From: a virus
Taxonomy: Duplodnaviria > Heunggongvirae > Uroviricota > Caudoviricetes
Reading direction: 5' to 3' (one strand)
Length of the DNA stretch: 40,734 nucleotides
Virus record (IMG/VR): IMGVR_UViG_2718217785_000001
Part shown: one piece after another, positions 1-40,734 of the stretch
How the letters are laid out: every line of letters starts with the position of its first letter
Numbering within the stretch: position 1 is the first letter of the stretch
The notes under the pieces: model-generated
What the model saw: the letters and a program-made list of their open reading frames with translations, nothing else
Database searches by the model: none
What the model was told of the DNA's origin: nothing
Position numbers and translations under genes: made by a program

Positions 1-469
<469 letters not shown>

Positions 470-1873
470 TTGAGAATGCCGCGCACTGTAACACATAATC
501 CGGATAGCCCCAATAATGACGATGTTTTAGCCGCATCTGAAAAATGGGACGCCTGTAAACCCCCCTATACCAGCGCACACATGAAAATCTGTGTTGCTGC
601 CGCCAAAATCATCCTCGCTGCTTCCGGTGTGGCTCGCCGTTCCAAATACGAAAAAGAGAACTATCTCCGTATCGATTTCAGCAAAGCCGGTAAGGTTACA
701 TTTTACGCCGAGTTTCCAAAAAAGATGGGCCTCAAAGGTAAAAAGCTCGGCGAGTGGCCGGAGCTCGCTATCCAGCTGGCGCGCGAAAAAGCACTAGGTA
801 TGGCTGACGGTGGACTGCGGGCAGAGTCCGTACATGCAGCGCTGGAAATGTACCGGGATGACCTCAAAGCCAAAGTAGCCCGGCAGAAGCTGAGCCCGGA
901 CAGTTTCACAACCTACGGGGTGCGTATCGACCGGATTAAAGCAACGTTCGGCGAGCGCGAGGTGTTCAGCGACGTAACATACAGTCGGCTGGTGGAAGTG
1001 CTGGACGAGTGGATCGCCACTCGCTCGAACAATAACGCCCTGGAGTTGTTTGCCGAACTCCGTCGGTTCTGGAAGTTCTGCGCACCTACTCTTTGCAACG
1101 GCCGCAATGTTGCCGCCAGTTTGCCAGATGATTATGTTTCCTCCCGCGTACAGAAACCCACCCCCACACGGCTTTTTACCGATATTGAATCAATCGCCCG
1201 ACTCTGGCTCAATGTTGCTGCCTGCACCTCTGTACACCAGAAGAATGCTGTTCGCTTCATGATCATCACTGGCGTTCGTCCGATTAATGTCCATAACCTG
1301 CGCTGGGACTACGTTCACGAGGAGGCTGGTGAAATTGTTTATCCGGAAGGGGTTATCGGCATGCGAGGGGCTATGAAAACACAAAAGGCTTTCCGCCTGC
1401 CGATAACGCCTGAGATCCGGCGGATTATCGACGAGCAGAAAGCCTGGCGTGATTCAGTTCCTGAGTGCAACAGGGATTATGTATTTTTGCAGCCACGTGA
1501 TCCAATGCAGCCATTTTCAAAACGATCACTGGATAAGCTGGTGAAAACATACAGCCCGGACGGGGCTGTAAAAGGAATAAAACATGATGGGACTGTTAAA
1601 GGGAAAGACGGTGCATTTAATACGATGTGCCGTAAATTCCTTAAGAGCAATGTTATTGCCTTGATGAAGGAAAGAGGCTATTCCCGATCAGACCGAAGGG
1701 AAATCAGCCTCCTTTGCCTTCACCACTCCAGCAAGTCAGATGACCCGATGGCAGAACATTACGACTTTTCTGATGAGATTTTACAGGAAGAGATTGCGTT
1801 AAAGCGCGAAGCTTTCGAGGCTCACGAGCGGAGCATACTTGCGCAGGTGGCATTGCTACGGCGGCGAGGTTAA
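470..1873 (+). CDS. int: Phage integrase, tyrosine recombinase (start uncertain; alternative ATG at 581)
   Basis: 467 aa ORF at prophage edge; C-terminal region with conserved R, H-x-x-R and terminal Tyr context typical of tyrosine recombinases; lies next to host gene. Confidence 0.8.
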   Translation: MRMPRTVTHNPDSPNNDDVLAASEKWDACKPPYTSAHMKICVAAAKIILAASGVARRSKYEKENYLRIDFSKAGKVTFYAEFPKKMGLKGKKLGEWPELAIQLAREKALGMADGGLRAESVHAALEMYRDDLKAKVARQKLSPDSFTTYGVRIDRIKATFGEREVFSDVTYSRLVEVLDEWIATRSNNNALELFAELRRFWKFCAPTLCNGRNVAASLPDDYVSSRVQKPTPTRLFTDIESIARLWLNVAACTSVHQKNAVRFMIITGVRPINVHNLRWDYVHEEAGEIVYPEGVIGMRGAMKTQKAFRLPITPEIRRIIDEQKAWRDSVPECNRDYVFLQPRDPMQPFSKRSLDKLVKTYSPDGAVKGIKHDGTVKGKDGAFNTMCRKFLKSNVIALMKERGYSRSDRREISLLCLHHSSKSDDPMAEHYDFSDEILQEEIALKREAFEAHERSILAQVALLRRRG

Positions 1874-2070
1874 TACTGGCTGCGACATTTTTGAATAAAA
1901 GCGTCGACATTTCGGCGCTCATAACGAACTACTTTTGCACTGAAACGAATTGGTGCCAGGATAGCCCGATGACGATGCTTAATATTCCACTCACATAGCG
2001 TTTTCTGTGTAATACCTAACTTTTGGCATACTTCATCCGGGGTGAGTAAATCGTCGGGTTTCTCGCTCAT
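1870..2070 (-). CDS. Small HTH DNA-binding protein, excisionase-like or AlpA-like
   Basis: 66 aa, helix-turn-helix-like segment (LTPDEVCQKLGITQKTLCEW), immediately beside integrase. Confidence 0.55.
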   Translation of the reverse strand: MSEKPDDLLTPDEVCQKLGITQKTLCEWNIKHRHRAILAPIRFSAKVVRYERRNVDAFIQKCRSQY

Positions 2071-3461
2071 GCTATACCTCTCTTTTTCATGGCATCGAGC
2101 AGGATGTCCTGCACTGTTCGTTTTGAGTTGCGCCGCTCCATCACCATTTCGTCCATAGTGTCGGCAGCAATAATGTGGTGAATAAATACCGGACGATTGT
2201 GTCCGGCCTGTATCTGTCTGGTTGGGCCGATACGTTCAATAATTTGCTGATACTGCTCCAGGTCCCACCAATGTGAGAAAAATACCAGTATGTTTCCGCC
2301 GTCCTGCATGTTCAGACCGTGGCCCGCGCTGGCTGGGTGTGCAAAGAGAACAGGAATCTTTCCGGAATTCCAGTCACGTAGTGTCTGTGGATCCTGGTCG
2401 AGGTGACGACCGCGAGGAAATGCTTTAAGCAAGCGTTCAAGATCGTGTTTCCAGTGATAAGCAACCAGCACAGGTGCGCCAGCTGCTTCGGTCAGTATGC
2501 TGTCCAGCGCCTGTAGTTTGGTGTCATGCAGTTCTGACCAACTTCCGGTGTCATCTGTGTATACTGCGCCGCTGGCGATTTGCAGACACTTCAGTGTCTT
2601 TGCCGCGGCGTTTGGTGCTTCGATGCCTTCGCCATTCAGCTCGAGGAACATTTCCTTTTCCATTTCACGATACTGCTGACGGGCCTTCGGCGGCATATCC
2701 ACGCGGATTACGTTATGGATGGGGTCTTTGATATCGAACCAGTCGGTCGCATCCAGCGAGAGGGTCACATCGGCTAACGCTCGCTGTATTTCACCCTGTG
2801 AGTGAGCAAAAGGCTCCAGTTTGGTCCAGCTCTGCCCCGGAAACTGTATCGATTTGAACCAGCGTGAGGTAAACGCGCCGTAAGTGCGCCCGAGACGTTG
2901 CCCCAGGTCCACAAACCACGATTGTCCCCACAAATCTACCAGGCCGTTCGGTGCTGGCGTACCGGTGAGATTTATCCAGCGCCGGACATACTTGTGCGCC
3001 ACTTTGCCCAGCGCCGCCGCGCGCTTACCACCACCTCGCAGCCGGAAGGATTTTAGCCGGGTGCTTTCATCTGGAATGACAGTACCGAACGGCCATCGTT
3101 CTCCCAATTCCTCAACCAGCCAGACAAGGTTATCGTAGTTGATGGTGAACACGCTCGCGTTGTTGTTCGCCAACGCTGCAGAGCGCGCTTTGGCATTACC
3201 AACAATTGATTGTACCTCGATATTGCGCAAATGCCCCCACTTCAGTGCTTCATCCGGCCATGTGCTGGCAGCCACGCGCAGCGGCGCGAGAACCAGCGCA
3301 GGTTGTGTTTCTGCACCCGCCATGAAGAGGTCTTCCAGCGTAGTGAGTGTCGCTACGGTTTTACCCATTCCCATACCCGCCCAGATGTTGCCGCGCAGAA
3401 TGTTAGTTTGGTGATTGATTATGAGGTTTTGATAAATTCTGGGGTGGAATATGCTATTCAT
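2067..3461 (-). CDS. SNF2-family helicase/ATPase (phage replication module)
   Basis: Walker A GMGMGKT, DEST motif II, C-terminal helicase motif ERIGPTRQIQAG. Confidence 0.85.
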   Translation of the reverse strand: MNSIFHPRIYQNLIINHQTNILRGNIWAGMGMGKTVATLTTLEDLFMAGAETQPALVLAPLRVAASTWPDEALKWGHLRNIEVQSIVGNAKARSAALANNNASVFTINYDNLVWLVEELGERWPFGTVIPDESTRLKSFRLRGGGKRAAALGKVAHKYVRRWINLTGTPAPNGLVDLWGQSWFVDLGQRLGRTYGAFTSRWFKSIQFPGQSWTKLEPFAHSQGEIQRALADVTLSLDATDWFDIKDPIHNVIRVDMPPKARQQYREMEKEMFLELNGEGIEAPNAAAKTLKCLQIASGAVYTDDTGSWSELHDTKLQALDSILTEAAGAPVLVAYHWKHDLERLLKAFPRGRHLDQDPQTLRDWNSGKIPVLFAHPASAGHGLNMQDGGNILVFFSHWWDLEQYQQIIERIGPTRQIQAGHNRPVFIHHIIAADTMDEMVMERRNSKRTVQDILLDAMKKRGIA

Positions 3462-3534
3462 TAATACACCTATGGTAGAATATGGTCACTTCTCTCTCTC
3501 TATATATATATATATATAACTAACGGAGGCGGGT

Positions 3535-4332
3535 ATGCCCCTGGCGAAAATATTTACAAAGCAAGTTTCTTTATTAACTATGTTTTCAGCGTTAGCTTAT
3601 GCGATGGCATATTATTTTCAGAAAGGTGTCGCATCGTATTATGGCTATCCAGACCTTTTTATTAAAATAGACTTAAATACGCTATTGTATTCGGCTGTGT
3701 GGCTTTTGTTTTTTAGTTTTTTATTTCTCGGCGCCTTATATGCGGCGTTGATGTTTGATTTGAAAGGAAAATATTATGTTCCATTTATTGTATTTATAGT
3801 TGTTATGCTAATGGCTAATATTTGTATAATAGGATTTCATTGGCCTTTTGGTTATTTCTCCGAAACTTCTGTGATGAGTGTTCAGGATATTTTATTATTT
3901 GCTATGCTTTTGTTGAATTATCACAATGTGGTGTCTATGCCAATCCATAGTAAGAGACACGAACATCATATGGAGAGCATTAGAAAATTTGGGAGGCTTG
4001 CAGAGTATAAGAACGTATTTTATTATATCGATTTAAAAATCCTAAAGTCAGCTTTTCCTTTAGGGGTGATAACGTTGTTGATATTGAGCTATACATTCGG
4101 GAAGGTTACTGCATTTAAAAATAACGAATATTATATGGTAGATGGTAGTAATACTAAAGTGTTGCTCAATTCATTTGGTAGTGGTTTTGTTGTTGGTGAT
4201 TGTGAGTCAAATAGCGCAAAATTTGAATTTGTTAATGATTTAAAAGGGATGAGATTCACAATTATGTCCTCTAAAAAGGAAATAGCTAAATTAAAAGAGT
4301 GTTTCGAAATACGTGTTAAAAATACGGATTAA
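3535..4332 (+). CDS. Low-GC moron encoding integral membrane protein (about 4 N-terminal TM helices plus C-terminal soluble domain), unknown function
   Basis: 265 aa ORF, strongly AT-rich codon usage, opposite strand to flanking replication genes, RBS GGAGG at 3525-3529, hydrophobic N-terminal segments. Confidence 0.6.
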   Translation: MPLAKIFTKQVSLLTMFSALAYAMAYYFQKGVASYYGYPDLFIKIDLNTLLYSAVWLLFFSFLFLGALYAALMFDLKGKYYVPFIVFIVVMLMANICIIGFHWPFGYFSETSVMSVQDILLFAMLLLNYHNVVSMPIHSKRHEHHMESIRKFGRLAEYKNVFYYIDLKILKSAFPLGVITLLILSYTFGKVTAFKNNEYYMVDGSNTKVLLNSFGSGFVVGDCESNSAKFEFVNDLKGMRFTIMSSKKEIAKLKECFEIRVKNTD

Positions 4333-4344
4333 AGCATAAGTCTT

Positions 4345-4632
4345 TTATCCTTTATTGCGGCTTAAAATAATGGCTTCCAGATTTTTGCTATCCAGCACCA
4401 CTACGGTAAAGCCCAGCGCGCGCAACCGTCCGTGTTCGCGCAACTGGTCAGGCCGTGGTGGCTTGCCGGGGGATTTACATTCAACGAAAATGATACGACC
4501 GCCGGGTAGCAGAACAATGCGATCTGGTACCGAGCGGCGACCGGGGGATACGAACTTAAAGGCAACCCCGCCAGCCTTTTTTACTTCAGCGACGAGGTGC
4601 TTTTCGATTAGGTTTTCACGTTCATAGGCCAT
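4345..4632 (-). CDS. VRR-NUC domain nuclease
   Basis: 95 aa with PD-(D/E)xK-like D...ECK motif (PDRIVLL...IIFVECKSPG) typical of VRR-NUC. Confidence 0.75.
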   Translation of the reverse strand: MAYERENLIEKHLVAEVKKAGGVAFKFVSPGRRSVPDRIVLLPGGRIIFVECKSPGKPPRPDQLREHGRLRALGFTVVVLDSKNLEAIILSRNKG

Positions 4633-4826
4633 TAGCTTTCGCCTTCCTGCTTTTTGCGTTTCTTCATGCAGATAGCGCAGTTCTCAGGATGGTCATGCCA
4701 TTCATCAATCCTGATACCTATGAACATCCATTTTCCGCATAGTGATATGGCTTCCCCCGAATTAAAGAAATGTGCTTTTTTTGACAGAGCGGGGAACCCC
4801 CAACCCTTATTATCGATATTAGACAT
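4632..4826 (-). CDS. Small Cys/His-containing hypothetical protein
   Basis: 64 aa ORF tightly coupled to the VRR-NUC gene; contains C-x12-H-x-H-x3-C-x2-C pattern; no family recognised. Confidence 0.4.
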   Translation of the reverse strand: MSNIDNKGWGFPALSKKAHFFNSGEAISLCGKWMFIGIRIDEWHDHPENCAICMKKRKKQEGES

Positions 4827-4862
4827 CGTCCACCTCCTTACGCTTTTCGCGCATGTTCTGCA

Positions 4863-4997
4863 TCAGACAAAAATCAAACCGACGTTCGCTTTGGCCCAGA
4901 CCTGCATCGCCCGGTCGTACCCGCCGGACTGTTCAAGGTGCAAAGCCTCCCGCACAGTCCGGTAATAAAGCGGACTGTCCCGGTATTTAAATGACAT
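4863..4997 (-). CDS. Possible 44 aa small ORF (MSFKYRDSPLYYRTVREALHLEQSGGYDRAMQVWAKANVGLIFV), unknown function
   Basis: ATG-initiated ORF in otherwise noncoding gap, found by manual translation; below the ORF-track length cutoff. Confidence 0.25.
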   Translation of the reverse strand: MSFKYRDSPLYYRTVREALHLEQSGGYDRAMQVWAKANVGLIFV

Positions 4998-5011
4998 AGG
5001 GTTTTTATTCC

Positions 5012-5038
5012 CAAATAAAAAACCCCGCGATGCAGGGT
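5012..5038 (-). terminator. Intrinsic terminator downstream of the TIR-like gene
   Basis: Minus-strand hairpin CCCTGC-ATC-GCGGGG followed by TTTTTTATTT. Confidence 0.5.
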
Positions 5039-5060
5039 TGTAATCAACAATAAGGGGTAA

Positions 5061-5822
5061 TTACGAGGAAGCGTTAGCTATTTGAGCTTGTGTAAATTCG
5101 AAACCAGAATTTTGTAACCGTTGCACTAGACGAGGAACTGTTTCACGTACATGGTCGTTGAAATTCAGATACAAAATCCCGTTAGCATCAGAAGGCTGTT
5201 CTAGGTGCTGTTTCTGAAGGATTGCTACATTGCTGCGCCCTAAGGACGAAAGAAGCATACCCATCTCGAGTACAACGTTCTGTCTTGCGCGGGGTTGGAT
5301 TTCTGCTTCACCGGCGCGCTTTGAGTATCCCATATCATCAGGTGTCAAAAGAACAATCCCGAAACGGGTAGCAGTTTGTCCTTGCCCAATTTCACGTTCA
5401 AGCTCTTCAATAATGGTGAGTCCAGTCCCTCCCGTATTCTGCAAAATGAAATGGTCTGGTAATCCAAGTTTATGAAGGATTAGCTCAAGTTGCTCCTTTG
5501 CAGTATGGTCATGGCCGTGAACAATGAATATCTTTTTGGGGAGCTCAGATGGCTGTTCTACGGCTAGTGGTGTTGCCGTGGGCGGCGTTCCTAAATGGGT
5601 CATTATTGCAGTTTCAACATTGGGACGTTCTTGAGGGTTACCTTGAAACTGAATGGTCCGGGTGGTGTAAAGGTTAACAATTACGCCATTCGTTAAACGA
5701 TAGCAGTCACAAGTCTCACGCTGTTCGTGGGAAAAATTGGTGAACCCACACTCCCCCAAAAAGTCAGGAAAAGATTCTCTCGGGTATGGATAGGTGATCG
5801 GCATTTCAGTTAGTTCCTGCAT
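5061..5822 (-). CDS. Protein with C-terminal TIR-like (COG4271-type) nucleotide-binding domain and unassigned N-terminal domain; candidate defence or abortive-infection effector
   Basis: 253 aa; C-terminal motifs KIFIVHGHD, VLLTPDD, RARQNVVLEMG resemble TIR-like/SLOG-type domains from memory; GC lower than flanking pol gene; own terminator. Confidence 0.5.
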   Translation of the reverse strand: MQELTEMPITYPYPRESFPDFLGECGFTNFSHEQRETCDCYRLTNGVIVNLYTTRTIQFQGNPQERPNVETAIMTHLGTPPTATPLAVEQPSELPKKIFIVHGHDHTAKEQLELILHKLGLPDHFILQNTGGTGLTIIEELEREIGQGQTATRFGIVLLTPDDMGYSKRAGEAEIQPRARQNVVLEMGMLLSSLGRSNVAILQKQHLEQPSDANGILYLNFNDHVRETVPRLVQRLQNSGFEFTQAQIANASS

Positions 5823-5886
5823 AAGTATTGTTCCTTTAATTTACTCGAATTCAGCATGTCGCCATAGCTCGATAAGGTGAGTTATA

Positions 5887-7950
5887 TCAATCTTTTTTGT
5901 AGTGGTACGCCTCAAAACCGCCAGCGTTCAGTGGGATATCGGGCGCCCATTCGGGGTCAGTGGAGAGAAGCGCGGAAAGCGCTTTATCGTTGAAATCTTC
6001 TGTGTCAGGTGCTTCGGTGATCACCTCGTCGTGTACCGTCAGCACAATGCTGTAACCGGCATCTTCGATAAGCGGCATGTTTCCGGCCAGAATGTCGCGG
6101 GCGGCCGCCTGGGTGATGTTCTCCACCAGCTTTCCGCCGTAGGTTTTGAGTCGTTGCCATTTACGCGAATAAGAGTTAACCCCCATGTAGGTGATATTCC
6201 CTTTTTCGATAACCGGAGACGGGTAGCATACAGCGCGTCCTGATGGTAGCTGTATGCGCAGCCACGCGCCATCGCGGCGGATTTTAAGATAACCGCAATA
6301 CAATGTTTTTTGCGGTGTGGCGATTGCAGTGCGGACGGTGCGCTCCAGTTCGTACCAGAAATCACAGGTCGCGGGATGCGCCCGGCGCCAGAGACGTTTA
6401 AGTGAGTCGCAGGCGATAAATACCCGTTCAGAAAGCCCGTAGGTTGACTTGCGTTTAACCGATTCGTCGTACCAGCTTTTCGCCTCGTGGATAACATCGC
6501 GGGGAATGTTTGGTAGTGCGGCGTTCGCCAGCTCGTCGAGATCGAGACCGTAAACCAGTGCAAAAGTGATGAAGGCCGACACACCACCACCATAACCCAG
6601 ACCGAGTTCCATGACTTTACCGATCTGACGCATGTGTTTATCAACATCATCTGGTGCAATATCGAAAGCTTTTGCATACGCCAGTTTATATAAGTCCGGA
6701 CCCGTTCCGGCGTCGTACTCTCTGAATGCATTCAGTTTCCATTCTTCTCCCGCCAGCCATGCCAGCATACGGCCTTCAATGTTCGACAAGTCACTTACCA
6801 CCAGCTTTTTGCCTGTTGGCGCGATAATGCAGCCACGTAACGCTGAACTGGTTAGTTCCATGATATTGTCAAACAGCAGGTCTGCACATCCGGCTTTCAG
6901 TGCTTCGATGCCTTCGTCTATTTGTTCCTGTTTTAGTGAAGGGCGGGGAAGGTTCTGGGGCTGGAATAGCCGTCCGGCCCAACGACCGGTACGTGACGCC
7001 CCGCAGAACTGTAGCGTACCGCGTAAGCGCCCGTCGTGGCTTACGCCTTTCATCAGTGCCTTGTATTTACTGGTGCTGGTAGTACTGGCCTGCAGGCGGA
7101 TAGCCAGCAGTTCTTTCACGGCAGATGGTAAATCGGGGTCGGCAATACGACGTTCCAGAGTACTGCGTTGCATGTCTGGTAGCTCCACACCGTAGGATTC
7201 AACAATGTGCTTAATCAACGCGTCTCGTTGTGTGGCTGCCTGCACTTCGCCATCAGTCATTTCCTGTGTACGCTTTGCCAGGCGCTTTTGTTCCTGGTCT
7301 ACCGCGTCGATCGCAGCGCGTGCGAGTTCCACGTCCATGCAGACGCCCCGGTCATTGATCTGCTGATCACGATGCCAGAGCGTCAGTTCTGTCCCCTGAT
7401 AATTCCACTTCGGCAGACGTTTATAGACTTCGCGCATTGCCTCGATATCCAGTCCGGCGTAAGCAACAAAGCGCCGCCATTCTTCCGGGTGGGTTTTGCT
7501 GGTGGCACGGCGCAGTTTGCTGTTTTTCGGGCGGGGCTTACAGAACAGCTGGATCAGCGCTTTACCTTCTTTGTCCTTCGCTTTGTCTTGCGGGACGCCT
7601 AGTACTTCGCAGAGTTCCCCCAGAGACCCCGGGAGACCGTGCGCCAGCGCCTGCACCATTGTGTCGCGCCAACGTTCGACTGGCGGTGCCAGGCGCGGCA
7701 TTGCATAACGCAGGACGGTGCGGTCGAAGTGAGAGTTATGGAAATAAAGCAGGGTTTCAGGGTCTGCGATTGCTTCGTATAAGCCGTGTGGAATACCACC
7801 ACCGGCAGTGATATCCCACACGTTTACGGGCCCGTCGTTGATAGCCCATGCGAACAGCATCACTTCAACGCCTTCGGCATACGCATGGGTACCGTTCGTA
7901 ATAGGGATTTCGCAATAGGTTTCTAGGTCACCCCATAGTATATTGGACAT
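5887..7950 (-). CDS. Family A DNA polymerase with 3'-5' exonuclease domain
   Basis: 687 aa; exo motif GDLETY, pol motif [17 protein letters not shown], motif [17 protein letters not shown], motif C VHDEV. Confidence 0.9.
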
Positions 7951-8006
7951 AAAATAACCTTGTGTGATATATGGTTATGTAGGCGTAAATAAACAAGGAG
8001 ACGGCG

Positions 8007-8276
8007 GTGTTTAGCTTTGGTATCGGAATACTTTCATTGATAGGTATTATTGCTTTCCCCATTCTTTATATTTTAGGGAGAATAGTTCGGGCTGGTGGCG
8101 CATGGCTCGAACGTGAAGAAGGTCCTAAGGATCGTGTTCTTCCCAAAATTATAATTTTTGCGCTTATTGGGTTCTTTCTTGGGTGTTTGGCTCAGCCTGT
8201 ATGGGACAGCATTTCGGCATGTAGAGACTATGGCAATCCAATAGGGAAATGTCTTTTTAAATTCAATGAATTTTAA
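8007..8276 (+). CDS. Low-GC moron encoding small membrane protein (2 TM), GTG start
   Basis: 89 aa, GTG start with RBS AAGGAG at 7995-8000, opposite strand to replication genes, AT-rich, hydrophobic segments. Confidence 0.5.
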   Translation: MFSFGIGILSLIGIIAFPILYILGRIVRAGGAWLEREEGPKDRVLPKIIIFALIGFFLGCLAQPVWDSISACRDYGNPIGKCLFKFNEF

Positions 8277-8343
8277 TTTTTAGTATTGCGGTAGGCTGGT
8301 TTGGATAACTATTTTCTTAAGCCAGCCTTTGTTATAAGAAATA

Positions 8344-8982
8344 TTAAGCATCTACCCCTTCGTCAGAAGGGAGGCCGATCATTTCGTTGAGAGTTTCGCG
8401 TCGTATAGCTGGCGGAAGCGGAGCAGATGGTGCATCGGCTGGCAGAAGTTCTTTAGCTTCAGGCCACTCTTCCAGCAGGCGCTTAACTGTGCGCACTTTA
8501 CTGAGTGCAGCGCTGACATTCTGTCGAATGTCTGACTCATCGCTCTGTATCTGCTCATAAAGTGCATCAAACCCGTAAAACTCTGTAACTAGAGGGTCAT
8601 TTGCCAGAAGGGTAAATTCCCCCGGCGCGATTTTGTGAATATGGTCTGGTGACCCTGATTCATATCCTCGATAGTTACCGTTGAAATAGACGGTAACCCG
8701 AGAACCTGCCAGATTCAGACACATGTAACACTCTTTCCTGATAATATTATTGGCGGTTTTTAATGCTTCGGGGAATTTTGATACCAGTGTTTCTATTTTT
8801 TTTATAATTTTTAATATTTCAGCTTCTTTCTCTACGCCCCCGATAGCTGCAAGCCGAACACGTTCGGCCCATTCAACACGAGCAGCTCGTAGTGCTGATT
8901 TACGTTTGGGGATACCCGCTTTCTCAAGTGCGTTATTGATGATTTGAGTTTTAAGGTGATTAGTTAATACGGGCTGTGACAT
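8344..8982 (-). CDS. Hypothetical phage protein (replication module); ORF could start 15 nt upstream at 8997
   Basis: ORF with RBS GAGGGAAAG ahead of internal ATG (MSQPVL); no family recognised. Confidence 0.55.
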   Translation of the reverse strand: MSQPVLTNHLKTQIINNALEKAGIPKRKSALRAARVEWAERVRLAAIGGVEKEAEILKIIKKIETLVSKFPEALKTANNIIRKECYMCLNLAGSRVTVYFNGNYRGYESGSPDHIHKIAPGEFTLLANDPLVTEFYGFDALYEQIQSDESDIRQNVSAALSKVRTVKRLLEEWPEAKELLPADAPSAPLPPAIRRETLNEMIGLPSDEGVDA

Positions 8983-9034
8983 TATTCTTTCCCTCATGAG
9001 ATACCCCCAGCACGTAGCTGGGGGATGAATATTT

Positions 9035-9583
9035 TTAAATTAGTGCTTCAGCATCAGCACCTTCGCTGATATCGTCGAAATCGTCAGCGCTTGCCACTCC
9101 GCCGCCAGCGAATGCATCGCCGTCTCGCAGGAACTGGACTCCGCCGAGTGAGGCATTAATGCGTTTACCGAAATTATTGTCCTGTGCCCAGATATCGATA
9201 ACGGCGTTTACATAGCACCCTGCATAGGGACGTCCGTCAGCCTGAATAAGTGGCGAACGATCGCGATCAAGAACAGCTGGGCGCGCTTTGTTAGCAGCAT
9301 TCAGGAAGAAATTACCGGGGAAGCCTTCATACTCTGCTTTTTCATCACCATCATGCAGGCACAGATTGAGTTTTTTCTCCAGCTGGTTATAAATGGGCTC
9401 CCACTTCTCTCCCCATTTTTCCTTCGCTACCTGCTTCATAGCTTTACGGATTTCTTCCAGTTGTGGGTGTTTGGGTGACATTAAAAATACTGCGGAGAAA
9501 CGTGGATCGCCTTCGCCGTTTACAGTTTTAGCTTCAAACAGAGACGGGAAGGCCAGACGAACATTGTTCAGCTTCAGTTTCAT
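9035..9583 (-). CDS. DUF2815-like phage protein (putative ssDNA-binding)
   Basis: 182 aa, N-terminal MKLKLNNVRLAFP and acidic C-terminal tail typical of DUF2815 proteins that accompany Pol A in this module type. Confidence 0.65.
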   Translation of the reverse strand: MKLKLNNVRLAFPSLFEAKTVNGEGDPRFSAVFLMSPKHPQLEEIRKAMKQVAKEKWGEKWEPIYNQLEKKLNLCLHDGDEKAEYEGFPGNFFLNAANKARPAVLDRDRSPLIQADGRPYAGCYVNAVIDIWAQDNNFGKRINASLGGVQFLRDGDAFAGGGVASADDFDDISEGADAEALI

Positions 9584-9598
9584 GGGTATTTCCTTAAA

Positions 9599-10900
9599 TC
9601 AGATGAGGTCTGCGGTTAGCGTATCGTCGGATACGTCGTCGAAATCATTTATAGGGTTGATATTGAGTGCGGGGCGTGGGTCTGACTCGGGAACGACGGT
9701 GGGTTTACCATCAGCTCGTGTTATCAGTGCCTCGACTTTTGACCAACGGCGCGGACTGGCCTTTTTGATAAGTTTTTCGGCTTTTGTGGGGCTAATAAGT
9801 TTAAAGTCGAATACTTCTTCAGTTTTGTACCTGAACTGGTCCTTCAGAAGTGCGCGAGCTGCCTCTTCATCACTCCAGGCCCGGTTACCTTGTTTTCCTG
9901 TTACCAGTTTAAACCCCGGTACCGGATGTCCGGCATTGAGTTCATTGTGAACCCGGTCTCGTACTGCCTTTAGCCAGGATTCAATAAAGTCGGCCTGGCT
10001 ATAGATCTCCGCAAGCTGCTCAATGGTTAACAGAGGTACACGTGCGCTGGCATTGGTGATTATTTCGCTGACAGGCTTTGTCAGATCTTCAAAATCGCTG
10101 GCCGCTGTTTGTAAATGCTGCATTTTCTGGGCAGTGCAAATAGCTTTTGCTTTACAGAAGCGGCACTGTTTTTCTCCAGGTATGAAGTTTTCCAGCGGTA
10201 GTGTCTCAATGCCTTCGCATTCAGCAATATTGAGAACAAGGATCGCACTGGTTGCGGCCTCCTGTGCCCGTTCACCGAAAGACTGAAGTTCCTGTACGGT
10301 TAACGACCATTCTGAAACGTGGTTGAGCCTTGGCTGGTGAATAAATAATCTTACAGTCTCAAAGTCATACAGCATGCTGAATTGTTCGAGTGCACCCAGG
10401 GCATACAGTTGTAGTTGCTCATTTTGTTCTGCATCAATGCGGACGCCTTTGCCATATTTCAGGTCGTGGATTTGTAATTCGTTACCAGCGATGATTATGC
10501 CGTCGGCAGTTCCGAAAGATTCTTCCACACCCGTTATATGTGAGAAATCAACACGTTGTTCAACCAATAGTTCATTATTCTGTGCAAGAGTCCAGACCGT
10601 ATCAACATACCGGCCAACGGCTTCGACCATTTCATCATCCACCTGTGGGCCAGATGTATCATCAGGATTTTCGCGAAGGGGGTATGAGCCGAGAAACATA
10701 GAAACATTGCATCCGGCGTAGTGTTCCGGGTGGCTTTGCCTGTTTCGTAGAACTTTTTCAGCAAGCGCGTGCGCTGCAGTGCCCTCGATTGCAAAAGTTG
10801 TTTCTTTATCCGGTTGTGTGGCCTCCAGCGCCAGACTTCCTGGGCAGCGCATCCATCGATGCGCTGATGATGGAGAAAGTTGTGCGTGAACGTCTGGCAT
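9599..10900 (-). CDS. DUF2800 / Cas4-like PD-(D/E)xK nuclease with Fe-S Cys cluster
   Basis: 433 aa; N-terminal Cys (RWMRCPGS), D-x-K motif [10 protein letters not shown]-terminal C-x2-C-x5-C ([13 protein letters not shown]). Confidence 0.75.
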
Positions 10901-10902
10901 GA

Positions 10903-11805
10903 TTAACCCTCCAGTGCTTTTTCAGCCAGGGTGATTACTTCAGCGAGATTTTCATCCGTTACTTCACCAAGTTTCCTGGCTCCCTGTTTTTCCAGAATTG
11001 CAATAGCTTCTGCCCGGTAGCCCCCTTTTGCTAACTGGAGGATCAACCCTTCAGCTTGTTTGCGTAGTGCCGCGAAATCAATTGTATGGTCATCTTTGGC
11101 GTCATGATTCTGGCTGGAATTTGCTGCGTCTCTGCGTGCAAATTCTTCCTGCAGCTGAAGGTACTCAACACGGTTGATCTCGATATGGCCTTTTTTAAGC
11201 ATCTCGTTCAACTTGCGTAAGGTGTGGAGTTCACTGGCTGCTGTGCCGGATACATTTTTGACGTAAAACGGCCCCGTGCGTTCTCCATCTTTGTCACTGG
11301 CCTTTTTCGGCTTAACTTCATCACGCCCATCTGCAGGTGCATCAAGTAGCTGCTCGGCAAAAGCGCGTCGCTCGCCGATGGTTGGCAGGTCGTCCCAGAA
11401 CTTAAGAATGTTACGGGACAGGTCCAGGAGAGCAGGTTTAAGCAGCGCCCTGGCTCGTTTGACGCCCTGCAATGCGCTGTCGAGAGCATCAATCTGAACT
11501 ACTCGTTTATCGCCTTCAGCATCACGGTAGGCAACAGCACGTTGCAGCATATCTTCTGTGATAGGGGTGGCTACCGGGTAGAAACCAGCCAGTGCGATAA
11601 CGTCGCTGAACTCCAGATCATCCAGTGTCATTGCCGCTGACATATTTTCAGTTTCAGTTGCTGTATCCCGACATTCCTGCACTCGTGAAATTGTGTCAGG
11701 ATGCATAACAATACCTGATGCCATTGTGCGGATAAGACGTTCAAGCAGCGCATTATGTTGTGCCAGAAGTTGATTATTAAGTTCTAGACTGGTTTCTAAA
11801 CTCAT
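10903..11805 (-). CDS. Hypothetical phage protein
   Basis: 300 aa ORF translationally coupled to neighbours in the leftward early operon. Confidence 0.55.
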
Positions 11806-11984
11806 ACTGTGGTCCTCGCTACAAGGAGAATGAAAGTGATGATCAGACCGAGCGCAGTGGCAACGGCCAGACCGGTCATCAAATCGAAGTTTTTACGGCG
11901 ATAACGGAGAACATCGCGCCCCGTCAGTCGATGGAGGTATTCAGGTTTCATCGGTTGTATTCCTTTTTTCATATCGGGGAGCAC
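11802..11984 (-). CDS. Small membrane protein (1 TM)
   Basis: 60 aa, C-terminal hydrophobic helix, start overlaps downstream gene. Confidence 0.4.
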   Translation of the reverse strand: MLPDMKKGIQPMKPEYLHRLTGRDVLRYRRKNFDLMTGLAVATALGLIITFILLVARTTV

Positions 11985-12078
11985 GCTGTTGCGAGTGTGC
12001 TTTCAGACATAAAAAAGCCCGTCACGTGAGGCGGGCAAAGACTACACACAGCAATTACATGGAGGATTCAGAGGATTG

Positions 12079-12288
12079 TTATGGGTGAAGGACGACGGTA
12101 TCCATTCGGTTAAAACAAGTATTGGTCGCAGAACCTGTATGTTTGTTAACTAGAGTCAGGCTAACGTTATGCTGGTCGCGGTCAGCTTTTTGGGTAACCT
12201 CCATTATCCGTTTTCCACTGAATTCAATTTTGTCGCCGATAGCCAGGTCATTAACCAGTTTATATTTAGGCATCTTGTGATTCCTCAT
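12079..12288 (-). CDS. Hypothetical small protein
   Basis: 69 aa ORF first in leftward early operon. Confidence 0.4.
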   Translation of the reverse strand: MRNHKMPKYKLVNDLAIGDKIEFSGKRIMEVTQKADRDQHNVSLTLVNKHTGSATNTCFNRMDTVVLHP

Positions 12289-12544
12289 TCAGTTCACTTT
12301 GGTGGTTCGGCGGCTTCGACTTGTATTAATTAGACAGTGCTTCGCCGCACCCCAAAGGGAACTTACTGACCCGTATTGCCGACATCCTGTCCCGCCACGG
12401 TCCCGACGCATGGTTTAGAGTCGCGCCGTTCGACTTGTGGTTTAAATATCTGTGTATAGATATCTTAACTTCACGCATATAGTTAAGACCTCTAAACTCA
12501 CAAAGTCAAGTGCTGCGGTTAAGAAAAGTGAACTTTTTCGGATA

Positions 12545-12574
12545 GGTAAAGAAAAGCCCGCTTAGGAAGCGGGC
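12545..12574 (-). terminator. Intrinsic terminator downstream of repressor gene
   Basis: Perfect 8 bp stem GCCCGCTT / AAGCGGGC with 3 nt loop, followed on minus strand by TTTTCTTT. Confidence 0.55.
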
Positions 12575-12598
12575 ATGTGGTATAGAGTGAATTTACGC

Positions 12599-13291
12599 TC
12601 AGAGCAGAACGGAGTACCAAAATACTTGGCCTATAATCCTGATTTTATTAGCCTCTTGATTAAAATACTCTTCGTCTGCGTATTCATCCCTATTGAAAGA
12701 GCGTATCCGGAGTCCGCTTGGGAGACGGTACAATAGTTTGACACGAAGTAATCCGTCTTGGTCTATAGCGTACATTTGACCATCTTTTACACCTGTTTTT
12801 GATGTATCTATGCCGACGACAGCGCCATCCGGTAATACCGGTTCCATGCTGTTGCCGTGGATGCTGACACAAGCCGCACAATTTACGTCAACACCTGCTT
12901 TGCGCAACGTTGAACGGGCGAATCTTAACTTACATCCCATTCGATCTATATCAACATAAGTACCATTACCGGCAGACAGTTCAATTTCCTGATAGAACGG
13001 TATTTCCACTTCATCATCCTCTAATGGTGTTGATGAGTCCCATACAGAAAACCCCCCTTCAACTTGTGCATTAGAATGTATTTCTTTGGTATCGCTTGTT
13101 TTGCCTGAAAGTAGCCACTCTGGAGAAACGTTCAATGCTTCGGCCAGATTTATAAGATTTTTCCCGTTAGGTGTGGTGTTTCCGGATTCCCATTGTGAAA
13201 TCGTGGCTTTAGTTAGACCAATACGTTTAGCAAGCGCATCCTGCGTTAGGTGGACATTGCGACGAGCCTCGCGAATACGATCATTAATCAT
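12599..13291 (-). CDS. cI: CI-like phage repressor (N-terminal XRE HTH, C-terminal S24 LexA-like peptidase)
   Basis: HTH LTQDALAKRIGLTKATISQWESG; S24 region with catalytic Ser context GNSMEP and Lys context LRVKLL. Confidence 0.85.
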   Translation of the reverse strand: MINDRIREARRNVHLTQDALAKRIGLTKATISQWESGNTTPNGKNLINLAEALNVSPEWLLSGKTSDTKEIHSNAQVEGGFSVWDSSTPLEDDEVEIPFYQEIELSAGNGTYVDIDRMGCKLRFARSTLRKAGVDVNCAACVSIHGNSMEPVLPDGAVVGIDTSKTGVKDGQMYAIDQDGLLRVKLLYRLPSGLRIRSFNRDEYADEEYFNQEANKIRIIGQVFWYSVLL

Positions 13292-13404
13292 GGTTTTACC
13301 CTCATATAGTTTAGTTAGCTTAACTTAATCAGGGTATCGCTTTCTTGACTTATTGGTTTAGTTTTCTTAACCTCATATAACCATATATTTCCTGGGTAAC
13401 GGTT
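13292..13404. promoter_or_regulatory. Divergent immunity promoter/operator region between cI-like and cro-like genes
   Basis: 113 bp AT-rich gap between divergent repressor and Cro-like genes, with recurring TTAACT/AGTTAA half-sites. Confidence 0.45.
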
Positions 13405-13587
13405 ATGAAAAAAGCAGAAGCAATTGAGCTTGCAGGAAGTAAAGCGAAACTAGCGAGACTATTGAAGGTTTCCAAAGGCGCCGTATCTCAATGGGGGGAG
13501 GAAATCCCAGAGCTAAGAGCTCTTCAACTTGAAAAGATTTTGGAGCAAAAAAATGTAGTCAAACAAAAAGGCGTAACCCATGTCTGA
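13405..13587 (+). CDS. Cro/CII-like HTH regulator
   Basis: 60 aa, HTH (LAGSKAKLARLLKVSKGAVSQW), divergent from repressor. Confidence 0.65.
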   Translation: MKKAEAIELAGSKAKLARLLKVSKGAVSQWGEEIPELRALQLEKILEQKNVVKQKGVTHV

Positions 13588-15841
13588 TAACAAACCATGG
13601 GGAGCTACGCCCGATGAGTGGTTCCACTTCGATCTGGTGTTGGGGATGACAGACAGGCTTTTACCTGTGGTGTCCAATCCCTGTGCAGAACTGTCGCCTA
13701 ATAGCAAGCTGTCTCATAATTTCGGCAAAACCCCCAGTCGCTACAATGGCCAACGTAAGGTTGTTGGTATCCCCGACTGGGCTAACTATGTTGTTACGGA
13801 AAACGATTTTGCCCGGTGGTCGAACGAACCCGATTACGGTATTTGCGTTCGTACTGGCGACGGGGTGGTGGCTCTGGACTGCGATATCAATGACGCCGGG
13901 ATGCAGGAGATCGTACGCAATATTATCCTATCATGCCTGGGGGAACTTCCGCCACGTCGCTGGCGGGCTGACAGTCATAAATGCCTGTACCTGATTGCTG
14001 TTGATGGCGACTACCGTAAACGTGGTCACCGCCTGGAAGGCGAAAACAAACAAATAGAGCTGCTCGCTAAGGGCCAGCAGTTTGTGGCTTGTGGTACCCA
14101 TCCGGCAGGCGAACGTATTCAGTGGGACTGCGGTTTGCCCGGCGAACCTCTGAAAATTACATCTGAACAGCTCGAAAGCCTGTGGCAGCGTCTGGCGGAT
14201 AACTTACCCGTGAAAGACAGCTATACCGCAGGTGCAGGACGTCAGCGTGACCTTTCCTGTGTTGATCCTTCCGCGACAGATGATGTCGCCGACTGGCTTG
14301 ACGCGAACGGGTGGACTCTGTCAGTCAGCTCTGATGGTTCCCGCAATCTGAAACCGTTTCGGGATGAGTCAGAATACAGCAACGGTTGCAGCGAAACATC
14401 CATTAAGTATTTCCCAAAAGGGACGGGGGGATTTGAACAGGGACATTTTAAAAGCATGCACAACACCGATGCGGGGCTTACTGATGCCGACTGGCTGGAA
14501 GGCTACGGCTATACGCAATCCCTGTTCGAAGATCTCACGGTGGTTGAAGATGGCGATAAGCCTGAATTTACCGATATTAATACAGATATGACAGCTCATT
14601 TTCTGGAACGCTTTATCTACGTTATCGAGGGTGACCAGGTATGTGATCTTAGCCGACCGCCATATCAGTGCATGATGGATATGAAGTCGTTCAAAAACCT
14701 GATGGCGCCTTACCAGTTCCCGCCAGAAGGGAAAGGGCAACCAACTCCCGCAACCAAACGGTGGATAGAGCATCGGCATAAGAAGATTGCTGAGACGACA
14801 GGCTATAAGCCCGGTGCGGGACGTATTATCGAGCGTTTCGACGGGCGGTTTGAGATAAACGAATTTTATATGCCTGAGCATCCACGTACAGCGGATACAA
14901 GTAAGGTGTCCACGTTCCTTAATCATATGGCGTATCTGGTACCTGATGCCTGGCAGCGCGAGTTTTTCATCGCCCGTCTGGGGTGGATGGTTCAGCGTCC
15001 GGAGCGTCGATGCCCGATTTCTATTCTGCATGTGGCTACCGCACATGGTACGGGCAGAGGATGGGTCAGTCAGTTAATGGAGCGCGTGCTTGGCCCGTGG
15101 AACTGTGCTCGTACTCGCATGAAGATCCTGTGCGATAACCAGTTCCATGACTATCTGTACAATACGCTTCTATGCACCATTGACGAGGTGCGCGAAAATG
15201 ATAAGCGGTATGAGGTGAACGATAAGATCCGTGACGTGCTGACAGAACCACGGTTTGAAGTGAACCGCAAATATGGCAGCAAAAAAACGATGGATATATA
15301 CACCGGCTTTCTGTTCTACACCAACCACTTTGATGCGCTGGCGCTGCCAGAGGAAGACCGACGTATAGCTGTGCTGGGGGGCCCTGACTTCGCCGCAACT
15401 GAAGAGCATTACGCCAGCCTGTACGGTGCGCTAAGCGACAGCGACTTTATCGCCCAGGTGTACTGGTATCTAATGGGCGTTGACCTGTCTCGCTTTAACT
15501 GGCAGCGCGCCCCCGAGACGAAAGAACGCCTTCTGATGATTGAAAGCAATAAGAGCGATGTGGAGGCTGCTCTTATTGAAATCCTGGATAATCCGCCTGT
15601 GCCAGCAATGACTTATCAACAAATTGTTAACGCAATACTGGCAGAAGCAGGAATGGATGTAGAAATTAACCAGAAGCATATTACTCGCATTTTGAAAGAA
15701 AGAACAAAACGTGAAGCAGTGAAACTAAAAGTGGACGGCATGACTGTTCGCATGTGGATGCTTGCAAAAAATTGCGACTTCAATAATGAGGAATTGCGTG
15801 AAATATATAAAACATGCGAAATTTTGCAATCTGGATTGTAA
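13580..15841 (+). CDS. DNA primase/helicase-like replication protein (prim-pol-like N-terminus, D5-like C-terminal region)
   Basis: 753 aa; acidic motif VVALDCDINDAG in N-terminal part; large C-terminal region of D5/P4-alpha type by position and size. Confidence 0.6.
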   Translation: MSDNKPWGATPDEWFHFDLVLGMTDRLLPVVSNPCAELSPNSKLSHNFGKTPSRYNGQRKVVGIPDWANYVVTENDFARWSNEPDYGICVRTGDGVVALDCDINDAGMQEIVRNIILSCLGELPPRRWRADSHKCLYLIAVDGDYRKRGHRLEGENKQIELLAKGQQFVACGTHPAGERIQWDCGLPGEPLKITSEQLESLWQRLADNLPVKDSYTAGAGRQRDLSCVDPSATDDVADWLDANGWTLSVSSDGSRNLKPFRDESEYSNGCSETSIKYFPKGTGGFEQGHFKSMHNTDAGLTDADWLEGYGYTQSLFEDLTVVEDGDKPEFTDINTDMTAHFLERFIYVIEGDQVCDLSRPPYQCMMDMKSFKNLMAPYQFPPEGKGQPTPATKRWIEHRHKKIAETTGYKPGAGRIIERFDGRFEINEFYMPEHPRTADTSKVSTFLNHMAYLVPDAWQREFFIARLGWMVQRPERRCPISILHVATAHGTGRGWVSQLMERVLGPWNCARTRMKILCDNQFHDYLYNTLLCTIDEVRENDKRYEVNDKIRDVLTEPRFEVNRKYGSKKTMDIYTGFLFYTNHFDALALPEEDRRIAVLGGPDFAATEEHYASLYGALSDSDFIAQVYWYLMGVDLSRFNWQRAPETKERLLMIESNKSDVEAALIEILDNPPVPAMTYQQIVNAILAEAGMDVEINQKHITRILKERTKREAVKLKVDGMTVRMWMLAKNCDFNNEELREIYKTCEILQSGL

Positions 15842-16140
15842 AAAGGTGGCAGCAAGGTGGCAGATAAACGACTAACTGCCACCTTAAAAAGTGCATATAA
15901 ATCAATTTGATACTGTAAAAAGGTGGCAGGTGGCAGTAGAATTTAAATTATATACGCGAGAACTTATATTTTATGTATTATGCGATCTCTTATATATATA
16001 TATATAACTAAAACTATCTGCCACCTGCCACCAAAATAGCCCGGAGCCTTACGTGGCGTGCGTTTCAGGAGGTGGCAGATAGCTATTTAACTGCCACCTA
16101 ACTGCCACCCGGAAATTAACTTGAAAAAATTAGCAAATAA
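15842..16140. repeat. Iteron array: 10 copies of GGTGGCAG (5 per strand) flanking an AT-rich (TA)8 tract; candidate replication origin or activator-binding site
   Basis: Motif counted directly at about 15845, 15857, 15880, 15922, 15929, 16017, 16024, 16068, 16090, 16100. Confidence 0.7.
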
Positions 16141-16158
16141 CTAAATGAGGATACGACG

Positions 16159-16449
16159 ATGTCAAAGATATTCCGCCAATGTATGCCTTACGGTATCCGC
16201 AAAACAGCTGAGGGGGCTTGGGAAGCATTCAACAGAGACTACCAGCCCTTAGGGGAGGCTTTTTTCTTCAAAAGAGCACTAACGCAGGCCACTCGAGATG
16301 TGTTGGCGCCACCGCCGGTAACTCAGCGCGACGACTGTGTATGGCTGTATAGCGATATCGAGCACCCGATGCACTCTGAGGCTTACTGGAAAGCGTATTG
16401 CCAGCGGCTTAAACATCTTTCTAACCTCAAAATGAAAGATGAACGGTAA
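16159..16449 (+). CDS. Hypothetical protein
   Basis: 96 aa ORF with upstream RBS GAGG. Confidence 0.5.
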   Translation: MSKIFRQCMPYGIRKTAEGAWEAFNRDYQPLGEAFFFKRALTQATRDVLAPPPVTQRDDCVWLYSDIEHPMHSEAYWKAYCQRLKHLSNLKMKDER

Positions 16450-16474
16450 GTAGCAAAACGTAGAGGTCAGAGCT

Positions 16475-16897
16475 ATGCGTAATATTCAACAGGTTTTAGA
16501 GCGCTGGGGGGGCTGGGCAGCGAGTGAAGGTGGTAGCGTCTACTTTCCTCCTGTTGCAGCCGGGTTTAAGAATCTGCTACCCGCGACGCAGTCTGGAAGG
16601 CTGAAATGCAGTGACAATGACGGTCTTATCATCAACTCCGCTATGAGCTGCCTGAAGAAAAAAGATCCGTATCTGTGCACGCTCCTTGAGTGGCATTACG
16701 TCCAGGCCATGCCCGTGCGGGCGATGGGTGAGAAGCTCGGCGTATCTCACACCCACGTTCTGAAGAGGCTTCAGGCGGCAGAGGGATTTATTGACGGTTG
16801 CTTAGCCATGCTGGATGTGGTGCTCGAAATGGATCAGTCGGTTCAGTCAAAGCCTCAGGCTATCAGGACTTTGCGTAGGAGCTGCTCGGCGGCATAA
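16475..16897 (+). CDS. Q: Late-gene antiterminator Q (DLP12 QuuD-like family)
   Basis: N-terminal VLERWGGWAA...AAGFK and Cys-containing core resemble recalled QuuD-type Q proteins; sits upstream of lysis genes. Confidence 0.75.
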   Translation: MRNIQQVLERWGGWAASEGGSVYFPPVAAGFKNLLPATQSGRLKCSDNDGLIINSAMSCLKKKDPYLCTLLEWHYVQAMPVRAMGEKLGVSHTHVLKRLQAAEGFIDGCLAMLDVVLEMDQSVQSKPQAIRTLRRSCSAA

Positions 16898-16928
16898 TAT
16901 CCAGCAATCAATCACGTAAGGGAACCAG

Positions 16929-17270
16929 ATGGCTCTGATCAGCGTTCGCAACAGATTTGAAAGCTTCATGGAACAGAGGTACCCAGACCTGTCGTTGCAG
17001 GTCAAGGGTAATATTGGCGCATCAATGAAGGCTCAACTTGGCATCAGGATTGAACGAGAATTGTACAGTGAAGATGTTACTTACTGTGATTCAGCAGTTC
17101 AGTTGATGTGGACACTCTTTCAGGCAGGTGTTCTGGCCGAACGAAGAGCTACCAGCGTTACGCTTCCTGCGCTGAAGGCAAAGCCGGATAGCTTCTACGA
17201 TGCGGGTTATAACGAAGGTATTCAGGACTGTCGTAAACATCTGACGGCATCAGGCATCAAGGTAAGATAA
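16929..17270 (+). CDS. Hypothetical protein
   Basis: 113 aa ORF between Q and late leader; followed by strong terminator. Confidence 0.5.
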   Translation: MALISVRNRFESFMEQRYPDLSLQVKGNIGASMKAQLGIRIERELYSEDVTYCDSAVQLMWTLFQAGVLAERRATSVTLPALKAKPDSFYDAGYNEGIQDCRKHLTASGIKVR

Positions 17271-17335
17271 AAAATAGTTGTGGAATTCCAAAAAGCCGAT
17301 TAGCCTGATATCTGTTGAAAACAGTTCATCACGAA

Positions 17336-17362
17336 GAGGCTCCCGCAAGGGGGCCTTTTTTA
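17336..17362 (+). terminator. Intrinsic terminator (GNRA-loop hairpin plus U-tract)
   Basis: AGGCTCCC-GCAA-GGGGGCCT stem-loop (one G-U pair) followed by TTTTTT. Confidence 0.6.
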
Positions 17363-17591
17363 ATGCGCTATTCTCAGTAAAAGTTAATAAAACAGGGTTT
17401 TCGTCGCGAAAAAACGCTATGCAGTTTTTGCCCTTTTTTATGCACCTTTTATTCACTCGAATTTCGTCATTCTGGACCACTTAAGTTGATTAAATAGGCC
17501 TTTCATCGCAAATCTATTGCGAGCGGGGATCGTGTGGTTCCTATAACGTACATTATGTTAAATAACTTCCTTTTTTAACAAATTTAACAAG

Positions 17592-17614
17592 GTTCGCTAT
17601 GGCGAACTTTTTTT
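17592..17614 (+). terminator. Intrinsic terminator in late leader (tR'-like)
   Basis: GTTCGC-TATG-GCGAAC hairpin followed by TTTTTTT. Confidence 0.55.
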
Positions 17615-17715
17615 GTATTCAGGGCCCACCGAAGGACGGCTCATAACCCAATCCTGCGGGCGTATACGCAGGGCCCGCCTTTCAACAACACCCCGTAATG
17701 GCGGAGGTGGGAAGT

Positions 17716-18057
17716 ATGAAAATGCACAATGCTCCTCATTCCTGGCCTGACTTACTGGAACTCTTACAAAGTTGGTGGCGTGGAGATACGCCGTTGGGCG
17801 CAGTGGTTATGTCAATTGTTATGGCTGGCTTGCGCATTGCCTATTTTGGCGGTGGCGGCGGCTGGAAACGAAAAACGCTTGAGATTTTGCTCTGTGGTGC
17901 TCTGACGCTGACCTTTGCATCCGCTCTTGAGTATGTTGGATGGCCTAAATCTCTTTCTGTTGCCATTGGTGGTGGTGTTGGGCTGATCGGTGTCGATGCT
18001 ATTCGTGGGGCTGCAATGCGAGTAATCGGTAACAAGTTTGGTGGCTCTAAGGAGTAA
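17716..18057 (+). CDS. Holin (class I, dual-start MKM motif); ORF could begin at 17698
   Basis: Hydrophobic TM segments, RBS GGAGGTGGG before ATG-AAA-ATG, immediately upstream of endolysin. Confidence 0.7.
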   Translation: MKMHNAPHSWPDLLELLQSWWRGDTPLGAVVMSIVMAGLRIAYFGGGGGWKRKTLEILLCGALTLTFASALEYVGWPKSLSVAIGGGVGLIGVDAIRGAAMRVIGNKFGGSKE

Positions 18058-18060
18058 TTC

Positions 18061-18537
18061 ATGCAGACACTAAATTCCCAACGTAAAGCTTTCCTGGATA
18101 TGGTGGCATGGTCAGAAGGAACGGATAACGGGCGACAACCGACACGTAATCACGGTTATGACGTTATCGTCGGAGGTGAGTTGTTCACTGATTACTCCGA
18201 TCACCCTCGCAAACTTGTCACTCTAAACCCGAAGCTTAAATCAACAGCCGCAGGCCGGTATCAGCTTCTTTCACGCTGGTGGGATGCCTACCGCAAGCAG
18301 CTTGGCCTGAAAGATTTTTCGCCAGAAAGTCAGGACGCTGTGGCATTGCAGCAGATTAAAGAGCGTGGCGCTTTACCGATGATTGATCGCGGTGATATCC
18401 GTCAGGCTATCGATCGTTGCAGCAATATCTGGGCGTCGTTACCTGGTGCAGGTTATGGTCAGTATGAACATAAAATCAGTGACCTGATTTCCCGGTTTAA
18501 AGAGGCTGGTGGGGTGGTAAATGAAGTTGAGCTATAA
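18061..18537 (+). CDS. R: Endolysin, lambda R-type lytic transglycosylase
   Basis: 158 aa, near-identical over long stretches to lambda R as recalled (QRKAFLDM, AWSEGTDNGRQ, TRNHGYDVIVGGELFTDYSDHPRKLVTLNPKLKST). Confidence 0.9.
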   Translation: MQTLNSQRKAFLDMVAWSEGTDNGRQPTRNHGYDVIVGGELFTDYSDHPRKLVTLNPKLKSTAAGRYQLLSRWWDAYRKQLGLKDFSPESQDAVALQQIKERGALPMIDRGDIRQAIDRCSNIWASLPGAGYGQYEHKISDLISRFKEAGGVVNEVEL

Positions 18538-18913
18538 GCTGGTTATCGCTGCATTCTTCTTTACTGTCATCGGTTCTTTCATCTGGTCTGCCAACCACTA
18601 CTACAGCAAATATCAGCACGAAAAGAAACGTGCTGATGAGGCTGTACAAAATGCCAAATCGGCAACTGTCATTACCAATAACGTCCTGCAATCACTGCAA
18701 ATCGTCAATACAGTTCTGGAGGCTAACCAGCATGCAAAACAGCAGATCACACTGGAGTCACAGAGAACCCAGGAAGATATCAAAGTGGCTGTTGCGGATG
18801 ATGATTGTGCTTCACGTCCTGTGCCTGCTGCCGCTGCTGACCGGTTGCGGAAGTACGCGAACAGTTTACGTGCCTATTCCGGCGGTACCGTTGCCAGCAA
18901 GCCTGACTACTGA
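18521..18913 (+). CDS. i-spanin (Rz-like)
   Basis: N-terminal TM helix, charged coiled-coil-like periplasmic part, overlaps endolysin 3' end. Confidence 0.65.
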   Translation: MKLSYKLVIAAFFFTVIGSFIWSANHYYSKYQHEKKRADEAVQNAKSATVITNNVLQSLQIVNTVLEANQHAKQQITLESQRTQEDIKVAVADDDCASRPVPAAAADRLRKYANSLRAYSGGTVASKPDY

Positions 18914-19070
18914 AACTCCCCAGCCAGTTATTCCCGATCCTCTGACCTATGGGGCCAGCCTGGATCTGAATGTGAGCCTGCTTTCGGCGTTGGGACAATG
19001 CAATATTGACAAAGCGGGGATTAGAAGTATCGAGATGCGCCGTAACGCTTTGCTGGCAGCAGTCAAATAG
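18798..19070 (+). CDS. o-spanin (Rz1-like lipoprotein), overlapping the i-spanin in another frame
   Basis: Lipobox LLTGC after signal peptide, Pro-rich mature part, begins inside the i-spanin gene. Confidence 0.6.
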   Translation: MMIVLHVLCLLPLLTGCGSTRTVYVPIPAVPLPASLTTETPQPVIPDPLTYGASLDLNVSLLSALGQCNIDKAGIRSIEMRRNALLAAVK

Positions 19071-19096
19071 TCCGGACAAAGAACAGGAATATATTT

Positions 19097-19447
19097 ATGC
19101 CCCCTCGAACCCCAAAAGCCTGCCGTGTTCGCGGCTGCCGCCATACCACCACTGACCCGTCAGGCTATTGCGAAAGCCACAAAAGCGAAGGCTGGAAGCA
19201 ATACAAACCTGGACAATCCCGTCATCAGCGCGGCTACGGTTCGAAGTGGGACAGTATCCGCGCGCGTGTCCTGAAGCGTGACAAAGGCCTGTGTCAGTTA
19301 TGTCTGCGTTCTGGTGTGGTGCGTGAGGCGAAAACTGTTGACCACATCATCCCTAAAGCGCATGGCGGCACTGATGCCGACTGTAATCTGCAGAGTCTGT
19401 GCTGGCCGTGTCATAAGGCGAAGACGGCCCGTGAATGGCTTAAGTGA
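19097..19447 (+). CDS. HNH endonuclease (packaging-associated)
   Basis: 116 aa; Cys pairs and HNH core (DHIIPKAHGG...NLQSLCWPCH), immediately upstream of terminase small subunit. Confidence 0.8.
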   Translation: MPPRTPKACRVRGCRHTTTDPSGYCESHKSEGWKQYKPGQSRHQRGYGSKWDSIRARVLKRDKGLCQLCLRSGVVREAKTVDHIIPKAHGGTDADCNLQSLCWPCHKAKTAREWLK

Positions 19448-19473
19448 TAATAATTCTCAACTGTCTGAGGGGA

Positions 19474-19533
19474 GGGGCGGGTCAAATCTCTGCGGCCTGA
19501 CGTCTTCAGGACTGCCCGCCCCATCGTTTTTTT
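19474..19533 (+). terminator. Structured hairpin plus T7 tract between HNH and terminase genes (terminator and/or cos-proximal element)
   Basis: GGGGCGGG ... CCCGCCCC outer stem with inner hairpin, followed by TTTTTTT. Confidence 0.4.
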
Positions 19534-19572
19534 ATACCCGCGAAAAATGAAATTTAACCAGGAGTGCCGCAT

Positions 19573-20067
19573 ATGGCTGGAACGGCGGGGCGTTCCGGGC
19601 GTCGCCCCAAGCCAACGGCGCGCAAGGCGCTGGCCGGAAACCCCGGCAAGCGAGCCCTGAATAAAGATGAACCTGTTTTTACGCCCATCAAAGGTGTTGA
19701 GCCACCGGAGTGGTTCGCTGAAGAAGATCTCCCTCTCGCTACGATCATGTGGCAACTGACAACCAAAGAACTCTGCGGTCAGGGCCTGCTGTGCGTGACT
19801 GACCTCGCGGTGCTTGAGCGGTGGTGCGTGGCCTACGAGTTCTGGCGACGTGCCGTGAAAAATATTGCCAGACAGGGCAATACCATCACCGGTGCAATGG
19901 GCGGTATGGTCAAAAATCCGGAGCTGACCGCCAAGAAAGAACAGGAGTCCGAGATGAGCAGCACGGGGGCAATGCTCGGACTCGACCCCAGCAGCCGCCA
20001 GCGTCTGATTGGCCTGGCGGGGCAGAAGAAAGCCACTAACCCGTTTCTGAAAATCATCGAATCATGA
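19573..20067 (+). CDS. Terminase small subunit (P27-like)
   Basis: RBS AGGAG 9 nt upstream of ATG; Arg/Lys-rich N-terminus [14 protein letters not shown]; directly upstream of large terminase. Confidence 0.75.
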
Positions 20068-21797
20068 GCCGGAAATCTTACCCCAACGTAAATGCTGCCA
20101 ATCAGTATGCCCGTGATGTCGTGCGCGGAAAGATTGTGGCCTGCCAGTTTGTGATTCAGGCCTGCCAGCGCCATCTTGATGACCTGATGGCGGAAAAAAG
20201 TAAGTCGTTTCGTTACCGCTTCGACAAGGACCTGGCTGAACGGGCCGCGAAATTTATTCAGCTGTTGCCACACACCAAGGGGGAGTGGGCATTCAAGAGG
20301 ATGCCCATCACGCTGGAACCGTGGCAGCTCTTTGTGATCTGCTGTGCGTTTGGCTGGGTCAATAAAGGCTCCCGGCTGCGCCGCTTCAGGGAGGTGTATA
20401 CCGAAATCCCCCGTAAGAACGGCAAATCGGCAATCTCTGCCGGTGTTGCCCTGTATTGTTTTGCCTGTGATAACGAGTTTGGCGCGGAAGTGTATTCCGG
20501 TGCCACGACAGAGAAACAGGCGTGGGAAGTCTTTCGCCCGGCGCGACTGATGTGTAAACGCACACCCATGCTGACGGAAGCGTTCGGGATTGAGGTTAAC
20601 GCCTCAAACATGAACCGTCCGGAGGATGGCGCGCGGTTTGAACCGCTGATCGGCAACCCCGGTGATGGCTCATCACCCCACTGTGCGGTGGTGGATGAAT
20701 ATCACGAGCATGCCACCGATGCGCTTTATACCACAATGCTTACCGGGATGGGGGCGCGACGTCAGCCACTGATGTGGGCCATCACCACCGCCGGGTACAA
20801 CATTGAGGGGCCGTGCTACGACAAGCGGCGGGAAGTCATCGAGATGCTCAACGGCTCGGTGCCTAACGATGAACTGTTCGGGATCATCTATACCGTTGAT
20901 GAAGGTGACGACTGGACCGACCCGCAGGTGCTGGAAAAAGCCAATCCAAATATTGGCGTGTCGGTTTATCGCGAATTTTTGTTAAGTCAGCAGCAGCGTG
21001 CGAAAAATAACGCCCGTCTGGCAAACGTCTTTAAAACAAAACACCTCAATATCTGGGTGTCGGCGCGTTCGGCGTATTTCAACCTGGTGAGCTGGCAGAG
21101 CTGCGAGGATAAATCACTGACCCTTGAGCAGTTCGAGGGGCAGCCGTGCATTCTGGCCTTTGACCTGGCGCGTAAGCTGGATATGAACAGCATGGCGCGA
21201 CTTTATACCCGCGAGATTGACGGTAAAACGCATTACTACAGTGTGGCCCCGCGTTTCTGGGTACCGTATGACACGGTGTACAGCGTCGAGAAAAATGAAG
21301 ATCGACGGACAGCCGAACGCTTTCAGAAATGGGTGGAAATGGGCGTTCTGACCGTTACTGATGGTGCGGAGGTGGATTATCGCTACATCCTCGAGGAGGC
21401 CAAAGCGGCGAACAAAATCAGCCCGGTCAGTGAGTCACCCATCGACCCCTTCGGGGCGACCGGGTTGTCACATGACCTTGCTGATGAAGACCTGAACCCC
21501 ATCACTATCATTCAGAACTACACCAACATGTCCGACCCGATGAAAGAGCTGGAAGCGGCAATTGAATCGGGGCGCTTTCATCATGATGGCAATCCCATCA
21601 TGACCTGGTGTATCGGCAACGTGGTCGGCAAAACCATTCCGGGTAACGATGATGTGGTGAAGCCCGTCAAAGAGCAGGCGGAAAACAAAATCGATGGTGC
21701 AGTTGCGCTGATTATGGCAGTTGGCAGAGCCATGCTGTACGAGAAAGAAGACACGCTGTCTGACCACATTGAGTCCTATGGGATCCGCTCGCTTTAA
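20064..21797 (+). CDS. Terminase large subunit
   Basis: 577 aa, ATPase and nuclease domains in expected position and size. Confidence 0.85.
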
Positions 21798-21808
21798 CTG
21801 AGGTAATT

Positions 21809-21991
21809 ATGATCATGCTGATTCTCGCGCCTCTGGTGGGCGTGCTGGGGGCGCTTTTGCTGGCGTATGGTGCCTGGCTGATTTATCCCCCGGCGGGGTT
21901 TGTTGTTGCCGGGGCGTTGTGCCTGTTCTGGTCGTGGCTGGTGGCGCGATATCTCGACCGTACACAGTCGTCTGTCGGCGGAGGTAAATAG
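21809..21991 (+). CDS. Small membrane protein (2 TM)
   Basis: 60 aa hydrophobic ORF between terminase and portal. Confidence 0.4.
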
Positions 21992-23232
21992 TGTTCTTTT
22001 CGGGATTATTTCAACGAAAAAGTGACGCACCGGTGACCACGCCAGCAGAGCTGGCGGATGCTATCGGGTTGTCCTACGACACCTATACCGGAAAGCAGAT
22101 CAGCAGCCAGCGGGCCATGCGACTGACGGCGGTTTTTTCCTGTGTCAGGGTGCTGGCGGAGTCGGTCGGGATGTTGCCCTGCAACCTGTATCACCTGAAC
22201 GGCAGCCTGAAGCAGAGAGCCACTGGCGAACGTCTGCATAAGCTGATCTCCACGCATCCCAATGGCTATATGACGCCGCAGGAGTTCTGGGAGCTGGTGG
22301 TCACCTGTCTGTGCCTGCGGGGAAACTTTTACGCCTACAAAGTGAAAGCATTTGGCGAAGTGGCTGAACTGCTGCCCGTCGATCCCGGCTGTGTGGTACC
22401 GAAGCTTAACAGTAGCTGGGAGCCGGTCTATCAGGTCACATTCCCGGATGGCTCCACGGATGTACTGAGCCAGGAGGATATCTGGCATGTGCGCACGCTG
22501 ACGCTGGACGGACTGGTGGGGCTGAATCCCATCGCCTATGCCCGCGAGGCAATATCGCTGGCGGCAGCGACCGAAGAGCACGGGGCCAGACTGTTCAGCA
22601 ATGGCGCGGTGACGTCGGGTGTGTTGCGTACAGAGCAGACGCTGTCAGATCAGGCTTATGAGCGCCTGAAGAAAGATTTTGAGGAGCGTCACACCGGGCT
22701 TGGCAATGCTCACCGCCCGATGATCCTTGAGATGGGGCTGGACTGGAAGTCGATGGCGCTGAACGCCGAGGACAGCCAGTTCCTGGAAACCCGCAAGTTT
22801 CAGCTTGAAGAAATCTGTCGTCTGTTCCGGGTGCCGTTGCACATGGTGCAGAACACCGATCGTGCCACCTTCAACAATATCGAAGAGCTGGGGCTGGGAT
22901 TTATCAACTATTCACTGGTGCCGTATCTGACCCGCATCGAACAGCGGATCAACACCGGACTGGTACGAAAAAGTAAGCAGGGCGTTTATTACGCCAAATT
23001 TAACGCCGGGGCGTTACTGCGCGGGGATATGAAGTCCCGTTTTGAAGCCTACGCCACCGGGATCAACTGGGGAATTTACTCTCCCAATGACTGCCGCGAC
23101 CTGGAAGATATGAATCCACGACCCGGTGGTGATGTCTATCTCACACCGATGAACATGACCACGAAACCCTCCGATGGCAGTAAAGCCGGTAAGCAGAAGG
23201 ATAACGCCAATGCAGACGAAACAACGTCTTGA
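21991..23232 (+). CDS. Portal protein (HK97 family), GTG start
   Basis: 413 aa, GTG start with RBS GGAGGT; position after terminase. Confidence 0.85.
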   Translation: MFFSGLFQRKSDAPVTTPAELADAIGLSYDTYTGKQISSQRAMRLTAVFSCVRVLAESVGMLPCNLYHLNGSLKQRATGERLHKLISTHPNGYMTPQEFWELVVTCLCLRGNFYAYKVKAFGEVAELLPVDPGCVVPKLNSSWEPVYQVTFPDGSTDVLSQEDIWHVRTLTLDGLVGLNPIAYAREAISLAAATEEHGARLFSNGAVTSGVLRTEQTLSDQAYERLKKDFEERHTGLGNAHRPMILEMGLDWKSMALNAEDSQFLETRKFQLEEICRLFRVPLHMVQNTDRATFNNIEELGLGFINYSLVPYLTRIEQRINTGLVRKSKQGVYYAKFNAGALLRGDMKSRFEAYATGINWGIYSPNDCRDLEDMNPRPGGDVYLTPMNMTTKPSDGSKAGKQKDNANADETTS

Positions 23233-23860
23233 TGTACCGCTGAGTCTGAAATCTGTCAGTGACTCCGGTGAGTTTGAAGGGTATGGCTCCGTCTTTGGTG
23301 TAAAGGACAGCCACGATGATGTGGTGATGTCCGGGGCATTTGCTGCTTCCCTGCGGGCGTGGAGTGACAGAAAAGCGTTACCTGCGCTGCTCTGGCAGCA
23401 CCGCATGGATGAACCCATCGGTGTTTACACTGAAATGAAGGAAGACGATGTCGGGCTTTACGTCAGGGGGCGGTTGCTCATTGATGATGATCCCCTGGCA
23501 AAACGCGCACATGCACACATGAAGGCCGGTTCGTTAACCGGCCTTTCTATTGGGTACGTCCTGAAGGACTGGGAATACGACCGGACGAAAGAAGCCTTTC
23601 TGCTGAAAGAAATCGACCTCTGGGAAGTCAGTCTGGTGACATTCCCGTCTAACGACGAGGCGCGGATCAGCGACGTCAAGAACGCACTGGCCCGCGGGGA
23701 AATCCCCGAACAGAAAAAAATCGAAAGAGTCCTGCGTGATGTCGGACTCTCCCGTACCCAGGCCAAAGCATTCATGGCCGGGGGCTATGGCGCACTGTCC
23801 CTGCGCGACGCTGAGGATGTGGGCTCTGCACTGAATGCACTGAAAAATCTGAACTTCTAA
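23210..23860 (+). CDS. Prohead protease (HK97 family); ORF could begin at 23174
   Basis: Motifs GYGSVFG and HDDVVMSGAF in N-terminal region; between portal and capsid. Confidence 0.8.
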   Translation: MQTKQRLDVPLSLKSVSDSGEFEGYGSVFGVKDSHDDVVMSGAFAASLRAWSDRKALPALLWQHRMDEPIGVYTEMKEDDVGLYVRGRLLIDDDPLAKRAHAHMKAGSLTGLSIGYVLKDWEYDRTKEAFLLKEIDLWEVSLVTFPSNDEARISDVKNALARGEIPEQKKIERVLRDVGLSRTQAKAFMAGGYGALSLRDAEDVGSALNALKNLNF

Positions 23861-23874
23861 TCAGGAGAAATACG

Positions 23875-25080
23875 ATGGCGGTTGATATTAAAGATGTCGA
23901 ACAGGTCGCGCAGGAGCTGCAGCAGAAGTTTGACGACTTCAAAGCAAAGAACGACAAGCGCGTGGATGCGATTGAGCAGGAAAAAGGCAAGCTTGCCGGG
24001 CAGGTGGAAACCCTGAACGGGAAACTCAGCGAGCTGGAAAATCTCAAAAGCGACCTTGAAAAAGAGCTGCTTGAGCTGAAACGTCCGGCAGGTGGAGCGC
24101 AAAATAAACTGGCCACCGAGCATAAAGAGGCGTTTGTGGGCTTCCTGCGTAAAGGCCGTGAAGACGGTCTGCGCGATCTGGAGCGTAAGGCATTGCAGGT
24201 GGGTACCGATGAAGACGGTGGCTACGCCGTGCCGGAAGAACTGGATCGCAACATTCTTAACCTGCTGAAAGATGAAGTGGTGATGCGTCAGGAAGCCACG
24301 GTGATCACCGTTGGCGGTTCCGACTACAAAAAACTGGTGAATCTGGGCGGTACGGCTTCCGGATGGGTGGGGGAAACGGATACGCGAGCCCAGACTGCCA
24401 CCTCCAGACTGGAGCTGATTGAACCTCTCATGGGGGAAATCTACGGCAACCCGCAGGCTACCCAGAAAATGCTGGACGATGCCTTCTTCAACGTGGAGGC
24501 CTGGATCAACAGCGAGCTGGCAACCGAATTTGCCGAACAGGAAGAAATTGCCTTTACCTCAGGCGATGGCACCAAGAAGCCGAAAGGGTTCCTGGCGTAT
24601 GAATCCACTGATGAAACCGACAAGGTCCGGGCGTTCGGCAAACTTCAGCATATTGTATCCGGCGAAGCGACCGCGGTGACCGCAGACGCCATTATCAAAC
24701 TGATTTACACGCTGCGTAAGGCACACCGCACTGGCGCGAAGTTCATGATGAACAACAACAGCCTGTTTGCCATCCGTCTGCTGAAAGACACCGAGGGTAA
24801 CTATCTGTGGCGTCCGGGGCTGGAACTGGGGCAGCCGTCCTCTCTGGCGGGTTACGGTATCGCTGAAAACGAACAGATGCCGGATATCGCCGCTGATGCG
24901 AAAGCCATTGCATTTGGTAACTTCAAACGGGGTTACACCATCGTTGACCGTATCGGCACCCGCATTCTGCGTGACCCGTACACCAATAAACCGTTTGTCG
25001 GTTTTTATACCACCAAACGCACCGGCGGCATGCTGGTCGATTCGCAGGCCATCAAACTGCTGAAGATTGCAGTGGCGTAA
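23875..25080 (+). CDS. Major capsid protein (HK97 fold) with N-terminal coiled-coil delta domain
   Basis: 401 aa; coiled-coil N-terminus then capsid core; follows protease. Confidence 0.85.
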   Translation: MAVDIKDVEQVAQELQQKFDDFKAKNDKRVDAIEQEKGKLAGQVETLNGKLSELENLKSDLEKELLELKRPAGGAQNKLATEHKEAFVGFLRKGREDGLRDLERKALQVGTDEDGGYAVPEELDRNILNLLKDEVVMRQEATVITVGGSDYKKLVNLGGTASGWVGETDTRAQTATSRLELIEPLMGEIYGNPQATQKMLDDAFFNVEAWINSELATEFAEQEEIAFTSGDGTKKPKGFLAYESTDETDKVRAFGKLQHIVSGEATAVTADAIIKLIYTLRKAHRTGAKFMMNNNSLFAIRLLKDTEGNYLWRPGLELGQPSSLAGYGIAENEQMPDIAADAKAIAFGNFKRGYTIVDRIGTRILRDPYTNKPFVGFYTTKRTGGMLVDSQAIKLLKIAVA

Positions 25081-25128
25081 TCACTCAGGGGCGCGGAACC
25101 GCGCCCCTGTTCTGACGGGTGAAGAATC

Positions 25129-25329
25129 ATGATCCTGAAACAAGATCTGAAATGGTCACCGGACGGTATGCGTGTTGAGGTCATTCGGGCCGGTGAGTAT
25201 GACGACGGGGCGCTTCCTGCCCGGGTGCAGGAGATTGCACTTCAGGCCGGGTTAGCAGAGCGCGGAATCAGTGCAAAAAGCAGTAAAGCGGCAAAAGAGA
25301 AAAAAGCCACGACCAGTAAAGAGGGCTGA
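25129..25329 (+). CDS. Hypothetical small head-module protein
   Basis: 66 aa ORF after capsid gene. Confidence 0.45.
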   Translation: MILKQDLKWSPDGMRVEVIRAGEYDDGALPARVQEIALQAGLAERGISAKSSKAAKEKKATTSKEG

Positions 25330-25331
25330 GT

Positions 25332-25655
25332 ATGCTTCTGACAATGGAAGAGATTAAAGCCCAACTCCGGCTGGATGAGGATTTCGATGCTGATGACCGC
25401 CATCTGCAACTGCTGGCCTGTGCGGCACAAAAGCGGACGGAAACGTATCTGAACCGGAAGCTCTATGCACCGGATGAAACCATTCCGGACAGCGATCCGG
25501 ACGGGCTGCACCTGCCGGATGATATTCGTCTGGGGATGCTGATGCTTATCAGCCATTTTTACGAAAACCGCTCGTCGGTTACGGAAGTGGAGAAACTCGA
25601 CATGCCGCAGAGTTTTGGCTGGCTTGTCGGCCCGTACAGGTACTTTCCGCAATGA
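25332..25655 (+). CDS. Head-tail connector protein (gp6-like)
   Basis: 107 aa, position and size; MLLTMEEIKAQLRLDEDFD N-terminus typical of this family. Confidence 0.6.
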   Translation: MLLTMEEIKAQLRLDEDFDADDRHLQLLACAAQKRTETYLNRKLYAPDETIPDSDPDGLHLPDDIRLGMLMLISHFYENRSSVTEVEKLDMPQSFGWLVGPYRYFPQ

Positions 25656-26062
25656 AAATTCGTCAGGCGCAGACCAGCGCAACCTACATTCTGCCGGACC
25701 CCGGTGAACTGAATAAACGCGTCCTGATCCGCCTGCGGGTGGATATGCCCGCGGATAACTTTGGCGTGGAGCCTCAATACCCGGTTACGTTCCGGACATG
25801 GGCGAAGGTTATCCAGACCAGTGCCACCACCTGGCAGGAAACCGCGCAGACCGGGGACGCCATCACCCATTACATCACCATTCGTTACCGCCGGGGGATC
25901 ACCGCTGATTATGAGGTGGTCTGCGGTGACAGTGTGTACCGGGTGAAACGTCAGCGCGATCTGAACGGGGCGCGGCGCTTTCTGCTGCTGGAGTGTACGG
26001 AGCTGGGCGAATGCAGGCAGAGTCACGGAGGCAACAATGACGACTTCCTTTTTGCACGTTGA
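25652..26062 (+). CDS. Head closure / head-tail adaptor protein
   Basis: 136 aa, translationally coupled in head completion cluster. Confidence 0.55.
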   Translation: MKIRQAQTSATYILPDPGELNKRVLIRLRVDMPADNFGVEPQYPVTFRTWAKVIQTSATTWQETAQTGDAITHYITIRYRRGITADYEVVCGDSVYRVKRQRDLNGARRFLLLECTELGECRQSHGGNNDDFLFAR

Positions 26063-26543
26063 TTTTCAGCAGTCCGCGGAGATGCGCTTTAACCGCGCCC
26101 GTGTCCGGCGGGCGTTTGTCACGATTGGTCAGCGTCATATGCGTGATGCCCGTCGGCTGGTGATGCGCCGTGCGCGGTCGGCACCAGGTGAAAACCCCGG
26201 TTATCAGACCGGACGCCTGGCTCGTTCGATTGGTTACATGGTACCCAGAGCCAGTAAACATCGCCCTGGTTTTATGGCACGTATAGCCCCTAACCAGCGT
26301 AATGGAGAGGGAAACCGACGTATCACCGGTGATTTTTATCCGGCTTTTTTGTTCTATGGCGTGAGGCGAGGGGCAAAGCGTCGTCGCAGCCATCATCGTG
26401 GTGCATCCGGTGGCAGCGGCTGGCGACTGGCTCCACGTAATAACTTCATGGTGGAAACGCTTGAAAAGAACCGCAGCTGGACACGCTATTTTCTGGCGCG
26501 GGAATTGCGTAAATCACTGAAGCCGGAGCGACGACACAGATGA
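26037..26543 (+). CDS. HK97 gp10-like tail-completion protein
   Basis: 168 aa, Arg-rich, position in head-tail joining cluster. Confidence 0.55.
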   Translation: MTTSFLHVDFQQSAEMRFNRARVRRAFVTIGQRHMRDARRLVMRRARSAPGENPGYQTGRLARSIGYMVPRASKHRPGFMARIAPNQRNGEGNRRITGDFYPAFLFYGVRRGAKRRRSHHRGASGGSGWRLAPRNNFMVETLEKNRSWTRYFLARELRKSLKPERRHR

Positions 26544-27100
26544 AACTGACGCCTGTTATTGCTGCGCTGCGTGCCCGCTGTCCGTATTTTGAAAACCGGG
26601 TGGCAGGCGCGGCCCAGTTCAAAAATCTGCCGGAGGTCGGAAAGCTGAAGCTCCCGGCGGCATATGTGGTACCGGGTGATGACTCTCCGGGAGAAAACAA
26701 AAGCCAGACCGACTACTGGCAGGAGCTGAAAGAGGGCTTCTCCGTGGTTGTCATACTGAGTAACGGGCGTGATGAGCGCGGTCAGTTTGCCTCGTATGAT
26801 GTGGTGGACGATGTCCGGCAGATGCTCTTTAAGGCTCTGCTGGGCTGGAACCCGGAAGCGTGTGGTAACCCGATTACCTATGACGGCGGCACGCTGCTGG
26901 ATCTGAATCGTCATGAGCTGATTTATCAGTTCGATTTTTCGGTCATCAGCGAGCTGACCGAAGACGATACCCGCCAGCAGGATGACCTGAACAGTCTGGA
27001 TGAACTGCGAACGCTGGCGATTGATGTTGATTATCTCGATCCCGGTAACGGGCCTGACGGCGATATCGAACATCACACCGAAATACCCCTTCCTTCCTGA
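26540..27100 (+). CDS. Virion structural protein (putative tail terminator)
   Basis: 186 aa, position immediately upstream of sheath cluster. Confidence 0.45.
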   Translation: MKLTPVIAALRARCPYFENRVAGAAQFKNLPEVGKLKLPAAYVVPGDDSPGENKSQTDYWQELKEGFSVVVILSNGRDERGQFASYDVVDDVRQMLFKALLGWNPEACGNPITYDGGTLLDLNRHELIYQFDFSVISELTEDDTRQQDDLNSLDELRTLAIDVDYLDPGNGPDGDIEHHTEIPLPS

Positions 27101-27108
27101 GGATCATC

Positions 27109-27279
27109 ATGTTTGTGAAACCTGTTAAAGGGCGGTCAGTGCCTGACCCTGCCCACGGCGACCTTTTGCCCGCCGAAGGGCGAAATGTTGATGAGAACAA
27201 CTACTGGCTGCGCCGTGAAGCAGCGGGTGATATCCGGCGCGTGAATAAAAAGGTGAACACCGATGACGATAAGCTTTAA
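27109..27279 (+). CDS. DUF2635-like small protein preceding tail sheath (Mu-like tail cluster)
   Basis: 56 aa ORF found manually (MFVKPVKGRSVPDPAHGDLLPAEG...), RBS GAGGA 5 nt upstream. Confidence 0.5.
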   Translation: MFVKPVKGRSVPDPAHGDLLPAEGRNVDENNYWLRREAAGDIRRVNKKVNTDDDKL

Positions 27280-28759
27280 CACCATTCCGTCGAATACGCT
27301 GGTTCCGCTGTTTTATGCGGAAATGGATAACCAGGCTGCGAATACTGCACAGGACAGCGGAGCATCGCTGCTGATTGGTCATGCCAATAACGGTGCAGAG
27401 ATTGTTGCCAACAGTCTGGTGCTGATGCCGTCGGCAGACTATGCACGCCAGATTTGTGGTGCGGGAAGTCAGCTGGCGCGTATGGTCGAGGCTTATCGCC
27501 AGACCGACCCGTTTGGTGAGCTGTATGTGATTGCCGTTCCGGAAGCCACAGGCGCGGCGGCAACGGTTAAGCTGACGGTGACCGGGGAAGCAACCGAAAG
27601 CGGCACGGTGAATGTCTATGTGGGACGTACCCGCGTGCAGGCTCCGGTGACCAACGGCGATAACGTCACGACGATTGCCAGCAGTATCCAGGATGCCATC
27701 AATGTCGTTCCGACTCTGCCGTTTACAGCTTCATCTTCGGCTGGCGTGGTCACACTGACCGCGCGTCATAAGGGGCTTTGCGGGAATGAAATTCCTGTCA
27801 GCCTCAATTACTACGGCTTCGGTGGGGGCGAAGTGCTGCCAGCGGGCGTACAGATTGCCGTGGCTACGGGGACCGCCGGAACGGGCTCTCCTGTTCTCAC
27901 CGGCGCGGTGGCTGCAATGGCGGATGAGCCGTTTGATTATATCGGCCTGCCGTTCAACGACACGGCCTCCGTTAACACGCTGGTGACCGAGATGAACGAT
28001 ACCAGTGGTCGCTGGAGCTATGCGCGTCAGCTGTATGGTCATGTGTATACGGCAAAGATCGGCACGCTGTCAGAACTGGTGACCGCAGGTGACCAGTTTA
28101 ACCAGCAGCACATTACCCTGGCGGGGTACGAAAAAGAGACCCAGACGCCTGCTGACGAGCTGGCGGCAAGCCGTACCGCCCGCGCAGCGGTGTTTATTCG
28201 CAACGATCCGGCACGTCCCACGCAGACCGGTGAGCTGGTGGGTATGCTGCCTGCGCCGAAGGGGAAACGGTTCACGATGACCGAACAACAGACCCTGCTG
28301 TCTCATGGCGTGGCAACGGCGTATGTCGAAAGCGGGGTACTGCGCATTCAGCGTGATGTCACCACGTACAGGAAAAACGCTTACGGGGTTGCGGATAACA
28401 GCTACCTCGACAGTGAGACGCTGCATACCAGCGCGTATGTACTGCGCAAACTGAAATCCGTCATTACCAGTAAGTACGGGCGTCACAAGCTTGCTAGTGA
28501 TGGTACCCGCTTTGGTCCCGGTCAGGCGATTGTCACCCCGGCGGTGATCAAAGGGGAACTGCTGGCAACCTACCGTCAGCTTGAGCGTGCGGGGATCGTG
28601 GAAAACTACGAACTTTTTAAGCAGTACCTGGTTGTGGAGCGTGATGCCAGCGATCCGAACCGCCTGAACACGCTGTTCCCGCCTGACTATGTTAACCAGT
28701 TGCGTGTCTTTGCCGTGGTTAACCAGTTCCGTCTTCAGTATTCAGAGGAGTCCGCATAA
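27263..28759 (+). CDS. Tail sheath protein (Mu L-like)
   Basis: 498 aa, position and size in Mu-like contractile tail cluster. Confidence 0.8.
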   Translation: MTISFNTIPSNTLVPLFYAEMDNQAANTAQDSGASLLIGHANNGAEIVANSLVLMPSADYARQICGAGSQLARMVEAYRQTDPFGELYVIAVPEATGAAATVKLTVTGEATESGTVNVYVGRTRVQAPVTNGDNVTTIASSIQDAINVVPTLPFTASSSAGVVTLTARHKGLCGNEIPVSLNYYGFGGGEVLPAGVQIAVATGTAGTGSPVLTGAVAAMADEPFDYIGLPFNDTASVNTLVTEMNDTSGRWSYARQLYGHVYTAKIGTLSELVTAGDQFNQQHITLAGYEKETQTPADELAASRTARAAVFIRNDPARPTQTGELVGMLPAPKGKRFTMTEQQTLLSHGVATAYVESGVLRIQRDVTTYRKNAYGVADNSYLDSETLHTSAYVLRKLKSVITSKYGRHKLASDGTRFGPGQAIVTPAVIKGELLATYRQLERAGIVENYELFKQYLVVERDASDPNRLNTLFPPDYVNQLRVFAVVNQFRLQYSEESA

Positions 28760-29115
28760 TGGCCCGTATCGGGGGAACCTGTTATTTCAAAATTGACGGT
28801 CAGCAGCTATCGCTGACCGGCGGCATTGAGGTGCCCATGAACAGGACGGTTAACGATGACATCATCGGTCTGGATGGTTCAGTGGACCGCAAGGAAACTC
28901 ACCGCGCGCCTTATGTCAAAGGAACCTTCAAGGTGCCGAAGAATTTTCCGGTGAGCAAAATCACCTCGTCTGATGAGATGACCATCACTGCCGAGCTGGC
29001 GAACGGTCAGGTCTATGTACTGTCGTCTGCCTGGCTGCACGGCGAAGCGAACCATAATGCCGAAGAAGGCACGGTTGATCTTGAGTTCCACGGTGAAGAA
29101 GGGGATTACCAGTAA
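28759..29115 (+). CDS. Tail tube protein (Mu M-like)
   Basis: 118 aa immediately after sheath. Confidence 0.7.
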   Translation: MARIGGTCYFKIDGQQLSLTGGIEVPMNRTVNDDIIGLDGSVDRKETHRAPYVKGTFKVPKNFPVSKITSSDEMTITAELANGQVYVLSSAWLHGEANHNAEEGTVDLEFHGEEGDYQ

Positions 29116-29384
29116 TGAAAGAGCTTGAGTTAAAGAAACCGATTATCGCTCATGGCGAGACACTCTCCGTACTGGAGTTTGATGAACCCACCGGGAAGGA
29201 TGTCCGCGAGCTGGGGTATCCTTACCAGATGAATCAGGATGAGTCCGTCAGACTTCTGGCGCATGTGGTGTCGAAATACATTGTGCGGCTGGCGAAAGTG
29301 CCGCAAAGCTCTGTCGACCAGATGTCTCCGGCAGACCTGAATGCAGCGGCGTGGCTTGTGGCTGGTTTTTTCCTCCAGGCCTGA
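29115..29384 (+). CDS. Tail assembly chaperone (G-like, frame 0 product)
   Basis: 89 aa between tube and tape measure; contains slippery heptamer near 3' end. Confidence 0.65.
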   Translation: MKELELKKPIIAHGETLSVLEFDEPTGKDVRELGYPYQMNQDESVRLLAHVVSKYIVRLAKVPQSSVDQMSPADLNAAAWLVAGFFLQA

Positions 29385-29533
29385 CGGCTGAATACCTCAC
29401 TGATCGCTTCTTTGACTGCGCCAGTTACTGGCGCATTAATCCCTTCGAATTGCTGAATATGCCGATCAGTGAAATTCCCTTGCTGGTCAGTCAGGCAAAC
29501 AGGATAGAGCAGGAGAAACGCACACATGGCTGA
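29351..29533 (+). CDS. Tail assembly chaperone -1 frameshift extension (GT-like fusion with 29115..29372)
   Basis: Overlapping -1 frame ORF entered at TTTTTTC (29366-29372); no independent RBS. Confidence 0.55.
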   Translation: MACGWFFPPGLTAEYLTDRFFDCASYWRINPFELLNMPISEIPLLVSQANRIEQEKRTHG

Positions 29534-31358
29534 ATTTGAGCTTAAGGCGTTGATCACCGGTGTCGACAGGCTTTCTCCGGCGCTGTCGAAAATGCAAAAG
29601 AAAATCCGGGGATTTAAACGCCAGGCGGAAGAAGCGTCACAGGGTGGGCTGGCGCTTGGTGGCGGACTGGCAGCGGGTCTGACGCTTTCCCTGAAATCTT
29701 ATGCCGATCAGGAAAACGCCGCCACCGGGCTGAAAGTCGCCATGATGGATGCGAACGGCGAGGTCGGAAAGAGCTTTCAGGACATCAATAAACTGGCTAT
29801 TGGCCTGGGTAACCAGCTACCCGGTACAACGGCTGATTTTCAGAACATGATGCAGATGCTGGTGCGTCAGGGGATCCCGGCAGAAAACATTCTTGGCGGT
29901 GTGGGTAAAGCGACGGCTTATCTTGCGGTACAACTGAAAAAAACACCGGAAGCGGCTGCTGAGTTTGCCGCAAAGATGCAGGATGCTACCGGAACGGCGT
30001 CAGAAGACATGATGGGGCTGTTCGACACTATCCAGAAGGCGTTTTATCTGGGCGTTGACGATACCAACATGTTGTCCTTCTTCACTAAAACCAGCTCTGT
30101 TCTGAAGATGGTGAACAAGGACGGTCTTCAGGCTGCACAGAGCCTTGCCCCCATCAGCGTCATGATGGATCAGATGGGGATGAACGGGGAGTCGGCAGGT
30201 AACGCCCTGCGAAAAGTTATCCAGTCCGGATTAAGCGTTAAGAAAATCAGGGACGTCAATAAAATCATGGCCCGCCAGAAACTCGGGGTACAGCTCGATT
30301 TTACTGACGGCAAAGGGAGTTTTGGCGGTCTTGATAACATGTTCAGGCAACTGGCAAAGCTGCGAAAACTGACCGACGTTAAACGAACTGGTGTACTTAA
30401 GGCAATATTTGGTGATGATGCCGAAACCCTTCAGGTGGTCAATGCGCTGATCGATAAAGGAAAGGATGGCTACGATCAGATCCAGCAGAAGATGAATAAA
30501 CAGGCCAGCCTGAATAAACGTGTTCAGGCACAGCTTGGTACGCTGTCCAACCTGTGGGAGGCAATGACAGGGACCGCAACTAACGGCCTTGCGGCTATTG
30601 GCGGCGCATTTTCTGGTGACGCTAAAAATATCACGCAATGGCTGGGGGAGTTGGGGGAAAAATTCACGAAGTTTGCGGATGAAAATCCCCGGGTTATTCG
30701 CGGCGTCGTCGGGCTTGCTGCCGGTCTTGCGATTCTGAAACTGGGATTGATGGGCGTGGGCAGTGCCATCAGTATTGTCAGCAGGATCATGTCGATGACG
30801 CCGATTGGCATGATTGCGACGGCGATTGCTCTGGCTGCGGGATTAATTATCACTAACTGGGATGTTGTCGGACCTTATTTCAAGAAGCTCTGGGAAACCA
30901 TTGGTCCTTATTTTGAGGCTGGCTGGGAACTCCTTAAGAAAGTTTTTGCCTGGTCGCCGCTGGGGATGGTGATCAATAACTGGGGGCCGGTTGTTAAGTG
31001 GTTTCAGGATATGTGGGACAAGCTGAAGCCAATTATTGAGTGGTTTACCGACAGTTCCGGTGACACGGTCGATGCCATTAACTCTGCGCAGTGGGGCGCG
31101 GGTGCTTATGATGCTTATGGGACGGGAATACCGGCACGGGGATACACTCCTTATCCGGCGGTGGATCCGGCTCAGGCAAACAACGCCTCCGATGCCACAG
31201 GCCCGAATCCCTTCATGATTAATAAAGCTACCGCGCCAAAAGTTGATGGTGAGATCAAGGTATCATTTATAAATATGCCACCAGGTATGCGGGTTACGGA
31301 AACACGCTCCAGTGGCATTGATATAAATCACGATGTTGGCTATACCCGATTTTGGTAG
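29526..31358 (+). CDS. Tail tape measure protein
   Basis: 610 aa, helical, Gly/Ala-rich TM-like segments, downstream of chaperone. Confidence 0.8.
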   Translation: MAEFELKALITGVDRLSPALSKMQKKIRGFKRQAEEASQGGLALGGGLAAGLTLSLKSYADQENAATGLKVAMMDANGEVGKSFQDINKLAIGLGNQLPGTTADFQNMMQMLVRQGIPAENILGGVGKATAYLAVQLKKTPEAAAEFAAKMQDATGTASEDMMGLFDTIQKAFYLGVDDTNMLSFFTKTSSVLKMVNKDGLQAAQSLAPISVMMDQMGMNGESAGNALRKVIQSGLSVKKIRDVNKIMARQKLGVQLDFTDGKGSFGGLDNMFRQLAKLRKLTDVKRTGVLKAIFGDDAETLQVVNALIDKGKDGYDQIQQKMNKQASLNKRVQAQLGTLSNLWEAMTGTATNGLAAIGGAFSGDAKNITQWLGELGEKFTKFADENPRVIRGVVGLAAGLAILKLGLMGVGSAISIVSRIMSMTPIGMIATAIALAAGLIITNWDVVGPYFKKLWETIGPYFEAGWELLKKVFAWSPLGMVINNWGPVVKWFQDMWDKLKPIIEWFTDSSGDTVDAINSAQWGAGAYDAYGTGIPARGYTPYPAVDPAQANNASDATGPNPFMINKATAPKVDGEIKVSFINMPPGMRVTETRSSGIDINHDVGYTRFW

Positions 31359-31386
31359 CCAGGATTCCCCTCACATGTATTGCTGG

Positions 31387-31414
31387 TTGTAAGTCATAAA
31401 TAGAGTGATAGAAT
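31387..31414 (+). promoter_or_regulatory. Putative sigma70 promoter for tail-module moron (TTGTAA-N16-TAGAAT)
   Basis: -35 at 31387-31392 and -10 at 31409-31414 read from sequence. Confidence 0.35.
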
Positions 31415-31449
31415 TAATGCACATTTAGAAAAATGTTAATAGGCGAAAA

Positions 31450-31980
31450 ATGAAAGGCTATATCACAGCAAGTGTAATTCTTGGAGCAGCGGCTATTTTT
31501 TCATCTCTCATAATCTCTGGCAACATCTCCTTTAAAGATGAACATATTATTCAGTTATCTGGAGGAGCCATAAAACTTGGTGATGTTTATAAAGAAAATA
31601 AATTGATAAGTGCAAAGATTATTTTTCCAGATAATCAGGGTGAACAGATTCTTGTTGTCGACGGCAATCCTGAAAACTTTAAGGAGGATTTTCAGGAGAA
31701 ATTAAATAAAGTAATAAAAACTTTAAATGCGTCAAAGAAAAAAGATGAAGAGAAAGTTAGTCTGGATAATTTAAGTGTTATTGAAGAGTCTAAACTAGAG
31801 CTCGTTTCTGCGGTGCGTTACTCTGCTCAGTATGTTCCTATGTTTACTCTGACGCTGGACAAAAAAGAAATTACCATGCCTAAAAATACGGTAATATTTC
31901 CATTTGCCAGCGATGAAACAGCTAAGTATTTAAATGAACAACAGCAAAAGTATAAAGATTCGTTGTTTCTGACTCGCTAA
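31450..31980 (+). CDS. Low-GC moron encoding secreted or membrane-anchored protein, unknown function
   Basis: 176 aa, N-terminal hydrophobic signal/anchor, Lys/Glu-rich, AT-rich, own promoter-like element and terminator, inserted between tape measure and baseplate genes. Confidence 0.6.
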   Translation: MKGYITASVILGAAAIFSSLIISGNISFKDEHIIQLSGGAIKLGDVYKENKLISAKIIFPDNQGEQILVVDGNPENFKEDFQEKLNKVIKTLNASKKKDEEKVSLDNLSVIEESKLELVSAVRYSAQYVPMFTLTLDKKEITMPKNTVIFPFASDETAKYLNEQQQKYKDSLFLTR

Positions 31981-31998
31981 TTAATAAAATTCATTACA

Positions 31999-32030
31999 AG
32001 GCCACCTTCTAATAGGTGGCTTTTTTATTT
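31999..32030 (+). terminator. Intrinsic terminator after tail moron
   Basis: GGCCACCT-TCTAAT-AGGTGGC hairpin followed by TTTTTTATTTT. Confidence 0.65.
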
Positions 32031-32041
32031 TCGGAGTGTAT

Positions 32042-33370
32042 ATGACGTGGAAAGACAGGCTTCAGGATGCGTCATTTCGAGGTGTGCCGTTTAAGGTTGA
32101 AGAAGAAAGTGCGGGAACCGGTCGCCGTGTGGAAACACATGAATACCCGAACCGCGACAAGCCCTATACCGAAGATCTGGGAAAAGTCACTTTCCGCCCG
32201 TCCATCACAGCTTATGTGGTGGGAGATGACTGCTTTGACCAGCGCGATCGCCTGATTGAAGCGCTGAATAAACCCGGTCCCGGCACGCTTGTCCACCCGA
32301 CATATGGTGAGCTGAAAGTCTGTGTTGACGGGGAAGTTCGGGTCAGCACATCGAAAAGTGAAGGGCGTATTGTCCGCTTTGACCTGAAGTTTGTCGAAGC
32401 AGGAGAACTCTCTTACCCCACATCAGGTGCGGCGACGGCGCAGACGCTGATGTCATCCTGTTCTGCACTGGATGACTGCATCAGTGACAGCTTCAGCGGT
32501 TTCAGTATCGATGGCGTGGCAGATTTTGTGCAGAACGATGTCGTCGGTAATGCCAGCACAATGCTTGGGTATGTTTCTGATGCGATGAAAGTGGTGGATT
32601 CTGCCGTATCGGATGCCGCCAGGCTGTTGCAGGGGGATATCTCGGTACTTCTGCCGCCGCCATCGTCAGGCAAAAATTTCGTTGAGCAGGTGCAGAAAAT
32701 GTGGCGTACCGGGAAACGCCTTTATGGTAACGCCAGCGACCTGGTCACCATGATCAAAACGCTTTCCGGTGTCAGCCTCGGCAGCGATCTGCAACCGCGC
32801 GGCGTCTGGAAAACGGACAGTAAAACCACCGCCACGGCGACGCAGCAGCGTAACGTGGTTGCCAGCACCCTTCGTACGACCGCAATCAGCGAAGCGGCGT
32901 ATGCCGTCACCCGATTGCCTGCGCCAACAACTTCCGCGGTGATGCAGAATTCCGCAGTGGGGCAGGCAACAACACCCGCGCAGAGTACTGGCTGGCCTTC
33001 CGTCACGCATCCGGCACTGAACAATGCACCGGCGGTGAAAAACACGGTTGACCTGCCGACGTGGGAAGAACTGACTGACATTCGCGACACACTGAATACG
33101 GCAATTGATAAGGAGTTGTCCCGTACAACCAGCGATGCGCTGTTTCTGGCGCTGCGCCGGGTGAAAGCAGATCTGAATGCGGATATCAATACGCGCCTTG
33201 AACAGTCTGCACGGATCATTCAGCGCACACCGGATGAGGTTTTACCCGCGCTGGTGCTGGCGGCGACCTGGTTTGATAACGCGGCGCGTGACGCGGACAT
33301 TATCCGGCGTAATGCCATTACGCATCCCGGCTTTGTGCCGGTGATCCCTCTGAAGGTGCCAGTGCAATGA
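32042..33370 (+). CDS. DNA circularization protein (Mu N-like); ORF could begin at GTG 32036
   Basis: RBS GGAG then ATG; N-terminal domain in expected position after tape measure. Confidence 0.7.
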   Translation: MTWKDRLQDASFRGVPFKVEEESAGTGRRVETHEYPNRDKPYTEDLGKVTFRPSITAYVVGDDCFDQRDRLIEALNKPGPGTLVHPTYGELKVCVDGEVRVSTSKSEGRIVRFDLKFVEAGELSYPTSGAATAQTLMSSCSALDDCISDSFSGFSIDGVADFVQNDVVGNASTMLGYVSDAMKVVDSAVSDAARLLQGDISVLLPPPSSGKNFVEQVQKMWRTGKRLYGNASDLVTMIKTLSGVSLGSDLQPRGVWKTDSKTTATATQQRNVVASTLRTTAISEAAYAVTRLPAPTTSAVMQNSAVGQATTPAQSTGWPSVTHPALNNAPAVKNTVDLPTWEELTDIRDTLNTAIDKELSRTTSDALFLALRRVKADLNADINTRLEQSARIIQRTPDEVLPALVLAATWFDNAARDADIIRRNAITHPGFVPVIPLKVPVQ

Positions 33371-34446
33371 ACGACAATGTCACGCTACGGGTAAATGGCC
33401 GGGAGTGGAATGGCTGGACATCGGTGCGCATCGGTGCCGGTATTGAACGGCTGGCGCGGGATTTCAGTGTGGAGATCACCCGCCAGTGGCCGGGTGATGA
33501 GGGTATCACCACGCTTCAGCCGCGCATTAAAAACGGTTCAAAAGTGGAGGTGCTGATTGGTGATGAGCTGGTGATCACCGGCTGGGTGGAGGCTACGCCC
33601 GTTCGTTACGATGCCCGTTCGGTCAGCACCGGTATTGCCGGACGCAGTCTGACCGCTGACCTGATTGATTGTGCAGCCGAACCGACACAGTTTAACGGAC
33701 GATCACTGGTACAGATTGCGCAGGCGCTTGCTGCGCCTTTCGGCATTGAGGTGGTGAACAGCGATGCGCCGTCGGGTGTTATTCCGGATGTCCAGCCTGA
33801 TCACGGTGAAACGGTGATCGAGGTGATCAACAAAATACTCGGTCAGCAGCAGGCACTGGCTTACGACGACCCGCACGGCAGGCTGGTGATTGGCGGTATT
33901 GGCTCAACGCGGGCACATACTGCGCTGGTACTCGGGGAAAACATCCTTTCCTGCGATACGGAGAAGAGTATCCGGGAGCGGTTTTCTGTTTACCAGGTGG
34001 CGGGGCAGCGTGCCGGAAACGACGATGATTTCGGTGAGGCCACCACCACCGCGCTGCGGGCCCGCACAGAGGACGCATTTATTGCCCGTTACCGTCCGAT
34101 GTATATCAGGCAGACAGGGCAGGCTACGGGGGCAGGCTGTATTGCCCGTGCGGACTTTGAAGCCAGACAACGGGCGGCGCGGACGGATGAAACCACCTAT
34201 GTGGTGCAGGGCTGGCGACAGGGTAACGGTACGCTGTGGCAGCCCAACCAGCGGGTGATTGTCTTTGATCCTGTCTGTGGTTTCGACAATACCGAACTGC
34301 TTGTTTCGGAAGTCACGTTTACTCAGGACCAGAACGGCACCCTGACGGAAATCCGTGTCGGCCCACCTGATGCTTATCTGCCTGAACCCGAAGCCCCCGG
34401 CGCGCGGAAAAAGAAAAAAGCCAGAGTACAGGAGGACCCGTTCTGA
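33367..34446 (+). CDS. Baseplate hub / tail protein (Mu P-like)
   Basis: 359 aa, position in baseplate cluster. Confidence 0.7.
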   Translation: MNDNVTLRVNGREWNGWTSVRIGAGIERLARDFSVEITRQWPGDEGITTLQPRIKNGSKVEVLIGDELVITGWVEATPVRYDARSVSTGIAGRSLTADLIDCAAEPTQFNGRSLVQIAQALAAPFGIEVVNSDAPSGVIPDVQPDHGETVIEVINKILGQQQALAYDDPHGRLVIGGIGSTRAHTALVLGENILSCDTEKSIRERFSVYQVAGQRAGNDDDFGEATTTALRARTEDAFIARYRPMYIRQTGQATGAGCIARADFEARQRAARTDETTYVVQGWRQGNGTLWQPNQRVIVFDPVCGFDNTELLVSEVTFTQDQNGTLTEIRVGPPDAYLPEPEAPGARKKKKARVQEDPF

Positions 34447-34994
34447 TGAGGACGATTGAAGCCATGCAGCGACAACTCCTCGGCCTGATTGGGCGGGCGG
34501 TGGTGAAAAGCATCAGTGCCGCCACGAAATGTCAGACCGTGGATGTGTCCCTGATTGCCGGTGAACCCAAAGCCGGGGTTGAACATCTTGAACCCTACGG
34601 TTTTACCGCAAGGGCAAACAGCGGTGCGGAAGCGGTGGTGTTGTTTCCGGATGGTGACCGTTCTCATGCGGTGGTTGTTACGGTGTCGGACCGGCGCTAC
34701 CGCCTGAAAGGGCTGCAGACGGGTGAGGTGGCTGTCTATGACGATCAGGGGCAGTCCGTGACGCTGACCCGGGAGGGGATCGTGGTGGACGGTGCAGGTA
34801 AAACGATCACGTTTCGCAATTCACCTAAAGCACGTTTTGAAATGGACCTGGAAGTGACAGGACAGGTGAAAGACCTGTGCGACTCCAGCGGCACCACCAT
34901 GTCAGCGATGCGGCTTGCCTATAACGGGCATCGTCACAGAGAGAACGGTCAGGGCAGTAACACCGACAAACCTGATAAAGCGATGGAGGCATGA
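34446..34994 (+). CDS. Baseplate spike protein (gpV / Mu gp45-like)
   Basis: 182 aa, position and size. Confidence 0.65.
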   Translation: MRTIEAMQRQLLGLIGRAVVKSISAATKCQTVDVSLIAGEPKAGVEHLEPYGFTARANSGAEAVVLFPDGDRSHAVVVTVSDRRYRLKGLQTGEVAVYDDQGQSVTLTREGIVVDGAGKTITFRNSPKARFEMDLEVTGQVKDLCDSSGTTMSAMRLAYNGHRHRENGQGSNTDKPDKAMEA

Positions 34995-35419
34995 TGGAAC
35001 TGTGGCTGACGGTGAACGGTAAACGCACCTGCGCCAGCGCACCGCTGGATCCGCTGACCCGCGCCGTGGTGATTTCCCTGTTTACCTGGCGGCGGGCGGA
35101 GCCTGATGACAACGCCGACGTCCCGATGGGATGGTGGGGGGATACCTGGCCTGCGGTACAGAATGACCGTTACGGCTCCCGACTGTGGCTGCTTCAGCGC
35201 AGCAAACTGACCAATCAGCTGGTGCAGACGGTAAGGGGGTATATCCGCGAATGCCTGCAATGGATGATTGATGACGGCGTGGTGTCCCGTATTGATCTGG
35301 ATATCCGCCGCACCGGGATTAATGAACTGGGTAACAGTATCACTCTCTGGCGTCGTGACGGACCGGTAATGATTTCTTTTGATGATCTGTGGAGTGCGAT
35401 AACGCATGGCGGACAGTGA
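34991..35419 (+). CDS. Baseplate wedge protein (gpW / gp25-like)
   Basis: 142 aa upstream of baseplate J. Confidence 0.65.
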   Translation: MMELWLTVNGKRTCASAPLDPLTRAVVISLFTWRRAEPDDNADVPMGWWGDTWPAVQNDRYGSRLWLLQRSKLTNQLVQTVRGYIRECLQWMIDDGVVSRIDLDIRRTGINELGNSITLWRRDGPVMISFDDLWSAITHGGQ

Positions 35420-36464
35420 ATTTCAGCGCCCGACGCTGGCAGAAAATATCAGTATGCTCCGTAACGATTTATTCGCCAGGCTGGACGTCAGCGACACGCT
35501 CCGGCGCATGGATGAAGACGTGCGGGCAAAGGTGTATGCGGCGGCGCTGCATACGGTTTACGGGTACATCGATTATCTGGCAATGAACATGCTGCCTGAC
35601 TTGTGCGATGAGTCCTGGCTGGCGCGACATGCTGCGATGAAACGATGTCCGCGCAAGGGGGCCACGGCTGCCAGCGGGTATATGCGCTGGGAAGGTGTCA
35701 GCGATGGCCTGAAGGTGACCGCCGGGAGTGTTATTCAGCGCGATGACCTGGTGCAGTACACGGCAACTGCCGATGCAACCAGCTCCGGTGGTGTCCTGCG
35801 CGTGCCGATCGCCTGCTCAAATGCAGGCGCGGTCGGTAACGCTGACGACGGTACGGCATTAATCCTGGTCACGCCGGTGAATGGTCTGCCGTCTTCCGGT
35901 GTGGCTGACACCCTGACAGGCGGATTTGATACTGAAGAGCTGGAAACGTGGCGCGCCCGCGTCATTGAGCGGTATTACTGGACGCCGCAGGGCGGGGCTG
36001 ACGGGGACTATGTCGTCTGGGCTAAAGAAGTGCCCGGCATTACCCGCGCATGGACATACCGTCACTGGATGGGAACGGGAACTGTCGGTGTGATGATTGC
36101 CAGCAGTGACCTGATTAATCCCATTCCGGAAGAATCAACGGAAACGGCGGCAAGACAACATATCGAGCCACTGGCCCCGGTGGCAGGCTCTGATTTGTAT
36201 GTGTTCAGGCCGGTGGCACATACGGTGGATTTTCATATCCGCGTGACGCCGGACACACCGGAAATACGGGCTGCCATCACCGCGGAGTTGCGTTCGTTCC
36301 TGCTGCGTGATGGTTATCCGCAGGGAGAACTGAAGGTATCGCGTATCAGTGAGGCGATTTCCGGTGCGAACGGGGAATACAGCCATCAGTTGCTTGCACC
36401 GGCAGACAATATCTCCATTGCGAAAAACGAACTGGCGGTACTGGGGACGATTTCATGGACGTGA
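35406..36464 (+). CDS. Baseplate J-like protein (e14 JayE-like)
   Basis: 352 aa in conserved baseplate position. Confidence 0.75.
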
Positions 36465-37039
36465 CAAACGATGATTACATCCGTCTGTTGTCAGCACTGT
36501 TGCCGCCCGGTCCGGCGTGGTCAGCCAGCGATCCGGCGATTGCCGGTGCGGCACCGTCATTAACCCGTGTTCATCAGCGTGCGGATGCCCTGATGCAGGA
36601 GCTGGATCCGCGCACCACCACCGAACTGATAAACCGCTGGGAGCGTCTGTGCGGCCTGCCGGATGAATGTATTCCGGCAGGGACGCAGACCCTTCGCCAG
36701 CGTCAGCAACGGCTGGATGCGAAGGTTAACCTGGCGGGCGGCATCAATGAGGATTTTTATCTTGCACAGCTTGCTGCCCTGGGCAGACCAGACGCCACCA
36801 TCACGCGATACGACAAAAGCACGTTCACCTGCTCATCGGCCTGTACTGACGCGGTGAATGCGCCGGAATGGCGGTATTACTGGCAGGTCAACATGCCAGC
36901 CGCCACCAACACCACCTGGATGACATGTGGCGATCCCTGTGATTCCGCGCTGCGCTTCTGGGGGGACACCGTTGTCGAGTGTGTTCTTAACAAACTCTGC
37001 CCGTCGCATACCTATGTGATTTTTAAATATCCGGAGTAA
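36455..37039 (+). CDS. Tail protein, YmfQ-like (DUF2313)
   Basis: 194 aa between baseplate J and tail fibre, as in e14. Confidence 0.65.
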
Positions 37040-37042
37040 TCC

Positions 37043-37705
37043 ATGCATCGTATAGACACGAAAACCGCGCAGAAGGATAAGTTCGGCGCGGGTAAGAACG
37101 GTTTTACCCGTGGTAACCCCCAGACCGGCACGCCTGCCACCGATCTGGATGATGACTACTTTGACATGTTGCAGGAGGAGCTTTGCAGCGTTGTGGAGGC
37201 ATCCGGTGCCAGCCTGGAGAAGGGGCGGCATGACCAGCTGCTTACCGCGCTTCGTGCGCTGCTGTTAAGCCGCAAGAATCCGTTTGGCGATATCAAATCG
37301 GATGGCACGGTGAAAACAGCTCTCGAAAACCTTGGTTTGGGAGAAGCGGCGAAACGAAATGTGGGAACAGGGGAAAATCAGATACCGGACATGGCCTCTT
37401 TTGCCAGTGGTGATGGATGGATGAAATTACCCAACGGGAAAATCCTGCAATATGGTCGTGGGCGTGTGTCTCCTACGCTTGCGAGTCAGACACTACGGGT
37501 AGAATTTAATATACCTTTCCCTAAAAAAGCTGATATTGCCTTGCTTTCACATTCTGGTGATGGTGGTTCAACTGCCGGGAGTGGTCGTGGTTTTATGATG
37601 ACAACTGAAGAGCCAGGGTTAACAGGGTTTTATTCTGCCTTTAGAACAACCTCGACAAGTCCAACTGTTACCATGAATTACTGTTGGTGGGCTGTTGGCG
37701 AGTAA
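37043..37705 (+). CDS. Tail fibre protein: constant N-terminus (res 1-104) fused to variable C-terminus inside invertible segment
   Basis: 220 aa; N-terminus [21 protein letters not shown] typical of e14/Mu-type fibres; crossover site within LGLGEAAK coding region. Confidence 0.75.
37320..37350. other. Left crossover site of invertible segment (hix/gix-like)
   Basis: TTGGTTTGGGAGAAGCGGC at 37332-37350 is the exact reverse complement of 38917-38935; imperfect palindromic half-sites AAACC/GGTTT. Confidence 0.65.
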
Positions 37706-37725
37706 TTTTATTCAGGGTGATTTAT

Positions 37726-38169
37726 ATGAACAAATATGTTTATAGTGCCAGACATAATGCTTTTTTCCCTGTGGATATGATTGATAAATATAAATCAGAG
37801 GGATGGGATTTATCAGATGTGAAAGAAGTGAATCAAAATATTGTCAGTGAGTTTATGGCTGAACCGCCACAAGGAAAAGTCCGTATTGCCGGAGATGATG
37901 CGCTGCCTGCGTGGGCTGATATTCCTCCACCCACGCATGAAGAGCTTATTGAAATTACTGAATCAGAAAGACAGCTACTAATTAACCAGGCCAACGAATA
38001 CATGAACAGTAAACAATGGCCCGGTAAAGCCGCTATTGGTCGTCTGAAAGGTGACGAACTGGCGCAATATAATTTGTGGCTGGATTATCTGGACGCACTG
38101 GAACTGGTTGATACTTCCGGTGCGCCAGATATTGAATGGCCTACGCCTCCGGCTGTTCAGGCCAGATGA
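37726..38169 (+). CDS. Tail fibre assembly protein (Tfa), active orientation
   Basis: Conserved Tfa core (LPAWADIPPPTHEE), directly after fibre gene. Confidence 0.7.
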   Translation: MNKYVYSARHNAFFPVDMIDKYKSEGWDLSDVKEVNQNIVSEFMAEPPQGKVRIAGDDALPAWADIPPPTHEELIEITESERQLLINQANEYMNSKQWPGKAAIGRLKGDELAQYNLWLDYLDALELVDTSGAPDIEWPTPPAVQAR

Positions 38170-38557
38170 CATCAGGGGCCGTTGACGTATCGACGGCTTT
38201 CACCGCTTTTTTATGCGCCATCCACTCAGACAATTTCGCTTTATCCTCGTCACTTATATCGCCGAGCATTAATTCAACCCGCCAGTCGGCGGTTACTTCG
38301 TCAATCTGCTGTAGCCGTTGCTGGCGATATTGTTCTGCCGCCGCTATTTGCTCTTCATGCGTTGGAGGCGGCGCATCGACCCAAGCGGGCAGTCCAGTGC
38401 TATCTGCACCAAGCATTTTACCTTCAGGCCAGGCAATACCAGCAAATTGGTTGTAGAGGTTAACACTGATTTCAATAGCTGATTCAGGAATAAACCTGCT
38501 TTCAGGTTCAATATAAAATCCGTTATCAACGGCGTCATAAAAGTATCTTGTTTTCAT
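38141..38557 (-). CDS. Tail fibre assembly protein (Tfa), alternative cassette
   Basis: Same Tfa core (LPAWVDAPPPTHEEQ) on the opposite strand, convergent with the first. Confidence 0.7.
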   Translation of the reverse strand: MKTRYFYDAVDNGFYIEPESRFIPESAIEISVNLYNQFAGIAWPEGKMLGADSTGLPAWVDAPPPTHEEQIAAAEQYRQQRLQQIDEVTADWRVELMLGDISDEDKAKLSEWMAHKKAVKAVDTSTAPDVIWPEQPEA

Positions 38558-38558
38558 G

Positions 38559-38935
38559 TTAATAACCTATTGCGAATAAACAACCGGCAGCTGAAGCACC
38601 CGCCCATGAAGTCCCATTAGTTGTTCTTAAAACACGAACTTTGACTGTCGTTCTGGTAGAGCCACCAATATCGAAGCCCCACGTTGTGCCGGCCGATCCA
38701 TTCCACGAGCTAGCAGAAGCACCTGAGTCAATCGCAGTGGCATGAAACAGAGCGTTAGGAAATGCCATAGGTAATGTCACGGTTGCTACTCCAGTCGAAT
38801 CGGAAAGAAATCCAGAGACCCACTGGAAAATGATATTTTGTTCAACCCCACCAATTAAAGCCGGGATCAATATTCTCCCGGTATTACCCGTTACCCCTAC
38901 AGCAGCGCCAAGTTTTGCCGCTTCTCCCAAACCAA
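38559..38935 (-). CDS. Alternative tail fibre C-terminal cassette (silent in present orientation)
   Basis: Minus-strand ORF sharing GLGEAAK junction with the + strand fibre, lacks its own constant N-terminus. Confidence 0.65.
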
Positions 38936-38947
38936 CGTTTATGAAAA
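38917..38947. other. Right crossover site of invertible segment (TTCTCCCAAACCAACGTTTATGAAAA)
   Basis: 26 bp hix-like imperfect palindrome; inverted copy of left site. Confidence 0.65.
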
Positions 38948-39001
38948 TGCAGAAATAACGAGCAAATGGCATCATTCCTGCTTTTGTCAGGGAGATCTAC
39001 C

Positions 39002-39316
39002 ATGCTTATTGGCTATGTACGTGTGTCAACAAATGACCAGAACACCGATCTGCAACGTAATGCACTGAACTGCGCGGGATGTGAGCGGATTTTTGAGGAT
39101 ACAATCAGTGGCACTAAGTCCGACAGACCAGGGCTGAAAAAACTGCTCAGGACATTATCGGCAGGTGACACTCTGGTTGTCTGGAAGCTGGATCGGCTGG
39201 GGCGCAGTATGCGGCATCTTGTCGTGCTGGTGGAGGAGTTGCGCGAACAAGGTGTTAACTTTAGTAGTTATGTTATTACAGGTGGGGGATTTCTCCCCCT
39301 TATGCAGATTTTCTAG
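39002..39316 (+). pseudogene. pin: Pin/Gin/Hin-family serine DNA invertase, truncated after about residue 85
   Basis: N-terminus MLIGYVRVSTNDQNTDLQRNAL...TLVVWKLDRLGRS matches Pin-type resolvase domain; homology stops near 39262 and ORF ends in unrelated low-GC sequence. Confidence 0.7.
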
Positions 39317-39320
39317 TTAA

Positions 39321-40166
39321 CTATTGGCGAAGTGGCCATATTTTTCTGTTTTTTAAAAAACTATCTCCAACTATATAACTGCAACAATGTTCACTAAGGC
39401 CATAAAAACTAATTATTCCATATTTATGAGAAGCTATATCAGACAGTTCTGCTAATACTGTGGCAAGCCAACGAGCGATGCTAAGAGAATAGAATCTTCC
39501 CCATTTTTGAACAATGGTATTTTGTCCAGTACGGATGGAGGCTGATATAAGGTCTTGCATCATGTTGGTACTTTCATTCATATACATGATCGTTGTATAC
39601 GGCGAAAGAGTGGCATTGATAAACCTAGCATTTTCTTCAACACGTCTTTGTTCAACTGTATAATAATAATGTTTTTCAAGGATACTCTCGGCTACTTCTC
39701 CCCACCATTTATTAATAGGTTCATTATTGGTTAAATTGGGGCTGCTTAATGAAGAGAAATTTGCGTAACGTCCCCGTCGGGCATCAGCAAAGGAATCTAA
39801 ACATTCAAGTATTTTGTAGGTGATTTTATGTGTAGGACGTGAATATCTCAGAGATAGTTGCATTTTTTTAGAAATACTATCAACCTCGTTGGTTAATTCA
39901 ATGAGCTTATGTCCAAATTTTCTTACAATATTCTCGTCAGGCATTTTTCCTTTATGTTCAATGGCATAGTGTGCAACAAGTATTAGTTTAGCAAGTCTCT
40001 CAAAACCTACAGAAAGCCCAAAAAATGCAGTGTAATACTCACCTATTTTGTCTGCATAATTGGCTTTACCTATGGCTGTTGCCCCAGAACCAATGAGCTG
40101 TGTAACTAAAGATGCTTCTCGGCCCAGAGCGTGCCATGCTGGAATATCCCAGGGATTTTTATTCAC
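39321..40166 (-). CDS. Low-GC cargo gene, unknown function, at the invertase-distal hotspot; candidate defence gene
   Basis: 281 aa ORF, AT-rich, occupies the position where e14 carries mcrA; no recognised motifs. Confidence 0.6.
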   Translation of the reverse strand: MNKNPWDIPAWHALGREASLVTQLIGSGATAIGKANYADKIGEYYTAFFGLSVGFERLAKLILVAHYAIEHKGKMPDENIVRKFGHKLIELTNEVDSISKKMQLSLRYSRPTHKITYKILECLDSFADARRGRYANFSSLSSPNLTNNEPINKWWGEVAESILEKHYYYTVEQRRVEENARFINATLSPYTTIMYMNESTNMMQDLISASIRTGQNTIVQKWGRFYSLSIARWLATVLAELSDIASHKYGIISFYGLSEHCCSYIVGDSFLKNRKIWPLRQ

Positions 40167-40293
40167 TTTATTATTTTCCTTTGCTCATAAATTTAAATTG
40201 TTTGAGTATCTCATAAAATATAAGGAGGTGGTTAAGGTTGTTGATCGCATATAATAGCTATTGAAAGTCAAGAACTCGGTTTTATGTTCTACC

Positions 40294-40334
40294 ACTAATT
40301 AATATATTGTGAATCTTACAATATATTAATTAGT
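40294..40334. repeat. Perfect 17 bp inverted repeat with 7 bp spacer (ACTAATTAATATATTGT ... ACAATATATTAATTAGT)
   Basis: Read directly from sequence in the gap between the two cargo ORFs. Confidence 0.65.
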
Positions 40335-40467
40335 ATGATCAAACCAGCCATCAACTGATTCCTTGTATCTTTCAGAGTCTCCAGAATAAAAGCCTTAACG
40401 AATTCCTTATTTGTGAGTGCCTTACAAAAAGCCCATTGTTGCAGGGAACGAGTATAAAACTCGTCAG

Positions 40468-40734
40468 CTACTGGAGAAGGCTACCTGAACTTCGATCTAT
40501 TCCTGCATCCATATAGTTGATGGTCTTCTGGAGCTCTTCGATTAGGGCAACAGCTTTTGCTCGAGAAATGCATATTAGGTGATCCGGAAATTCTTGTAAG
40601 GGCCAGTTTGGTATACAGGCCATGTTATCAGTGAAGGATGCAGACAAGTAAACTTCATTGGTAACCAGAGAATAGCTTACCTCAAAATTGGTGAGCTCCG
40701 GCAAACTGCTAACGTTTGACTCTTTTCTGCGCAT
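40468..40734 (-). CDS. Hypothetical cargo protein; start at window edge, may extend beyond
   Basis: 88 aa minus-strand ORF ending at 40468, low GC, upstream of the 281 aa cargo gene on the same strand. Confidence 0.4.
   Translation of the reverse strand: MRRKESNVSSLPELTNFEVSYSLVTNEVYLSASFTDNMACIPNWPLQEFPDHLICISRAKAVALIEELQKTINYMDAGIDRSSGSLLQ

What the first reader, a model, noticed from the sequence alone, without database searches (positions are those of the whole stretch)
3535..4332. Opposite-strand low-GC membrane-protein moron in the replication module
This 265 aa protein has several N-terminal transmembrane helices and a C-terminal soluble domain, is strongly AT-rich, and is transcribed against the surrounding replication operon. 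That is the typical signature of a lysogeny-expressed moron such as a superinfection-exclusion or receptor-masking factor. It lies only about 700 bp from the TIR-like gene, though on the other strand.
Basis: partly seen in the sequence, partly recalled or inferred. Interest (0 to 1): 0.55.

Follow-up and report, generated by a model that had tools for sequence, protein, structure and literature searches.

The report
Prophage moron encoding uncharacterised membrane protein
This is a real, horizontally acquired accessory gene sitting in a cargo-swapping hotspot of an E. coli prophage; it encodes an inner-membrane protein of an uncharacterised family that probably protects the lysogen from other phages, though that function is untested.

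Summary
ORF 3535-4332 (+) encodes 265 aa, has GC 0.32 against 0.51 for the window, and lies against the leftward replication operon, 729 bp from a genuine TIR gene.

Moron status is well supported:
- The stretch ~3435-4385 is an exchangeable cassette between the SNF2 helicase and VRR-NUC genes.
- Sibling E. coli prophages carry other cargo in this slot: BstA, a TIR-like protein, a DUF6338 membrane protein, Rha/Arc regulators, or two further alleles of this same family only 21-25% identical to it.
- An extended -10 element and a strong Shine-Dalgarno sequence precede the ORF.
- dN/dS is 0.12-0.25.

The protein is predicted N-in with five transmembrane helices. It has a conserved periplasmic loop and a 76-aa C-terminal domain with a strictly co-varying cysteine pair. 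The AlphaFold model is confident (pLDDT 91) but matches no solved or viral structure. No catalytic-type residue is conserved.

The only labels are phrog_35408 (unknown function) and a precomputed Pfam tag, PF27470 'TfpB', which I could not verify. No pilin gene lies nearby in any locus.

Best guess: a non-enzymatic inner-membrane superinfection-exclusion protein. It is analogous, not homologous, to P22 SieA and HK97 gp15. It is not coupled to the TIR gene.

The parts
3435..4385 (.). Exchangeable cassette (variable segment) between conserved prophage backbone
   Evidence: In sibling prophages L001 and L003-L006, homology to the window ends at 3425-3435 and resumes at 4366-4385. The swapped segment therefore includes the first ~9 codons of the helicase gene and the last ~10 codons of the VRR-NUC gene.
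3473..3481 (+). Extended -10 promoter-like element TGgTAGAAT (TG 3473-3474, hexamer 3476-3481)
   Evidence: Read from the sequence. It is one of only two TGNTANAAT matches in the 40.7-kb window; the other lies just upstream of another low-GC ORF. The element is conserved in L051 and L011, and equivalent elements (TGATAAAAT, TGGCATAAT) lie upstream of homologues in unrelated contexts L007 and L039. This is a consensus-level match only; transcription has not been shown.
3491..3518 (+). (TC)5(TA)9 dinucleotide microsatellite in the predicted 5' leader
   Evidence: Its length differs by 6-12 bp among otherwise identical leaders of close relatives. It is absent from the Raoultella copy L051.
3525..3529 (+). 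Shine-Dalgarno GGAGG, 5 nt before the ATG
   Evidence: invariant in six relatives.
3535..4332 (+). CDS, 265 aa, polytopic inner-membrane protein (phrog_35408; precomputed Pfam tag PF27470 'TfpB' on close relatives)
3565..4101 (+). Membrane domain, aa 11-189: five TM helices. It includes the most conserved stretch of the family, TM1 plus periplasmic loop 1 (aa 22-51, motif Y-x3-Y-x4-G-x5-G-x-P-x2-F-I-x2-D-L).
4102..4329 (+). C-terminal domain, aa 190-265: five beta strands plus a terminal helix, predicted periplasmic, with the paired cysteines C223 and C256
   Evidence: pLDDT about 95 in this region. C223 and C256 are invariant in 19 enterobacterial members. Across 68 members the pair co-occurs: both present in 36, both absent in 31, one alone in 1.

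Best explanation
The gene is a moron: an independently transcribed accessory gene acquired horizontally. It sits in a cargo-exchange hotspot between the SNF2-helicase and VRR-NUC genes of a temperate E. coli prophage integrated beside yfhL.

Its product is a non-enzymatic inner-membrane protein. The predicted topology is N-terminus in the cytoplasm, five TM helices, a highly conserved periplasmic loop after TM1, and a 76-aa periplasmic C-terminal domain probably held by a disulfide.

The most likely role is protection of the lysogen against other phages at the inner-membrane/periplasm level, that is, interference with the incoming phage's DNA-delivery conduit or its inner-membrane entry factor (superinfection exclusion). 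On this reading, the three very divergent alleles found in the same slot are different specificity types.

What is shown: gene reality, cassette nature, architecture, absence of known homologues, and independence from the TIR gene.

What is inferred: expression in the lysogen, periplasmic location of the C-terminal domain, any anti-phage role, and the entry-block mechanism.

My estimates: moron about 0.9, some anti-phage role about 0.55, entry block specifically about 0.4.
For: - **Cassette.** The target is in 17 of 5426 complete E. coli genomes, while the flanking helicase is in 158. Breakpoints are at ~3435 and ~4366-4385.
- **Cargo in the same slot of siblings.** BstA, a characterised prophage defence (PADLOC E 1.4e-115); a TIR-like 305-aa protein; DUF6338 plus a 47-aa ORF; Rha/Arc regulators.
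- **Two more alleles of this family in the same slot.** L006 (236 aa) is in 22 genomes and L043 (243 aa) in 6. They are 25% and 21% identical to the target, and each matches the family HMM at 1e-41 to 1e-45.
- **Family members at other accessory positions.** Enterobacter lambdoid prophage between lambda-P and DinI, on the opposite strand. Q-tRNA-[gene]-holin slot in L028 and L034. An intact copy in a decayed prophage remnant with a fragmented helicase (L011).
- **Own expression signals.** TGgTAGAAT at 3473-3481 and GGAGG at 3525-3529.
- **Composition and selection.** GC 0.32; dN/dS 0.12-0.25.
- **Topology.** K/R-poor, net-negative loop 1; positive N-terminus, loop 2 and loop 4.
- **Cysteine pair.** Invariant and co-varying.
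- **Conservation pattern.** Highest in TM1 plus periplasmic loop 1. Lowest in the cytoplasmic loop 4, which is shortened from 35 to 11-16 residues in most members.
- **No catalytic residues.** No polar catalytic-type residue is conserved family-wide.
[quoted passage not shown] HK97 gp15 is a moron-encoded inner-membrane exclusion protein (PMC3594210).
Against: - No expression or phenotype data exist.
- There is no homology to any known exclusion or defence protein. hhalign against P22 SieA and SieB gives probability below 1%. PADLOC finds nothing for the target or 62 family members.
- No terminator follows the ORF. It ends 12 bp from the convergent VRR-NUC stop codon, so one classical moron feature is missing.
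- Some members sit outside recognisable prophages: Serratia beside proA and a metagenomic contig among glycoside hydrolases.
- Distant members occur in Bacillus and lack the cysteine pair.
- Location in a hotspot next to defence genes is guilt by association only.
Confidence: 0.4

Rival explanations
1. Abortive-infection membrane effector or sensor (RexB- or SieB-like). The protein detects infection and collapses membrane integrity or otherwise kills the cell, rather than blocking entry.
For: It is a single-gene membrane protein in a slot that also holds BstA, an abortive-infection system. Its arrangement on the opposite strand inside an early-left operon, with its own promoter, mirrors P22 sieB as annotated in BK000583.
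Against: The cytoplasmic parts are the least conserved and are largely deleted in most members, while the conserved surfaces are periplasmic. There is no homology to SieB. There is no partner gene.
Confidence: 0.17
2. Lysogenic-conversion or host-fitness factor unrelated to phage. Examples would be immunity to a membrane-acting bacteriocin, or tolerance of envelope stress.
For: Morons have diverse roles (PMC3594210). Solitary chromosomal copies exist in Serratia. An intact copy is kept in a decayed prophage remnant. The architecture, polytopic, non-enzymatic and highly divergent between alleles, resembles that of immunity proteins for pore-forming toxins (from general knowledge).
Against: No toxin gene lies adjacent in any context examined. 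Most contexts are prophage accessory slots shared with anti-phage genes.
Confidence: 0.18
3. Type IV pilus accessory protein, taking the precomputed Pfam tag 'TfpB' at face value. The protein would modulate pilin or pseudopilin assembly, as TfpY/FimB-like proteins do, or would block pilus-dependent phages.
For: The precomputed Pfam label PF27470 'TfpB' is attached to P0002, P0003, P0005, P0006 and P0009. TfpY-like accessory proteins are also N-in membrane proteins with periplasmic C-terminal domains (PMC11841053).
Against: No prepilin-type leader motif occurs in any reading frame of the 53 loci held, which include every family context fetched. TfpY-like proteins have three TM helices and a larger two-sheet periplasmic domain (PMC11841053, section 5), unlike five TM helices plus 76 aa here. 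Named members of the target's clade are all Enterobacterales 'hypothetical proteins'. The Pfam model is not in the local library, so the tag could not be re-tested. To my recollection the function of Moraxella TfpB is unknown anyway.
Confidence: 0.05
4. Membrane partner of the neighbouring TIR (PDC-S35) gene in a two-gene defence system.
For: The two genes are 729 bp apart. TIR effectors sometimes work with membrane proteins (general knowledge).
Against: The genes are on opposite strands and separated by two conserved backbone genes. The TIR gene persists with unrelated slot cargo (L003, L005). It is absent where a homologous allele is present (L006). PDC-S35 is catalogued as a single-gene candidate. 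Family members occur in TIR-less prophages.
Confidence: 0.03

Closest known systems
P22 SieA (inner-membrane superinfection-exclusion protein)
   Same: Prophage accessory gene with its own promoter. Inner-membrane protein with no enzymatic motifs. Exists as three sequence types under 30% identical at one locus (PMC10883804), as do the three alleles here.
   Different: No detectable homology (hhalign probability 0.3%). SieA is 164 aa against 265 aa with five TM helices plus a periplasmic domain. Function is demonstrated for SieA and untested here.
HK97 gp15 moron (inner-membrane exclusion protein)
   Same: The defining example of a moron: deviant GC and prophage-expressed. It acts from the inner membrane on the incoming tail/DNA conduit (PMC3594210).
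   Different: gp15 is a small YebO-like protein and is unrelated in sequence. The HK97 moron lies in the tail operon and has its own terminator; no terminator is found here.
P22/lambda SieB
   Same: Encoded on the opposite strand inside the early-left operon, with its own promoter (annotation of BK000583).
   Different: No homology. SieB is an abortive-infection function with a self-protecting Esc product; no such nested ORF is evident here.
BstA prophage defence
   Same: Occupies exactly the same helicase|VRR-NUC slot, in the same orientation, in sibling prophages.
   Different: An unrelated soluble DNA-binding protein.
Pfam PF27470 'TfpB' / phrog_35408
   Same: Close relatives carry the precomputed PF27470 tag. 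26 of 62 family members match phrog_35408.
   Different: Both are labels without a known function. The Pfam model could not be run here. No link to pilin genes is seen.
TfpY/TfpZ/FimB-like pilin accessory proteins
   Same: N-in membrane anchor plus periplasmic C-terminal domain, 235-245 aa, non-enzymatic (PMC11841053).
   Different: They have three TM helices and a larger mixed-sheet domain, and are always next to pilA. Here there are five TM helices and a 76-aa domain in prophage slots. Sequence relatedness was not testable because no TfpY sequence is held.

Membership tests
Moron (Juhala/Hendrix definition, as summarised in PMC3594210) | Extra DNA present in one phage and absent from otherwise similar genomes | tested here: met
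   17 of about 158 E. coli genomes carrying the flanking backbone have it; the others have different cargo.
Moron (Juhala/Hendrix definition, as summarised in PMC3594210) | GC content differs from surrounding genes | tested here: met
   GC 0.32 against 0.52-0.54 in the flanking genes.
Moron (Juhala/Hendrix definition, as summarised in PMC3594210) | Own promoter | tested here: inconclusive
   An extended -10, TGgTAGAAT, lies 54 bp upstream and is conserved; analogous elements occur in independent contexts. This is a sequence match only. The generic two-hexamer scan did not flag it.
Moron (Juhala/Hendrix definition, as summarised in PMC3594210) | Own terminator | tested here: not met
   No terminator-like site follows the stop codon. 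The gap to the convergent VRR-NUC gene is 12 bp.
Moron (Juhala/Hendrix definition, as summarised in PMC3594210) | Expressed from the repressed prophage | not testable with these tools
   Needs RNA-seq or 5'-RACE of a lysogen.
Superinfection-exclusion proteins of the SieA type | Sequence homology to SieA | tested here: not met
   hhalign of the family profile against P22 SieA: probability 0.3%.
Superinfection-exclusion proteins of the SieA type | Inner-membrane location | tested here: inconclusive
   Five predicted TM helices and a charge distribution obeying the positive-inside rule. This is a prediction only.
Superinfection-exclusion proteins of the SieA type | Blocks DNA entry of superinfecting phage without killing the cell | not testable with these tools
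   Requires plaque, adsorption and DNA-entry assays.
Pfam PF27470 'TfpB' | Scores above threshold against the Pfam HMM | tested here: inconclusive
   The model is absent from the local Pfam copy. Precomputed tags exist on P0005 (63% identical, unmarked), on P0002 (86% identical, listed but 'weak') and on P0009. None is on record for the cluster P0001 that is closest to the target.
Pfam PF27470 'TfpB' | Association with type IV pilin genes or the piv inversion region (the namesake, from my memory of Moraxella bovis) | tested here: not met
   No prepilin leader motif in any frame of the 53 loci held. Contexts are prophage slots or solitary.
TfpY/FimB-like pilin accessory proteins | Three N-terminal TM helices plus two beta-sheet periplasmic modules, encoded next to pilA (PMC11841053) | tested here: not met
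   The model has five TM helices and one small beta/alpha domain. There is no adjacent pilin gene.
Catalogued anti-phage defence systems (PADLOC 2.0) | Match to any PADLOC model | tested here: not met
   No hit for the target. Among 62 family members there were only two stray single hits.
DUF6338 (alternative membrane-protein cargo of the same slot) | Sequence homology | tested here: not met
   BLASTP E 2.1; hhalign probability 0.15%.

The most novel reading that the evidence does not exclude
The family (PF27470 / phrog_35408) is a previously unrecognised class of single-protein, non-enzymatic inner-membrane anti-phage exclusion factors. Its fold has no solved or viral-database relative. It circulates among enterobacterial prophages as interchangeable specificity alleles, each presenting a disulfide-stabilised periplasmic face that jams the genome-delivery conduit of particular phages.
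Probability: 0.35. Interest if true: 0.55.

Novelty: new member of a known kind. Interest (0 to 1): 0.4.

Why it matters
If it excludes phages, it would add a new protein family and fold to the short list of inner-membrane exclusion proteins whose mechanisms are still poorly understood (SieA, gp15, Imm). It offers three natural allelic types in one slot for mapping specificity. It would also mark the helicase|VRR-NUC junction of this prophage group as a defence hotspot that can be mined, since BstA, TIR-like and DUF6338 cargo lie beside it. Practically, such genes shape the susceptibility of clinical E. coli to therapeutic phages. If it does nothing against phages, it is one more uncharacterised moron.

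Tried and rejected
**Family libraries.**
- Pfam, NCBIfam and PADLOC scans of the target and of up to 62 family members gave nothing meaningful.
- PHROGs gave only phrog_35408, of unknown function.

**Structure.**
- The first AlphaFold run, with 8 close sequences, failed (pLDDT 47).
- The second run, with 68 sequences, gave pLDDT 91.
- The AFDB libraries were unavailable, so a fold comparison with TfpB, TfpY or AFDB models was impossible.

**Pairwise profile comparisons.** hhalign against P22 SieA, P22 SieB and the DUF6338 cargo were all negative.

**Searches of annotated collections.** tblastn of the target against 50,697 phage genomes and 72,556 plasmids found no match.

**Word-indexed homologue searches.** Searches with broad alignments were swamped and returned few proteins.

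**Locus retrieval.** I replaced it with a hand-made degenerate motif, which found five further true loci.

**Literature.** Searches for TfpB/PF27470 found only the unrelated Acinetobacter PilB-like 'TfpB' and 'Tfpb' pili. The 1990 Moraxella paper is not held.

**Coupling to the TIR gene.** Rejected on the distribution of the two genes.

**Lysis role.** Suggested by homologues lying beside holins in L028 and L034. Rejected because the window copy is far from the lysis genes, is on the opposite strand, and is dispensable in sibling prophages.

Full report
**Observation.**
Its GC content is 0.322 (GC3 0.316). The flanking helicase, VRR-NUC and PolA genes have 0.535, 0.524 and 0.542, and the window as a whole 0.507. 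All neighbours from 1870 to 7950 are on the minus strand.

These neighbours are an HTH/Xis-like gene, an SNF2 helicase (2067-3461), a VRR-NUC nuclease (4345-4632), a 64-aa ORF, a TIR protein (5061-5822) and a family-A DNA polymerase. The TIR protein matches PF10137 at E 2.9e-31 and PADLOC PDC-S35 at E 2e-108.

The window is IMG/VR contig UViG_2718217713_000001. It corresponds to a prophage integrated next to yfhL in E. coli strains such as IAI1 and 14EC029. That prophage has an S24/HTH repressor at 12599-13291, a primase, Q, a lysis cassette and a contractile-tail-type structural module. The target therefore sits inside, and against, the early leftward replication operon.

**Is it a real gene?**
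Yes. Against alleles 2.5% and 15% diverged at synonymous sites, dN/dS is 0.12 and 0.25. An exhaustive profile search of 1.84 billion cluster representatives found 69 proteins at E <= 1e-3, of which 15 were at E <= 1e-10. Nearly all are 230-290 aa and align end to end.

**Anatomy of the protein.**
Kyte-Doolittle analysis gives five hydrophobic spans: aa 11-28, 52-74, 82-102, 119-137 and 173-189.

An AlphaFold2 model built on a 68-sequence alignment is confident (mean pLDDT 91.1, pTM 0.87). It has helices 13-36, 47-76, 81-99, 116-152 and 167-195. These are followed by five strands (200-243) and a terminal helix (247-264).

Charge distribution across 19 members follows the positive-inside rule for an N-in topology. 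The N-terminus, loop 2 and loop 4 are net positive. Loop 1 (aa 29-51) has zero to two K/R and is net neutral or negative. This places loop 1, loop 3 and the 76-aa C-terminal domain in the periplasm.

Two cysteines in that domain, C223 and C256, are invariant in the enterobacterial clade. Across 68 members they co-occur almost perfectly: 36 have both, 31 have neither, 1 has one alone. That is what a structural disulfide in an oxidising compartment would look like.

Conservation is highest in TM1 plus loop 1, with the motif Y22-x3-Y26-x4-G31-x5-G37-x-P39-x2-F42-I43-x2-D46-L47. It is lowest in the cytoplasmic loop 4, which shrinks from 35 to 11-16 residues in most members.

Residues conserved in at least 60% of the family are Tyr, Gly, Pro, Phe, Ile, Leu, Ala and one Asp. 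No catalytic-type constellation is present. I read the protein as a non-enzymatic binder or blocker whose working face is periplasmic. That reading is inference.

**No known relative.**
- Pfam, NCBIfam and PADLOC give nothing for the target or the family.
- PHROGs gives only phrog_35408, of unknown function, matched by 26 of 62 members.
- AFDB was not available.
- Profile comparisons with P22 SieA, P22 SieB and the DUF6338 protein that occupies the same slot elsewhere are negative.
- No cultured phage genome and no plasmid encodes a detectable homologue.
- Every named member is a 'hypothetical protein'. The target's clade comes from Escherichia, Raoultella, Enterobacter, Serratia, Yersinia, Lelliottia and Izhakiella. 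Distant members come from Bacillus and from metagenomes.

**The 'TfpB' tag.**
The protein collection carries a precomputed Pfam label, PF27470 'TfpB', on several relatives: P0002, P0003, P0005, P0006 and P0009. It is marked weak for P0007 and, in one table, for P0002. That model is not in the local Pfam copy, so I could not rerun it.

From memory, tfpB is an ORF of unknown function in the pilin-inversion region of Moraxella bovis and M. lacunata. No paper in the library covers it.

I tested the only implication I could. None of the 53 loci held, which include every family context fetched, contains a prepilin-type leader motif in any frame.

The characterised pilin accessory proteins TfpY/TfpZ/FimB have three TM helices and a larger two-sheet periplasmic domain (PMC11841053). 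That differs from the five TM helices plus 76-aa domain here. So the tag names the family but says nothing about function, and a pilus role is unlikely in these contexts.

**Comparative genomics: a cargo hotspot.**
The gene with its leader occurs in 17 of 5426 complete E. coli genomes. The adjoining helicase segment occurs in 158. Homology between the window and siblings with different cargo stops at about 3425-3435 and resumes at about 4366-4385. The exchanged cassette therefore carries the extreme 5' end of the helicase gene and the 3' end of the VRR-NUC gene.

In siblings the slot holds:
- a full-length BstA (PADLOC E 1.4e-115);
- a 305-aa protein with a TIR-like region;
- a DUF6338 membrane protein plus a 47-aa ORF;
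- Rha and Arc regulators;
- two further alleles of this same family.

The two further alleles are a 236-aa type in 22 genomes (L006) and a 243-aa type in 6 genomes (L043). They are 25% and 21% identical to the target. They are not detectably similar to each other by BLASTP, yet each matches the family HMM at 1e-41 to 1e-45. All three alleles are low in GC (0.32-0.37).

Three sequence types under 30% identical at one prophage locus is exactly what has been described for P22 SieA (PMC10883804).

**Other contexts of the family.**
- A Raoultella prophage of the same type, integrated elsewhere, has the gene in the same slot.
- An Enterobacter hormaechei lambdoid prophage carries a 63%-identical copy between the lambda-P-like replication gene and dinI, again on the opposite strand.
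- Two lambdoid elements carry a member immediately after a phage tRNA-Met and immediately before the holin, in the classical Q-to-S accessory region.
- A decayed remnant next to uvrC/pgsA keeps an intact copy and VRR-NUC, while its helicase is split into fragments. This suggests the gene is kept for the host's benefit.
- Solitary copies exist beside proA in Serratia and near a YafO/Phd-like toxin-antitoxin pair in Izhakiella.
- There is no conserved partner gene, so it acts alone.

**Expression signals.**
The 73-bp gap between the helicase start codon and the ORF contains TGgTAGAAT at 3473-3481, an extended -10. It also contains a (TC)5(TA)9 microsatellite at 3491-3518 and GGAGG at 3525-3529, five bases before the ATG.

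TGNTANAAT occurs only twice in the whole window, on either strand. The second copy (31406-31414) lies 36 bp upstream of another low-GC ORF. The total number of matches is not above chance, but their positions are striking.

The element is conserved in the Raoultella copy and the remnant copy. Equivalent elements (TGATAAAAT, TGGCATAAT) precede homologues in unrelated contexts.

No terminator follows the gene. Its stop codon is 12 bp from the convergent VRR-NUC stop codon. Transcripts would therefore run antisense into the early operon.

**Relation to the TIR gene.**
There is none that I can see. The TIR gene is retained with unrelated slot cargo (L003, L005). It is absent where a homologous allele is present (L006) and from the BstA-carrying sibling (L004). 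Family members occur in prophages without it.

**Mechanism.**
The pieces are:
- a gene dispensable to the phage and independently transcribed;
- retention of the gene in prophage remnants;
- allelic hyper-divergence in a slot shared with proven anti-phage cargo;
- a non-enzymatic inner-membrane protein whose conserved parts face the periplasm.

Taken together, I think the most likely role is superinfection exclusion at the genome-entry step. This is analogous to P22 SieA and HK97 gp15 (PMC10883804, PMC3594210).

I put about 0.9 on 'moron', about 0.55 on some anti-phage role, and about 0.4 on an entry block.

The rivals are an abortive-infection membrane effector (0.17), a phage-unrelated fitness or immunity factor (0.18), a type IV pilus role (0.05) and coupling to the TIR gene (0.03). 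All functional statements are inference. Nothing here measures expression or phenotype.

**Novelty and verdict.**
The kind of thing, a prophage moron encoding a membrane protein in a defence hotspot, is well known. The family itself is uncharacterised. Its confidently predicted fold has no match among solved structures or viral models. The finding is a reasonable candidate for experimental defence screening but is not a surprise to a specialist. Interest: 0.4.

Noticed in passing
window 31406-31980: A second low-GC (0.34) accessory ORF, 31450-31980 (+), 176 aa, with one N-terminal TM/signal-anchor and no Pfam hit. It is inserted between the tape-measure gene (29526-31358) and the DNA-circulation gene (32036-33370), a position like that of the HK97 gp15 moron. 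It is preceded by the only other TGNTANAAT element in the window, at 31406-31414.
   Followed up: partly
window 8007-8997: A second variable slot lies after the DNA polymerase gene. Here it holds an 89-aa two-TM ORF on the + strand (GC 0.40) plus an Nmad5-domain gene (8344-8997, PF18757 E 1e-56). Siblings IAI1, 14EC029 and phage 689R2 instead carry a 209-aa + strand membrane protein there.
   Followed up: partly
window 39321-40166: A low-GC (0.37) 281-aa ORF on the minus strand at the right end of the prophage, beyond the tail-fibre assembly genes. It has no Pfam hit and no TM segment. It may be another accessory gene.
   Followed up: no
window 3491-3518: The (TC)5(TA)9 microsatellite in the target's predicted leader varies in length by 6-12 bp among relatives whose flanking leader sequence is otherwise identical. 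It is absent from the Raoultella copy. It might tune expression; this was not tested.
   Followed up: partly
window 5061-5822: The TIR-domain gene matches the PADLOC single-gene candidate system PDC-S35 over its full length (E 2e-108) and phrog_16442. It is present in many but not all sibling prophages.
   Followed up: partly
window ~4826-5000: RefSeq annotates the equivalent stretch in IAI1, 14EC029 and Rb-50 as a frameshifted ANR-family regulator pseudogene. Other siblings have it intact.
   Followed up: no
L011-L014 (about 6900-9100 in L011): A decayed prophage remnant beside uvrC/pgsA in an unidentified enterobacterial metagenome lineage. The helicase is split into 118-aa and 228-aa fragments, while the family member (P0007) and VRR-NUC remain intact.
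   Followed up: partly
L028 7302-8099; L034 3939-4736: In two lambdoid elements a family member starts 17 bp after a phage-borne tRNA-Met(CAT) and ends just before the holin gene. L028 also has a tRNA-Thr, a TET-associated glycosyltransferase and a DUF2971 gene nearby.
   Followed up: partly
L003 2302-3065: The alternative cargo DUF6338 (206 aa) has a similar overall layout, an N-terminal TM bundle plus a C-terminal beta domain, but no detectable homology to the target. It is followed by a 47-aa proline-rich ORF.
   Followed up: partly

What the first reader, a model, noticed from the sequence alone, without database searches (positions are those of the whole stretch)
5061..5822. Standalone TIR-like-domain protein embedded in the prophage replication operon
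The C-terminal two-thirds of this 253 aa protein carries KIFIVHGHD, VLLTPDD and RARQNVVLEMG, which match my recollection of the COG4271-type TIR-like nucleotide-binding domain used as an NAD-consuming effector in CBASS, Pycsar and Thoeris-type immunity. The first ~95 residues match nothing I recognise and could be a sensor. The gene has lower GC than the flanking polymerase gene and its own intrinsic terminator, and no cyclase, SIR2 or other partner is present in the window. It may be a single-gene abortive-infection or superinfection-exclusion module.
Basis: partly seen in the sequence, partly recalled or inferred. Interest (0 to 1): 0.8.

Follow-up and report, generated by a model that had tools for sequence, protein, structure and literature searches.

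The report
Prophage-borne single-gene TIR defence candidate
A 253-residue protein carried as an optional 0.9-kb insert in an E. coli prophage joins a small sensor-like domain to a predicted NAD-destroying TIR domain; it belongs to a widespread, already catalogued but untested family of candidate anti-phage genes.

Summary
ORF 5061-5822 (-) encodes 253 aa with the quoted motifs. Residues 97-222 match Pfam PF10137 (CAP12/Pycsar TIR, E=2.9e-31). The whole protein matches PADLOC candidate family PDC-S35 (E=2e-108).

- **Optional cargo:** the gene lies in an 898-bp, lower-GC insert with a terminator-like hairpin, between polA and the ANR gene, which are about 5 bp apart in 'empty' relatives. Two alleles occur in 37 and 10 of 5,426 complete E. 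coli genomes. About 1,700 phage records have a related polA; 4 have the TIR protein.
- **No partner:** no cyclase or other partner gene is in the window. No neighbour family recurs in more than 11 of 80 loci from other species.
- **Conservation:** the TIR domain averages 67% pairwise identity across phyla and its aligned catalytic Glu is kept in 79/80. The N-domain averages 33%.
- **RNase HI link:** in 11/80 loci an intact RNase HI gene lies directly adjacent (start/stop overlapping in six).

Best reading: a single-protein sensor-TIR NADase for abortive infection or superinfection exclusion. Activity, trigger and lysogenic expression are untested. It is a new member of a known kind.

The parts
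5001..5898 (.). 898-bp insert relative to related 'empty' prophages; it occupies the slot between polA and the ANR-family gene
   Evidence: blastn and alignments against L012 and L013: homology ends at about window 5000 and resumes at 5899. The empty loci have about 14 bp there, and polA and ANR are 5 bp apart. GC is 44.2%.
5061..5822 (-). CDS of the 253-aa two-domain TIR protein (PADLOC PDC-S35 family; phrog_16442)
   Evidence: PADLOC PDLC05003, aa 10-253 against 3-245 of 245, E=2e-108. phrog_16442 E=5e-108. RefSeq calls it 'TIR domain-containing protein'.
5583..5822 (-). N-terminal domain, aa 1-80: alpha-beta4-alpha, TBP-like fold with motif NLYTTRTIQFQG; putative sensor
5535..5582 (-). variable linker, aa 81-96 (Pro/Thr/Ala-rich)
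   Evidence: pLDDT below 50 for aa 80-93. Length and sequence vary in alignment A1.
5064..5534 (-). CAP12/Pycsar-type TIR domain (aa 97-222) plus conserved C-terminal helices (aa 223-253); predicted NADase effector
   Evidence: PF10137 E=2.9e-31. NCBIfam Cap12 partial hits, far below cut-off. PDB profile hits are Cap12 7un8/9lmq and PycTIR 8jsj. Foldseek best hit is TIR-STING 9lmq, E=2.8e-4. Mean pairwise identity is 67% across 80 species.
5265..5267 (-). codon of Glu186 in RARQNVVLEMG, the predicted catalytic glutamate
   Evidence: It aligns with the Glu of NVVFEFG in SfTIR-STING 7un8 and 9lmq. It is invariant in A1 and present in 79 of 80 species.
5011..5039 (-). terminator-like hairpin AACCCUGC-AUC-GCGGGGUU followed by a U tract, inside the insert
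   Evidence: It is absent from the empty loci.
5823..5886 (-). 64-nt leader between the polA stop and the TIR start, with a Shine-Dalgarno-like AAAGGAA at about 5831-5837; no consensus sigma-70 promoter
5887..7950 (-). family A DNA polymerase gene, upstream boundary of the slot
   Evidence: PF00476; RefSeq annotation
4819..4997 (-). ANR-family regulator gene, frameshifted here; downstream boundary of the slot
   Evidence: RefSeq annotation of the 100%-identical locus L001; alignment to the intact ANR genes of L012 and L013

Best explanation
The gene is accessory cargo of a temperate E. coli phage integrated next to yfhL. It encodes a self-contained sensor-effector protein of the PDC-S35 family. 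Its C-terminal CAP12/Pycsar-type TIR domain is predicted to hydrolyse NAD+ once several copies assemble. Its small N-terminal TBP-like domain is predicted to hold the enzyme off until it meets a cue from an infecting phage and then to drive that assembly. The expected result is NAD+ depletion and abortive infection or superinfection exclusion, which protects the lysogen population.

Shown here: the domain identities, conservation of the aligned catalytic Glu, the insert status, the absence of a partner gene, and mobility across elements and phyla.

Inferred: NADase chemistry, activation by oligomerisation (by analogy with TIR-STING and SpbK), the defence role, and the trigger.

My preferred guess for the trigger has low confidence (about 0.25). 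I think the N-domain couples the protein to RNase HI or to RNA-DNA-hybrid metabolism. It resembles the RNase HIII substrate-binding domain and the RNase HI-binding NRD of RnlA, and a subclade of the family is operonic with RNase HI. Direct recognition of a phage protein, as SpbK recognises a portal protein, is the main alternative.
For: - **TIR identity:** PF10137 E=2.9e-31. PDB profile hits are only Cap12/TIR-STING and PycTIR, and E186 aligns to their NVVFEFG glutamate. Foldseek best hit is TIR-STING 9lmq.
- **Catalogued candidate:** full-length match to PADLOC PDC-S35, E=2e-108. [quoted passage not shown]
- **Optional insert:**. It is present in 37 + 10 of 5,426 E. coli genomes, and in 4 of about 1,700 phage records with a related PolA.
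- **Allele replacement in the slot:** PolA identity of 97-98% goes with TIR identity of 71-72%. dN is five times higher in the N-domain (0.48 against 0.096).
- **Other cargo nearby:** neighbouring slots of the same module hold defence-type genes in relatives: a BstA C-terminal-domain protein, SIR2 and DUF4145.
- **Contexts elsewhere:** integrative elements, an integron-like cassette array with Mrr and PemK, an island with DUF4062 and a reverse transcriptase, and type I RM genes.
- **No conserved partner:** the commonest neighbour is found in 11 of 80 loci.
- **N-domain fold:**
- **RNase HI link:** an RNase HI gene with an intact DEDD-H active site is adjacent in 11 of 80 loci. TAATG/TGATG overlaps and unrelated flanks indicate a mobile pair. 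RNase HI binds the RnlA NRD (PMC5308261).
- **Functional precedent:** SpbK is a 267-aa protein with N-domain, linker and TIR, activated by a phage portal protein (PMC11984713).
Against: - No experiment on this family was found, and PDC systems are explicitly unvalidated.
- No consensus promoter lies in the 64-nt leader. The gene may therefore be transcribed only with the replication operon during lytic growth, which is not what a lysogen-protecting gene would need.
- The TIR half of the AF2 model has only moderate confidence (pLDDT 50-80), and TM to TIR-STING is about 0.33.
- N-domain sequence similarity to RNase HIII and RnlA is sub-threshold: E=0.2, and hhalign probability 12%.
- The N-domain has net charge -5, which argues against direct nucleic-acid binding.
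- The RNase HI-linked subclade shares only 15-29% N-domain identity with the E. coli protein, and the window has no RNase H gene.
- If RNA-DNA hybrids were the cue, the resident phage's own replication would risk triggering it.
Confidence: 0.6

Rival explanations
1. The protein serves the phage's own lytic cycle. It would be co-transcribed with the polymerase genes and use its TIR-type glycosidase chemistry on NAD+ or a nucleotide. Possible purposes are reshaping nucleotide pools, supplying a DNA-modification pathway, or destroying NAD-derived host immune signals (counter-defence).
For: Same strand as polA and 64 nt downstream of it, with no promoter consensus of its own. It sits in a module that also carries an Nmad5 'nucleotide modification' gene. 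It occupies the same slot in related prophages of E. coli and Serratia.
Against: Closely related prophages lack it, and so do more than 99% of phages with this polymerase type. The same protein family occurs in many non-phage contexts, including chromosomal islands and next to type I RM genes. Presence of Nmad5 and of the TIR gene is uncoupled. The characterised PF10137 proteins that came up here are NADases: the CBASS and Pycsar effectors named in the libraries and amoeba TirC.
Confidence: 0.12
2. It is a signal-generating TIR, as ThsB is in Thoeris. Its product would activate an effector encoded elsewhere in the host genome.
For: Bacterial TIR proteins can act as signal synthases (abstract of 10.64898/2025.12.03.692087). 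The protein is small and has a sensor-like N-domain.
Against: The only Pfam hit is PF10137, not the ThsB family PF08937. PF10137 TIRs form a clade apart from ThsB (10.64898/2026.04.30.722052). No effector-like gene recurs next to it in 80 loci. A mobile single gene that depends on an unlinked effector is unlikely to spread across phyla.
Confidence: 0.05
3. The TIR domain acts on something other than NAD+, for example nucleic acids or nucleotides. The cell or the phage would then be stopped by nucleic-acid damage rather than by NAD+ loss.
For: The N-domain resembles domains attached to RNases (RNase HIII, RnlA). RNase HI is the commonest neighbour. Early comparative work called some bacterial TIRs possible nucleases (PMC3710099). 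The invariant HGHD and TPDD motifs have no assigned role here.
Against: The closest solved and annotated relatives, Cap12/TIR-STING and PycTIR, are named as NAD+ hydrolases in the libraries. The Glu that aligns with their conserved glutamate is kept.
Confidence: 0.1
4. It is a selfish or neutral passenger. Either it is a toxin-like gene maintained by addiction or hitch-hiking, or it is a silenced remnant with no benefit to phage or host.
For: There is no demonstrated phenotype. It sits on mobile elements, often next to toxin-antitoxin pairs.
Against: The ORF is intact and under strong purifying selection: TIR dN=0.096 with saturated dS. TIR identity averages 67% across phyla and catalytic residues are retained. 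There is no cognate antitoxin-like neighbour.
Confidence: 0.08

Closest known systems
PADLOC phage defence candidate PDC-S35 (single-gene candidate; PADLOC-DB v2.0.0; Payne et al. preprint 10.1101/2024.01.29.577857)
   Same: Full-length match to model PDLC05003 (E=2e-108). The other four PDC-S35 models match the TIR half only. It is a single gene with no fixed partner, and is found beside or inside type I RM loci.
   Different: Nothing differs: this is the family. It is a computational candidate without published validation. The prophage slot, the N-domain fold and the RNase HI linkage were not mentioned in any text I could search.
CBASS Cap12 (TIR-STING, TIR-SAVED) and Pycsar PycTIR effectors
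   Same: Same TIR subtype, PF10137. The glutamate of the NVV(F/L)E(F/M)G motif aligns. They are the best PDB matches by sequence and by fold.
   Different: There is no STING, SAVED or cNMP-binding domain and no cyclase gene. NCBIfam Cap12 equivalog scores are 35 bits against a cut-off of 450. The protein therefore cannot be driven by a cyclic-nucleotide signal made by a partner.
SpbK of Bacillus subtilis ICEBs1 (PMC11984713)
   Same: A single small protein (267 aa against 253 aa) on a mobile element, built as N-domain, linker and C-terminal TIR with a catalytic Glu (E192 against E186). SpbK is an abortive-infection NADase activated when its N-domain binds a phage portal protein.
   Different: No SpbK hit appeared in the PADLOC scan, but I could not confirm that this library holds a SpbK model. 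The trigger here is unknown.
[quoted passage not shown]
   Different: Sequence similarity is below significance. The attached effector is a TIR, not an RNase H or HEPN nuclease. The E. coli N-domain is acidic.
Dictyostelium TirB/TirD (bioRxiv 10.64898/2026.04.30.722052)
   Different: Not compared directly, as I had no TirB sequence. The authors attribute the N-terminus to domain shuffling within amoebae.

Membership tests
Pfam PF10137 CAP12/Pycsar-type TIR domain | Profile match above the curated gathering score over the whole domain | tested here: met
   108.4 bits against 24.7; aa 97-222 against positions 1-118 of 119
Pfam PF10137 CAP12/Pycsar-type TIR domain | Conserved catalytic glutamate in the NVVxExG motif | tested here: met
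   E186 aligns with the Glu of 7un8 and 9lmq. It is invariant in A1 and present in 79 of 80 species.
Pfam PF10137 CAP12/Pycsar-type TIR domain | TIR (flavodoxin-like) fold closest to solved Cap12 structures | tested here: met
   Foldseek top three hits are TIR-STING 9lmq/9lmr, E=2.8e-4 to 9.7e-4, probability 1.00. TM is only about 0.33 because this half of the model has pLDDT 50-80.
Pfam PF10137 CAP12/Pycsar-type TIR domain | NAD+ hydrolase activity on oligomerisation | not testable with these tools
   Needs biochemistry
CBASS or Pycsar system | Adjacent CD-NTase or pyrimidine cyclase gene | tested here: not met
   No such hit among the window ORFs scanned. None recurs in 80 related loci.
CBASS or Pycsar system | Effector carries a cyclic-nucleotide sensor domain (STING, SAVED, cNMP-binding) | tested here: not met
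   The N-domain has no such Pfam or PADLOC hit, and its fold is TBP-like. NCBIfam Cap12 scores 35 bits against a cut-off of 450.
PADLOC PDC-S35 | Full-length match to a family HMM | tested here: met
   PDLC05003, E=2e-108, aa 10-253 against 3-245 of 245
PADLOC PDC-S35 | Single-gene system without an obligate partner | tested here: met
   Commonest neighbour family (RNase HI) is in 11 of 80 loci. All others are in 10 or fewer, and the family found in 10 is a heterogeneous ABC-ATPase cluster.
PADLOC PDC-S35 | Found embedded in or beside known defence systems | tested here: met
   HsdM in 5 loci and HsdR in 4 of 80. Mrr plus PemK, DUF4062 plus reverse transcriptase, and a Schlafen-type protein are neighbours elsewhere.
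PADLOC PDC-S35 | Demonstrated protection against phage | not testable with these tools
   No report found. PDCs are described as unvalidated.
SpbK-like single-protein TIR abortive-infection systems | N-domain, linker and TIR architecture of about 260 aa on a mobile element | tested here: met
   compared with PMC11984713
SpbK-like single-protein TIR abortive-infection systems | Sequence homology to SpbK | not tested
There was no SpbK hit in PADLOC, but whether that library holds a SpbK model is unverified.
RNase HIII-N / RnlA NTD-NRD (TBP-like) domain | alpha-beta4-alpha TBP-like fold | tested here: met
   [not shown]
RNase HIII-N / RnlA NTD-NRD (TBP-like) domain | Significant sequence-profile similarity | tested here: inconclusive
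   3vn5 is the top PDB hit, but at E=0.2; LsoA E=0.49. Pfam RnlA_toxin matches 6 of 23 members, best E=0.0019, below the gathering score; DUF3378 matches 2 of 23. hhalign against the RnlA NRD gives E=0.0024, probability 12%.
RNase HIII-N / RnlA NTD-NRD (TBP-like) domain | Binds RNA-DNA hybrid or RNase HI | not testable with these tools
   Only indirect evidence: RNase HI is adjacent in 11 of 80 loci. The acidic charge of the domain argues against direct nucleic-acid binding.
Thoeris (ThsB) | ThsB-type TIR with a linked ThsA-like effector | tested here: not met
   No PF08937 hit, no Thoeris hit in PADLOC, and no recurrent effector neighbour
Nucleoside 2-deoxyribosyltransferase-like housekeeping enzyme | NDT-family profile or fold match, and invariant presence in the replication module | tested here: not met
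   No NDT hit in Pfam or among the Foldseek top 50. The gene is absent from most related modules.

The most novel reading that the evidence does not exclude
The PDC-S35 N-domain is a previously unrecognised relative of the RNase HIII/RnlA TBP-like domain, and it ties a TIR NADase to RNase HI. Under this reading the protein would guard RNase HI or RNA-DNA-hybrid metabolism. In the two-gene form it uses a co-encoded RNase HI; in the E. coli prophage form it would use host RnhA. It would fire when an infecting phage perturbs that metabolism. This would be a new trigger logic for TIR immunity. It would also mechanistically link the family to the RnlA-RNase HI system, and possibly to the amoeba TirB/TirD proteins.
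Probability: 0.25. Interest if true: 0.7.

Novelty: new member of a known kind. Interest (0 to 1): 0.45.

Why it matters
If it is active, this is a compact one-gene NAD+-depleting immunity module that temperate phages swap in and out of a fixed slot in their replication operon. That would make it a clean model for two questions: how a TIR enzyme is switched on without a second-messenger partner, and how prophages arm their hosts against rival phages. The family is very large, with about 1,000 clusters at 50% identity at E<=1e-30 and about 7,750 at E<=1e-10. It spans many phyla and is still untested. The RNase HI linkage and the RnlA/RNase HIII-like N-domain give a concrete, testable hypothesis for its trigger. 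The practical consequence is modest: about 1% of complete E. coli genomes carry it, which could affect phage susceptibility.

Tried and rejected
- **CBASS, Pycsar or Thoeris membership:** rejected, because there is no cyclase, no nucleotide-sensor domain and no ThsA/ThsB profile.
- **Nucleoside deoxyribosyltransferase or housekeeping role:** rejected. DUF4406 in related prophages at first looked like an alternative occupant of the same slot. It actually sits one slot further on, between ANR and VRR-NUC.
- **Autonomous promoter:** none found by consensus scan or by aligning the leaders of four alleles.
- **Positive selection on the N-domain:** cannot be claimed. dS is saturated and dN/dS is about 0.2.
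- **Other effectors fused to the N-domain:** a profile search with the N-domain alone returned only short proteins of 52-143 aa with no Pfam domain on record. Longer relatives of 321-543 aa have extra regions that are unannotated, apart from one receiver domain.
- **Fold search of the N-domain against viral structures (BFVD):** only weak hits to uncharacterised proteins. AFDB50 was unavailable, so the amoeba TirB link could not be tested.
- **Literature:** searches for PDC-S35, COG4271 and the three phage names returned nothing. The supplements of the PADLOC preprint do not contain 'PDC-S35'.
Full report
**Observation.** The window is an IMG/VR prophage contig (IMGVR_UViG_2718217713_000001). 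The stretches compared with complete E. coli chromosomes are 100% identical to strains 14EC029 and C11, where the element is integrated beside yfhL. ORF 5061-5822 (-) starts with ATG and encodes 253 aa containing KIFIVHGHD, VLLTPDD and RARQNVVLEMG. Residues 97-222 match Pfam PF10137, the CAP12/Pycsar effector TIR domain, end to end (E=2.9e-31). A profile of the family hits only Cap12/TIR-STING (7un8, 9lmq) and PycTIR (8jsj) among PDB sequences, and E186 aligns with the glutamate of their NVVFEFG motif. The AF2 model's best structural matches are TIR-STING chains (E=2.8e-4). That half of the model has only moderate confidence (pLDDT 50-80). GC is 45.8% for the gene against 54.2% for polA. A hairpin followed by a U tract lies 21 nt after the stop.

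**The family is already catalogued.** The whole protein matches PADLOC model PDLC05003 of 'PDC-S35' (E=2e-108) and phrog_16442 (E=5e-108). RefSeq annotates it as a 'TIR domain-containing protein'. PDC families were derived from genes embedded in BREX, DISARM or type I RM loci, and they are explicitly unvalidated. I found no experimental paper on this family. Four further PDC-S35 models match only the TIR half. Other phage-borne relatives carry unrelated N-terminal regions of 120-150 aa on the same TIR. The family is therefore a conserved TIR effector with exchangeable N-terminal modules.

**Anatomy of the insert.** Compared with closely related prophages that lack the gene (L012, L013), homology stops at about window 5000 and resumes at 5899. 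In those prophages polA and the ANR-family gene are 5 bp apart. The insert (5001-5898) therefore holds only a 64-nt leader with a Shine-Dalgarno sequence, the ORF and the hairpin. No sigma-70 consensus promoter lies in the leader, either in this allele or in three others. Expression in the lysogen is the weakest link in the defence reading.

**Accessory, not core.**
- A PolA of this type is found in 1,727 phage records, and the TIR protein in 4.
- Of 159 complete E. coli genomes with polA at least 95% identical in nucleotides, 37 carry this allele.
- Ten E. coli genomes carry a second allele in the same slot.
- The two alleles are 71-72% identical in protein. The TIR half is 89% identical (dN 0.096) and the N-domain 47% (dN 0.48), with dS saturated.
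- In IMG/VR, 39 contigs have the protein directly after PolA. PolA and TIR identities are uncoupled: for example, PolA 97-98% goes with TIR 71-72%. This indicates allele exchange within the slot.
- A Serratia prophage has a 70% identical copy in the same position.
- Neighbouring slots of this replication module carry other variable cargo in relatives. These include a BstA C-terminal-domain protein, DUF6338, SIR2 and DUF4145 (a HEPN family per PMC3710099).

**Wider distribution and context.**
- A profile search finds 11,116 representatives of 50%-identity clusters at E<=0.001 and 999 at E<=1e-30.
- The pattern scan of one genome per species confirmed 237 relatives. The 80 best come from many bacterial phyla and one archaeal MAG.
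- Across those 80, mean pairwise identity is 67% in the TIR half and 33% in the N-domain. E186 is kept in 79 of 80, and Q60-G61 of the N-domain in 74 of 80.
- Contexts include integrative elements with relaxase and integrase, an integron-like integrase followed by Mrr, TPR and PemK genes, and an island with DUF4062, a reverse transcriptase and toxin-antitoxin pairs.
- HsdM is a neighbour in 5 loci and HsdR in 4 of 80.
- The TIR type also occurs on 1,150 plasmid records, almost all with other N-termini.
- No cyclase, SIR2 or other PADLOC-recognised partner turned up among the window ORFs scanned.
- No neighbour family recurs in more than 11 of the 80 loci.

**The N-terminal domain.**
- Residues about 10-78 model confidently (pLDDT about 90) as alpha-beta4-alpha.
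- An HMM of the domain independently picks RNase HIII 3vn5 as its top PDB sequence hit (E=0.2) and LsoA second (E=0.49).
- Pfam RnlA_toxin is hit by 6 of 23 members, all below threshold.
- hhalign places IVNLYTTRTIQFQGNP on TVSLHITTGKLQIQGRP of the RnlA NRD.
- Each sequence signal is weak. Their agreement with the fold result makes homology to this TBP-like domain class plausible but not proven.
- In RNase HIII this domain binds RNA-DNA hybrids (PMC3710099, citing Miyashita et al. 2011). In RnlA the NRD binds RNase HI (PMC5308261).

**An unexpected neighbour.**
- In 10 of the 80 loci, an RNase HI gene (PF00075, E about 1e-43 to 1e-46) follows the TIR gene on the same strand. The loci come from Verrucomicrobiota, Chloroflexota/Dehalococcoidia, Vicinamibacterales and one 'Candidatus Versatilivorator' MAG.
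- In six of the eight junctions inspected, stop and start overlap as TAATG or TGATG.
- In an eleventh locus (Hymenobacter) the RNase HI gene lies immediately upstream.
- Flanking genes are unrelated between these loci. All eleven proteins keep the D-E-D-H-D active-site residues.
- In two loci the RNase H reading frame runs on, in frame, into a Schlafen/AlbA_2-HATPase_c_4 protein. That architecture was recently shown to mediate phage defence (PMC13056530).
- Adjacency to a gene present once or twice per genome is far above chance. This points to a mobile TIR + RNase HI pair in one subclade, whose members share 62% identity with each other against 52% with the rest.
- The E. coli prophage has no RNase H gene, and its N-domain is only 15-29% identical to those of that subclade. 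Extrapolating to the window protein is therefore tentative.
- N-domains are neutral to acidic, and the window's has net charge -5. This fits protein binding better than nucleic-acid binding.

**Mechanism.** The best-supported model is a one-protein sensor-effector. The N-domain detects an infection cue and the TIR domains assemble, as in TIR-STING filaments and as proposed for SpbK. NAD+ is then hydrolysed through E186, and infection aborts. SpbK of ICEBs1 is the closest functional precedent. It is 267 aa with N-domain, linker and TIR, has catalytic E192, and is activated when its N-domain binds a phage portal protein (PMC11984713). Chemistry, activation, role and trigger are all inferred. Domain identity, conservation, mobility and lack of a partner are shown. 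I give this model 0.6. The RNase HI-coupled trigger gets about 0.25 within it.

**Rivals.** The alternatives are a lytic-cycle enzyme or counter-defence role, a Thoeris-like signal synthase, a non-NAD substrate, and a selfish passenger. They are listed with their evidence in the rivals section. The missing promoter is the main argument for the first of these.

**Comparison and novelty.** The protein is a member of PF10137 and of PADLOC PDC-S35. It is not a CBASS, Pycsar or Thoeris component, because defining features were tested and not met. It works like SpbK, but membership of that group is untested. Prophage-encoded TIR defence genes are an established kind, and this family is already flagged as a candidate. 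I therefore rate it a new member of a known kind. Three things appear to be new in the texts I could search. The first is the mapped insertion slot with allele exchange. The second is the N-domain's relation to the RNase HIII/RnlA domain. The third is the RNase HI operon in a subclade.

**Verdict.** Interest is moderate (0.45). It would rise if the RNase HI link proves functional.

Noticed in passing
L025:7977-9256; also L067, L068, L078, L080, L083, L087, L089, L091, L092 (downstream) and L082:7446-7889 (upstream): A catalytically intact RNase HI gene lies directly next to the PDC-S35-type TIR gene in 11 of 80 species. Stop and start overlap (TAATG/TGATG) in six of the eight junctions inspected, and the flanks are unrelated between loci. 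This suggests a mobile two-gene variant.
   Followed up: partly
L083 about 1063 onward and L087:8702-10594; L089:8750-10645: In two Dehalococcoidia-type loci the RNase HI reading frame continues in frame into a Schlafen/AlbA_2-HATPase_c_4-Fic-like_C protein. In L089 the two are adjacent separate genes. That Schlafen architecture was recently reported as a phage-defence family (PMC13056530).
   Followed up: partly
window 3535-4332 (+): A 265-aa ORF with 32% GC lies on the opposite strand between the SNF2 and VRR-NUC genes. It has no hit in Pfam, PADLOC, PHROGs or NCBIfam. In related prophages the same slot holds a BstA C-terminal-domain protein (L012), DUF6338 (L003) or other hypothetical proteins, so it looks like a second cargo hotspot.
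   Followed up: partly
window 4819-4997 (-): The ANR-family regulator gene just downstream of the insert is annotated as frameshifted in the identical RefSeq locus, whereas it is intact in prophages lacking the TIR insert.
   Followed up: no
window 8344-8997 (-); L003:5000-6137; L016:4958-5653: The slot between the SSB and PolA genes is also variable. It holds Nmad5 (nucleotide-modification-associated domain) here, a SIR2-family protein in one E. coli relative, and DUF4145 (HEPN) in a Serratia relative.
   Followed up: no
window 37043-39316: An apparent invertible tail-fibre segment: two tail-fibre assembly genes (Caudo_TAP) and a Gp53-like tail-fibre C-terminus in opposite orientations, next to a resolvase/invertase gene (38966-39316). 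It resembles a Mu/P1-type host-range switch.
   Followed up: no
[not shown]
   Followed up: no
L008-L011 (protein P0096): A 51% identical homologue sits right after an integron-type tyrosine recombinase (Phage_int_SAM_4 + Phage_integrase, 327 aa). It is followed by Mrr, TPR and PemK-type genes, which looks like a cassette array.
   Followed up: no
plasmid collection: 1,150 plasmid records, mainly Klebsiella and E. coli and many conjugative, encode proteins with this TIR type. Only 2 cover at least 80% of the query, so nearly all appear to carry different N-terminal regions.
   Followed up: no
L119, L127, L134 compared with L101 (IMG/VR): PolA is 97-98% identical while the adjacent TIR gene is only 71-72% identical. 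This is evidence for allele replacement by recombination inside the slot.
   Followed up: partly

Follow-up and report, generated by a model that had tools for sequence, protein, structure and literature searches.

A mirror-symmetric array of ten octamers 3' of a Prim-Pol/SF3-helicase gene as the probable replication origin of an Escherichia coli prophage

Computational evidence makes it highly probable that the intergenic array at 15842–16158 of an Escherichia coli prophage is its replication origin, served by the primase/helicase encoded immediately upstream. The stretch of DNA analysed (the window; 40,734 nucleotides, IMG/VR record IMGVR_UViG_2718217785_000001) is a prophage of E. coli strain C11, whose chromosome it matches with 100% identity, and the IMG/VR contig UViG_2718217713_000001 (L048) corresponds to it. 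The assignment is supported by the co-variation of ten 8-mers with the wing of a predicted winged helix across 19 loci, by the apparent exchange of wing codons and array as a single segment of ∼430 bp, by an A+T-rich core that is the least stable duplex in the window, and by a layout like that of origins determined by experiment for related self-loading helicases (PMC9371898, PMC6092414, PMC4234260).

The octamer GGTGGCAG has 15 exact matches on the two strands of the whole 40.7-kb window, where 100 dinucleotide-preserving shuffles of the window give an expectation of 1.66 ± 1.36 (largest count 6; 0/100 shuffles reach 15). Ten of the 15 copies fall within 265 bp (15845–16109), five on each strand; the remaining five (24395, 26409, 26599, 36179 and 37134) are lone, scattered copies in G+C-rich coding DNA, and the array is ∼300-fold denser in the 8-mer than the remainder of the window. 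Enumeration of the motif thus reproduced the ten copies in about 260 bp, five per strand, of the original prediction, along with its tandem doublets (15845–15863, 15922–15936 and 16018–16032) and its placement downstream of the primase gene, the first site beginning 4 nt past the TAA stop codon (15839–15841) of the 753-aa ORF at 13580–15841. A similar density of the 8-mer was found nowhere else in the window, and neither the window nor, for its cognate 8-mer, phage vB_EcoM-689R2 contains a second cluster, only scattered single copies being present.

The array is built from two mirror-image halves. On the left, an outer triplet is formed by iteron 1 (15845–15852, plus strand), iteron 2 (15856–15863, plus; 11 bp from iteron 1) and the inverted iteron 3 (15876–15883, minus; 20 bp from iteron 2), and is followed by a 38-nt spacer (15884–15921) and an inner doublet in which iteron 4 (15922–15929, plus) and iteron 5 (15929–15936, plus) are set in a 7-bp register and have one base in common, iteron 5 facing the core. 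On the right, the inner doublet consists of iterons 6 (16018–16025, minus) and 7 (16025–16032, minus), and a second 38-nt spacer (16033–16070) separates it from the outer triplet of iterons 8 (16071–16078, plus), 9 (16091–16098, minus) and 10 (16102–16109, minus). All five pairs of sites (15845/16109, 15856/16098, 15876/16078, 15922/16032 and 15929/16025) are centred on 15977, so that the right half mirrors the left: the order of orientations is + + − / + + on the left and, mirrored, − − / + − − on the right, and the centre-to-centre steps are 11, 20, 46 and 7 bp, then 89 bp over the core, then 7, 46, 20 and 11 bp. Given the spacings of 11 and 20 bp, successive outer sites within each half are separated by approximately one and two helical turns. 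The spacers have the same length and contrasting base compositions: the left has 18% G+C with a partly conserved AAATCAAT block, the right 55% G+C with a conserved GCCTTA block.

Between the halves lies an 81-nt core (15937–16017; 81% A+T), which is the proposed unwinding element. By nearest-neighbour energies the least stable 60-step duplex of the whole window, ranked first, is 15959–16019, with a ΔG of −60.5 kcal/mol against a window mean of −85.7 (sd 6.5). Across the relatives described below, the A+T-richness of the core and its blocks TATATACGCGAGA (15949–15961 in the window) and TATATAGAACTAAAA are conserved and the spacers diverge freely; in several lineages the core carries an inverted repeat of its own, CTATATACG...CGTATATAG. 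The (TA)8 tract that had been noticed between the sites was located at 15991–16006, off-centre in the array. It is a length-polymorphic microsatellite and, because it varies from three to eight units among close relatives, (TA)8 as such is not the conserved feature. The role of unwinding element, suggested earlier for the (TA)8 tract, is here proposed for the A+T-rich core as a whole. The length of the TA run also shifts the distance between the half-origins by up to ∼8 bp. No DnaA boxes were found, and of IHF sites none is convincing, a single match with one mismatch being present that is not conserved in relatives.

The gene preceding the array (13580–15841, plus strand) was assigned as that of the initiator from Pfam, a PDB sequence match, an AF2 model and Foldseek. 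Its 753-aa product comprises a Prim-Pol (AEP) primase domain (∼aa 1–216), a small middle domain (∼aa 230–310), a D5/NrS-1-like SF3 helicase (∼aa 337–640) and a predicted C-terminal winged helix (aa 648–753; codons 15521–15838, plus strand). Pfam identifies Prim-Pol PF09250 (3.1e-7, aa 75–185) and PF19263 DUF5906 (1e-13, aa 488–595), and the helicase region shows sequence homology to the NrS-1/DUF5906 primase-helicases, matching the C-terminal region of the NrS-1 phage polymerase (6K9C/6K9E) with E-values of 5.6e-8 for the single sequence and 3.9e-18 for a profile. Foldseek matches of the full-length AF2 model (pLDDT 78) include NrS-1 (1.6e-13), MPXV E5, vaccinia D5, ASFV PrimPol, SaPI5 PriRep (7OLA, 1.3e-5), PriRep1–dsDNA (7PDS) and the Prim-Pol domain of pRN1 ORF904 (1RNI, 3.8e-5). 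The C-terminal 114 residues have the predicted fold H-b-H-H-b-b-H (pLDDT 80, pTM 0.70), consistent with a winged helix, with predicted elements H3 at aa 698–709, b2 at aa 714–718 and b3 at aa 721–727.

Within the middle of the protein (aa ∼255–300; window 14340–14480), the Salmonella, Serratia and other homologues have a zinc-binding-like Cys/His pattern, CPFEDGHS...HFKCLHASCAH, where the E. coli lineage has a different sequence, KPFRDESEYSNGCSE...HFKSMHNTDAG, which is without most of the Cys/His residues.

Relatives of the module were collected from complete E. coli genomes, four vB_EcoM phage records, a scan of one genome per species and contigs encoding homologues from protein searches, which gave 472 proteins at E ≤ 1e-20. 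It is present in 45 of 5,426 complete E. coli genomes, and also in prophages or metagenomic contigs of Salmonella, Klebsiella, Serratia, Xenorhabdus and Arsenophonus. At 19 loci from at least eight genera, with hosts including Escherichia, Salmonella, Klebsiella, Enterobacter, Serratia, Izhakiella, Arsenophonus and uncultured bacteria or metagenomes, the ten sites have identical positions, orientations and spacings, their offsets from the stop codon being 4+, 15+, 35−, 81+ and 88+, then the core, then ∼174−, 181−, 228+, 248− and 259−. More distant Xenorhabdus and Arsenophonus loci have a reduced version of this layout. The 8-mer itself differs among loci and, where it does, all ten sites change together. 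Six types were found, all of the form GGT-NN-C-N-G: GGTGGCAG, GGTGACGG (type B), GGTGACAG, GGTGTCAG, GGTAACAG (type C) and GGTAGCAG.

A wider pattern scan of viral contigs, specifying the inner inverted doublets with their variable dinucleotides left free, returned 29 stretches, in most of which all four free dinucleotides are identical (AA, GG, GT, GA or TA). Many of the matches sit 3' of homologous or distantly related helicase genes, and several of these, next to helicase genes with 19–25% identity, have GGTTACAG or GGTAACAG doublets or triplets around a core of similar length. Since doublets flank cores 3' of such distant helicases, the design of the array seems to extend beyond the close family. 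At individual IMG/VR loci, the neighbouring helicase genes of L030, L035, L040 and L041 are 19–25% identical to the 753-aa gene and that of L052 has no detectable similarity; all five loci carry inverted doublets or triplets of GGTTACAG, GGTAACAG or GGTGACAG in a 7-bp register around a core of ∼70–90 bp, and the helicase C-termini have a similar ...K.(D/N/H)G....(R/K).W motif. Seven further matches (L029, L032, L034, L042, L044, L054 and L055) have no recognisable adjoining helicase and may be unrelated 7-mer tandem arrays.

The type of iteron follows a short segment of the initiator. Ten E. coli copies of the 753-aa protein are 98–99% identical over residues 1–702 and have a differing block within residues 703–746, and across the 19 loci the iteron type follows residues 711–727 only. 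This segment (the EAVKLKVDGMTVRMW region; codons 15710–15760, plus strand) is the only part of the protein that co-varies with the iterons. The wing EAVKLKVDGMTVRMW occurs with iteron GGTGGCAG, EPVRVKIDGFVYRIW with GGTGACGG, EPVRVKVEGIAQRFW with GGTGACAG, EPVRVKIDG(C/F/N)T(N/Q)RFW with GGTGTCAG, (Q/P)(P/A)T(D/E/K)LVK..G.(G/A)YRFW with GGTAACAG, and PTVSVKIDGVPQRFW with GGTAGCAG. In 51 protein pairs whose helicases are at least 97% identical and whose iteron types differ, the wings are 39–76% identical, and in ten pairs with backbones below 85% identity and the same iteron type they are 67–88% identical; judged from these comparisons, the association of wing and iteron holds irrespective of the remaining protein sequence. 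The predicted recognition helix also varies (RILKER vs KLLREK), but not in step with the iteron type. Because residues 714–718 and 721–727 form the predicted wing hairpin, the specificity residues would be located in the wing, and it is through co-variation that a cognate specificity between initiator and iterons is indicated. In lambdoid phages, the DNA-binding specificity of the initiator and the iterons also co-vary.

Wing codons and array appear to move together. In 60-nt bins, the window is 97–100% identical to L004 and L006 over 13580–15679 and 57–92% identical over 15680–16159, and identity to L004 returns to 100% over 16160–16459. Since identity drops across 15680–16159, it is likely that wing codons and array are exchanged as one specificity segment (15680–16110, from the identity bins), which in E. 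coli is swapped inside DNA that is otherwise 98–100% identical.

We propose that the C-terminal winged helix of the 753-aa Prim-Pol/SF3-helicase binds each of the 8-mers, with the wing hairpin at aa 711–727 reading the variable bases 4, 5 and 7 of GGT-NN-C-N-G and the invariant residues reading the constant bases. The two mirror-image half-origins, of five sites each, would recruit the protein to either side of the core, probably as two oppositely oriented hexamers; the number of sites per half-origin is five, compared with six subunits per hexamer, a mismatch that counts against the proposal. The hexamers would then melt the A+T-rich core and the Prim-Pol domain would prime, after which the phage's own family-A polymerase, SSB and accessory helicase may take over. 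Initiation may also depend on transcription from the early rightward promoter. The segment comprising wing and array would set the specificity of the replicon and be exchanged by recombination.

An extension of this proposal, which we put forward tentatively and regard as somewhat less probable than its opposite, is that the segment is a modular unit of replicon identity, in which three to six residue changes in the hairpin re-target the initiator to another GGT-NN-C-N-G, the ten sites are co-replaced and the unit is shuffled among Enterobacterales prophages. If so, exchange of the module might keep co-resident prophages and satellites from cross-talk, incompatibility or hijacking; there would be a simple residue-to-base code for the winged-helix wing and a ready set of orthogonal origins; and some Stx2b prophages, including both of those examined here, would amplify their toxin genes via a non-lambda origin.

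The array can be regarded as a member of an established class of origins because the organisation of SaPI, PICI, pRN1 and P4 elements is comparable. SaPI origins lie directly 3' of rep and contain 6–12 iterons, divided equally between the two flanks of an A+T-rich region and oppositely directed; their reader is the C-terminal winged helix of a hexameric helicase that loads itself, and two such hexamers are thought to load, one per side (PMC9371898). The organisation of E. coli PICIs is as in SaPIs, and a pri-rep-ori fragment of EcCICFT073, cloned in pKO3-blue, supported plasmid maintenance (PMC6092414). As in SaPI1, SaPIbov1, SaPI5 (PriRep5) and EcCICFT073, the origin proposed here is directly 3' of the initiator gene, in all 19 loci, with 5 + 5 mirrored sites around a core of 81% A+T; the initiator likewise combines an SF3 helicase (from Pfam, PDB sequence and Foldseek matches) with a predicted C-terminal winged helix, and PriRep5 is also fused to a primase. 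However, the element here is a full-size temperate phage with a lambda-like gene order rather than a satellite and carries its own polymerase and SSB, its ten 8-mer iterons are rigidly arranged, with nucleotide-exact conservation of the layout from genus to genus, and its primase is a Prim-Pol of the NrS-1/DUF5906 type. Sequence and profile searches gave no sequence-level match of the 753-aa protein to SaPI Rep.

A similar arrangement is known for pRN1, where ORF904 (Prim-Pol/SF3/winged-helix) depends on a dyad element directly downstream of its own gene; the same authors noted comparable proteins and elements in phages, BIP-1 among them (PMC4234260). The order of domains in ORF904 and the Bordetella BIP-1-type proteins (Prim-Pol, SF3 helicase, C-terminal winged helix) is the same as here, as is the dyad-symmetric cis element just 3' of the gene (PMC4234260). 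The pRN1 element, however, is described as a ∼100-nt stem-loop without iterons and with no binding motifs identified, whereas the dyad here consists of ten copies of one 8-mer over 265 bp with a core of ∼81 bp. The hairpin potential of the region here is strong (z −8.5).

With lambda O and ori-lambda, the module has in common its slot in the early rightward operon between cro and Q and the adjoining of iterons and an A+T-rich region; it differs in having no O or P homologue and in an origin that is intergenic, outside the initiator gene. As the initiator here carries both helicase and primase domains, delivery of DnaB by a P-like loader would not be needed. SV40 large T antigen and papillomavirus E1 are SF3 initiators as well, acting as double hexamers at inverted short sites around a melting region, but their origin-binding domain has a different fold and is N-terminal to the helicase, and as proteins of eukaryotic viruses they offer an analogy only.

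The comparison with satellite phage P4 raises the alternative that survives best, though we consider it improbable: that the array is a crr-like, cis-acting replication enhancer which binds the initiator while synthesis begins at a separate origin. In P4 alpha, too, a primase, an SF3 helicase and a C-terminal origin-binding domain are combined in a single polypeptide, and the iterons are octamers of either orientation; a set of ten, crr, begins 46 bp past the 3' end of the alpha gene. The P4 record annotates these ten octamers within 300 bp, with the origin 4.5 kb away and six further octamers at that distant origin; crr itself plays an auxiliary part in cis, the main origin being elsewhere. 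Because crr adjoins alpha and is nevertheless auxiliary, position next to the gene is by itself no proof that synthesis starts there. The absence of a second 8-mer cluster from the window and from vB_EcoM-689R2, together with the enclosure by the array of the most meltable DNA of the window, nevertheless makes a crr-like auxiliary site unlikely. The array is also dyad-symmetric, like the SaPI and PICI origins, whereas crr is a tandem direct duplication of 120 bp, and P4 needs two separated cis sites (ori and crr) where a single dyad-symmetric cluster is present here. The P4 primase is of the Toprim type (PMC4234260), in contrast to the Prim-Pol domain of the 753-aa protein. Homology of that protein to P4 alpha was considered and rejected (hhalign profile comparison, probability 0.1%, E 0.49). 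The P4 type-1 octamer on the alpha-gene strand (L028, 4291–4590), GGTGAACA, resembles GGTGACAG, and GGTGA is common to several of the iteron types described here; this likeness could be coincidence or reflect a shared mode of reading DNA.

The position of the array in the early region allows a different reading. The array is preceded by genes for an S24-peptidase CI-type repressor (12599–13291, minus strand) and Cro (13405–13587, plus) and by the initiator gene, which alone fills the slot between cro and Q, where Pfam finds no lambda O/P-type genes; it is followed on the plus strand by a 96-aa ORF without known domains (ORF96, 16159–16449), the antiterminator Q (16475–16897) and a holin (17698–18057). 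Since no terminator is predicted between the initiator gene and Q, read-through transcription must cross ten potential protein-binding sites, and the array, lying between an early replication gene and Q of the same strand, might mainly serve transcriptional control, with the bound protein acting as a roadblock or operator ahead of ORF96 and Q that times the late genes. We regard this as less probable still. In two Stx2b prophages, L002 and L003, the CI, Cro, ORF96 and Q proteins bear identical accession numbers, and the arrays are of type A and type B, respectively; being identical despite different 8-mers, these four proteins are excluded as readers of the sites, and the alternative offered in the original prediction, a binding array for a regulator of Q expression, is not supported. 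The array is moreover kept where the downstream genes have been replaced (L006, L005 and L018), there is no significant promoter-like signal (3 sites vs 1.9 expected), and a roadblock needs neither an A+T-rich core nor mirror symmetry. Terminator-like sites are likewise close to expectation (1 vs 0.9), the one site lying inside the gene on the opposite strand, and there is no T-run terminator in the array. With no terminator before Q, binding of the initiator at an origin may still have a secondary effect on read-through or regulation.

Least probable of all, to the point of being hardly tenable, is that the region works through nucleic-acid structure, as a cruciform or stem-loop origin, an RNA hairpin or a terminator, with the repeats as mere stem halves. 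As single-stranded DNA, 15842–16112 does reach a folding energy of −58.4 kcal/mol, where shuffles give −26.7 ± 3.7 (z −8.5), Rfam returns sub-threshold matches to hairpin-type miRNA-precursor models and the sRNA InvR, and the pRN1 origin has been described as a ∼100-nt stem-loop 3' of orf904 (PMC4234260), but one and the same 8-mer at all five arm pairs is not required for pairing, the direct repeats change jointly, the identity of the 8-mer follows a segment of protein, the inter-site spacers are not complementary (18% vs 55% G+C), the T-run of a terminator is missing and Rfam yields no family above threshold. Within the origin reading, extrusion of a cruciform after binding could be part of the mechanism.

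A separate conserved stretch, AATTAACTTG...GCAAATAAC, lies directly after the last iteron (window 16110–16140, with equivalents in L005, L008 and L009). The window has TTGAAAAAATTAGCAA here; in several relatives the stretch contains either TTGCAAATATTTGCAA, which is a perfect palindrome, or a hairpin, TTGCAGAAAACTGCAA being one example. Possible roles ahead of the small ORF and Q are those of an operator, a promoter element or an RNA hairpin.

Origins in which iterons surround an A+T-rich region downstream of the gene for a self-loading helicase are already established for SaPIs, PICIs and P4. A literature search, which was not exhaustive, returned no description of such an origin in the NrS-1-like/DUF5906 family or in this phage group, and the present analysis assigns a candidate origin and a putative rule of initiator–DNA recognition to an uncharacterised replication module. 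Its main value lies in the natural set of six initiator–origin specificities and in the link to Stx2b prophages. As the six variants occur in near-identical backbones, they constitute a ready-made experiment, from which the reading of DNA by a winged-helix wing and the assembly of an SF3 primase-helicase on a dyad origin could be learned.

Both Stx2b prophages carry the module in place of lambda O/P, at 3143–3456 of L002 (STEC435) and 3091–3403 of L003 (CFIAFB20190157), and have stxA2b/stxB2b downstream of Q. The toxin yield of Stx phages depends on phage replication after induction, and Stx2b phages with this module would use an initiator unlike lambda O/P.

Besides an integrase, the leftward arm of the window encodes, over 2067–11805 on the minus strand, an SNF2-type helicase, a TIR-domain protein, the family-A DNA polymerase PolA (5887–7950), an Nmad5 protein (8344–8997), an Enc34-type ssDNA-binding protein (SSB, 9035–9583) and a DUF2800/PD-(D/E)XK nuclease (9599–10900). 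With polymerase, SSB, helicase and nuclease encoded there, the prophage carries much of its own replication machinery, and the arm forms a self-contained replication and recombination module. The TIR-domain protein, of the CAP12/Pycsar-effector type (PF10137, 2.9e-31; 5061–5822, minus strand), adjoins the polymerase gene and has an annotated counterpart in phage vB_EcoM-689R2; as cargo of the prophage it may serve defence or counter-defence.

Domains of the initiator have also been shuffled among its homologues. P0046 has the same Prim-Pol N-terminus (97% identity over 44% of the query) joined to a VapE-type helicase (PF05272), and P0030 and P0041 have an unrelated N-terminal domain with the same helicase and winged helix; in L025, which encodes P0030, the ten-site array is still present.

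Follow-up and report, generated by a model that had tools for sequence, protein, structure and literature searches.

Gene layout at the 3' end of the chaperone gene

We analysed a 40,734-nt stretch of DNA from a virus of the Caudoviricetes (IMG/VR record IMGVR_UViG_2718217785_000001), referred to below as the window. The window is an SfV-type prophage. It belongs with the phages of the SfV/SfI/SfII type, and its region 28700-29700 is 98-99% identical to SfV, SfI, SfII and Escherichia phage vB_EcoM-689R6. The tail module is Mu-like in its sheath, tube and DNA circulation protein, as judged from Pfam and from the annotation of the relatives (Table 1). The tube gene lies directly 5' of the tail assembly chaperone gene, and its stop codon overlaps the chaperone start. 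The chaperone gene is followed by 141 nt without a 0-frame gene, by the tape measure gene and, further downstream on the plus strand, by a Mu N-like DNA circulation gene. The 0-frame chaperone product scores 55.3 bits against PF10109 (cut-off 25), with residues 4-86 aligned on profile positions 2-78, and also matches the PHROGs family phrog_166 'tail protein' with E=4e-23.

Table 1. Features of the tail module around the chaperone gene of the window
Feature	Position	Strand	Basis
Tail sheath gene	27263-28759	+	ORF list, Pfam search
Tail tube gene, 118 aa	28759..29115	+	Pfam PF10618 Tail_tube, E=2.4e-33; relatives annotated tail tube / Mup40-like
Tail assembly chaperone gene, 0-frame product 'G', 89 aa	29115..29384	+	Pfam PF10109 Phage_TAC_7
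Slippery heptamer T TTT TTC, X XXY YYZ register	29366..29372	+	0-frame codons TTT 29367, TTC 29370
-1 extension ('T' part), 53 sense codons + TGA 29531-29533	29372..29533	+	-1 frame reading, coding bias, phrog_32181
AGGAG, putative Shine-Dalgarno of the tape measure gene	29511..29515	+	10 nt before ATG; junction sequence AGAGCAGGAGAAACGCACACATGGCTGA
Tape measure gene, 610 aa	29526..31358	+	Pfam PF10145 PhageMin_Tail, E=1.3e-26

At the end of the chaperone gene, the 0-frame codons are GGT (29364-29366), TTT (29367-29369) and TTC (29370-29372), followed by CTC, CAG, GCC and TGA (29382-29384). The 0-frame C-terminus is ...VAGFFLQA*, with the TGA three sense codons past the heptamer. The -1 frame resumes at CCT 29372 and translates as PPGLTAEYL...EKRTHG. 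The predicted fused product, termed GT, corresponds to join(29115..29372, 29372..29533) and would comprise 139 aa (about 15.6 kDa), with the junction peptide ...AGFFPPGLTAEY... and with the sequence ...LVAGFFPPGLTAEYLTDR spanning the frameshift junction. The TGA of the extension falls 7 nt inside the tape measure gene, whose ATG at 29526 lies 5 nt before it, and the two reading frames overlap by 8 nt. The AGGAG sits within the final codons of the extension and, from its position, probably serves the tape measure ATG. The +1/-2 frame at the chaperone end is open for 16 codons only (29341-29391), and it is the -1 frame that carries the extension. The earlier note on this DNA had placed T TTT TTC in a shortly ending chaperone gene, with '54 more codons to 29533' in the overlapping -1 frame. 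Direct reading of the sequence and the ORF list returned the same coordinates and the correct codon register, and the 54 codons resolve into 53 sense codons and the stop.

The heptamer by itself means little statistically. TTTTTTY occurs 28 times in the window against an expectation of 20.4 +/- 5.6 and is not enriched. The configuration of a heptamer with a -1 continuation, on the other hand, is rare in the window: six-frame ORFs with a minimum length of 80 aa contain 67 in-register heptamers, of which only two lie near a stop codon (at most 25 codons away) with a long -1 continuation that outruns this stop by at least 30 codons. The other such heptamer is TTTTTTC 34413-34419 on the minus strand, within the minus-strand ORF 34374-34667, which is antisense to plus-strand baseplate genes and which we take to be an antisense shadow ORF.

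We also found a 176-aa ORF (31450-31980, plus strand) between the tape measure and DNA circulation genes, with a GC content of about 31-34% compared to about 53% in its flanks. It is absent from SfV, in which the two neighbouring genes are 45 nt apart. Its product has a hydrophobic N-terminus and matches phrog_5485 (unknown function) with E=4e-108, and it has no match in Pfam or PADLOC. This ORF looks like a moron gained by horizontal transfer.

Conservation of the heptamer and coding by the -1 frame

We compared the locus among eight intact phage relatives. SfV, with 98% identity, marks one end of the range, and the other end is formed by the strongly diverged SfIV, phiP27, ST64B (where the site lies in gene sb15), Yersinia YeP1, Edwardsiella EPP-1 and Pantoea AH07. 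T TTT TTC or T TTT TTT is found at the same codon in all eight, and each has an extension of 52-53 codons that stops 7-10 nt into the tape measure gene. The 0-frame tails past the heptamer, ranging from 3 to 22 codons, are unrelated in sequence. Salmonella phage 118970_sal3 (L008; NC_031940, 5459-9936) was left out of the comparisons on account of frame errors in three of its tail genes: the sheath is split into three CDSs and the tape measure gene into two, while the chaperone region has lost its frame. Such a pattern points to indels from sequencing or assembly and not to a biological cause.

A scan of IMG/VR returned only copies that are 99-100% identical and added no diversity. The T-run is exactly six in 80/80 IMG/VR copies. 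For more diverse relatives, we used a genome collection with one genome per species. To avoid circularity, the query was restricted to chaperone residues 1-84, which lie upstream of the heptamer. This search retrieved 25 loci, among them Derxia gummosa and a Methylococcales MAG, with protein identities of 36-100%. An in-register heptamer with an extension of 50-59 codons is present in 25/25 loci. The fetched DNA includes the tape measure start in 24 of them, and in each of these 24 the extension stops within an interval that reaches from 2 nt upstream to 13 nt downstream of this start. The earlier note had called for a comparison with related tails and had named loss of the -1 frame ORF in related phages as a ground for rejecting the site. 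The site is conserved in every relative examined, both in the eight phage records and in the 25 loci, and the extension is kept together with a signature of purifying selection (see below).

Synonymous positions in the 23 diverged loci were informative. The codon before Phe-Phe ends in T in 23/23, be it a codon for Gly, Arg or Asn, and TTT encodes the first Phe in 23/23 as well. The two codons preceding those that build the heptamer, in comparison, use all four nucleotides at their third positions. The invariant synonymous positions are not required by the protein sequence, while a slippery heptamer does require them. One subfamily has T7 instead of T6. In every lineage, selection has preserved the codon register of the T-run and its length of 6-7, without lengthening it. 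It is this comparison that decides in favour of the site, as conservation among the relatives goes far beyond chance.

In the loci L096, L101, L107, L108, L109 and L116, the heptamer region (about 1449-1467) reads G GGT TTT TTC. Two in-register heptamers, G GGT TTT and T TTT TTC, overlap in this sequence, and both would lead to an identical fused protein. It is possible that the double heptamer raises the slip frequency in these loci.

We then investigated the extension itself. Substitutions at the three -1-frame codon positions number 9/7/28 between the window and EPP-1 and 6/3/25 between SfIV and phiP27. In the first 26 extension codons, which lie upstream of every conceivable internal start, the two pairs pooled give 5/4/26 (binomial P=8.6e-7). 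This third-position excess indicates that the extension is under purifying selection as a protein. The extension matches phrog_32181, a 63-residue family of unknown function, with E=4e-40.

In most relatives, the -1 frame has no start of its own to account for this coding. Its GTG at 29351 in the window is not preceded by a Shine-Dalgarno sequence. In AH07, SfIV, phiP27, ST64B and YeP1, no ATG, GTG or TTG occurs in the -1 frame before the conserved extension core, and in SfIV no start codon appears until 4 codons from the extension end. Furthermore, three relatives have a -1-frame stop 21-30 nt upstream of the heptamer. The extension can therefore be entered only by ribosomes that translate the chaperone frame, either at the heptamer or in its immediate vicinity.

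Proposed mechanism, competing readings and efficiency

The G/GT type of tail assembly chaperone frameshift is said to have been set out as a class by Xu, Hendrix and Duda in 2004. Members of this class make two proteins with a common N-terminus in a fixed ratio, and tail assembly needs both. The window has the sequence-level features of this class: the chaperone pair lies between the tube and tape measure genes, the -1 ORF overlaps the chaperone 3' end and lacks its own translation start, an in-register slippery sequence is found in the overlap, and the arrangement is kept despite divergence. A G/GT-like programmed -1 frameshift was the central proposal of the earlier note, and what it predicts at the level of sequence (position, register, a conserved coding -1 ORF and the lack of an own start) is borne out. 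We consider a functional programmed -1 ribosomal frameshift of the G/GT (P2 E/E+E') type to be the most probable reading, with a probability of roughly 0.88. The residual doubt concerns mostly whether the ribosome or RNA polymerase would slip, and the fused product is a predicted one.

In the proposed mechanism, most ribosomes would read GGT TTT TTC CTC CAG GCC TGA and release the 89-aa protein. A minority would slip with tRNA-Phe in the P site on UUU and tRNA-Phe in the A site on UUC, and both tRNAs would re-pair one base back on UUU UUU, where they would still be cognate. The slipped ribosomes would go on with CCT CCA GGC..., and their 139-aa product would consist of the common first 86 residues and a 53-residue C-terminal domain. 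If the products act as lambda G and GT do, the N-terminal part common to both may coat the tape measure protein while the extra domain recruits tube subunits. In that case, the frequency of slipping would determine a fixed ratio in which the two proteins are supplied to tail assembly.

The same G-F-F-P-P... fusion would also be made if RNA polymerase added one U on the T6 run and the minority mRNA were translated normally. A one-base insertion in the T-run yields exactly the same protein, and sequence analysis cannot separate the two routes. The T7 of one subfamily is in favour of such transcriptional slippage, as is the finding that E. coli genes avoid U7 and A7 in every frame, for which slippage during transcription is a possible reason (PMC4066793). 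However, efficient slippage by bacterial RNA polymerase has been described for runs of 9 A or T, and shorter runs needed a nascent-RNA hairpin immediately 5' (PMC5009743); the run here is 6, and the 40 nt upstream of it contain no significant or conserved hairpin. The restriction of the run to 6-7, in register, in all lineages also argues against this route, as does a passage in PMC3091744, citing Christie 2002, that describes the homologous P2 site as a translational frameshift. Slippage by the polymerase is thus improbable, although it takes up most of the probability that the ribosomal frameshift leaves.

Alternatively, the -1 ORF could be an independent gene for a separate 60-aa protein starting at GTG 29351. 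Database entries lend this some credit: ON470584 (vB_EcoM-689R6) annotates a CDS equivalent to 29351-29533 as 'hypothetical protein', PHROGs holds phrog_32181 as a stand-alone family that the 60-aa ORF matches with E=2e-41, and EPP-1 has an ATG at the position of the GTG. The missing Shine-Dalgarno sequence, the five relatives without a -1 start before the conserved core and the three in which an upstream stop closes the -1 frame all speak against it, and so does SfIV, whose extension is under purifying selection even though no start is available until near the end. We therefore regard a separate gene as very improbable. Least probable of all, to the point of being negligible, is that the site is a coincidence, namely a by-product of a conserved Phe-Phe next to a non-coding spacer, with no second product. 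It is true that TTTTTTY is no commoner in the window than expected and that conservation of Phe-Phe as protein explains part of the T-run from the 0 frame. Nevertheless, Phe-Phe leaves both the invariant preceding third-position T and the invariant TTT unexplained. A spacer would show no third-position periodicity in one frame and would not keep a 50-59-codon ORF across 36-100% protein identity, and the divergence of the relatives excludes recent copies of one sequence.

The ribosomal frameshift raises the question of stimulators, among which the earlier note had suggested a downstream hairpin or pseudoknot; neither folding nor Rfam revealed one in conserved form. Over the 50 nt past the heptamer, the folding z-scores of 18 relatives and P2 are scattered around zero (window +1.15), and a stable hairpin within these 50 nt is present in L105 and L112 only. 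Rfam returned no frameshift element, its sole hit being a chance CRISPR-repeat match (E=0.52). No Shine-Dalgarno-like stimulator or nascent-RNA hairpin was found upstream, and none is conserved there. A 105-nt fold of the window reaches z=-2.09, mostly from the stem 29417-29435 (plus strand), which is a perfect 8-bp helix with a 3-nt loop, UGCGCCAG UUA CUGGCGCA, located 44 nt downstream of the heptamer in the codons for a conserved ASYWR motif. Its palindromic core is also found in EPP-1 and AH07. We rejected this stem as a stimulator, since it is too distant for a classical one and is absent from the SfIV/ST64B subfamily. No hairpin was found in P2 and its relatives either (PMC3091744). Given that no stimulator was found, it is probable that the heptamer works by itself or is helped by a context effect that is as yet unrecognised.

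Published measurements in E. coli bear on how well such a heptamer could work. Among A-site motifs, U_UU.Y ranks second in its tendency to shift, and the list of usable heptamers contains U_UU.U_UU.C, which IS elements employ (PMC4066793). In a reporter, UUUUUUC gave 0.12% when bare; the IS911 stimulator raised this value to 0.9% and the IS3 pseudoknot to 7.6%, while the lambda heptamer GGGAAAG gave 0.28% when bare in the same reporter (PMC4066793 supplement). The native G:GT ratio of lambda is about 30:1, and P2-type sites are reported to exceed the efficiency of lambda, roughly 1 in 30, by a factor of 2-3 (PMC5009743). The difference between 0.28% and about 30:1 for lambda indicates that reporter values obtained without the native context understate native levels. 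The low bare value of UUUUUUC, the reported rank of P2-type sites above lambda and the lack of a conserved structure or Shine-Dalgarno-like element led us to a further idea, which we consider doubtful: the site might work at a P2-like level of several percent without known stimulators, through a signal unrecognised in bacteria. Candidates for such a signal, put forward at the same low odds, are the conserved hydrophobic nascent peptide ...[VI]-x-[GRN]-F-F, which is shared in outline with P2 ...VVGF, or the context of flanking bases.

Annotation of the site and comparison with P2, lambda and Mu

This kind of frameshift is well known and amounts to textbook biology, but the site is unannotated in the SfV-type lineage in every record examined. 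None of the 9 phage records examined contains a joined CDS. The segment is present in 917/5,426 complete E. coli genomes, and among the matches listed (12 E. coli records) only the 89-aa protein is named under the match. In full-text literature searches, the site was undescribed in SfV, SfI, SfII, SfIV, ST64B and phiP27, although Xu et al. 2004 may list orf13 of SfV. Three database proteins span the whole fused query and could have been naturally fused genes. The point at which the frame switches differs among them without any pattern, and each protein stems from a single contig, in one case with about 2x coverage. We rejected them as indel artefacts; no genuine fused protein was found in the database.

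The free-standing status of phrog_32181 and the separate hypothetical protein of vB_EcoM-689R6 appear to be consequences of an unrecognised frameshift. The value of the finding is practical, in that public annotations consistently miss the second product. Recognition of the site would give phrog_32181 a function, as the C-terminal domain of a frameshifted chaperone, and fills a gap of roughly 140 nt that is apparently non-coding in these genomes.

The closest known system is E/E+E' of P2, in which a -1 frameshift occurs at T TTT TTG between the genes FII and T. P2 gpE also belongs to PF10109 (47.8 bits), with P2 residues 7-85 on the same profile positions 2-78 as residues 4-86 of the window protein. 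The two shift sites fall at the same profile position, 78 of 79, at the end of PF10109. The heptamer codon is number 84 of 91 in P2 and 85 of 89 in the window, the extension comprises 57 and 53 codons, respectively, and in both phages its stop lies 7 nt inside the tape measure gene (gene T in P2). An hhalign comparison of a profile of 18 fused products with P2 E+E' aligned 120 columns (E=9.5e-6, 83% probability), placing GFF over GFL. Folding and PMC3091744 agree that P2, like the window, has no downstream hairpin. On the basis of these comparisons, the window site can be regarded as the true counterpart of P2 E/E+E'.

There are also differences from P2. The P2 heptamer ends in G, which places a Leu codon (UUG) in the A site, while that of the window family ends in C or T, which places Phe (UUY) there. 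The P2 site is experimentally established, whereas that of the window is predicted from sequence. Pairwise BLASTP between the window and P2 gave no similarity, and the rest of the tail module is Mu-like in the window rather than P2-like. The extension had no hit to PF06528 (Phage_P2_GpE) at E<=1, belongs to a different PHROG from that of P2 and aligned, as a profile, only weakly with P2 E' (E=1.2e-3, 33 columns). It may thus be a distant relative of P2 E' at best, and not a member of PF06528 as defined. A sequence search of the PDB returned only noise (light-harvesting proteins), with no significant stretch.

The lambda G/GT site (G GGA AAG) occupies the same genomic position, between the major tail subunit and tape measure genes. 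In lambda, two proteins with a shared N-terminus are made in a fixed ratio, and neither is found in the virion (PMC5009743). The window follows the same logic, and the two systems are likened here by position and logic. Lambda has another slippery sequence, other tRNAs and a siphovirus tail, and its ratio of about 30:1 is a measured one.

Mu, whose tail assembly chaperone is gp41, has the same tail module as the window, in the same gene order: sheath, tube, chaperone, tape measure and DNA circulation protein. Mu is reported to use a -2 shift (PMC5009743, PMC2628397). A stop in its -1 frame lies 107 nt short of the tape measure gene, towards which the -2 frame alone stays open. Mu gp41 has 144 aa and belongs to PF23746 (Gp41_Mu; 119.5 bits), whereas the window chaperone matched PF10109 only and did not match PF23746 in Pfam at E<=0.01. 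The Mu -2 ORF aligned with the extension profile with E=1.9e-4 over 28 columns, and a reversed-sequence control reached E=9e-3; homology of the Mu and window extensions is therefore suggestive only. The description of the site as one 'here in a Mu-like tail' thus holds for the tail module and not for the shift, which is a P2-like -1 rather than the -2 of Mu. A Mu-type tail module can evidently carry a P2-type -1 chaperone shift instead of Mu's -2. This is in line with the idea of a conserved two-product arrangement in which the route to the second frame is interchangeable.

What the first reader, a model, noticed from the sequence alone, without database searches (positions are those of the whole stretch)
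31387..32030. Self-contained moron cassette inside the tail operon
A low-GC 176 aa ORF with an N-terminal signal/anchor sequence sits between tape measure and baseplate genes with a promoter-like TTGTAA-N16-TAGAAT upstream and a strong intrinsic terminator downstream. Independently transcribed cargo inside the tail operon is a common home for lysogenic conversion or exclusion factors.
Basis: partly seen in the sequence, partly recalled or inferred. Interest (0 to 1): 0.55.

Follow-up and report, generated by a model that had tools for sequence, protein, structure and literature searches.

The report
Membrane-protein moron in prophage tail operon
A small, AT-rich, probably self-transcribed gene for a membrane-anchored periplasmic protein sits in a swappable cargo slot in the tail operon of an E. 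coli prophage; it is a textbook moron whose function, most likely blocking other phages, is untested.

Summary
The window is 100% identical to an SfV-like prophage (HK97-type head, Mu-type contractile tail) of E. coli C11. ORF 31450-31980 (176 aa, GC 0.34, flanks 0.50-0.56) lies between the tape measure gene and the Mu gpN-like DNA-circularization gene. A TG-extended sigma-70-like promoter lies upstream and a -15.6 kcal/mol terminator downstream.

Comparative data support the moron reading:
- SfV and about half of related E. coli prophages have only 24-60 bp here.
- Others carry one of at least five unrelated cargo genes, four of them envelope proteins.
- The cassette is 99.1-100% conserved on backbones that differ by 2-3%.
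- Orthologues (41-59% identity, still GC3 ~0.3, dN/dS ~0.1) fill the same slot in Leclercia and Edwardsiella prophages.
- In Lelliottia amnigena the cassette survives alone next to icd, with its upstream 107 nt invariant.

Two corrections. The terminator is a feature of the slot, since empty slots have one too. The promoter match alone is weak evidence.

The protein has one N-terminal transmembrane helix and an alpha/beta domain (AlphaFold pLDDT 91) with no PDB relative. Its only fold match is a lipoprotein of a lytic Pseudomonas phage. Best guess, untested: superinfection exclusion in the envelope. This is a new member of a known kind.

The parts
29526..31358 (+). Tail tape measure protein gene (left flank of the cargo slot). 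Homology between cargo variants ends a few codons before its stop, after the conserved ...HDVGYT motif.
   Evidence: PF10145, E 1.3e-26; annotated as tape measure protein in the identical C11 record; junction comparison.
31359..32041 (+). The cargo slot as filled here: a 683-bp AT-rich insert relative to SfV (45 bp) and to empty-slot E. coli prophages (24-60 bp).
   Evidence: GC 0.34 against flanks of 0.50-0.54. No flanking direct or inverted repeats.
31387..31414 (+). Sigma-70-type promoter-like element TTGTAA-N16-(TG)n-TAGAAT; the inferred transcription start is near 31421.
   Evidence: 1.1% of shuffles of the spacer give a TG-extended site. Invariant in 74 alleles. Activity not shown.
31441..31446 (+). 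Weak Shine-Dalgarno-like AGGCGA, 4 nt upstream of the ATG.
   Evidence: Read directly from the sequence; inference.
31450..31980 (+). Cargo gene, 176 aa, family PHROG 5485 (function unknown).
   Evidence: dN/dS 0.08-0.10.
31453..31518 (+). Codons 2-23: the single N-terminal transmembrane helix, a probable uncleaved signal anchor with the N-terminus in the cytoplasm.
   Evidence: Kyte-Doolittle 19-residue maximum 2.1 at residues 5-23. AlphaFold helix at residues 2-23. Positions S8, G12, S18, L20, I22, S23 are conserved across the close family. Topology is inferred.
31537..31977 (+). Codons 30-176: predicted periplasmic alpha/beta domain (strands 32-36, 39-44, 46-58, 68-72; helix 74-93; strands 114-126, 132-143; helix 149-171). 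The family motif NIIxxxxGxVxLGxVYxE lies at its start.
   Evidence: AlphaFold2 on 61 sequences, pLDDT 91.1; alignment A2.
31998..32033 (+). Intrinsic terminator: 10-bp stem, 6-nt loop, then TTTTTTATTTT. The T-run and everything 3' of it are shared with all slot variants.
32042..33370 (+). DNA-circularization (Mu gpN-like) protein gene (right flank of the slot); its ribosome-binding site CGGAGT lies directly after the terminator T-run.
   Evidence: PF07157, E 3.7e-34.
16475..16897 (+). Context: antiterminator Q family gene. Q-modified late transcription would be expected to read through the slot terminator during lytic growth.
   Evidence: Annotation of the identical C11 record; ORF verified in the window. 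Read-through is inferred from established lambdoid Q biology.

Best explanation
This is a moron: a horizontally exchanged, single-gene cargo cassette. It occupies a hyper-variable slot between the tape measure gene and the gpN-like DNA-circularization gene of SfV-like (HK97-head, Mu-tail) prophages of Enterobacterales.

In the lysogen, host RNA polymerase with sigma-70 is inferred to start at the cassette's own TG-extended promoter (31387-31414). It would make a ~600-nt mRNA and stop at the slot terminator (31998-32033), so the baseplate genes stay silent. During lytic growth, Q-antiterminated late transcription reads through.

The product is a 176-aa bitopic inner-membrane protein: an uncleaved N-terminal anchor and a ~150-aa periplasmic alpha/beta domain from an uncharacterised family.

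Most likely function: the membrane-tethered periplasmic domain acts in the envelope to exclude superinfecting phages. It would do this at a step after adsorption, namely passage of the tail tip or genome through the periplasm and inner membrane. This benefits both host and prophage.

Confidence by step:
- Moron or cargo cassette: ~0.9.
- Envelope (inner membrane/periplasm) protein: ~0.85.
- Own promoter active in lysogens: ~0.7.
- Phage exclusion as the function: ~0.4.

The number given below is for the whole chain, including the function.
For: Presence/absence and swapping.
- SfV has 45 bp here.
- The flanks occur in 1093 of 5426 complete E. coli genomes. In an even sample of 40 records, roughly half of those with both flanks have an empty slot.
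- Counts by cargo: this cassette 171-175 genomes; 162-aa secreted protein 101; 164-aa secreted protein 84; transmembrane-anchored OB-fold protein (minus strand) 75; 225-aa lipoprotein 54; bPH_1 protein 28.
- The cargos are unrelated to each other.
- All cargos have GC 0.32-0.42.

Separate history from the backbone.
- The cassette is 99.1-100% identical (median 99.6%) across 77 IMG/VR loci.
- The tape measure, DNA-circularization, gpP, tube and sheath genes have medians of 97.1-98.7%.

A real gene under selection.
- dN/dS is 0.08-0.10.
- 77 clusters were found in a profile search.

Same slot in other genera.
- Orthologues are 53-59% identical in Leclercia and other enteric contigs and 41% in Edwardsiella.
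- The tail proteins are 63-88% identical in the same comparisons.

Independence from the phage.
- In Lelliottia amnigena a 770-bp fragment (tape measure 3' remnant + gene + terminator) sits alone ~180 bp downstream of icd, in at least 5 contigs and 2 alleles.
- Between the alleles there are 0 differences in -107..-1 and 20 differences in -368..-108. The coding sequence has 5 synonymous and 3 nonsynonymous differences.

Promoter and terminator.

Envelope location.
- A single transmembrane segment and no Cys.
- A high-confidence model with a transmembrane helix plus a soluble domain.

Lean towards a phage-directed function.
- The only significant fold match is a lipoprotein of lytic Pseudomonas phage ventosus: Foldseek E 1.1e-6, TM-score 0.56/0.66.
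- It carries a lipobox, and hhalign gives E 1.2e-4 with the family motif aligned.
- Four of the five alternative cargos also go to the envelope.
- Distant members (23% identity) ride on small integrative islands in Pseudomonas.
- The first moron ever named, HK97 gene 15, lies next to the tape measure gene. It encodes an inner-membrane superinfection-exclusion protein whose specificity maps to the tail region of the incoming phage (PMC3594210).
Against: - No expression data of any kind.
- The promoter match is 9 of 12, and such sites are as frequent as in shuffled sequence over the 5-kb region. In orthologues promoter-like sites are found in only 4 of 6, at shifting positions.
- The exclusion function rests on analogy, location and cargo statistics only.
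- The Lelliottia orphan shows benefit without the phage but does not say what the benefit is.
- Signal anchor versus cleaved signal peptide was not decided with a dedicated predictor; a possible ISG|N or AAA|I cleavage site exists.
- The low divergence of the cassette could partly reflect strong selection rather than recent spread.
Confidence: 0.45

Rival explanations
1. Host-fitness or lysogenic-conversion factor unrelated to phages. The periplasmic domain would alter an envelope property such as stress tolerance, nutrient uptake, colicin or antibiotic entry, or host colonisation.
For: The orphan copy is retained under constraint in Lelliottia after the prophage was lost. It is the commonest cargo of the slot in E. 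coli from many hosts. Morons such as lambda lom are known to act this way (PMC3594210; bor likewise, from my own knowledge).
Against: A remote homologue is carried by a strictly lytic Pseudomonas phage, which has no lysogen to convert. No resemblance to any transporter, enzyme or virulence family.
Confidence: 0.2
2. Accessory protein of the phage's own lytic cycle, made from the late transcript. It might prevent released virions from injecting into already-infected cells or debris, or modulate the periplasm during lysis or assembly. The promoter-like site would then be incidental.
For: Same strand as, and embedded in, the Q-dependent late operon. The slot position has been kept across genera for long enough to saturate synonymous sites. 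A remote homologue occurs in a lytic phage among non-structural genes. The promoter match alone is not above chance.
Against: Absent from SfV and from about half of close relatives, and replaceable by unrelated genes, one of them on the opposite strand, which cannot be a late-operon product. The Lelliottia orphan has lost every late promoter yet keeps an intact ORF and an invariant upstream 107 nt.
Confidence: 0.15
3. Membrane-acting abortive-infection or toxin-like effector. It would be held inactive until another phage infects and would then permeabilise or depolarise the inner membrane.
For: Small prophage-encoded single-pass membrane proteins are common effectors of abortive systems (general knowledge). 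The same prophage carries another candidate defence gene, the TIR protein matching PDC-S35.
Against: It is a single gene with no sensor partner in the slot. Most of the protein is a folded periplasmic domain rather than a pore-forming helix bundle. No PADLOC match.
Confidence: 0.1
4. Structural or assembly component of the tail, for example a tape-measure-associated or baseplate-hub protein, or a non-functional ORF created by AT-rich filler.
For: Position between the tape measure and hub-associated genes, and conserved synteny in several genera.
Against: Missing from SfV, a described serotype-converting phage (PMC3851460). The slot is empty in about half of relatives. The N-terminal membrane anchor is incompatible with cytoplasmic tail assembly. 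It persists without any tail genes in Lelliottia. Purifying selection and a confident fold exclude a spurious ORF.
Confidence: 0.03

Closest known systems
HK97 gene 15 moron (Juhala et al. 2000; Cumby et al. 2012; reviewed in PMC3594210)
   Same: A single small gene inserted in the tail operon directly beside the tape measure gene. It has deviant GC and its own promoter and terminator. The product is an inner-membrane protein. It benefits the lysogen (gp15 blocks genome entry, with specificity mapping to the incoming phage's tail region). Non-prophage chromosomal homologues exist: YebO for gp15, the Lelliottia orphan here.
   Different: No sequence relationship: no Pfam family, YebO included, matches at E<=1. 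gp15 is described as a small inner-membrane protein (PMC3594210), whereas this protein has a ~150-aa folded periplasmic domain. gp15 lies upstream of the tape measure gene in a siphovirus; this gene lies downstream of it in a contractile-tail phage. A phenotype has been shown for gp15 and none here.
P2 Z/fun hotspot and the other cargo hotspots of P2-like prophages (Rousset et al. 2022, PMC9122126; iLund4u preprint 10.1101/2024.10.15.618418)
   Same: A fixed position inside or next to the tail gene cluster of a temperate myovirus. Unrelated accessory genes replace one another there between otherwise near-identical phages.
   Different: A different phage lineage and a different slot. P2 hotspots mostly hold recognisable cytoplasmic defence systems. 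Here none of the six cargos matches PADLOC, and five of the six (this gene plus four of the five alternatives) are envelope proteins.
Membrane- or lipid-anchored superinfection-exclusion proteins of phages (T4 Imm and Sp, T5 Llp, phi80/N15 Cor, P22 SieA, Streptococcus TP-J34 Ltp; PMC10883804, PMC3952083)
   Same: Small phage-encoded proteins tethered to a membrane and facing the periplasm or cell surface. They are carried by both temperate and lytic phages. Ltp and gp15 act on the tape-measure-dependent entry step.
   Different: No detectable homology to any of them. Function not tested here.
Lipoprotein CNR37_00111 (UniProt A0A2H4P829) of lytic Pseudomonas phage ventosus
   Same: The only significant structural match: Foldseek E 1.1e-6, probability 1.00, TM-score 0.56/0.66. 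The motif after the anchor aligns (IIhtrsavvnvGeV against NIIxxxxGxVxLGxVY; hhalign E 1.2e-4). It is also membrane-tethered.
   Different: 13-15% identity. It has a lipobox anchor instead of a transmembrane helix, is 144 aa, and lies in a non-structural region of a 97-kb virulent phage. Its function is also unknown.

Membership tests
Moron (sense of Juhala et al. 2000, as summarised in PMC3594210) | Extra DNA present in one phage and absent at the same position in close relatives. | tested here: met
   SfV has 45 bp; empty slots have 24-60 bp; the slot here is 683 bp. Roughly half of the related E. coli prophages sampled have an empty slot.
Moron (sense of Juhala et al. 2000, as summarised in PMC3594210) | Base composition differs from that of the surrounding genes. 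| tested here: met
   GC 0.34 against 0.50-0.56. GC3 is 0.29-0.38 in all orthologues, in hosts and phages of 0.51-0.60.
Moron (sense of Juhala et al. 2000, as summarised in PMC3594210) | Own promoter. | tested here: inconclusive
   A 9/12 match with an extended -10 TG. 1.1% of shuffles reproduce it. Invariant in 74 alleles. The upstream 107 nt are invariant in the orphan locus. However, the site count equals the shuffle expectation and the site is not positionally conserved in orthologues.
Moron (sense of Juhala et al. 2000, as summarised in PMC3594210) | Own terminator. | tested here: met
   -15.6 kcal/mol hairpin plus T-run. Caveat: empty slots carry an equivalent terminator.
Moron (sense of Juhala et al. 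2000, as summarised in PMC3594210) | Expressed from the repressed prophage. | not testable with these tools
   Needs transcript mapping in a lysogen. The indirect argument comes from the Lelliottia orphan.
PHROG 5485 (phage protein family of unknown function) | Full-length match to the family profile. | tested here: met
   E 3.8e-108, residues 1-176 on profile positions 1-176 of 176.
HK97 gp15 / YebO family | Sequence homology to gp15/YebO. | tested here: not met
   No Pfam family at E<=1 and no NCBIfam family. Length and architecture also differ.
Known anti-phage defence or exclusion protein families (PADLOC-DB v2, Pfam Imm/Cor/Sie-type families) | Profile match to a catalogued defence or exclusion protein. 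| tested here: not met
Superinfection-exclusion proteins (functional class) | Expression in a sensitive host reduces infection by other phages at or after adsorption. | not testable with these tools
   Requires plating and DNA-entry assays.
Structural tail proteins of SfV/Mu-type tails | Present in all phages with this tail module. | tested here: not met
   Absent from SfV and from empty-slot prophages.
Transposon- or IS-borne passenger gene | Terminal inverted repeats, target-site duplication or an adjacent transposase. | tested here: not met
   No flanking repeats and no transposase in the slot. The junctions coincide with conserved phage sequence, which points to recombinational swapping.

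The most novel reading that the evidence does not exclude
The slot between the tape measure gene and the gpN-like gene of SfV-like prophages would be a dedicated 'envelope exclusion' hotspot. Its interchangeable cassettes are this protein, two secreted proteins, a lipoprotein and a membrane-anchored OB-fold protein. Each would block periplasmic or inner-membrane genome delivery by a different set of rival phages, defining exclusion groups among co-circulating prophages. The 176-aa protein would found a new structural class of periplasmic exclusion proteins shared by temperate enterobacterial phages, Pseudomonas integrative islands and, in lipoprotein form, lytic Pseudomonas phages. Bacteria could also domesticate it, as in the Lelliottia orphan next to icd.
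Probability: 0.25. Interest if true: 0.6.

Novelty: new member of a known kind. Interest (0 to 1): 0.4.

Why it matters
Morons in tail operons are a well-known phenomenon, so the existence of this one is not surprising. The comparative picture is what makes it useful.

- It defines a cleanly delimited cargo slot present in about a fifth of complete E. coli genomes.
- The slot holds at least six unrelated one-gene cassettes. None is in current defence catalogues, and five of the six encode envelope proteins.
- That gives a compact, testable candidate list for entry-level phage exclusion, a class of defence that genomic screens centred on cytoplasmic systems tend to miss.
- The protein itself has a confident predicted fold with no solved relative.
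- It also offers a natural experiment: an orphan copy kept after prophage loss, which argues that it pays its way for the host.

Tried and rejected
Searches and models that gave nothing usable
- A profile search of PDB sequences found nothing.
- The AFDB Foldseek library was unavailable.
- tblastn against 50,697 deposited phage genomes gave no match. The gene is therefore known only from prophages and uncultivated viral contigs.
- The scan of one genome per species with A1 found only Edwardsiella anguillarum.
- A second homologous-protein search with the diverse alignment added only six distant members.
- A literature search for the protein accession found no paper.
- The SfIV paper's moron lies between Q and the lysis genes, not in this slot.

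Hypotheses rejected
- Transposon-type insertion: no repeats at the junctions.
- An RNA element in the slot: no Rfam family anywhere in the window.
- The alternative cargos as diverged homologues of this protein: hhalign probabilities of 1.2% or less.

An error of my own
- In one search the DNA-circularization gene was translated from 32043 instead of 32042, giving a spurious 18% identity. One search corrected this to 63-72%.
Full report
**What the window is**

The 40,734-bp window is identical, with 0 mismatches, to E. coli strain C11 chromosome 3779633-3820366. It is also IMG/VR contig UViG_2718217713_000001. It holds a complete prophage between yfhL and yfhH.

- The left part carries an integrase and an early region with its own family-A DNA polymerase.
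- Next come CI/Cro-type regulators, an antiterminator Q, and lysis genes.
- The head module is HK97-type: terminase, portal, protease, capsid.
- The tail is Mu-type and contractile: sheath, tube, assembly chaperone, tape measure, DNA-circularization protein (gpN-like), gpP, gp45, gp46, gp47, gp48, fibres.
- This is the architecture of Shigella phage SfV. The DNA flanking the finding matches SfV at 89%.

**Checking the observation**

- ORF 31450-31980 encodes 176 aa.
- The GC profile falls from 0.50-0.60 to 0.31-0.33 only across 31200-32000. The gene has GC 0.34.
- The protein has one hydrophobic segment, with a Kyte-Doolittle 19-residue mean of 2.1 at residues 5-23, and no cysteine.
- The neighbours are a tape measure protein (PF10145) and a DNA-circularization protein (PF07157).
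- The promoter-like TTGTAA-N16-TAGAAT at 31387-31414, with TG at the extended -10 position, and the terminator at 31998-32023 plus T-run are both found by the scan.
- The terminator folds at -15.6 kcal/mol, z = -4.55.
- The promoter match is not by itself remarkable. The region has 5 such sites against 4.3 expected, and 14% of shuffles of the 91-nt spacer produce one. Only 1.1% produce one with the TG.

The promoter remains the weakest element.

**Is it an insertion?**

Yes.

- SfV has 45 bp between the tape measure and gpN-like genes. The window has 683 bp.
- DNA flanking the slot occurs in 1093 of 5426 complete E. coli genomes.
- An evenly spaced sample of 40 of these records contained this cassette, an empty slot (about half of those with both flanks), or other genes.
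- I fetched examples of each and counted them with slot-plus-flank queries.

| Slot content | Genomes (of 5426) |
|---|---|
| This cassette | 171-175 |
| 162-aa protein with a signal peptide | 101 |
| 164-aa protein with a signal peptide | 84 |
| 148-aa membrane-anchored OB-fold protein (PF12869), opposite strand | 75 |
| 225-aa lipoprotein | 54 |
| Cytoplasmic bPH_1 protein (PF08000) | 28 |

- Domain assignments are; the sequences are.
- These cargos are unrelated to the 176-aa protein and to each other. None matches PADLOC. All are AT-rich, with GC 0.32-0.42.
- On the left, homology between variants ends a few codons before the tape measure stop, after a conserved HDVGYT motif.
- On the right, homology resumes at the terminator T-run and the ribosome-binding site of the gpN-like gene.
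- There are no repeats or duplications at the junctions. The cassettes are therefore most likely exchanged by recombination between the conserved flanks, not by transposition.

The empty slots of SfV and of E. coli 23CRST007 also contain a hairpin plus T-run, at -16 kcal/mol. Every plus-strand cargo ends in a hairpin at the same place, though the stem sequences differ. A terminator between the tape measure and gpN-like genes is thus a standing feature of this phage group. I infer that late transcription, which depends on the Q antiterminator encoded at 16475-16897, reads through it.

**Separate evolutionary history**

- Across 77 IMG/VR loci the cassette is 99.1-100% identical to the window, median 99.6%.
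- The tape measure, gpN-like, gpP, tube and sheath genes of the same loci have median identities of 97.1-98.7%.
- Within 74 full-length alleles, positions 31380-31444, which include both promoter hexamers, never vary. The coding region shows 14 synonymous and 10 nonsynonymous variable sites and one frameshift allele.
- One cassette allele has therefore spread over diverged backbones, or is under much stronger constraint than they are.

**Deeper relatives**

- Orthologues of 52-59% identity occur in the same slot in Leclercia adecarboxylata and L. pneumoniae prophages and in unassigned enteric contigs.
- A 41% orthologue fills the slot in Edwardsiella.
- In the Leclercia comparisons the tail proteins are 63-88% identical. 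One exception is a swapped tape measure allele. An initial 18% figure for the gpN-like protein was my frame error and was corrected.
- Synonymous sites between orthologues are saturated. Where they are not, dN/dS is 0.08-0.10.
- GC3 stays at 0.29-0.38 in every orthologue. The low GC is therefore a maintained trait of the family, not just a trace of recent transfer.
- A profile search of 1.84 billion representatives finds 77 clusters. Almost all are 165-195 aa with the same N-terminal hydrophobic segment.
- Members at ~23% identity in Pseudomonas lie on small integrative islands carrying a serine recombinase or integrase and a DUF5906 primase. They sit next to a resolvase/invertase gene, and their GC is again below that of the host.

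**A natural experiment**

- In Lelliottia amnigena the gene sits alone about 180 bp downstream of icd's own terminator, with no phage genes nearby.
- Homology to the Leclercia prophage covers only 770 bp: the last ~190 nt of the tape measure gene, the cargo gene and the terminator.
- The same arrangement occurs in at least five contigs with two alleles.
- Between the alleles, the 261 nt from -368 to -108, which include the tape measure remnant, differ at 19-20 positions.
- The 107 nt directly upstream of the start codon differ at none.
- The coding region differs at 8 positions, 5 synonymous and 3 nonsynonymous.
- The cassette has thus outlived its prophage, with both the reading frame and its immediate upstream region under constraint.
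- This is the best available evidence that it is transcribed on its own and is useful to the cell without the phage. It remains indirect.

**The protein**

- There are no matches in Pfam, NCBIfam or PADLOC.
- It matches PHROG 5485, a family of unknown function, over its full length.
- AlphaFold2 on the 61-sequence alignment gives pLDDT 91.1. The model has a helix at residues 2-23, a short linker, and an alpha/beta domain with strands 32-36, 39-44, 46-58, 68-72, helix 74-93, strands 114-126, 132-143 and helix 149-171.
- The most conserved motif, NIIxxxxGxVxLGxVYxE, directly follows the anchor. Y124 and the PxFxLTL strand are also conserved.
- Several positions inside the hydrophobic helix are conserved (S8, G12, S18, L20, I22, S23). 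That is unusual for a cleaved signal peptide. I therefore infer an uncleaved signal anchor with the domain in the periplasm. No dedicated predictor was available.
- Foldseek against predicted viral structures gave one significant match, a lipoprotein of lytic Pseudomonas phage ventosus (E 1.1e-6, TM-score 0.56/0.66).
- I located that gene (CNR37_00111), confirmed its lipobox, and found that hhalign aligns it to the family over 124 columns, including the post-anchor motif (E 1.2e-4, probability 56%).
- The same periplasmic module thus seems to be tethered by a transmembrane helix in temperate enterobacterial phages and by a lipid in a virulent Pseudomonas phage.

**How it most likely works**

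Shown by the data:
- It is an exchangeable, AT-rich, one-gene cassette in a cargo hotspot of the tail operon.
- It encodes a selected protein with one membrane anchor and a folded domain.
- It is dispensable for SfV-type phages.
- It can persist without the phage.

Inferred:
- It is transcribed in lysogens from its own sigma-70 promoter and terminated at the slot terminator.
- The domain faces the periplasm.

Proposed, at about 0.4: it excludes superinfecting phages at a post-adsorption envelope step. The reasons are:
- its location and architecture parallel HK97 gp15, the founding moron, which is an inner-membrane exclusion protein encoded beside the tape measure gene (PMC3594210);
- five of the six cargos of this slot are envelope proteins;
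- family members travel on prophages, integrative islands and a lytic phage, which fits a phage-against-phage role better than a virulence role.

Rivals:
- A phage-unrelated envelope fitness factor (0.2).
- A lytic-cycle accessory protein (0.15). This is weakened by the orphan copy, the empty slots and the opposite-strand cargo.
- An abortive-infection membrane effector (0.1).
- A structural protein or a spurious ORF (0.03).

**Comparison with what is known, and verdict**

- By the defining features of a moron, presence/absence, composition and terminator are met. The promoter is inconclusive and prophage expression is untestable here.
- It is not a member of the gp15/YebO family or of any catalogued defence or exclusion family.
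- The slot resembles the Z/fun hotspot of P2-like phages in kind (PMC9122126; 10.1101/2024.10.15.618418), but it lies in another lineage and has different, mostly envelope-directed cargo.
- I found no paper describing this slot or this protein.
- I rate it a new member of a known kind.
Interest is moderate: nothing here is surprising in principle, but the slot gives a short, concrete list of candidate entry-level exclusion genes, and the protein has a confident fold with no solved relative.

Noticed in passing
window 5061-5822 (-): A 253-aa TIR-domain protein (PF10137, CAP12/Pycsar-effector TIR) in the early region, between the DNA polymerase gene and an ANR-type regulator pseudogene. It matches the PADLOC candidate single-gene defence system PDC-S35 over its full length (E 2e-108). 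This is a second, independent candidate defence cargo of the prophage.
   Followed up: partly
window 3401-4400 (ORF 3535-4332, +): A second low-GC island (minimum 0.30) holds a 265-aa ORF. It is transcribed opposite to its early-region neighbours (helicase, VRR-NUC) and has no Pfam or PADLOC match. It looks like another moron.
   Followed up: partly
window 39201-40600 (ORF 39321-40166, -): A third low-GC island sits at the right end of the prophage, just before host yfhH. It holds a 281-aa ORF on the minus strand with no Pfam or PADLOC match. This is the position where SfV-type phages often carry conversion genes.
   Followed up: partly
window ~37700-39320: Two tail-fibre-assembly genes and two gp53-like fibre fragments face each other, next to a truncated recombinase (invertase) pseudogene (about 39002-39268). 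This looks like a decayed Gin/Cin-type invertible host-range segment, now frozen in one orientation.
   Followed up: no
window 2067-13140 (early region): The SfV-type structural module is joined to an early region encoding the phage's own family-A DNA polymerase, DUF2800, DUF2815, VRR-NUC, a DEAD-box helicase, an Nmad5 nucleotide-modification protein and a DUF5906 primase-like protein. This shows mosaicism relative to SfV. Annotations are from the identical C11 record.
   Followed up: no
L012 763-822; L002 (SfV) 3969-4013: Empty cargo slots still carry a strong hairpin plus T-run (-16 kcal/mol) between the tape measure and gpN-like genes. The tail operon of this phage group therefore has a built-in internal terminator. 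It could set the ratio of sheath, tube and tape measure transcripts to baseplate transcripts, or serve as the landing pad for cassette exchange.
   Followed up: partly
L003 10013-11808, L008 10012-11819: Leclercia SfV-like prophages have two extra genes (about 503-507 aa and 94 aa, no Pfam hits) between the gpN-like gene and gpP. These are absent from the window, which suggests a second variable position in the same tail operon.
   Followed up: no
L014 6634-8534; L018 6935-8531: In Pseudomonas integrative islands the distant family member lies next to a divergently oriented resolvase/invertase gene. In L014 it directly follows a 180-aa protein with a signal peptide. A possible two-gene secreted module or an invertible arrangement was not examined.
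   Followed up: no
window 31433-31453: A six-codon upstream mini-ORF (ATG TTA ATA GGC GAA AAA TGA) has a stop codon that overlaps the start codon of the cargo gene (AAAAATGA). It has no ribosome-binding site of its own and is probably chance in AT-rich sequence.
   Followed up: no
L007 7810-8581; L109-L112: The orphan copy of the cassette in Lelliottia amnigena lies immediately downstream of icd, the integration site used by e14-type prophages. This implies that an SfV-like prophage once sat there and was deleted down to 770 bp.
   Followed up: yes

Follow-up and report, generated by a model that had tools for sequence, protein, structure and literature searches.

The tail-fibre region of an Escherichia coli C11 prophage raises the question of whether, and by which enzyme, a fibre segment can be inverted when the invertase gene beside it has lost its 3' half. 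Invertible fibre segments are textbook biology, as in Mu (G segment), P1 (C segment) and e14 (P segment). The window analysed here, the whole stretch of 40,734 nt, corresponds to this prophage, which is SfV-like, integrated between yfhL and yfhH, and bounded by an 18-bp att repeat. The integrase, repressor, replication, lysis, terminase, portal and capsid genes are open, as are those for sheath, tube, tape measure and baseplate; the element is an SfV-like myovirus whose gene set looks complete, and the invertible segment is placed at the end of its apparently complete late operon. The replication and early region contains a PolA/DUF2800/DUF2815 module.

Crossover sites and split fibre gene

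The initial annotation had described an exact 19-nt inverted repeat, and re-inspection of the sequence bore this out, as positions 37332-37350 (TTGGTTTGGGAGAAGCGGC) are the reverse complement of 38917-38935. This 19-mer has two copies in the 40.7-kb window, one per strand, even with three mismatches tolerated; the chance expectation was 0.01 matches, and none of 100 shuffles gave two. The inverted repeat lengthens to 29 nt at 93% identity (37327-37355 and 38912-38940). The imperfect 26-bp palindromes that had been described around it were recovered as well, with self-complementarity at 18 of 26 positions in the left, fibre-proximal crossover site (37320-37345; CTCTCGAAAACCTTGGTTTGGGAGAA) and at 16 of 26 in the right, invertase-proximal one (38922-38947; reverse complement TTTTCATAAACGTTGGTTTGGGAGAA). 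The two match the crossover sites of e14 in E. coli K-12 at every position, the right one being equivalent to the pinE-proximal site, while P1 cixL was matched at 20/26 and cixR at 19/26. The core AAACCT/TGGTTT is common to the C11 and the P1 cix sites, and alignment to the annotated crossover of cixL placed strand exchange at the central TT, at 37332/37333 in the left site and between 38934 and 38935 in the right site. The pair thus has the form of Din-family (Gin/Cin/Pin/Hin) sites, being inverted, palindromic over about 26 bp and with TT at the centre of both, and no further such crossover site was found in the window.

The segment of approximately 1.6 kb between the exchange points (37332-38935) interrupts a fibre gene. 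The ORF at 37043-37705 (plus strand) begins with a constant N-terminal part, codons 1-96, which lies outside the segment (37043-37331); identity to e14 ymfQ-stfP is 96.8% up to 37361, identity to SfV, SfI and SfII is approximately 97% up to about 37397, and a PHROG 1396 tail fibre match covers fibre residues 1-102. In C11, this part is fused to the variable C-terminal cassette A (37332-37705, plus strand), with a Gp53-like_C domain at residues 128-219 and, from window position 37321 onwards, 87-88% identity to P2-like phages (pro483 and P2 of O157:H43). Cassette A has its own Tfa gene (37726-38169, plus strand; Caudo_TAP 3.4e-30; PHROG 188), and on the minus strand lie a second Tfa gene (38141-38557; Caudo_TAP 4.2e-32) and its cassette B (38559-38935; Gp53-like_C 5e-09), which is silent in C11. 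The two Tfa genes converge with a 29-bp overlap and encode proteins of 32% identity, and the sole stretch common to cassettes A and B is GLGEAAK.

These ORFs and domain matches confirmed the gene content that had been claimed, a fibre cassette with Tfa on the plus strand facing a Tfa with second cassette on the minus strand, and likewise the GLGEAAK junction, which is in frame in both cassettes. The frame with the constant part, on whose maintenance the proposal had been staked, was kept when 37332-38935 was inverted in silico, giving an uninterrupted fibre of 221 aa as compared to 220 aa in the other orientation. The organization is therefore that of a split fibre gene, with a constant 5' part and two in-frame 3' cassettes, each with its own chaperone. 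With all cis parts in register and with sites that are those of e14, the proposal of an invertible tail-fibre segment of the Mu G or e14 P type is supported. A PDB sequence search revealed no match to a receptor-binding domain of known specificity for either cassette: fibre variant A had a weak match to the short tail fibre gp92 (E 2.4e-4) and cassette B had zero matches. An NCBIfam search found no model for either fibre variant.

In the mechanism proposed, codons 1-96 of the split gene would stay fixed, while the last ~124 codons and the matching Tfa would come from whichever cassette faces them. A serine invertase acting on the two inverted 26-bp sites would swap strands at the central TT and flip the 1.6-kb segment, and the virions released by a population of lysogens would carry one or the other of two fibre tips, a form of host-range bet-hedging. 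Host-range switching by the C11 segment is thus predicted from homology and architecture. Host defence was considered as the relevant function instead, with inversion creating a chimeric fibre protein that blocks the adsorption of other phages. There is a precedent in e14, where flipping of the P segment by PinQ is reported to generate StfE2, a protein that prevents T2 from adsorbing (PMC12529663), and both the sites and the constant region of C11 are e14-like. However, the fibre is a part of the virion, its segment ends the late operon of an apparently complete prophage, and the C11 cassettes are unlike those of e14, making defence an improbable main function. The defence and host-range roles are mutually compatible.

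Truncated pin gene and segment orientation in natural genomes

The pin invertase gene next to the right crossover site retains codons 1-89 of about 184 (39002-39268, plus strand). Its 90.5% identity to e14 pinE ends at 39268, beyond which the ORF continues for 15 unrelated codons and terminates at 39316. The Resolvase (Pfam) match covers profile positions 2-98 of 145 only, and the remainder of the catalytic domain is absent along with the oligomerisation helix and the DNA-binding domain; the RefSeq label of a partial gene with missing C-terminus agrees with the protein alignment to PinE. No full-length serine invertase gene adjoins the C11 segment, which is therefore unable to flip alone and needs a trans-acting invertase. 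The truncation had been passed over in the initial annotation.

The 3' half of pin is replaced by an AT-rich cargo (39269-40166; GC about 36%) with an ORF of 281 aa on the minus strand (39321-40166), which counts as inside the prophage because attR lies beyond it; the cargo does not belong to the switch itself. Among 5,426 complete E. coli genomes, 44 had the same truncated-pin junction, and the fibre modules accompanying it were of at least four kinds. The record of vB_EcoM-611R5 was considered as a packaged phage with the truncated pin and was rejected, since it includes the host genes yfhH, pgpC and tadA and hence represents a prophage region that carries no evidence of packaging.

The retained part of pin includes positions 39020-39091, which are homologous to the recombinational (Fis) enhancer. 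The P1 record places the Cin enhancer at nt 19-90 of cin. Over the equivalent stretch, C11 shows 75% identity with cin and 87.5% with pinE, and 121 bp separate the centre of the stretch from the right crossover; in the Hin system, the spacing between the enhancer and a hix site is about 100 bp, and the enhancer is active at a distance too (PMC3798978). The homology suggests an enhancer role for this putative element. A window-wide scan for the Fis core (GNNNNWWWWWNNNNC) gave 95 matches vs. 89 expected by chance. With a total near chance and a single strict match (39132-39146) in what is left of pin, the scan could not place the enhancer sites. Owing to the surviving crossover sites and the enhancer-homologous stretch of pin, the segment would remain open to the action of an invertase produced elsewhere in the cell.

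An orientation-specific PCR had been proposed as a check, and its natural equivalent was provided by the sister isolate C10, in which the segment has the opposite orientation and the context is otherwise base-for-base identical. Comparison of C10 with in-silico inverted C11 showed 0 mismatches over 42,768 bp, with exactly the interval 37332-38935 reverse-complemented, and thus the flip occurred in nature. In C10, cassette B is expressed, its in-frame fusion being annotated as a 666-bp CDS (WP_249530955.1). The orientation is also flipped in 23AR1101 and unflipped in NCTC9041. A second cassette set beside the identical truncated pin was found in one orientation in 18 genomes and flipped in 3, each at 100% identity, the flipped ones being scored by 100% identity to an in-silico flipped version of that set. 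The genome 14EC029, which has the same truncated pin, was left out of these counts because its crossover core was unrecognisable at up to 3 mismatches.

Inverted repeats are able to mislead assemblers, and the difference between C10 and C11 could in principle have arisen in this way. The repeat of 19-29 bp is, however, far below read length, and other laboratories' independent assemblies show precisely the predicted alternative orientation (23AR1101; 22AR0747, MSB1_6C and 1296KP); at most, a mixed culture would have been collapsed to one orientation, which would itself be proof of flipping. The probability of an artefact is negligible. The segment might instead be a frozen relic, its orientations having been fixed before pin was truncated and flipping having ceased since then, as the truncation of the cis invertase and the predominance of one orientation in the second cassette lineage (18/21 genomes) would allow. 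Against this, both orientations occur on otherwise 100% identical backgrounds with the identical truncation, in two independent cassette lineages, and a relic would need an independent origin of the same truncation in each orientation, which renders it very unlikely.

Candidate invertases acting in trans

Since two lineages flip both ways beside an identical truncated pin, catalysis must take place in trans, and the C11-type segment is probably flipped by an invertase borrowed from another prophage. Probe counts pointed to two further pin-family loci in C11 and in C10 alike, one of them pinE-3'-like and the other pinQ-like. The pinQ ORF of C11 is intact and its product is identical to K-12 PinQ at 194 of 196 aa. 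The e14 attachment site of C11 was inspected for a second pinE, and icd directly adjoins iraM there, the element being absent.

The PinQ, PinR and PinE proteins each invert the e14 P segment (PMC12529663), whose repeat (TTGGTTTGGGAGAAGG; PMC12529663) equals the first 15 nt of the C11 repeat. By analogy with these experiments, PinQ of C11 would be expected to act on the C11 segment; the PinQ of the resident Qin-like prophage thus appears to be the best candidate enzyme, and the second pinE-like locus may be another. Against this, in the Keio pinE deletion strain, the P segment was locked though pinQ and pinR were present (PMC12529663). The native level of PinQ could be insufficient in that strain; alternatively, the pinE deletion could have taken out the cis enhancer.

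Inversion could also result from rare RecA-dependent homologous recombination between the short inverted repeats, without any site-specific enzyme. The breakpoints of the inversion are resolvable only to within the 19-bp identity, a placement that on its own cannot tell the two mechanisms apart. The 19 nt of exact identity (29 nt at 93%) are, however, at or below the extent of homology that efficient RecA recombination usually requires. Furthermore, the repeats have the form of canonical invertase sites and are the same as those of e14, for which flipping has been shown by experiment, the inversion is recurrent in separate lineages, and C11 carries an intact PinQ. Taken together, these points make the RecA route highly improbable.

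The C11 locus is therefore, with good confidence, a Pin-type invertible tail-fibre segment whose cis invertase is dead and which is flipped by an invertase made elsewhere. A broader reading, which we favour with some reserve, is that in a lineage of yfhL/yfhH prophages a HEPN-like cargo gene took the place of pin's 3' half, with the crossover sites and the enhancer-homologous stretch preserved, and that tropism switching in these truncated-pin prophages is obligatorily driven by the invertase of an unrelated prophage, e.g., PinQ of Qin.

Relation to known switches and biological meaning

The closest comparison is with the e14 P segment (stfP/tfaP/tfaE/stfE with pinE), with which C11 shares both 26-bp sites, the constant fibre part with ymfQ, the 5' part of pin, and the order of constant part, cassette with Tfa, opposing Tfa with cassette, pin and then a cargo gene. 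In contrast, the cassettes are non-homologous at the DNA level save for a 181-bp Tfa stretch at 83%, and the segment measures 1.8 kb in e14 and 1.6 kb in C11. The cargo is mcrA in e14, whereas in C11, where pin is truncated, it encodes the 281-aa protein. Moreover, e14 is a decayed element at icd, while the C11 segment belongs to an SfV-like prophage at yfhL/yfhH of a genome with an empty icd site. With site and cassettes differing, the C11 locus is not the e14 P segment proper.

The P1 C/Cin and Mu G/Gin systems resemble C11 in having a split fibre gene S (Sc with Sv or Sv'), U/U' chaperones and 26-bp sites whose strands cross over at a central dinucleotide; their enhancer lies within the 5' portion of the invertase gene, where C11 has the homologous stretch. 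Their segments, however, are 3-4.2 kb long and have far longer fibres, long inverted repeats and intact invertases, and cin of P1 points towards its segment, while pin of C11 points away. The serotype-converting myoviruses SfV, SfI, SfII and SfIV of Shigella flexneri are approximately 97% identical to C11 in packaging, head, tail and baseplate regions, and this likeness extends just past the crossover site. For SfV, SfI and SfII it stops at about window position 37397, and an invertase is absent from the features among the matches listed; the C11 prophage also departs from them in its early and replication region.

Action of one prophage's invertase on a segment in another element has parallels in PinQ and PinR on e14 P (PMC12529663) and in Fin of Fels-2, which flips the Salmonella H segment according to Kutsukake et al. 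(2006) as cited in PMC4272514. The difference is that e14 P and Salmonella H have a working invertase of their own, which is gone in C11 and in the 44 genomes sharing its right end, and dependence on a trans invertase would be obligatory where the cis enzyme is gone.

As a switch as such, the C11 segment adds little, its kind being already well known. In RefSeq, the silent cassette is annotated as fragments only and the invertase as a partial 'recombinase family protein'; recognition of the switch explains the 1.6-kb inversion and the differing annotated fibre protein between otherwise identical genomes. P2-like phages have the cassettes in common with C11 starting precisely at the crossover site, an illustration of module exchange between phage families at such sites. 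As this switch with a dead invertase still flips in nature, a truncated or absent neighbouring invertase is no proof of a frozen segment, and host-range prediction for prophages must weigh invertases encoded elsewhere in the genome. If the broader reading is true, there is an inter-prophage dependency, and switching would be confined to hosts already carrying a compatible Pin.

Crossover sites and the two alternative fibres

Re-inspection of the 19-bp inverted repeat from which the initial annotation had proposed an invertible tail-fibre segment of the Mu G/e14 P type confirmed that it is exact: positions 37332-37350 read TTGGTTTGGGAGAAGCGGC, and the reverse complement lies at 38917-38935. With three mismatches tolerated, the 19-mer has no further occurrence in the 40,734-bp window (0.01 matches expected by chance; two reached in 0 of 100 shuffles), and the repeat is extendable to 29 nt at 93%. 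The proposal that the repeats lie inside 26-bp imperfect palindromes was borne out for the left site (37320-37345, CTCTCGAAAACCTTGGTTTGGGAGAA) and the right site (38922-38947, reverse complement TTTTCATAAACGTTGGTTTGGGAGAA), and the two are identical to the pair flanking the P segment of e14, a cryptic prophage of E. coli K-12. The first 15 nt of the window repeat match the published K-12 e14 repeat, TTGGTTTGGGAGAAGG (PMC12529663). Alignment to phage P1 (...AAACCT|TGGTTT...), whose GenBank record annotates the crossover within cixL and cixR, put the strand exchange within the central TT, 37332/37333 and 38934/38935. Since the exact repeat begins with these bases, the identical sequence faces the interior of the segment at each site and the outer half-sites are different, a pattern to be expected after many rounds of flipping.

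The gene content was also as annotated. A fibre ORF of 220 aa (37043-37705) and a gene for a tail-fibre assembly chaperone, Tfa (37726-38169), lie on the plus strand, and a second Tfa gene (38141-38557) and a second fibre C-terminal cassette (38559-38935) on the minus strand. Pfam identified Gp53-like_C in both cassettes and Caudo_TAP in both chaperones, which are 32% identical to each other, while the junction peptide GLGEAAK is the sole stretch common to the two cassettes. Reverse-complementing 37332..38935 in silico yielded an uninterrupted fibre of 221 aa whose first 103 residues are unchanged and whose C-terminus is the second cassette, so that neither an inexact repeat nor a loss of frame, the two outcomes that would have spoken against the annotation, was found. 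At their 3' ends the two converging Tfa genes share 29 bp (38141-38169). A 43-nt, 77% inverted repeat (37903-37945 and 38350-38392) was rejected as a further recombination site, as it encodes the conserved Tfa motif LPAW.D.PPPTHEE on both strands.

Host prophage and the truncated pin gene

The window is 100% identical to positions 3779633-3820366 of E. coli strain C11 (NZ_CP010133.1), isolated from a cow, in which a complete prophage lies between yfhL and yfhH. It has an 18-bp direct repeat, TTCACACATATCACAATT, at either boundary (positions 214 and 40940, the latter just past the window end). The integrase, repressor/Cro, PolA-type replication module, Q antiterminator, lysis, terminase, portal, capsid, sheath, tube, tape measure and Mu-like baseplate genes are all present and open. 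The structural half shares ~97% identity with SfV, SfI, SfII and SfIV, myoviruses of Shigella/E. coli, to a point just past the left crossover site; with e14, the constant fibre part and ymfQ share 96.8% identity. The early/replication module (2067-11805), with an SNF2/DEAD-box helicase, VRR-NUC, a family A DNA polymerase, an Nmad5 "nucleotide modification" protein, DUF2815 and DUF2800, is unlike that of SfV, so the prophage is mosaic, combining an SfV-type virion module with replication genes of another type. In this early region, a TIR-domain protein (5061-5822, minus strand), flanked by a DNA polymerase gene and by a frameshifted regulator of the ANR family, is a match (2e-108) to PDC-S35, a candidate defence system in PADLOC.

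Beyond the right site, an ORF from 39002 has a PinE-like start (MLIGYVRVSTNDQ...) and keeps the catalytic serine region. Its similarity to e14 pinE (90.5%) does not extend past 39268 (codon 89 of 184); 15 unrelated codons and a stop follow. The Pfam Resolvase hit is confined to profile positions 2-98 of 145, no DNA-binding domain was found with Pfam, and RefSeq labels the gene as partial. Judged by its coding sequence, the adjacent invertase is broken, a point missed by the initial annotation. From 39269 the GC content drops to about 36%, and a minus-strand ORF of 281 aa fills the slot held by mcrA in e14 and by a GIY-YIG nuclease in strain NCTC9041; because attR lies past it, the truncation is inside the prophage. 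The 281-aa protein had no match in Pfam, PADLOC, PHROGs, NCBIfam or PDB sequences, and has at least 485 homologues of uniform length (55-74% identity) in Gamma- and Alphaproteobacteria. An Enterobacter homologue lies directly behind a type I restriction-modification operon, beside an integrase. Always alongside the 281-aa gene, between truncated pin and attR, is an 88-aa ORF (40468-40734, minus strand) whose start codon is the window's last three bases, and which matches PHROG 17793, of unknown function (2e-44).

Inversion in natural isolates

Two E. coli matches cover only window positions 37327-38940, exactly the repeat-bounded stretch. In C10, another cow isolate, the same prophage is integrated at the same position in the chromosome and its protein accessions are all identical, but the segment is reversed relative to its flanks as compared to C11. 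C10 showed 0 mismatches over 42,768 bp to C11 inverted in silico and 1,104 differing positions to native C11, all within 37351-38916, and the predicted alternative fibre is an annotated 666-bp gene in C10. The comparison is natural proof of inversion; independent assemblies exclude an assembly artefact as the source of the difference. The same cassette pair was found unflipped with an intact pinE in NCTC9041 and flipped with an internal stop in pinE in 23AR1101; in both, the diagnostic bases beside the 19-bp identity are swapped in the predicted way.

C10 and C11 share the identical truncation junction and are otherwise identical, and therefore their inversion came after the truncation. Independent support came from the right end formed by truncated pin and the 281-aa gene, which was present in 44 of 5,426 complete E. 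coli genomes and is fused there to various fibre modules. For the module of the vB_EcoM-611R5 type, 18 genomes matched the locus end to end at 100.0%, and the locus flipped in silico matched 22AR0747, MSB1_6C and 1296KP equally (100.0%, end to end), truncated pin included. With 18 genomes one way, three flipped, and the C10/C11 pair, both orientations are represented in each of two cassette lineages that share one dead invertase. That the segment is a frozen relic which no longer flips is contradicted by these flipped loci, all of which carry the truncated pin. RecA recombination between the short repeats could also have produced the flips, and the breakpoints alone do not separate it from invertase action, but it is unlikely given repeats of 19-29 bp that coincide with canonical invertase sites.

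E. coli 14EC029 (1-5846 of the compared locus) and vB_EcoM-611R5 have an identical right end of truncated pin, 281-aa gene and yfhH, joined to quite different baseplate and fibre modules (DUF2612/glycine-rich fibre); no crossover core was recognisable in the 14EC029 locus at up to 3 mismatches. The vB_EcoM-611R5 record (ON470588) was rejected as a phage genome and is a prophage region, as it contains the host genes yfhH, pgpC and tadA.

Candidate invertases in trans and relation to known switches

The pin loci were counted by chimeric probes, comparing a C11-specific anchor alone with the anchor plus pin sequence. The anchor alone was found in one place in C11 and one in C10, while addition of the pinE 3' half or of pinQ gave two places each, indicating that each chromosome has one pinE-3'-like and one pinQ-like locus elsewhere. 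Synteny walking revealed that the e14 site at icd is empty in C11 and that a Qin-like lambdoid prophage between rspB and ydfJ is complete. Its pinQ (4,910,222-4,910,812) is intact and annotated, and the product shares 194 of 196 aa with K-12 PinQ. Whereas Qin in K-12 is only a remnant, the C11 counterpart in chromosome region 4,863,222-4,912,000 is full-length, from the integrase gene through to that for the side tail fibre; it has IS3 inserted in gene J, and pinQ at its end. No e14-type crossover core was found near pinQ at up to 4 mismatches in about 58 kb of C11, leaving PinQ without an obvious substrate of its own there.

The e14 P segment, whose flanks are the same sites as in the window, is inverted by PinQ, PinR and PinE alike (PMC12529663), and an earlier precedent of a prophage invertase acting on a foreign segment, Fin of Fels-2, is cited in PMC4272514. 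The two 26-bp sites and the fibre cassettes would form a switch inverted by an invertase supplied in trans. We consider it highly probable that the locus is a Pin-type host-range switch that has lost its own enzyme and is flipped in trans; that it is an invertible tail-fibre segment is held with still greater confidence.

A role in cis may remain for the truncated gene. In the P1 record the Cin inversion enhancer is placed at nt 19-90 of cin, and the homologous stretch kept in truncated pin (39020-39091; 75% identical to cin, 87.5% to pinE) is, by this homology, a candidate working Fis enhancer. Its centre is 121 bp from the right crossover, a spacing that fits the roughly 100 bp described for Hin (PMC3798978); a Fis-core scan was uninformative on enhancer location. 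A published result can be read in two directions: in the Keio pinE deletion strain the P segment is locked despite pinQ and pinR (PMC12529663), and either native PinQ is too weak or, in a reading of our own, the deletion also took the enhancer.

Cassette A, the plus-strand cassette, with its Tfa (37321-38182) is 87-88% identical to the P2-like phages pro483 (1501-2349 of the compared locus), a P2 relative from O157:H43 and Citrobacter phage Omnitron. The similarity begins at 37321, the left site's first base, and from these alignments cassettes appear to have been exchanged across phage families at the crossover site. A defence role like that of StfE2 of e14 is possible and compatible with a host-range role, although the fibre here is part of an apparently functional virion operon. 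The locus is distinct from the e14 element itself, as its location, cassettes and host prophage are all different. Its mode of working is that of the P segment of e14, the G segment of Mu and the C segment of P1: crossover sites, a split fibre gene, paired chaperones and observed inversion are all found, whereas an adjacent full-length invertase is not. This orphaned-but-active state is a modest twist, trans-acting Pin enzymes having already been published.

Follow-up and report, generated by a model that had tools for sequence, protein, structure and literature searches.

An Escherichia coli prophage in yfhL carries at its right end a low-GC cassette with a gene for a predicted HEPN-like protein, a candidate abortive-infection nuclease

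Introduction

What has replaced the second half of an invertase gene at the right end of this prophage, and could the replacement serve against infecting phages? The question arises from a sequence-only reading of a 40,734-nucleotide stretch of DNA (the window), which described an AT-rich island with two same-strand genes behind a broken invertase, at the place where e14 keeps mcrA, and which left room for an operon running out of the window. We followed the locus to the end of the prophage, and analyzed the larger of the two gene products together with its relatives in other genomes.

Results and Discussion

The right end of the prophage

The window belongs to a ~41-kb E. coli prophage of the myovirus type, integrated in the 5' end of yfhL. 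Its frame is given by the following features.

214..231, no strand: attL core TTCACACATATCACAATT, left end of the prophage; the identical 18-mer recurs at window 40940-40957
37327..38940, no strand: invertible tail-fibre segment with pix-like crossover sites at 37327-37355 and 38912-38940
39002..39268, plus strand: truncated pin invertase, corresponding to PinE residues 1-89, with the N-terminus of the catalytic domain retained
39269..40452, no strand: low-GC cargo cassette of ~1.19 kb, 36% GC, with a single gene
40468..40746 (in the window to 40734), minus strand: small conserved phage gene, PHROG 17793 (E 2e-44)

The second copy of the 18-mer is attR, ~206 nt past the window end. From this copy onward all of the 5426 complete E. 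coli genomes that served as the set for our carrier counts match the sequence (5426/5426), and the host gene yfhH lies directly beyond it. Extending the window to the right, as had been suggested, therefore reaches the prophage end, and the cassette is located inside the prophage, ~490 bp from the 18-bp att core. Database records of “phages” with the cassette gene were also considered as a sign of induced virions; they include the host genes tadA and yfhH and are thus prophage predictions.

The crossover sites of the tail-fibre module form a 29-nt inverted repeat (93% complementary), and the segment between them holds opposed tail-fibre and assembly ORFs that represent alternative gene ends. 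The neighboring pin gene is a remnant without the rest of the catalytic domain and without the DNA-binding C-terminus. The alignment to K-12 PinE holds to residue 89 and is divergent after it, the ORF at 39002-39316 matches only the Resolvase N-terminal domain in Pfam (residues 3-89, E 1e-30), and RefSeq regards 39002-39268 as a pseudogene with its C-terminus missing. At the DNA level homology with full-length pinE breaks off at ~39268, at most 6 nt away from the break near 39262 that had been read from the sequence.

Beyond this point the GC content is 0.361 (39263-40452), compared to 0.512 in the rest of the prophage and 0.549 in its structural genes. The right border of the cassette was set where homology to prophages with other cargo restarts. 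The cassette is present in 44 of the 5426 genomes, with identical junctions in every carrier. Related prophages at the yfhL site possess a full-length pinE, and their slot is filled with a 215-aa gene or acyltransferases. In a single recombination event the 1.19-kb low-GC segment took the place of two pieces, the 3' half of pin and the 215-aa gene that is the usual cargo. The AT-rich island is thus indeed a foreign cassette in place of the invertase 3' half, and it displaced more than had been assumed.

The smaller ORF needs a different description. It is real and lies on the same minus strand as the 281-aa gene, but it is a complete gene of 88 or 92 aa, whose reading frame closes 12 nt outside the window, and not the start of a longer one. 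This first gene inside attR occurs in 121 E. coli genomes irrespective of the cargo, and homologues are found in the Salmonella phage SEN34 as well as in Stenotrophomonas and Yersinia phages. The 92-aa gene is therefore prophage backbone and stands outside the cassette, contrary to its earlier assignment to the island. Also the idea of an operon running past the window has to be dropped: because the 92-aa gene adjoins attR, no operon extends further, and attR and yfhH come next. We likewise rejected an operon or toxin-antitoxin pairing of the 281-aa gene with the 92-aa ORF, as the latter is a backbone gene and is unlinked to the 281-aa family elsewhere.

Between the pin/tail-fibre module and the 92-aa gene lies a slot with unrelated cargo in related elements, and the cassette is a moron in this slot at the right end of the yfhL-integrated prophage. 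The slot contains the 281-aa gene in the 44 carriers. In the other prophages sampled it holds the 215-aa gene (5/5 examined), with an additional acyltransferase in IAI1 and a serine acetyltransferase in 2014C-3061; in phage SEN34 an O-acetyltransferase occupies it. The order stfE-pinE-mcrA-end of e14 confirms that this is the position used for mcrA. To our knowledge there is no systematic survey of the pin-attR slot. In e14-like and SEN34-like tail modules it could be used as an anchor for mining more prophage cargo.

The gene and its surroundings

The contents of the cassette are listed below.

39284..39299, minus strand: GC hairpin GGGGGA-GAAA-UCCCCC, 22 nt past the stop codon of the 281-aa gene
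39321..40166, minus strand: gene of a 281-aa, predicted HEPN-like protein of an uncharacterised family (WP_073488341.1), the sole cassette gene
40294..40334, no strand: perfect 17-bp inverted repeat ACTAATTAATATATTGT / ACAATATATTAATTAGT with a 7-nt spacer

The 281-aa ORF is present as predicted and annotated on the minus strand; it starts with GTG, has its own upstream region and runs opposite to pin. The hairpin behind it (fold energy -14.6 kcal/mol, z = -2.1) has no U-tract and was absent from the terminator-scan calls; it may represent a terminator or an RNA-stabilising element. The palindrome is situated 128-168 nt upstream of the gene and overlaps promoter-like hexamers. Its fold has a z of -4.9, with none of 200 shuffles equally stable; it might serve as an operator or fold into an RNA hairpin. 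Promoter and terminator scans of the island returned no excess over chance, including the promoter-like sites around the palindrome.

One could argue that the frame is a gene in decay, or that it opened by chance in meaningless AT-rich sequence, a leftover of the illegitimate recombination that destroyed pin. The cassette did destroy pin, and identical junctions in all carriers suggest a single accident. Yet the full-length ORF is retained in 44/44 genomes at 98-100% identity, and homologues of the same length with 45-74% identity and the invariant residues are found across phyla. Judged by this conservation the remnant reading is effectively refuted, and we give it hardly any credence.

Fold and conserved residues

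Direct searches of the 281-aa protein against Pfam, NCBIfam, PHROGs and PADLOC returned no family match, and no HNH or other nuclease domain was found in Pfam, NCBIfam or PADLOC. The statement that neither island protein has recognisable motifs thus holds for this one in Pfam, NCBIfam and PADLOC, but not for the small ORF with its PHROG match. In PADLOC none of the models, AbiV and AbiJ included, detected the protein. Neither the protein itself nor a profile found anything among PDB sequences, and in particular the profile search yielded no HEPN protein; Foldseek with the predicted model gave no result in PDB and BFVD, and literature searches found no paper on the family.

The AlphaFold2 model has a pLDDT of 83.6 and a pTM of 0.85. 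With no transmembrane segment and a pI of 9.15 the product is probably soluble, basic and all-helical. Its N-terminal ~170 residues are predicted to adopt a HEPN-like bundle, similar in type to AbiV / HEPN-T, with the helices of the HEPN core tentatively assigned on the model. A hint in the same direction comes from 150 family representatives: HEPN_AbiV is the only Pfam family matched by more than two of them (3 matches, E 0.0022-0.1), and the AbiV-matching relative was not among ten further proteins scanned.

In 46 divergent family members the residues E17, E56, R57, K60, H86, R133, Y134, W154 and R232 are invariant. Position 82 is Lys or Arg in 44 of the 46, Lys as often as Arg. The conserved residues are kept even in an IncX plasmid homologue of 33% identity. 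The HEPN superfamily has a conserved acidic residue in helix 2, typically within an Ex3[KR] motif (PMC3710099), and the family has E56-R-L-A-K60 in a predicted helix (residues 43-70), invariant in 46/46. The Rx4-6H motif expected at the end of helix 3 or the start of the loop to helix 4 is missing: no conserved His follows a conserved Arg by 4-6 residues. Found instead are [K/R]82-x3-H86 (His in 46/46) and the invariant R133, with no His after it. Such deviation has precedents, as an alternative conserved His is reported for AbiV and AF0298-type HEPN domains (PMC3710099), and AbiV, HEPN-T and Parep1 are known to depart from the motif. The most conserved motif, GRYANF, falls into a low-confidence loop (residues 129-146, pLDDT < 50).

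Taken from the alignment and the model, the candidate active site would comprise E56-x3-K60 in helix 2, [K/R]82-x3-H86 and R133-Y134, while the family-specific C-terminal ~110 residues could act as a sensor or regulator. Readings of the protein as an HD-domain, Fic or metalloprotease enzyme were rejected, as their motifs are missing from the alignment and the sole HD_4 match concerns one member (E 0.009).

Metal-independent endoribonuclease activity is a mark of the HEPN superfamily, but a HEPN-like fold does not need to cut RNA: MtlR is a HEPN-like, non-catalytic repressor. The family might correspondingly bind RNA or protein as a regulator, or serve as an accessory factor, e.g. in modulating type I restriction-modification (R-M) through restriction alleviation or control. 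Against this stand the nine invariant residues, which are mostly polar or charged (the Ex3K pair, the His and three Arg) and, in very divergent members, look like an active site. The gene is also found alone in prophage hotspots and as lone insertions with no R-M system nearby, which would be unexpected for an R-M-specific regulator. We regard the non-nuclease reading as unlikely.

Family spread and genomic neighborhoods

There are 485 close matches with 55-74% identity, ranging from Enterobacteria to Alphaproteobacteria, and at E <= 0.001 the family comprises 940 clusters at 50% identity from at least seven phyla, nearly all of them single-domain proteins of ~275 aa. We analyzed 53 species-level loci, including Mycobacterium, Nitrospinota, Chloroflexota, Fibrobacterota and Gemmatimonadota; a profile built from remote members diverged too far to retrieve loci. 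Members reside in prophages and genomic islands, and a distant branch is found on ~136 IncX-type conjugative plasmids of Enterobacteria.

The most regular neighborhood is a type I R-M operon. In 9 of the 53 loci the order is hsdM-hsdS-(x)-gene-hsdR, with all genes on the same strand and separated by -15 to +19 nt. The copy in the E. coli prophage is not beside any R-M system. The embedded cases are mostly from Alphaproteobacteria and may reflect few evolutionary events. In Enterobacter the gene directly follows hsdR with a gap of 86 nt, in an integrase-bounded island.

Other relatives are associated with prophages or defence genes. A 73%-identical protein of a Serratia P2-like prophage is encoded between gpA and the portal gene gpQ, a site described as a P2 defence hotspot by Rousset et al. 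(PMC9122126), and adjoins a PvuII-type R-M system. In a Morganella P2-like prophage a relative lies between the tail-fibre assembly and sheath genes, in Pectobacterium 3' of OLD-TOPRIM and UvrD genes (Gabija-like), and in Klebsiella at the end of a lambdoid prophage. Direct neighbors in other loci include AbiJ-like and PDC-S35 TIR genes. An obligate partnership with the TIR gene of the prophage was rejected, as 17 E. coli genomes have the gene without TIR and 10 have TIR without the gene. Many family loci are lone insertions amid housekeeping genes. The earlier suggestion of an anti-phage hotspot gains plausibility from the variable cargo of the slot and from relatives in recognised defence hotspots and R-M operons.

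The neighborhoods also bear on the possibility that the protein is the toxin of a toxin-antitoxin pair, with the 92-aa ORF or an RNA from the palindrome region as antitoxin, similar to type III abiV2-abiV1, and with prophage stabilisation rather than exclusion as its main role. A small ORF does lie upstream on the same strand, and AbiV, a HEPN RNase, requires an upstream non-coding RNA with a small hairpin, for which the perfect palindrome would be a counterpart. However, the 92-aa ORF occurs with other cargo and is missing from all other family contexts, and the 53 loci contain no conserved small neighbor. The copies in R-M operons start 9-15 nt past hsdS and the Enterobacter copy 86 nt past hsdR; therefore there is no room for a conserved upstream RNA. 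We consider the pair improbable, with a lower chance than a non-catalytic role.

A moron may also benefit its host in ways unrelated to phage defence, e.g. by making it more tolerant of stress, by altering its surface or by a trait related to virulence, the hotspots being merely permissive cargo sites. The O-antigen-type acyltransferases in the same slot of IAI1, 2014C-3061 and SEN34 are in agreement with this, as are the many members amid housekeeping genes and the fact that no defence database recognises the protein. On the other hand, fold and conserved residues indicate nucleic-acid chemistry, and the recurrent, tight same-strand placement in R-M operons, together with positions beside Gabija-like, PvuII R-M, AbiJ-like and TIR genes, would be unexpected for a function of that kind. 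The probability of such a trait seems small to us, comparable to that of a non-catalytic regulator.

Proposed function

We think it somewhat probable that the 281-aa protein is an abortive-infection nuclease of a new, HEPN-like kind, encoded by a single gene that the prophage carries as a moron; this function is inferred from fold, conserved residues and context. Points against it are the missing Rx4-6H motif, the placement of GRYANF in a low-confidence loop, the negative PDB profile and PADLOC searches, the many lone insertions, the possibly few events behind the R-M-embedded cases, and the lack of an evident antitoxin or immunity partner that would restrain a toxic nuclease. The protein would be a single-protein ribonuclease comparable to AbiV, HepS or the nuclease portion of PrrC, silent in the lysogen until a signal from an infecting phage switches it on. 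The activated nuclease would then cut host tRNA or rRNA, so that translation stops, and this stop might protect the lysogen population together with the prophage. Where relatives are encoded between hsdS and hsdR, the restraint on the nuclease may come from the type I R-M complex, as it does from EcoprrI in the case of PrrC.

A more far-reaching proposal, which we put forward tentatively and with clear doubt, is that of a very broad new family of single-gene abortive-infection RNases. These would combine a non-canonical HEPN-like site (Ex3K, [K/R]x3H, R133) with their own C-terminal sensor and act in many bacteria as PrrC-like guardians within type I R-M operons; PDC-S35 TIR proteins might be their partners. 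Prophage hotspots (P2 gpA-gpQ, P2 tail fibre-sheath, e14-type pin-attR) and IncX plasmids would have acquired them on repeated occasions.

If true, this would be a defence family overlooked entirely by PADLOC 2.0, Pfam and NCBIfam. Besides PrrC, type I R-M operons would then have another and far smaller kind of embedded nuclease guardian, and the family could serve as a compact model of how a HEPN fold whose catalytic motif is deviant is silenced and triggered.

Comparison with known systems

The positional counterpart is McrA of e14, found in the same slot of a stf-tfa-pin-[cargo]-prophage end series. The two cargo genes are alike in being AT-rich and in their link to defence, which for the 281-aa gene is a candidate role only; mcrA in e14 is the only slot cargo with experimentally established protection. 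McrA restricts modified DNA as a type IV enzyme of the HNH class, whereas the 281-aa protein is unrelated and has no HNH domain, and unlike in e14 the insertion described here also deleted half of pin. The P2 old/tin site and other prophage defence hotspots (Rousset et al. 2022) resemble the slot in that variable cargo is flanked by conserved temperate-phage anchors. The anchors differ, being here the pin/tail-fibre module and the 92-aa gene adjoining attR.

With respect to the protein, AbiV of Lactococcus (PF18728 HEPN_AbiV, PDB 9bj5) has ~200 aa, compared to 281 aa with an extra conserved C-terminal region, and the window protein gives no match to PF18728 at E <= 1. Lactococcal AbiV depends on R91/H97 and on the upstream abiV2 RNA; the present family has [K/R]x3H, and its upstream region is not conserved across the members, so that the two-component layout with an RNA antitoxin is not found. 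HepS from the Salmonella Gifsy-1 prophage (PDB 9oik) is likewise a prophage-encoded single-protein HEPN defence, triggered by the siphovirus tail-tip protein J, but it has no sequence similarity to the 281-aa protein and differs in size and motif.

PrrC, whose nuclease domain is a HEPN domain (PMC3710099), is embedded in a type I R-M locus (EcoprrI, type Ic) and acts as a guardian that fires upon R-M inhibition (PMC12707154). The family lacks its architecture: there is no detectable sequence similarity, and the N-terminal ABC-type ATPase that precedes the C-terminal HEPN domain in PrrC and RloC is absent, with no ATPase domain in Pfam or NCBIfam. What the relatives in 9 of the 53 loci, but not the E. 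coli prophage copy, do share with PrrC is the position inside a type I hsdMSR operon.

Cassette at the right end of the prophage

The window is identical to part of the chromosome of E. coli strain C11 (NZ_CP010133.1, 3779633-3820366), and the IMG/VR prophage contig is likewise identical. The prophage of about 41 kb runs from yfhL through integrase, early region, lysis, head, contractile tail and tail fibres to the cassette region, with the following features.

Features of the prophage (window coordinates)
214-231: att core of 18 bp, TTCACACATATCACAATT; second copy at 17041-17058 of L001 (the same prophage end running on into attR and host flank), equal to window 40940-40957
37327-37355 and 38912-38940: pix-like crossover sites of the invertible tail-fibre segment, 29 nt each, intact
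39284-39299: GC hairpin, 22 nt past the stop codon of the 281-aa gene, z = -2.1, without a U-tract
39321-40166, minus strand: 281-aa gene with GTG start, annotated as WP_073488341.1
40294-40334: perfect 17-bp palindrome upstream of the 281-aa gene, z = -4.9, overlapping promoter-like hexamers
40468-40746, minus strand: small ORF of 92 aa, or 88 aa from the ATG at 40734; PHROG 17793

Beyond the right att core all 5426 of 5426 complete E. coli genomes match, and yfhH follows directly. The core repeat, the match in all genomes and yfhH therefore place the cassette region inside the prophage, as the sequence-only reading had assumed; attR lies about 490 bp away from it, and the window ends approximately 206 nt before the prophage does. 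The integration target is the ferredoxin gene yfhL, at its 5' end (window 1-261, core 214-231; L001 17041-17143). At attL yfhL is still a full 86-aa ORF with a protein accession different from that of K-12, and its replacement N-terminus and upstream region were evidently supplied by the phage. Three GenBank records named 'Escherichia phage vB_EcoM-...' (ON470579.1, our locus L079, ON470588.1 and ON470593.1) carry the 281-aa gene as well as tadA, yfhB and yfhH, and the presence of these host genes marks them as predicted prophages that include host flanks rather than as virion sequences. Products of the early region (about 2067-11805) include a family-A-type DNA polymerase, a VRR-NUC nuclease, proteins with DUF2800 and DUF2815, an 'Nmad5 family putative nucleotide modification protein' and a DEAD/DEAH helicase, for which PADLOC shows weak similarity to the helicases DpdE and ZorD; modification of phage DNA is a possible role of this module.

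The ORF at 39002-39316 has a Pfam resolvase match confined to the N-terminal domain. It is 82% identical to the tail-fibre invertase PinE of K-12 up to residue 89 and unrelated beyond, the DNA homology with the full-length pinE of a related prophage stops at the same point, and RefSeq lists 39002-39268 as a pseudogene without C-terminus. The break of invertase homology noticed near 39262 was thus confirmed, as was the AT-rich stretch behind it (GC 0.361 over 39263-40452 versus 0.512 for the rest of the prophage). The invertase of this prophage is dead, and switching of the segment 37327-38940 would need a Pin-family invertase in trans. Three other places of the C11 chromosome match part of the query 38900-40734, possibly as pin paralogues.

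Comparison with other-cargo prophages at the same att site and with phage SEN34 sets the limits of the cassette at 39269-40452, and it has replaced the 3' half of pin together with the usual cargo, in agreement with the proposed cargo island. The 281-aa gene occurs in 44 of 5426 E. coli genomes, chromosomal in 44 of 44, and every carrier examined has it at this prophage end with the identical junction to truncated pin. The right segment (from about 40453 to attR, including the 92-aa ORF) is complete in 121 E. coli genomes. Both ORFs reported earlier exist, but both lie on the minus strand and the second measures only 92 aa. The suggested two-gene operon continuing past the window did not hold, as the 92-aa ORF is backbone and not cargo, is complete at 40746, and attR follows some 206 nt past the window.

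The prophages 99E2750, EH2252 and F11, at the same att site, carry full-length pinE, an unrelated 215-aa gene on the minus strand and then the common right end. In the IAI1 prophage an acyltransferase accompanies the 215-aa gene and the annotation shows no pin at this place; that of 2014C-3061 has the 215-aa gene and a serine acetyltransferase, only the remnant of a helix-turn-helix gene being left at the pin position. SEN34, a true phage, shows the order integrase, attP, small-ORF homologue, O-acetyltransferase and tail fibre genes. The 215-aa protein, usual cargo of the slot (WP_001288820 and variants; minus strand, 5310-5957 of the compared locus L004, equivalent position in IAI1, EH2252, F11 and 2014C-3061), has no match in Pfam, NCBIfam, PHROGs or PADLOC. 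In K-12 the e14 order is ymfR ... ymfQ, stfP, tfaP, tfaE, stfE, pinE, mcrA, end of e14, the same module with mcrA in the slot that holds the 281-aa gene here. The positional analogy to e14 is therefore correct, and the 215-aa gene, acyltransferases and mcrA as other cargo in related elements bear out the hotspot; overall, the sequence-only interpretation is partly supported.

Spread and genomic company of the 281-aa family

The 281-aa protein has no match in Pfam, NCBIfam, PHROGs, PADLOC or PDB sequences, and its family is undescribed in the first four libraries and in the papers searched. There are 485 close relatives of equal length and 55-74% identity, from Enterobacteria to Methylocella, and 940 clusters (50% identity) at E <= 0.001, nearly all single-domain with about 275 aa. 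The 53 species-level loci come from Proteobacteria, Mycobacterium, Nitrospinota, Chloroflexota, Fibrobacterota, Binatota and Gemmatimonadota. E17, E56, R57, K60, H86, R133, Y134, W154 and R232 are invariant across 46 divergent members, and 44 of the 46 have K or R at position 82. The sequence comparison clearly indicates a real gene, and junk DNA is extremely improbable. With a pI of 9.15 the protein is basic, and it lacks membrane segments.

A plasmid branch with 33% identity is found on about 136 plasmids, mostly conjugative, including IncX1/X3. Its alignment covers residues 17-154 and retains E17, E56/R57/K60, H86, R133/Y134 and W154. Hosts are E. coli, Klebsiella and Salmonella, with 116 of 136 plasmids conjugative; one member is the 273-aa 'hypothetical protein' of pE001 (NC_019067.1, IncX1/X3; L078 3968-4789), with a resolvase and the type I toxin dqlB nearby.

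Clustering of neighbours over the 53 loci gave one recurrent partner set, the type I R-M operon. In nine loci (Nitratireductor, Bradyrhizobium, Mesorhizobium, Acidocella, Aurantiacibacter, Novosphingobium, Erythrobacter, Qipengyuania and a Rariloculaceae MAG) hsdS and hsdR flank the family gene on its own strand, separated from it by -15 to +19 nt. The identity of the direct neighbours as HsdR and HsdS was confirmed with Pfam and PADLOC. Three of the type I R-M operons hold an unannotated gene of 204-230 aa between hsdS and the family gene (L034 5299-5991, L065 5368-5982, L076 5368-5982), which has no Pfam match and may be a second embedded accessory gene.

Further contexts of the family gene, and a TIR gene of the same prophage
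Enterobacter ludwigii: directly past hsdR, in an integrase-bounded island also with Vsr, HNH and DUF4917 genes
Serratia marcescens: P2-like prophage, in the interval from gpA to the portal gene, which is the old/tin hotspot described by Rousset et al. (PMC9122126); a PvuII-type R-M system adjoins
Pectobacterium: preceded directly by a Gabija-like pair, an OLD-TOPRIM ATPase gene and a UvrD helicase gene
Morganella: P2-like prophage, between tail-fibre assembly and sheath genes, which we take to be the Z/fun position of P2
Klebsiella variicola: lambdoid prophage end, near umuDC
Marinobacter: adjoining an AbiJ-like gene
Acidibrevibacterium and many others: lone insertion among housekeeping genes
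Window 5061-5822, minus strand: TIR-domain protein of 253 aa in the early region (Pfam CAP12-PCTIR_TIR)

No conserved small partner gene accompanies the family in the 53 loci. That the protein is the toxin of a toxin-antitoxin pair is quite improbable, a reading that loses ground because the family is not accompanied by the small ORF or by the upstream region. A moron with a non-defence role we consider unlikely. The varied contexts and the lack of a small partner therefore describe the family as a single-gene module, mobile and self-contained, that strongly tends to lie in defence contexts.

The TIR protein matches the PADLOC single-gene defence candidate PDC-S35 over its full length (E 2e-108). 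In the type I R-M operons of Acidocella (L049) and Mesorhizobium (L036), the family gene directly adjoins a PDC-S35 homologue (47% and 37% identical) on the same strand. Among E. coli genomes, 27 carry the two genes together, 17 the 281-aa gene alone and 10 the TIR gene alone, so the link is not obligate; the co-occurrence may reflect prophage lineage or common status as defence cargo.

Fold and potential function

The AlphaFold2 model of the 281-aa protein is confident (pLDDT 83.6, pTM 0.85) and consists of helices throughout. Structures listed for this fold include YutE, AF0298 (2hsb), TT1696, the sacsin HEPN domain, Csm6, MNT-associated HEPN toxins, AbiV (9bj5), the AbiA C-terminal domain, HepS (9oik) and MtlR, the HEPN-type entries being intermixed with generic helical membrane bundles; Foldseek of the model against PDB and BFVD gave no match. 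HEPN_AbiV is the sole Pfam family matched by more than two of 150 representatives (three matches, best E 0.0022), which lends the HEPN reading independent support at the sequence level.

Many HEPN families share Ex3[KR] in helix 2, and their Rx4-6H motif lies at a helix end and in the loop after it; in AbiV/AF0298-type domains an alternative conserved His, from an insert past helix 2, pairs with the basic residue of the motif (PMC3710099). E56-x3-K60 falls in the predicted helix 43-70. The strict Rx4-6H was not found in the 46-member alignment. A non-catalytic regulator with a HEPN fold, or an R-M accessory factor, is an unlikely alternative in our estimate. On the model, a His-plus-basic pair could be formed by [K/R]82-x3-H86 at a helix-loop-helix junction, or by H86 and R133 at the end of helix 114-127. 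In our reading, the N-terminal 170 residues or so make up a HEPN-like core, and it is this part that the plasmid branch conserves as well; the C-terminal region of about 110 residues that follows is family-specific. Membership in the HEPN superfamily is probable but short of settled: the protein fails the canonical motif test, and the evidence from the fold is of moderate strength. Membership in AbiV, PrrC or McrA is not supported.

With somewhat better than an even chance, the 281-aa protein would be a latent HEPN-type ribonuclease that aborts infection. Its catalytic centre may consist of H86 with K/R82 and/or R133 and E56/K60, and control and sensing may come from the C-terminal region, or from the HsdMS(R) complex in R-M operons. 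We would class the gene as prophage cargo: a candidate single-gene abortive-infection module, HEPN-like in type. It is a well-supported candidate for a widespread, so far undetected defence family, in a class of systems already well populated.

Each element of the proposed mechanism has a precedent. AbiV is a metal-independent HEPN RNase that requires an upstream hairpin RNA. The E. coli 281-aa gene has its palindrome (40294-40334) upstream, but this is not family-wide, and the promoter scan found the overlapping hexamers no more often than by chance. HepS is a prophage-borne single-protein HEPN anticodon nuclease. PrrC is a guardian of R-M (PMC12707154) housed in the EcoprrI type I locus, and the hsdS-hsdR position of the nine relatives is PrrC-like (PMC12707154, PMC3710099).
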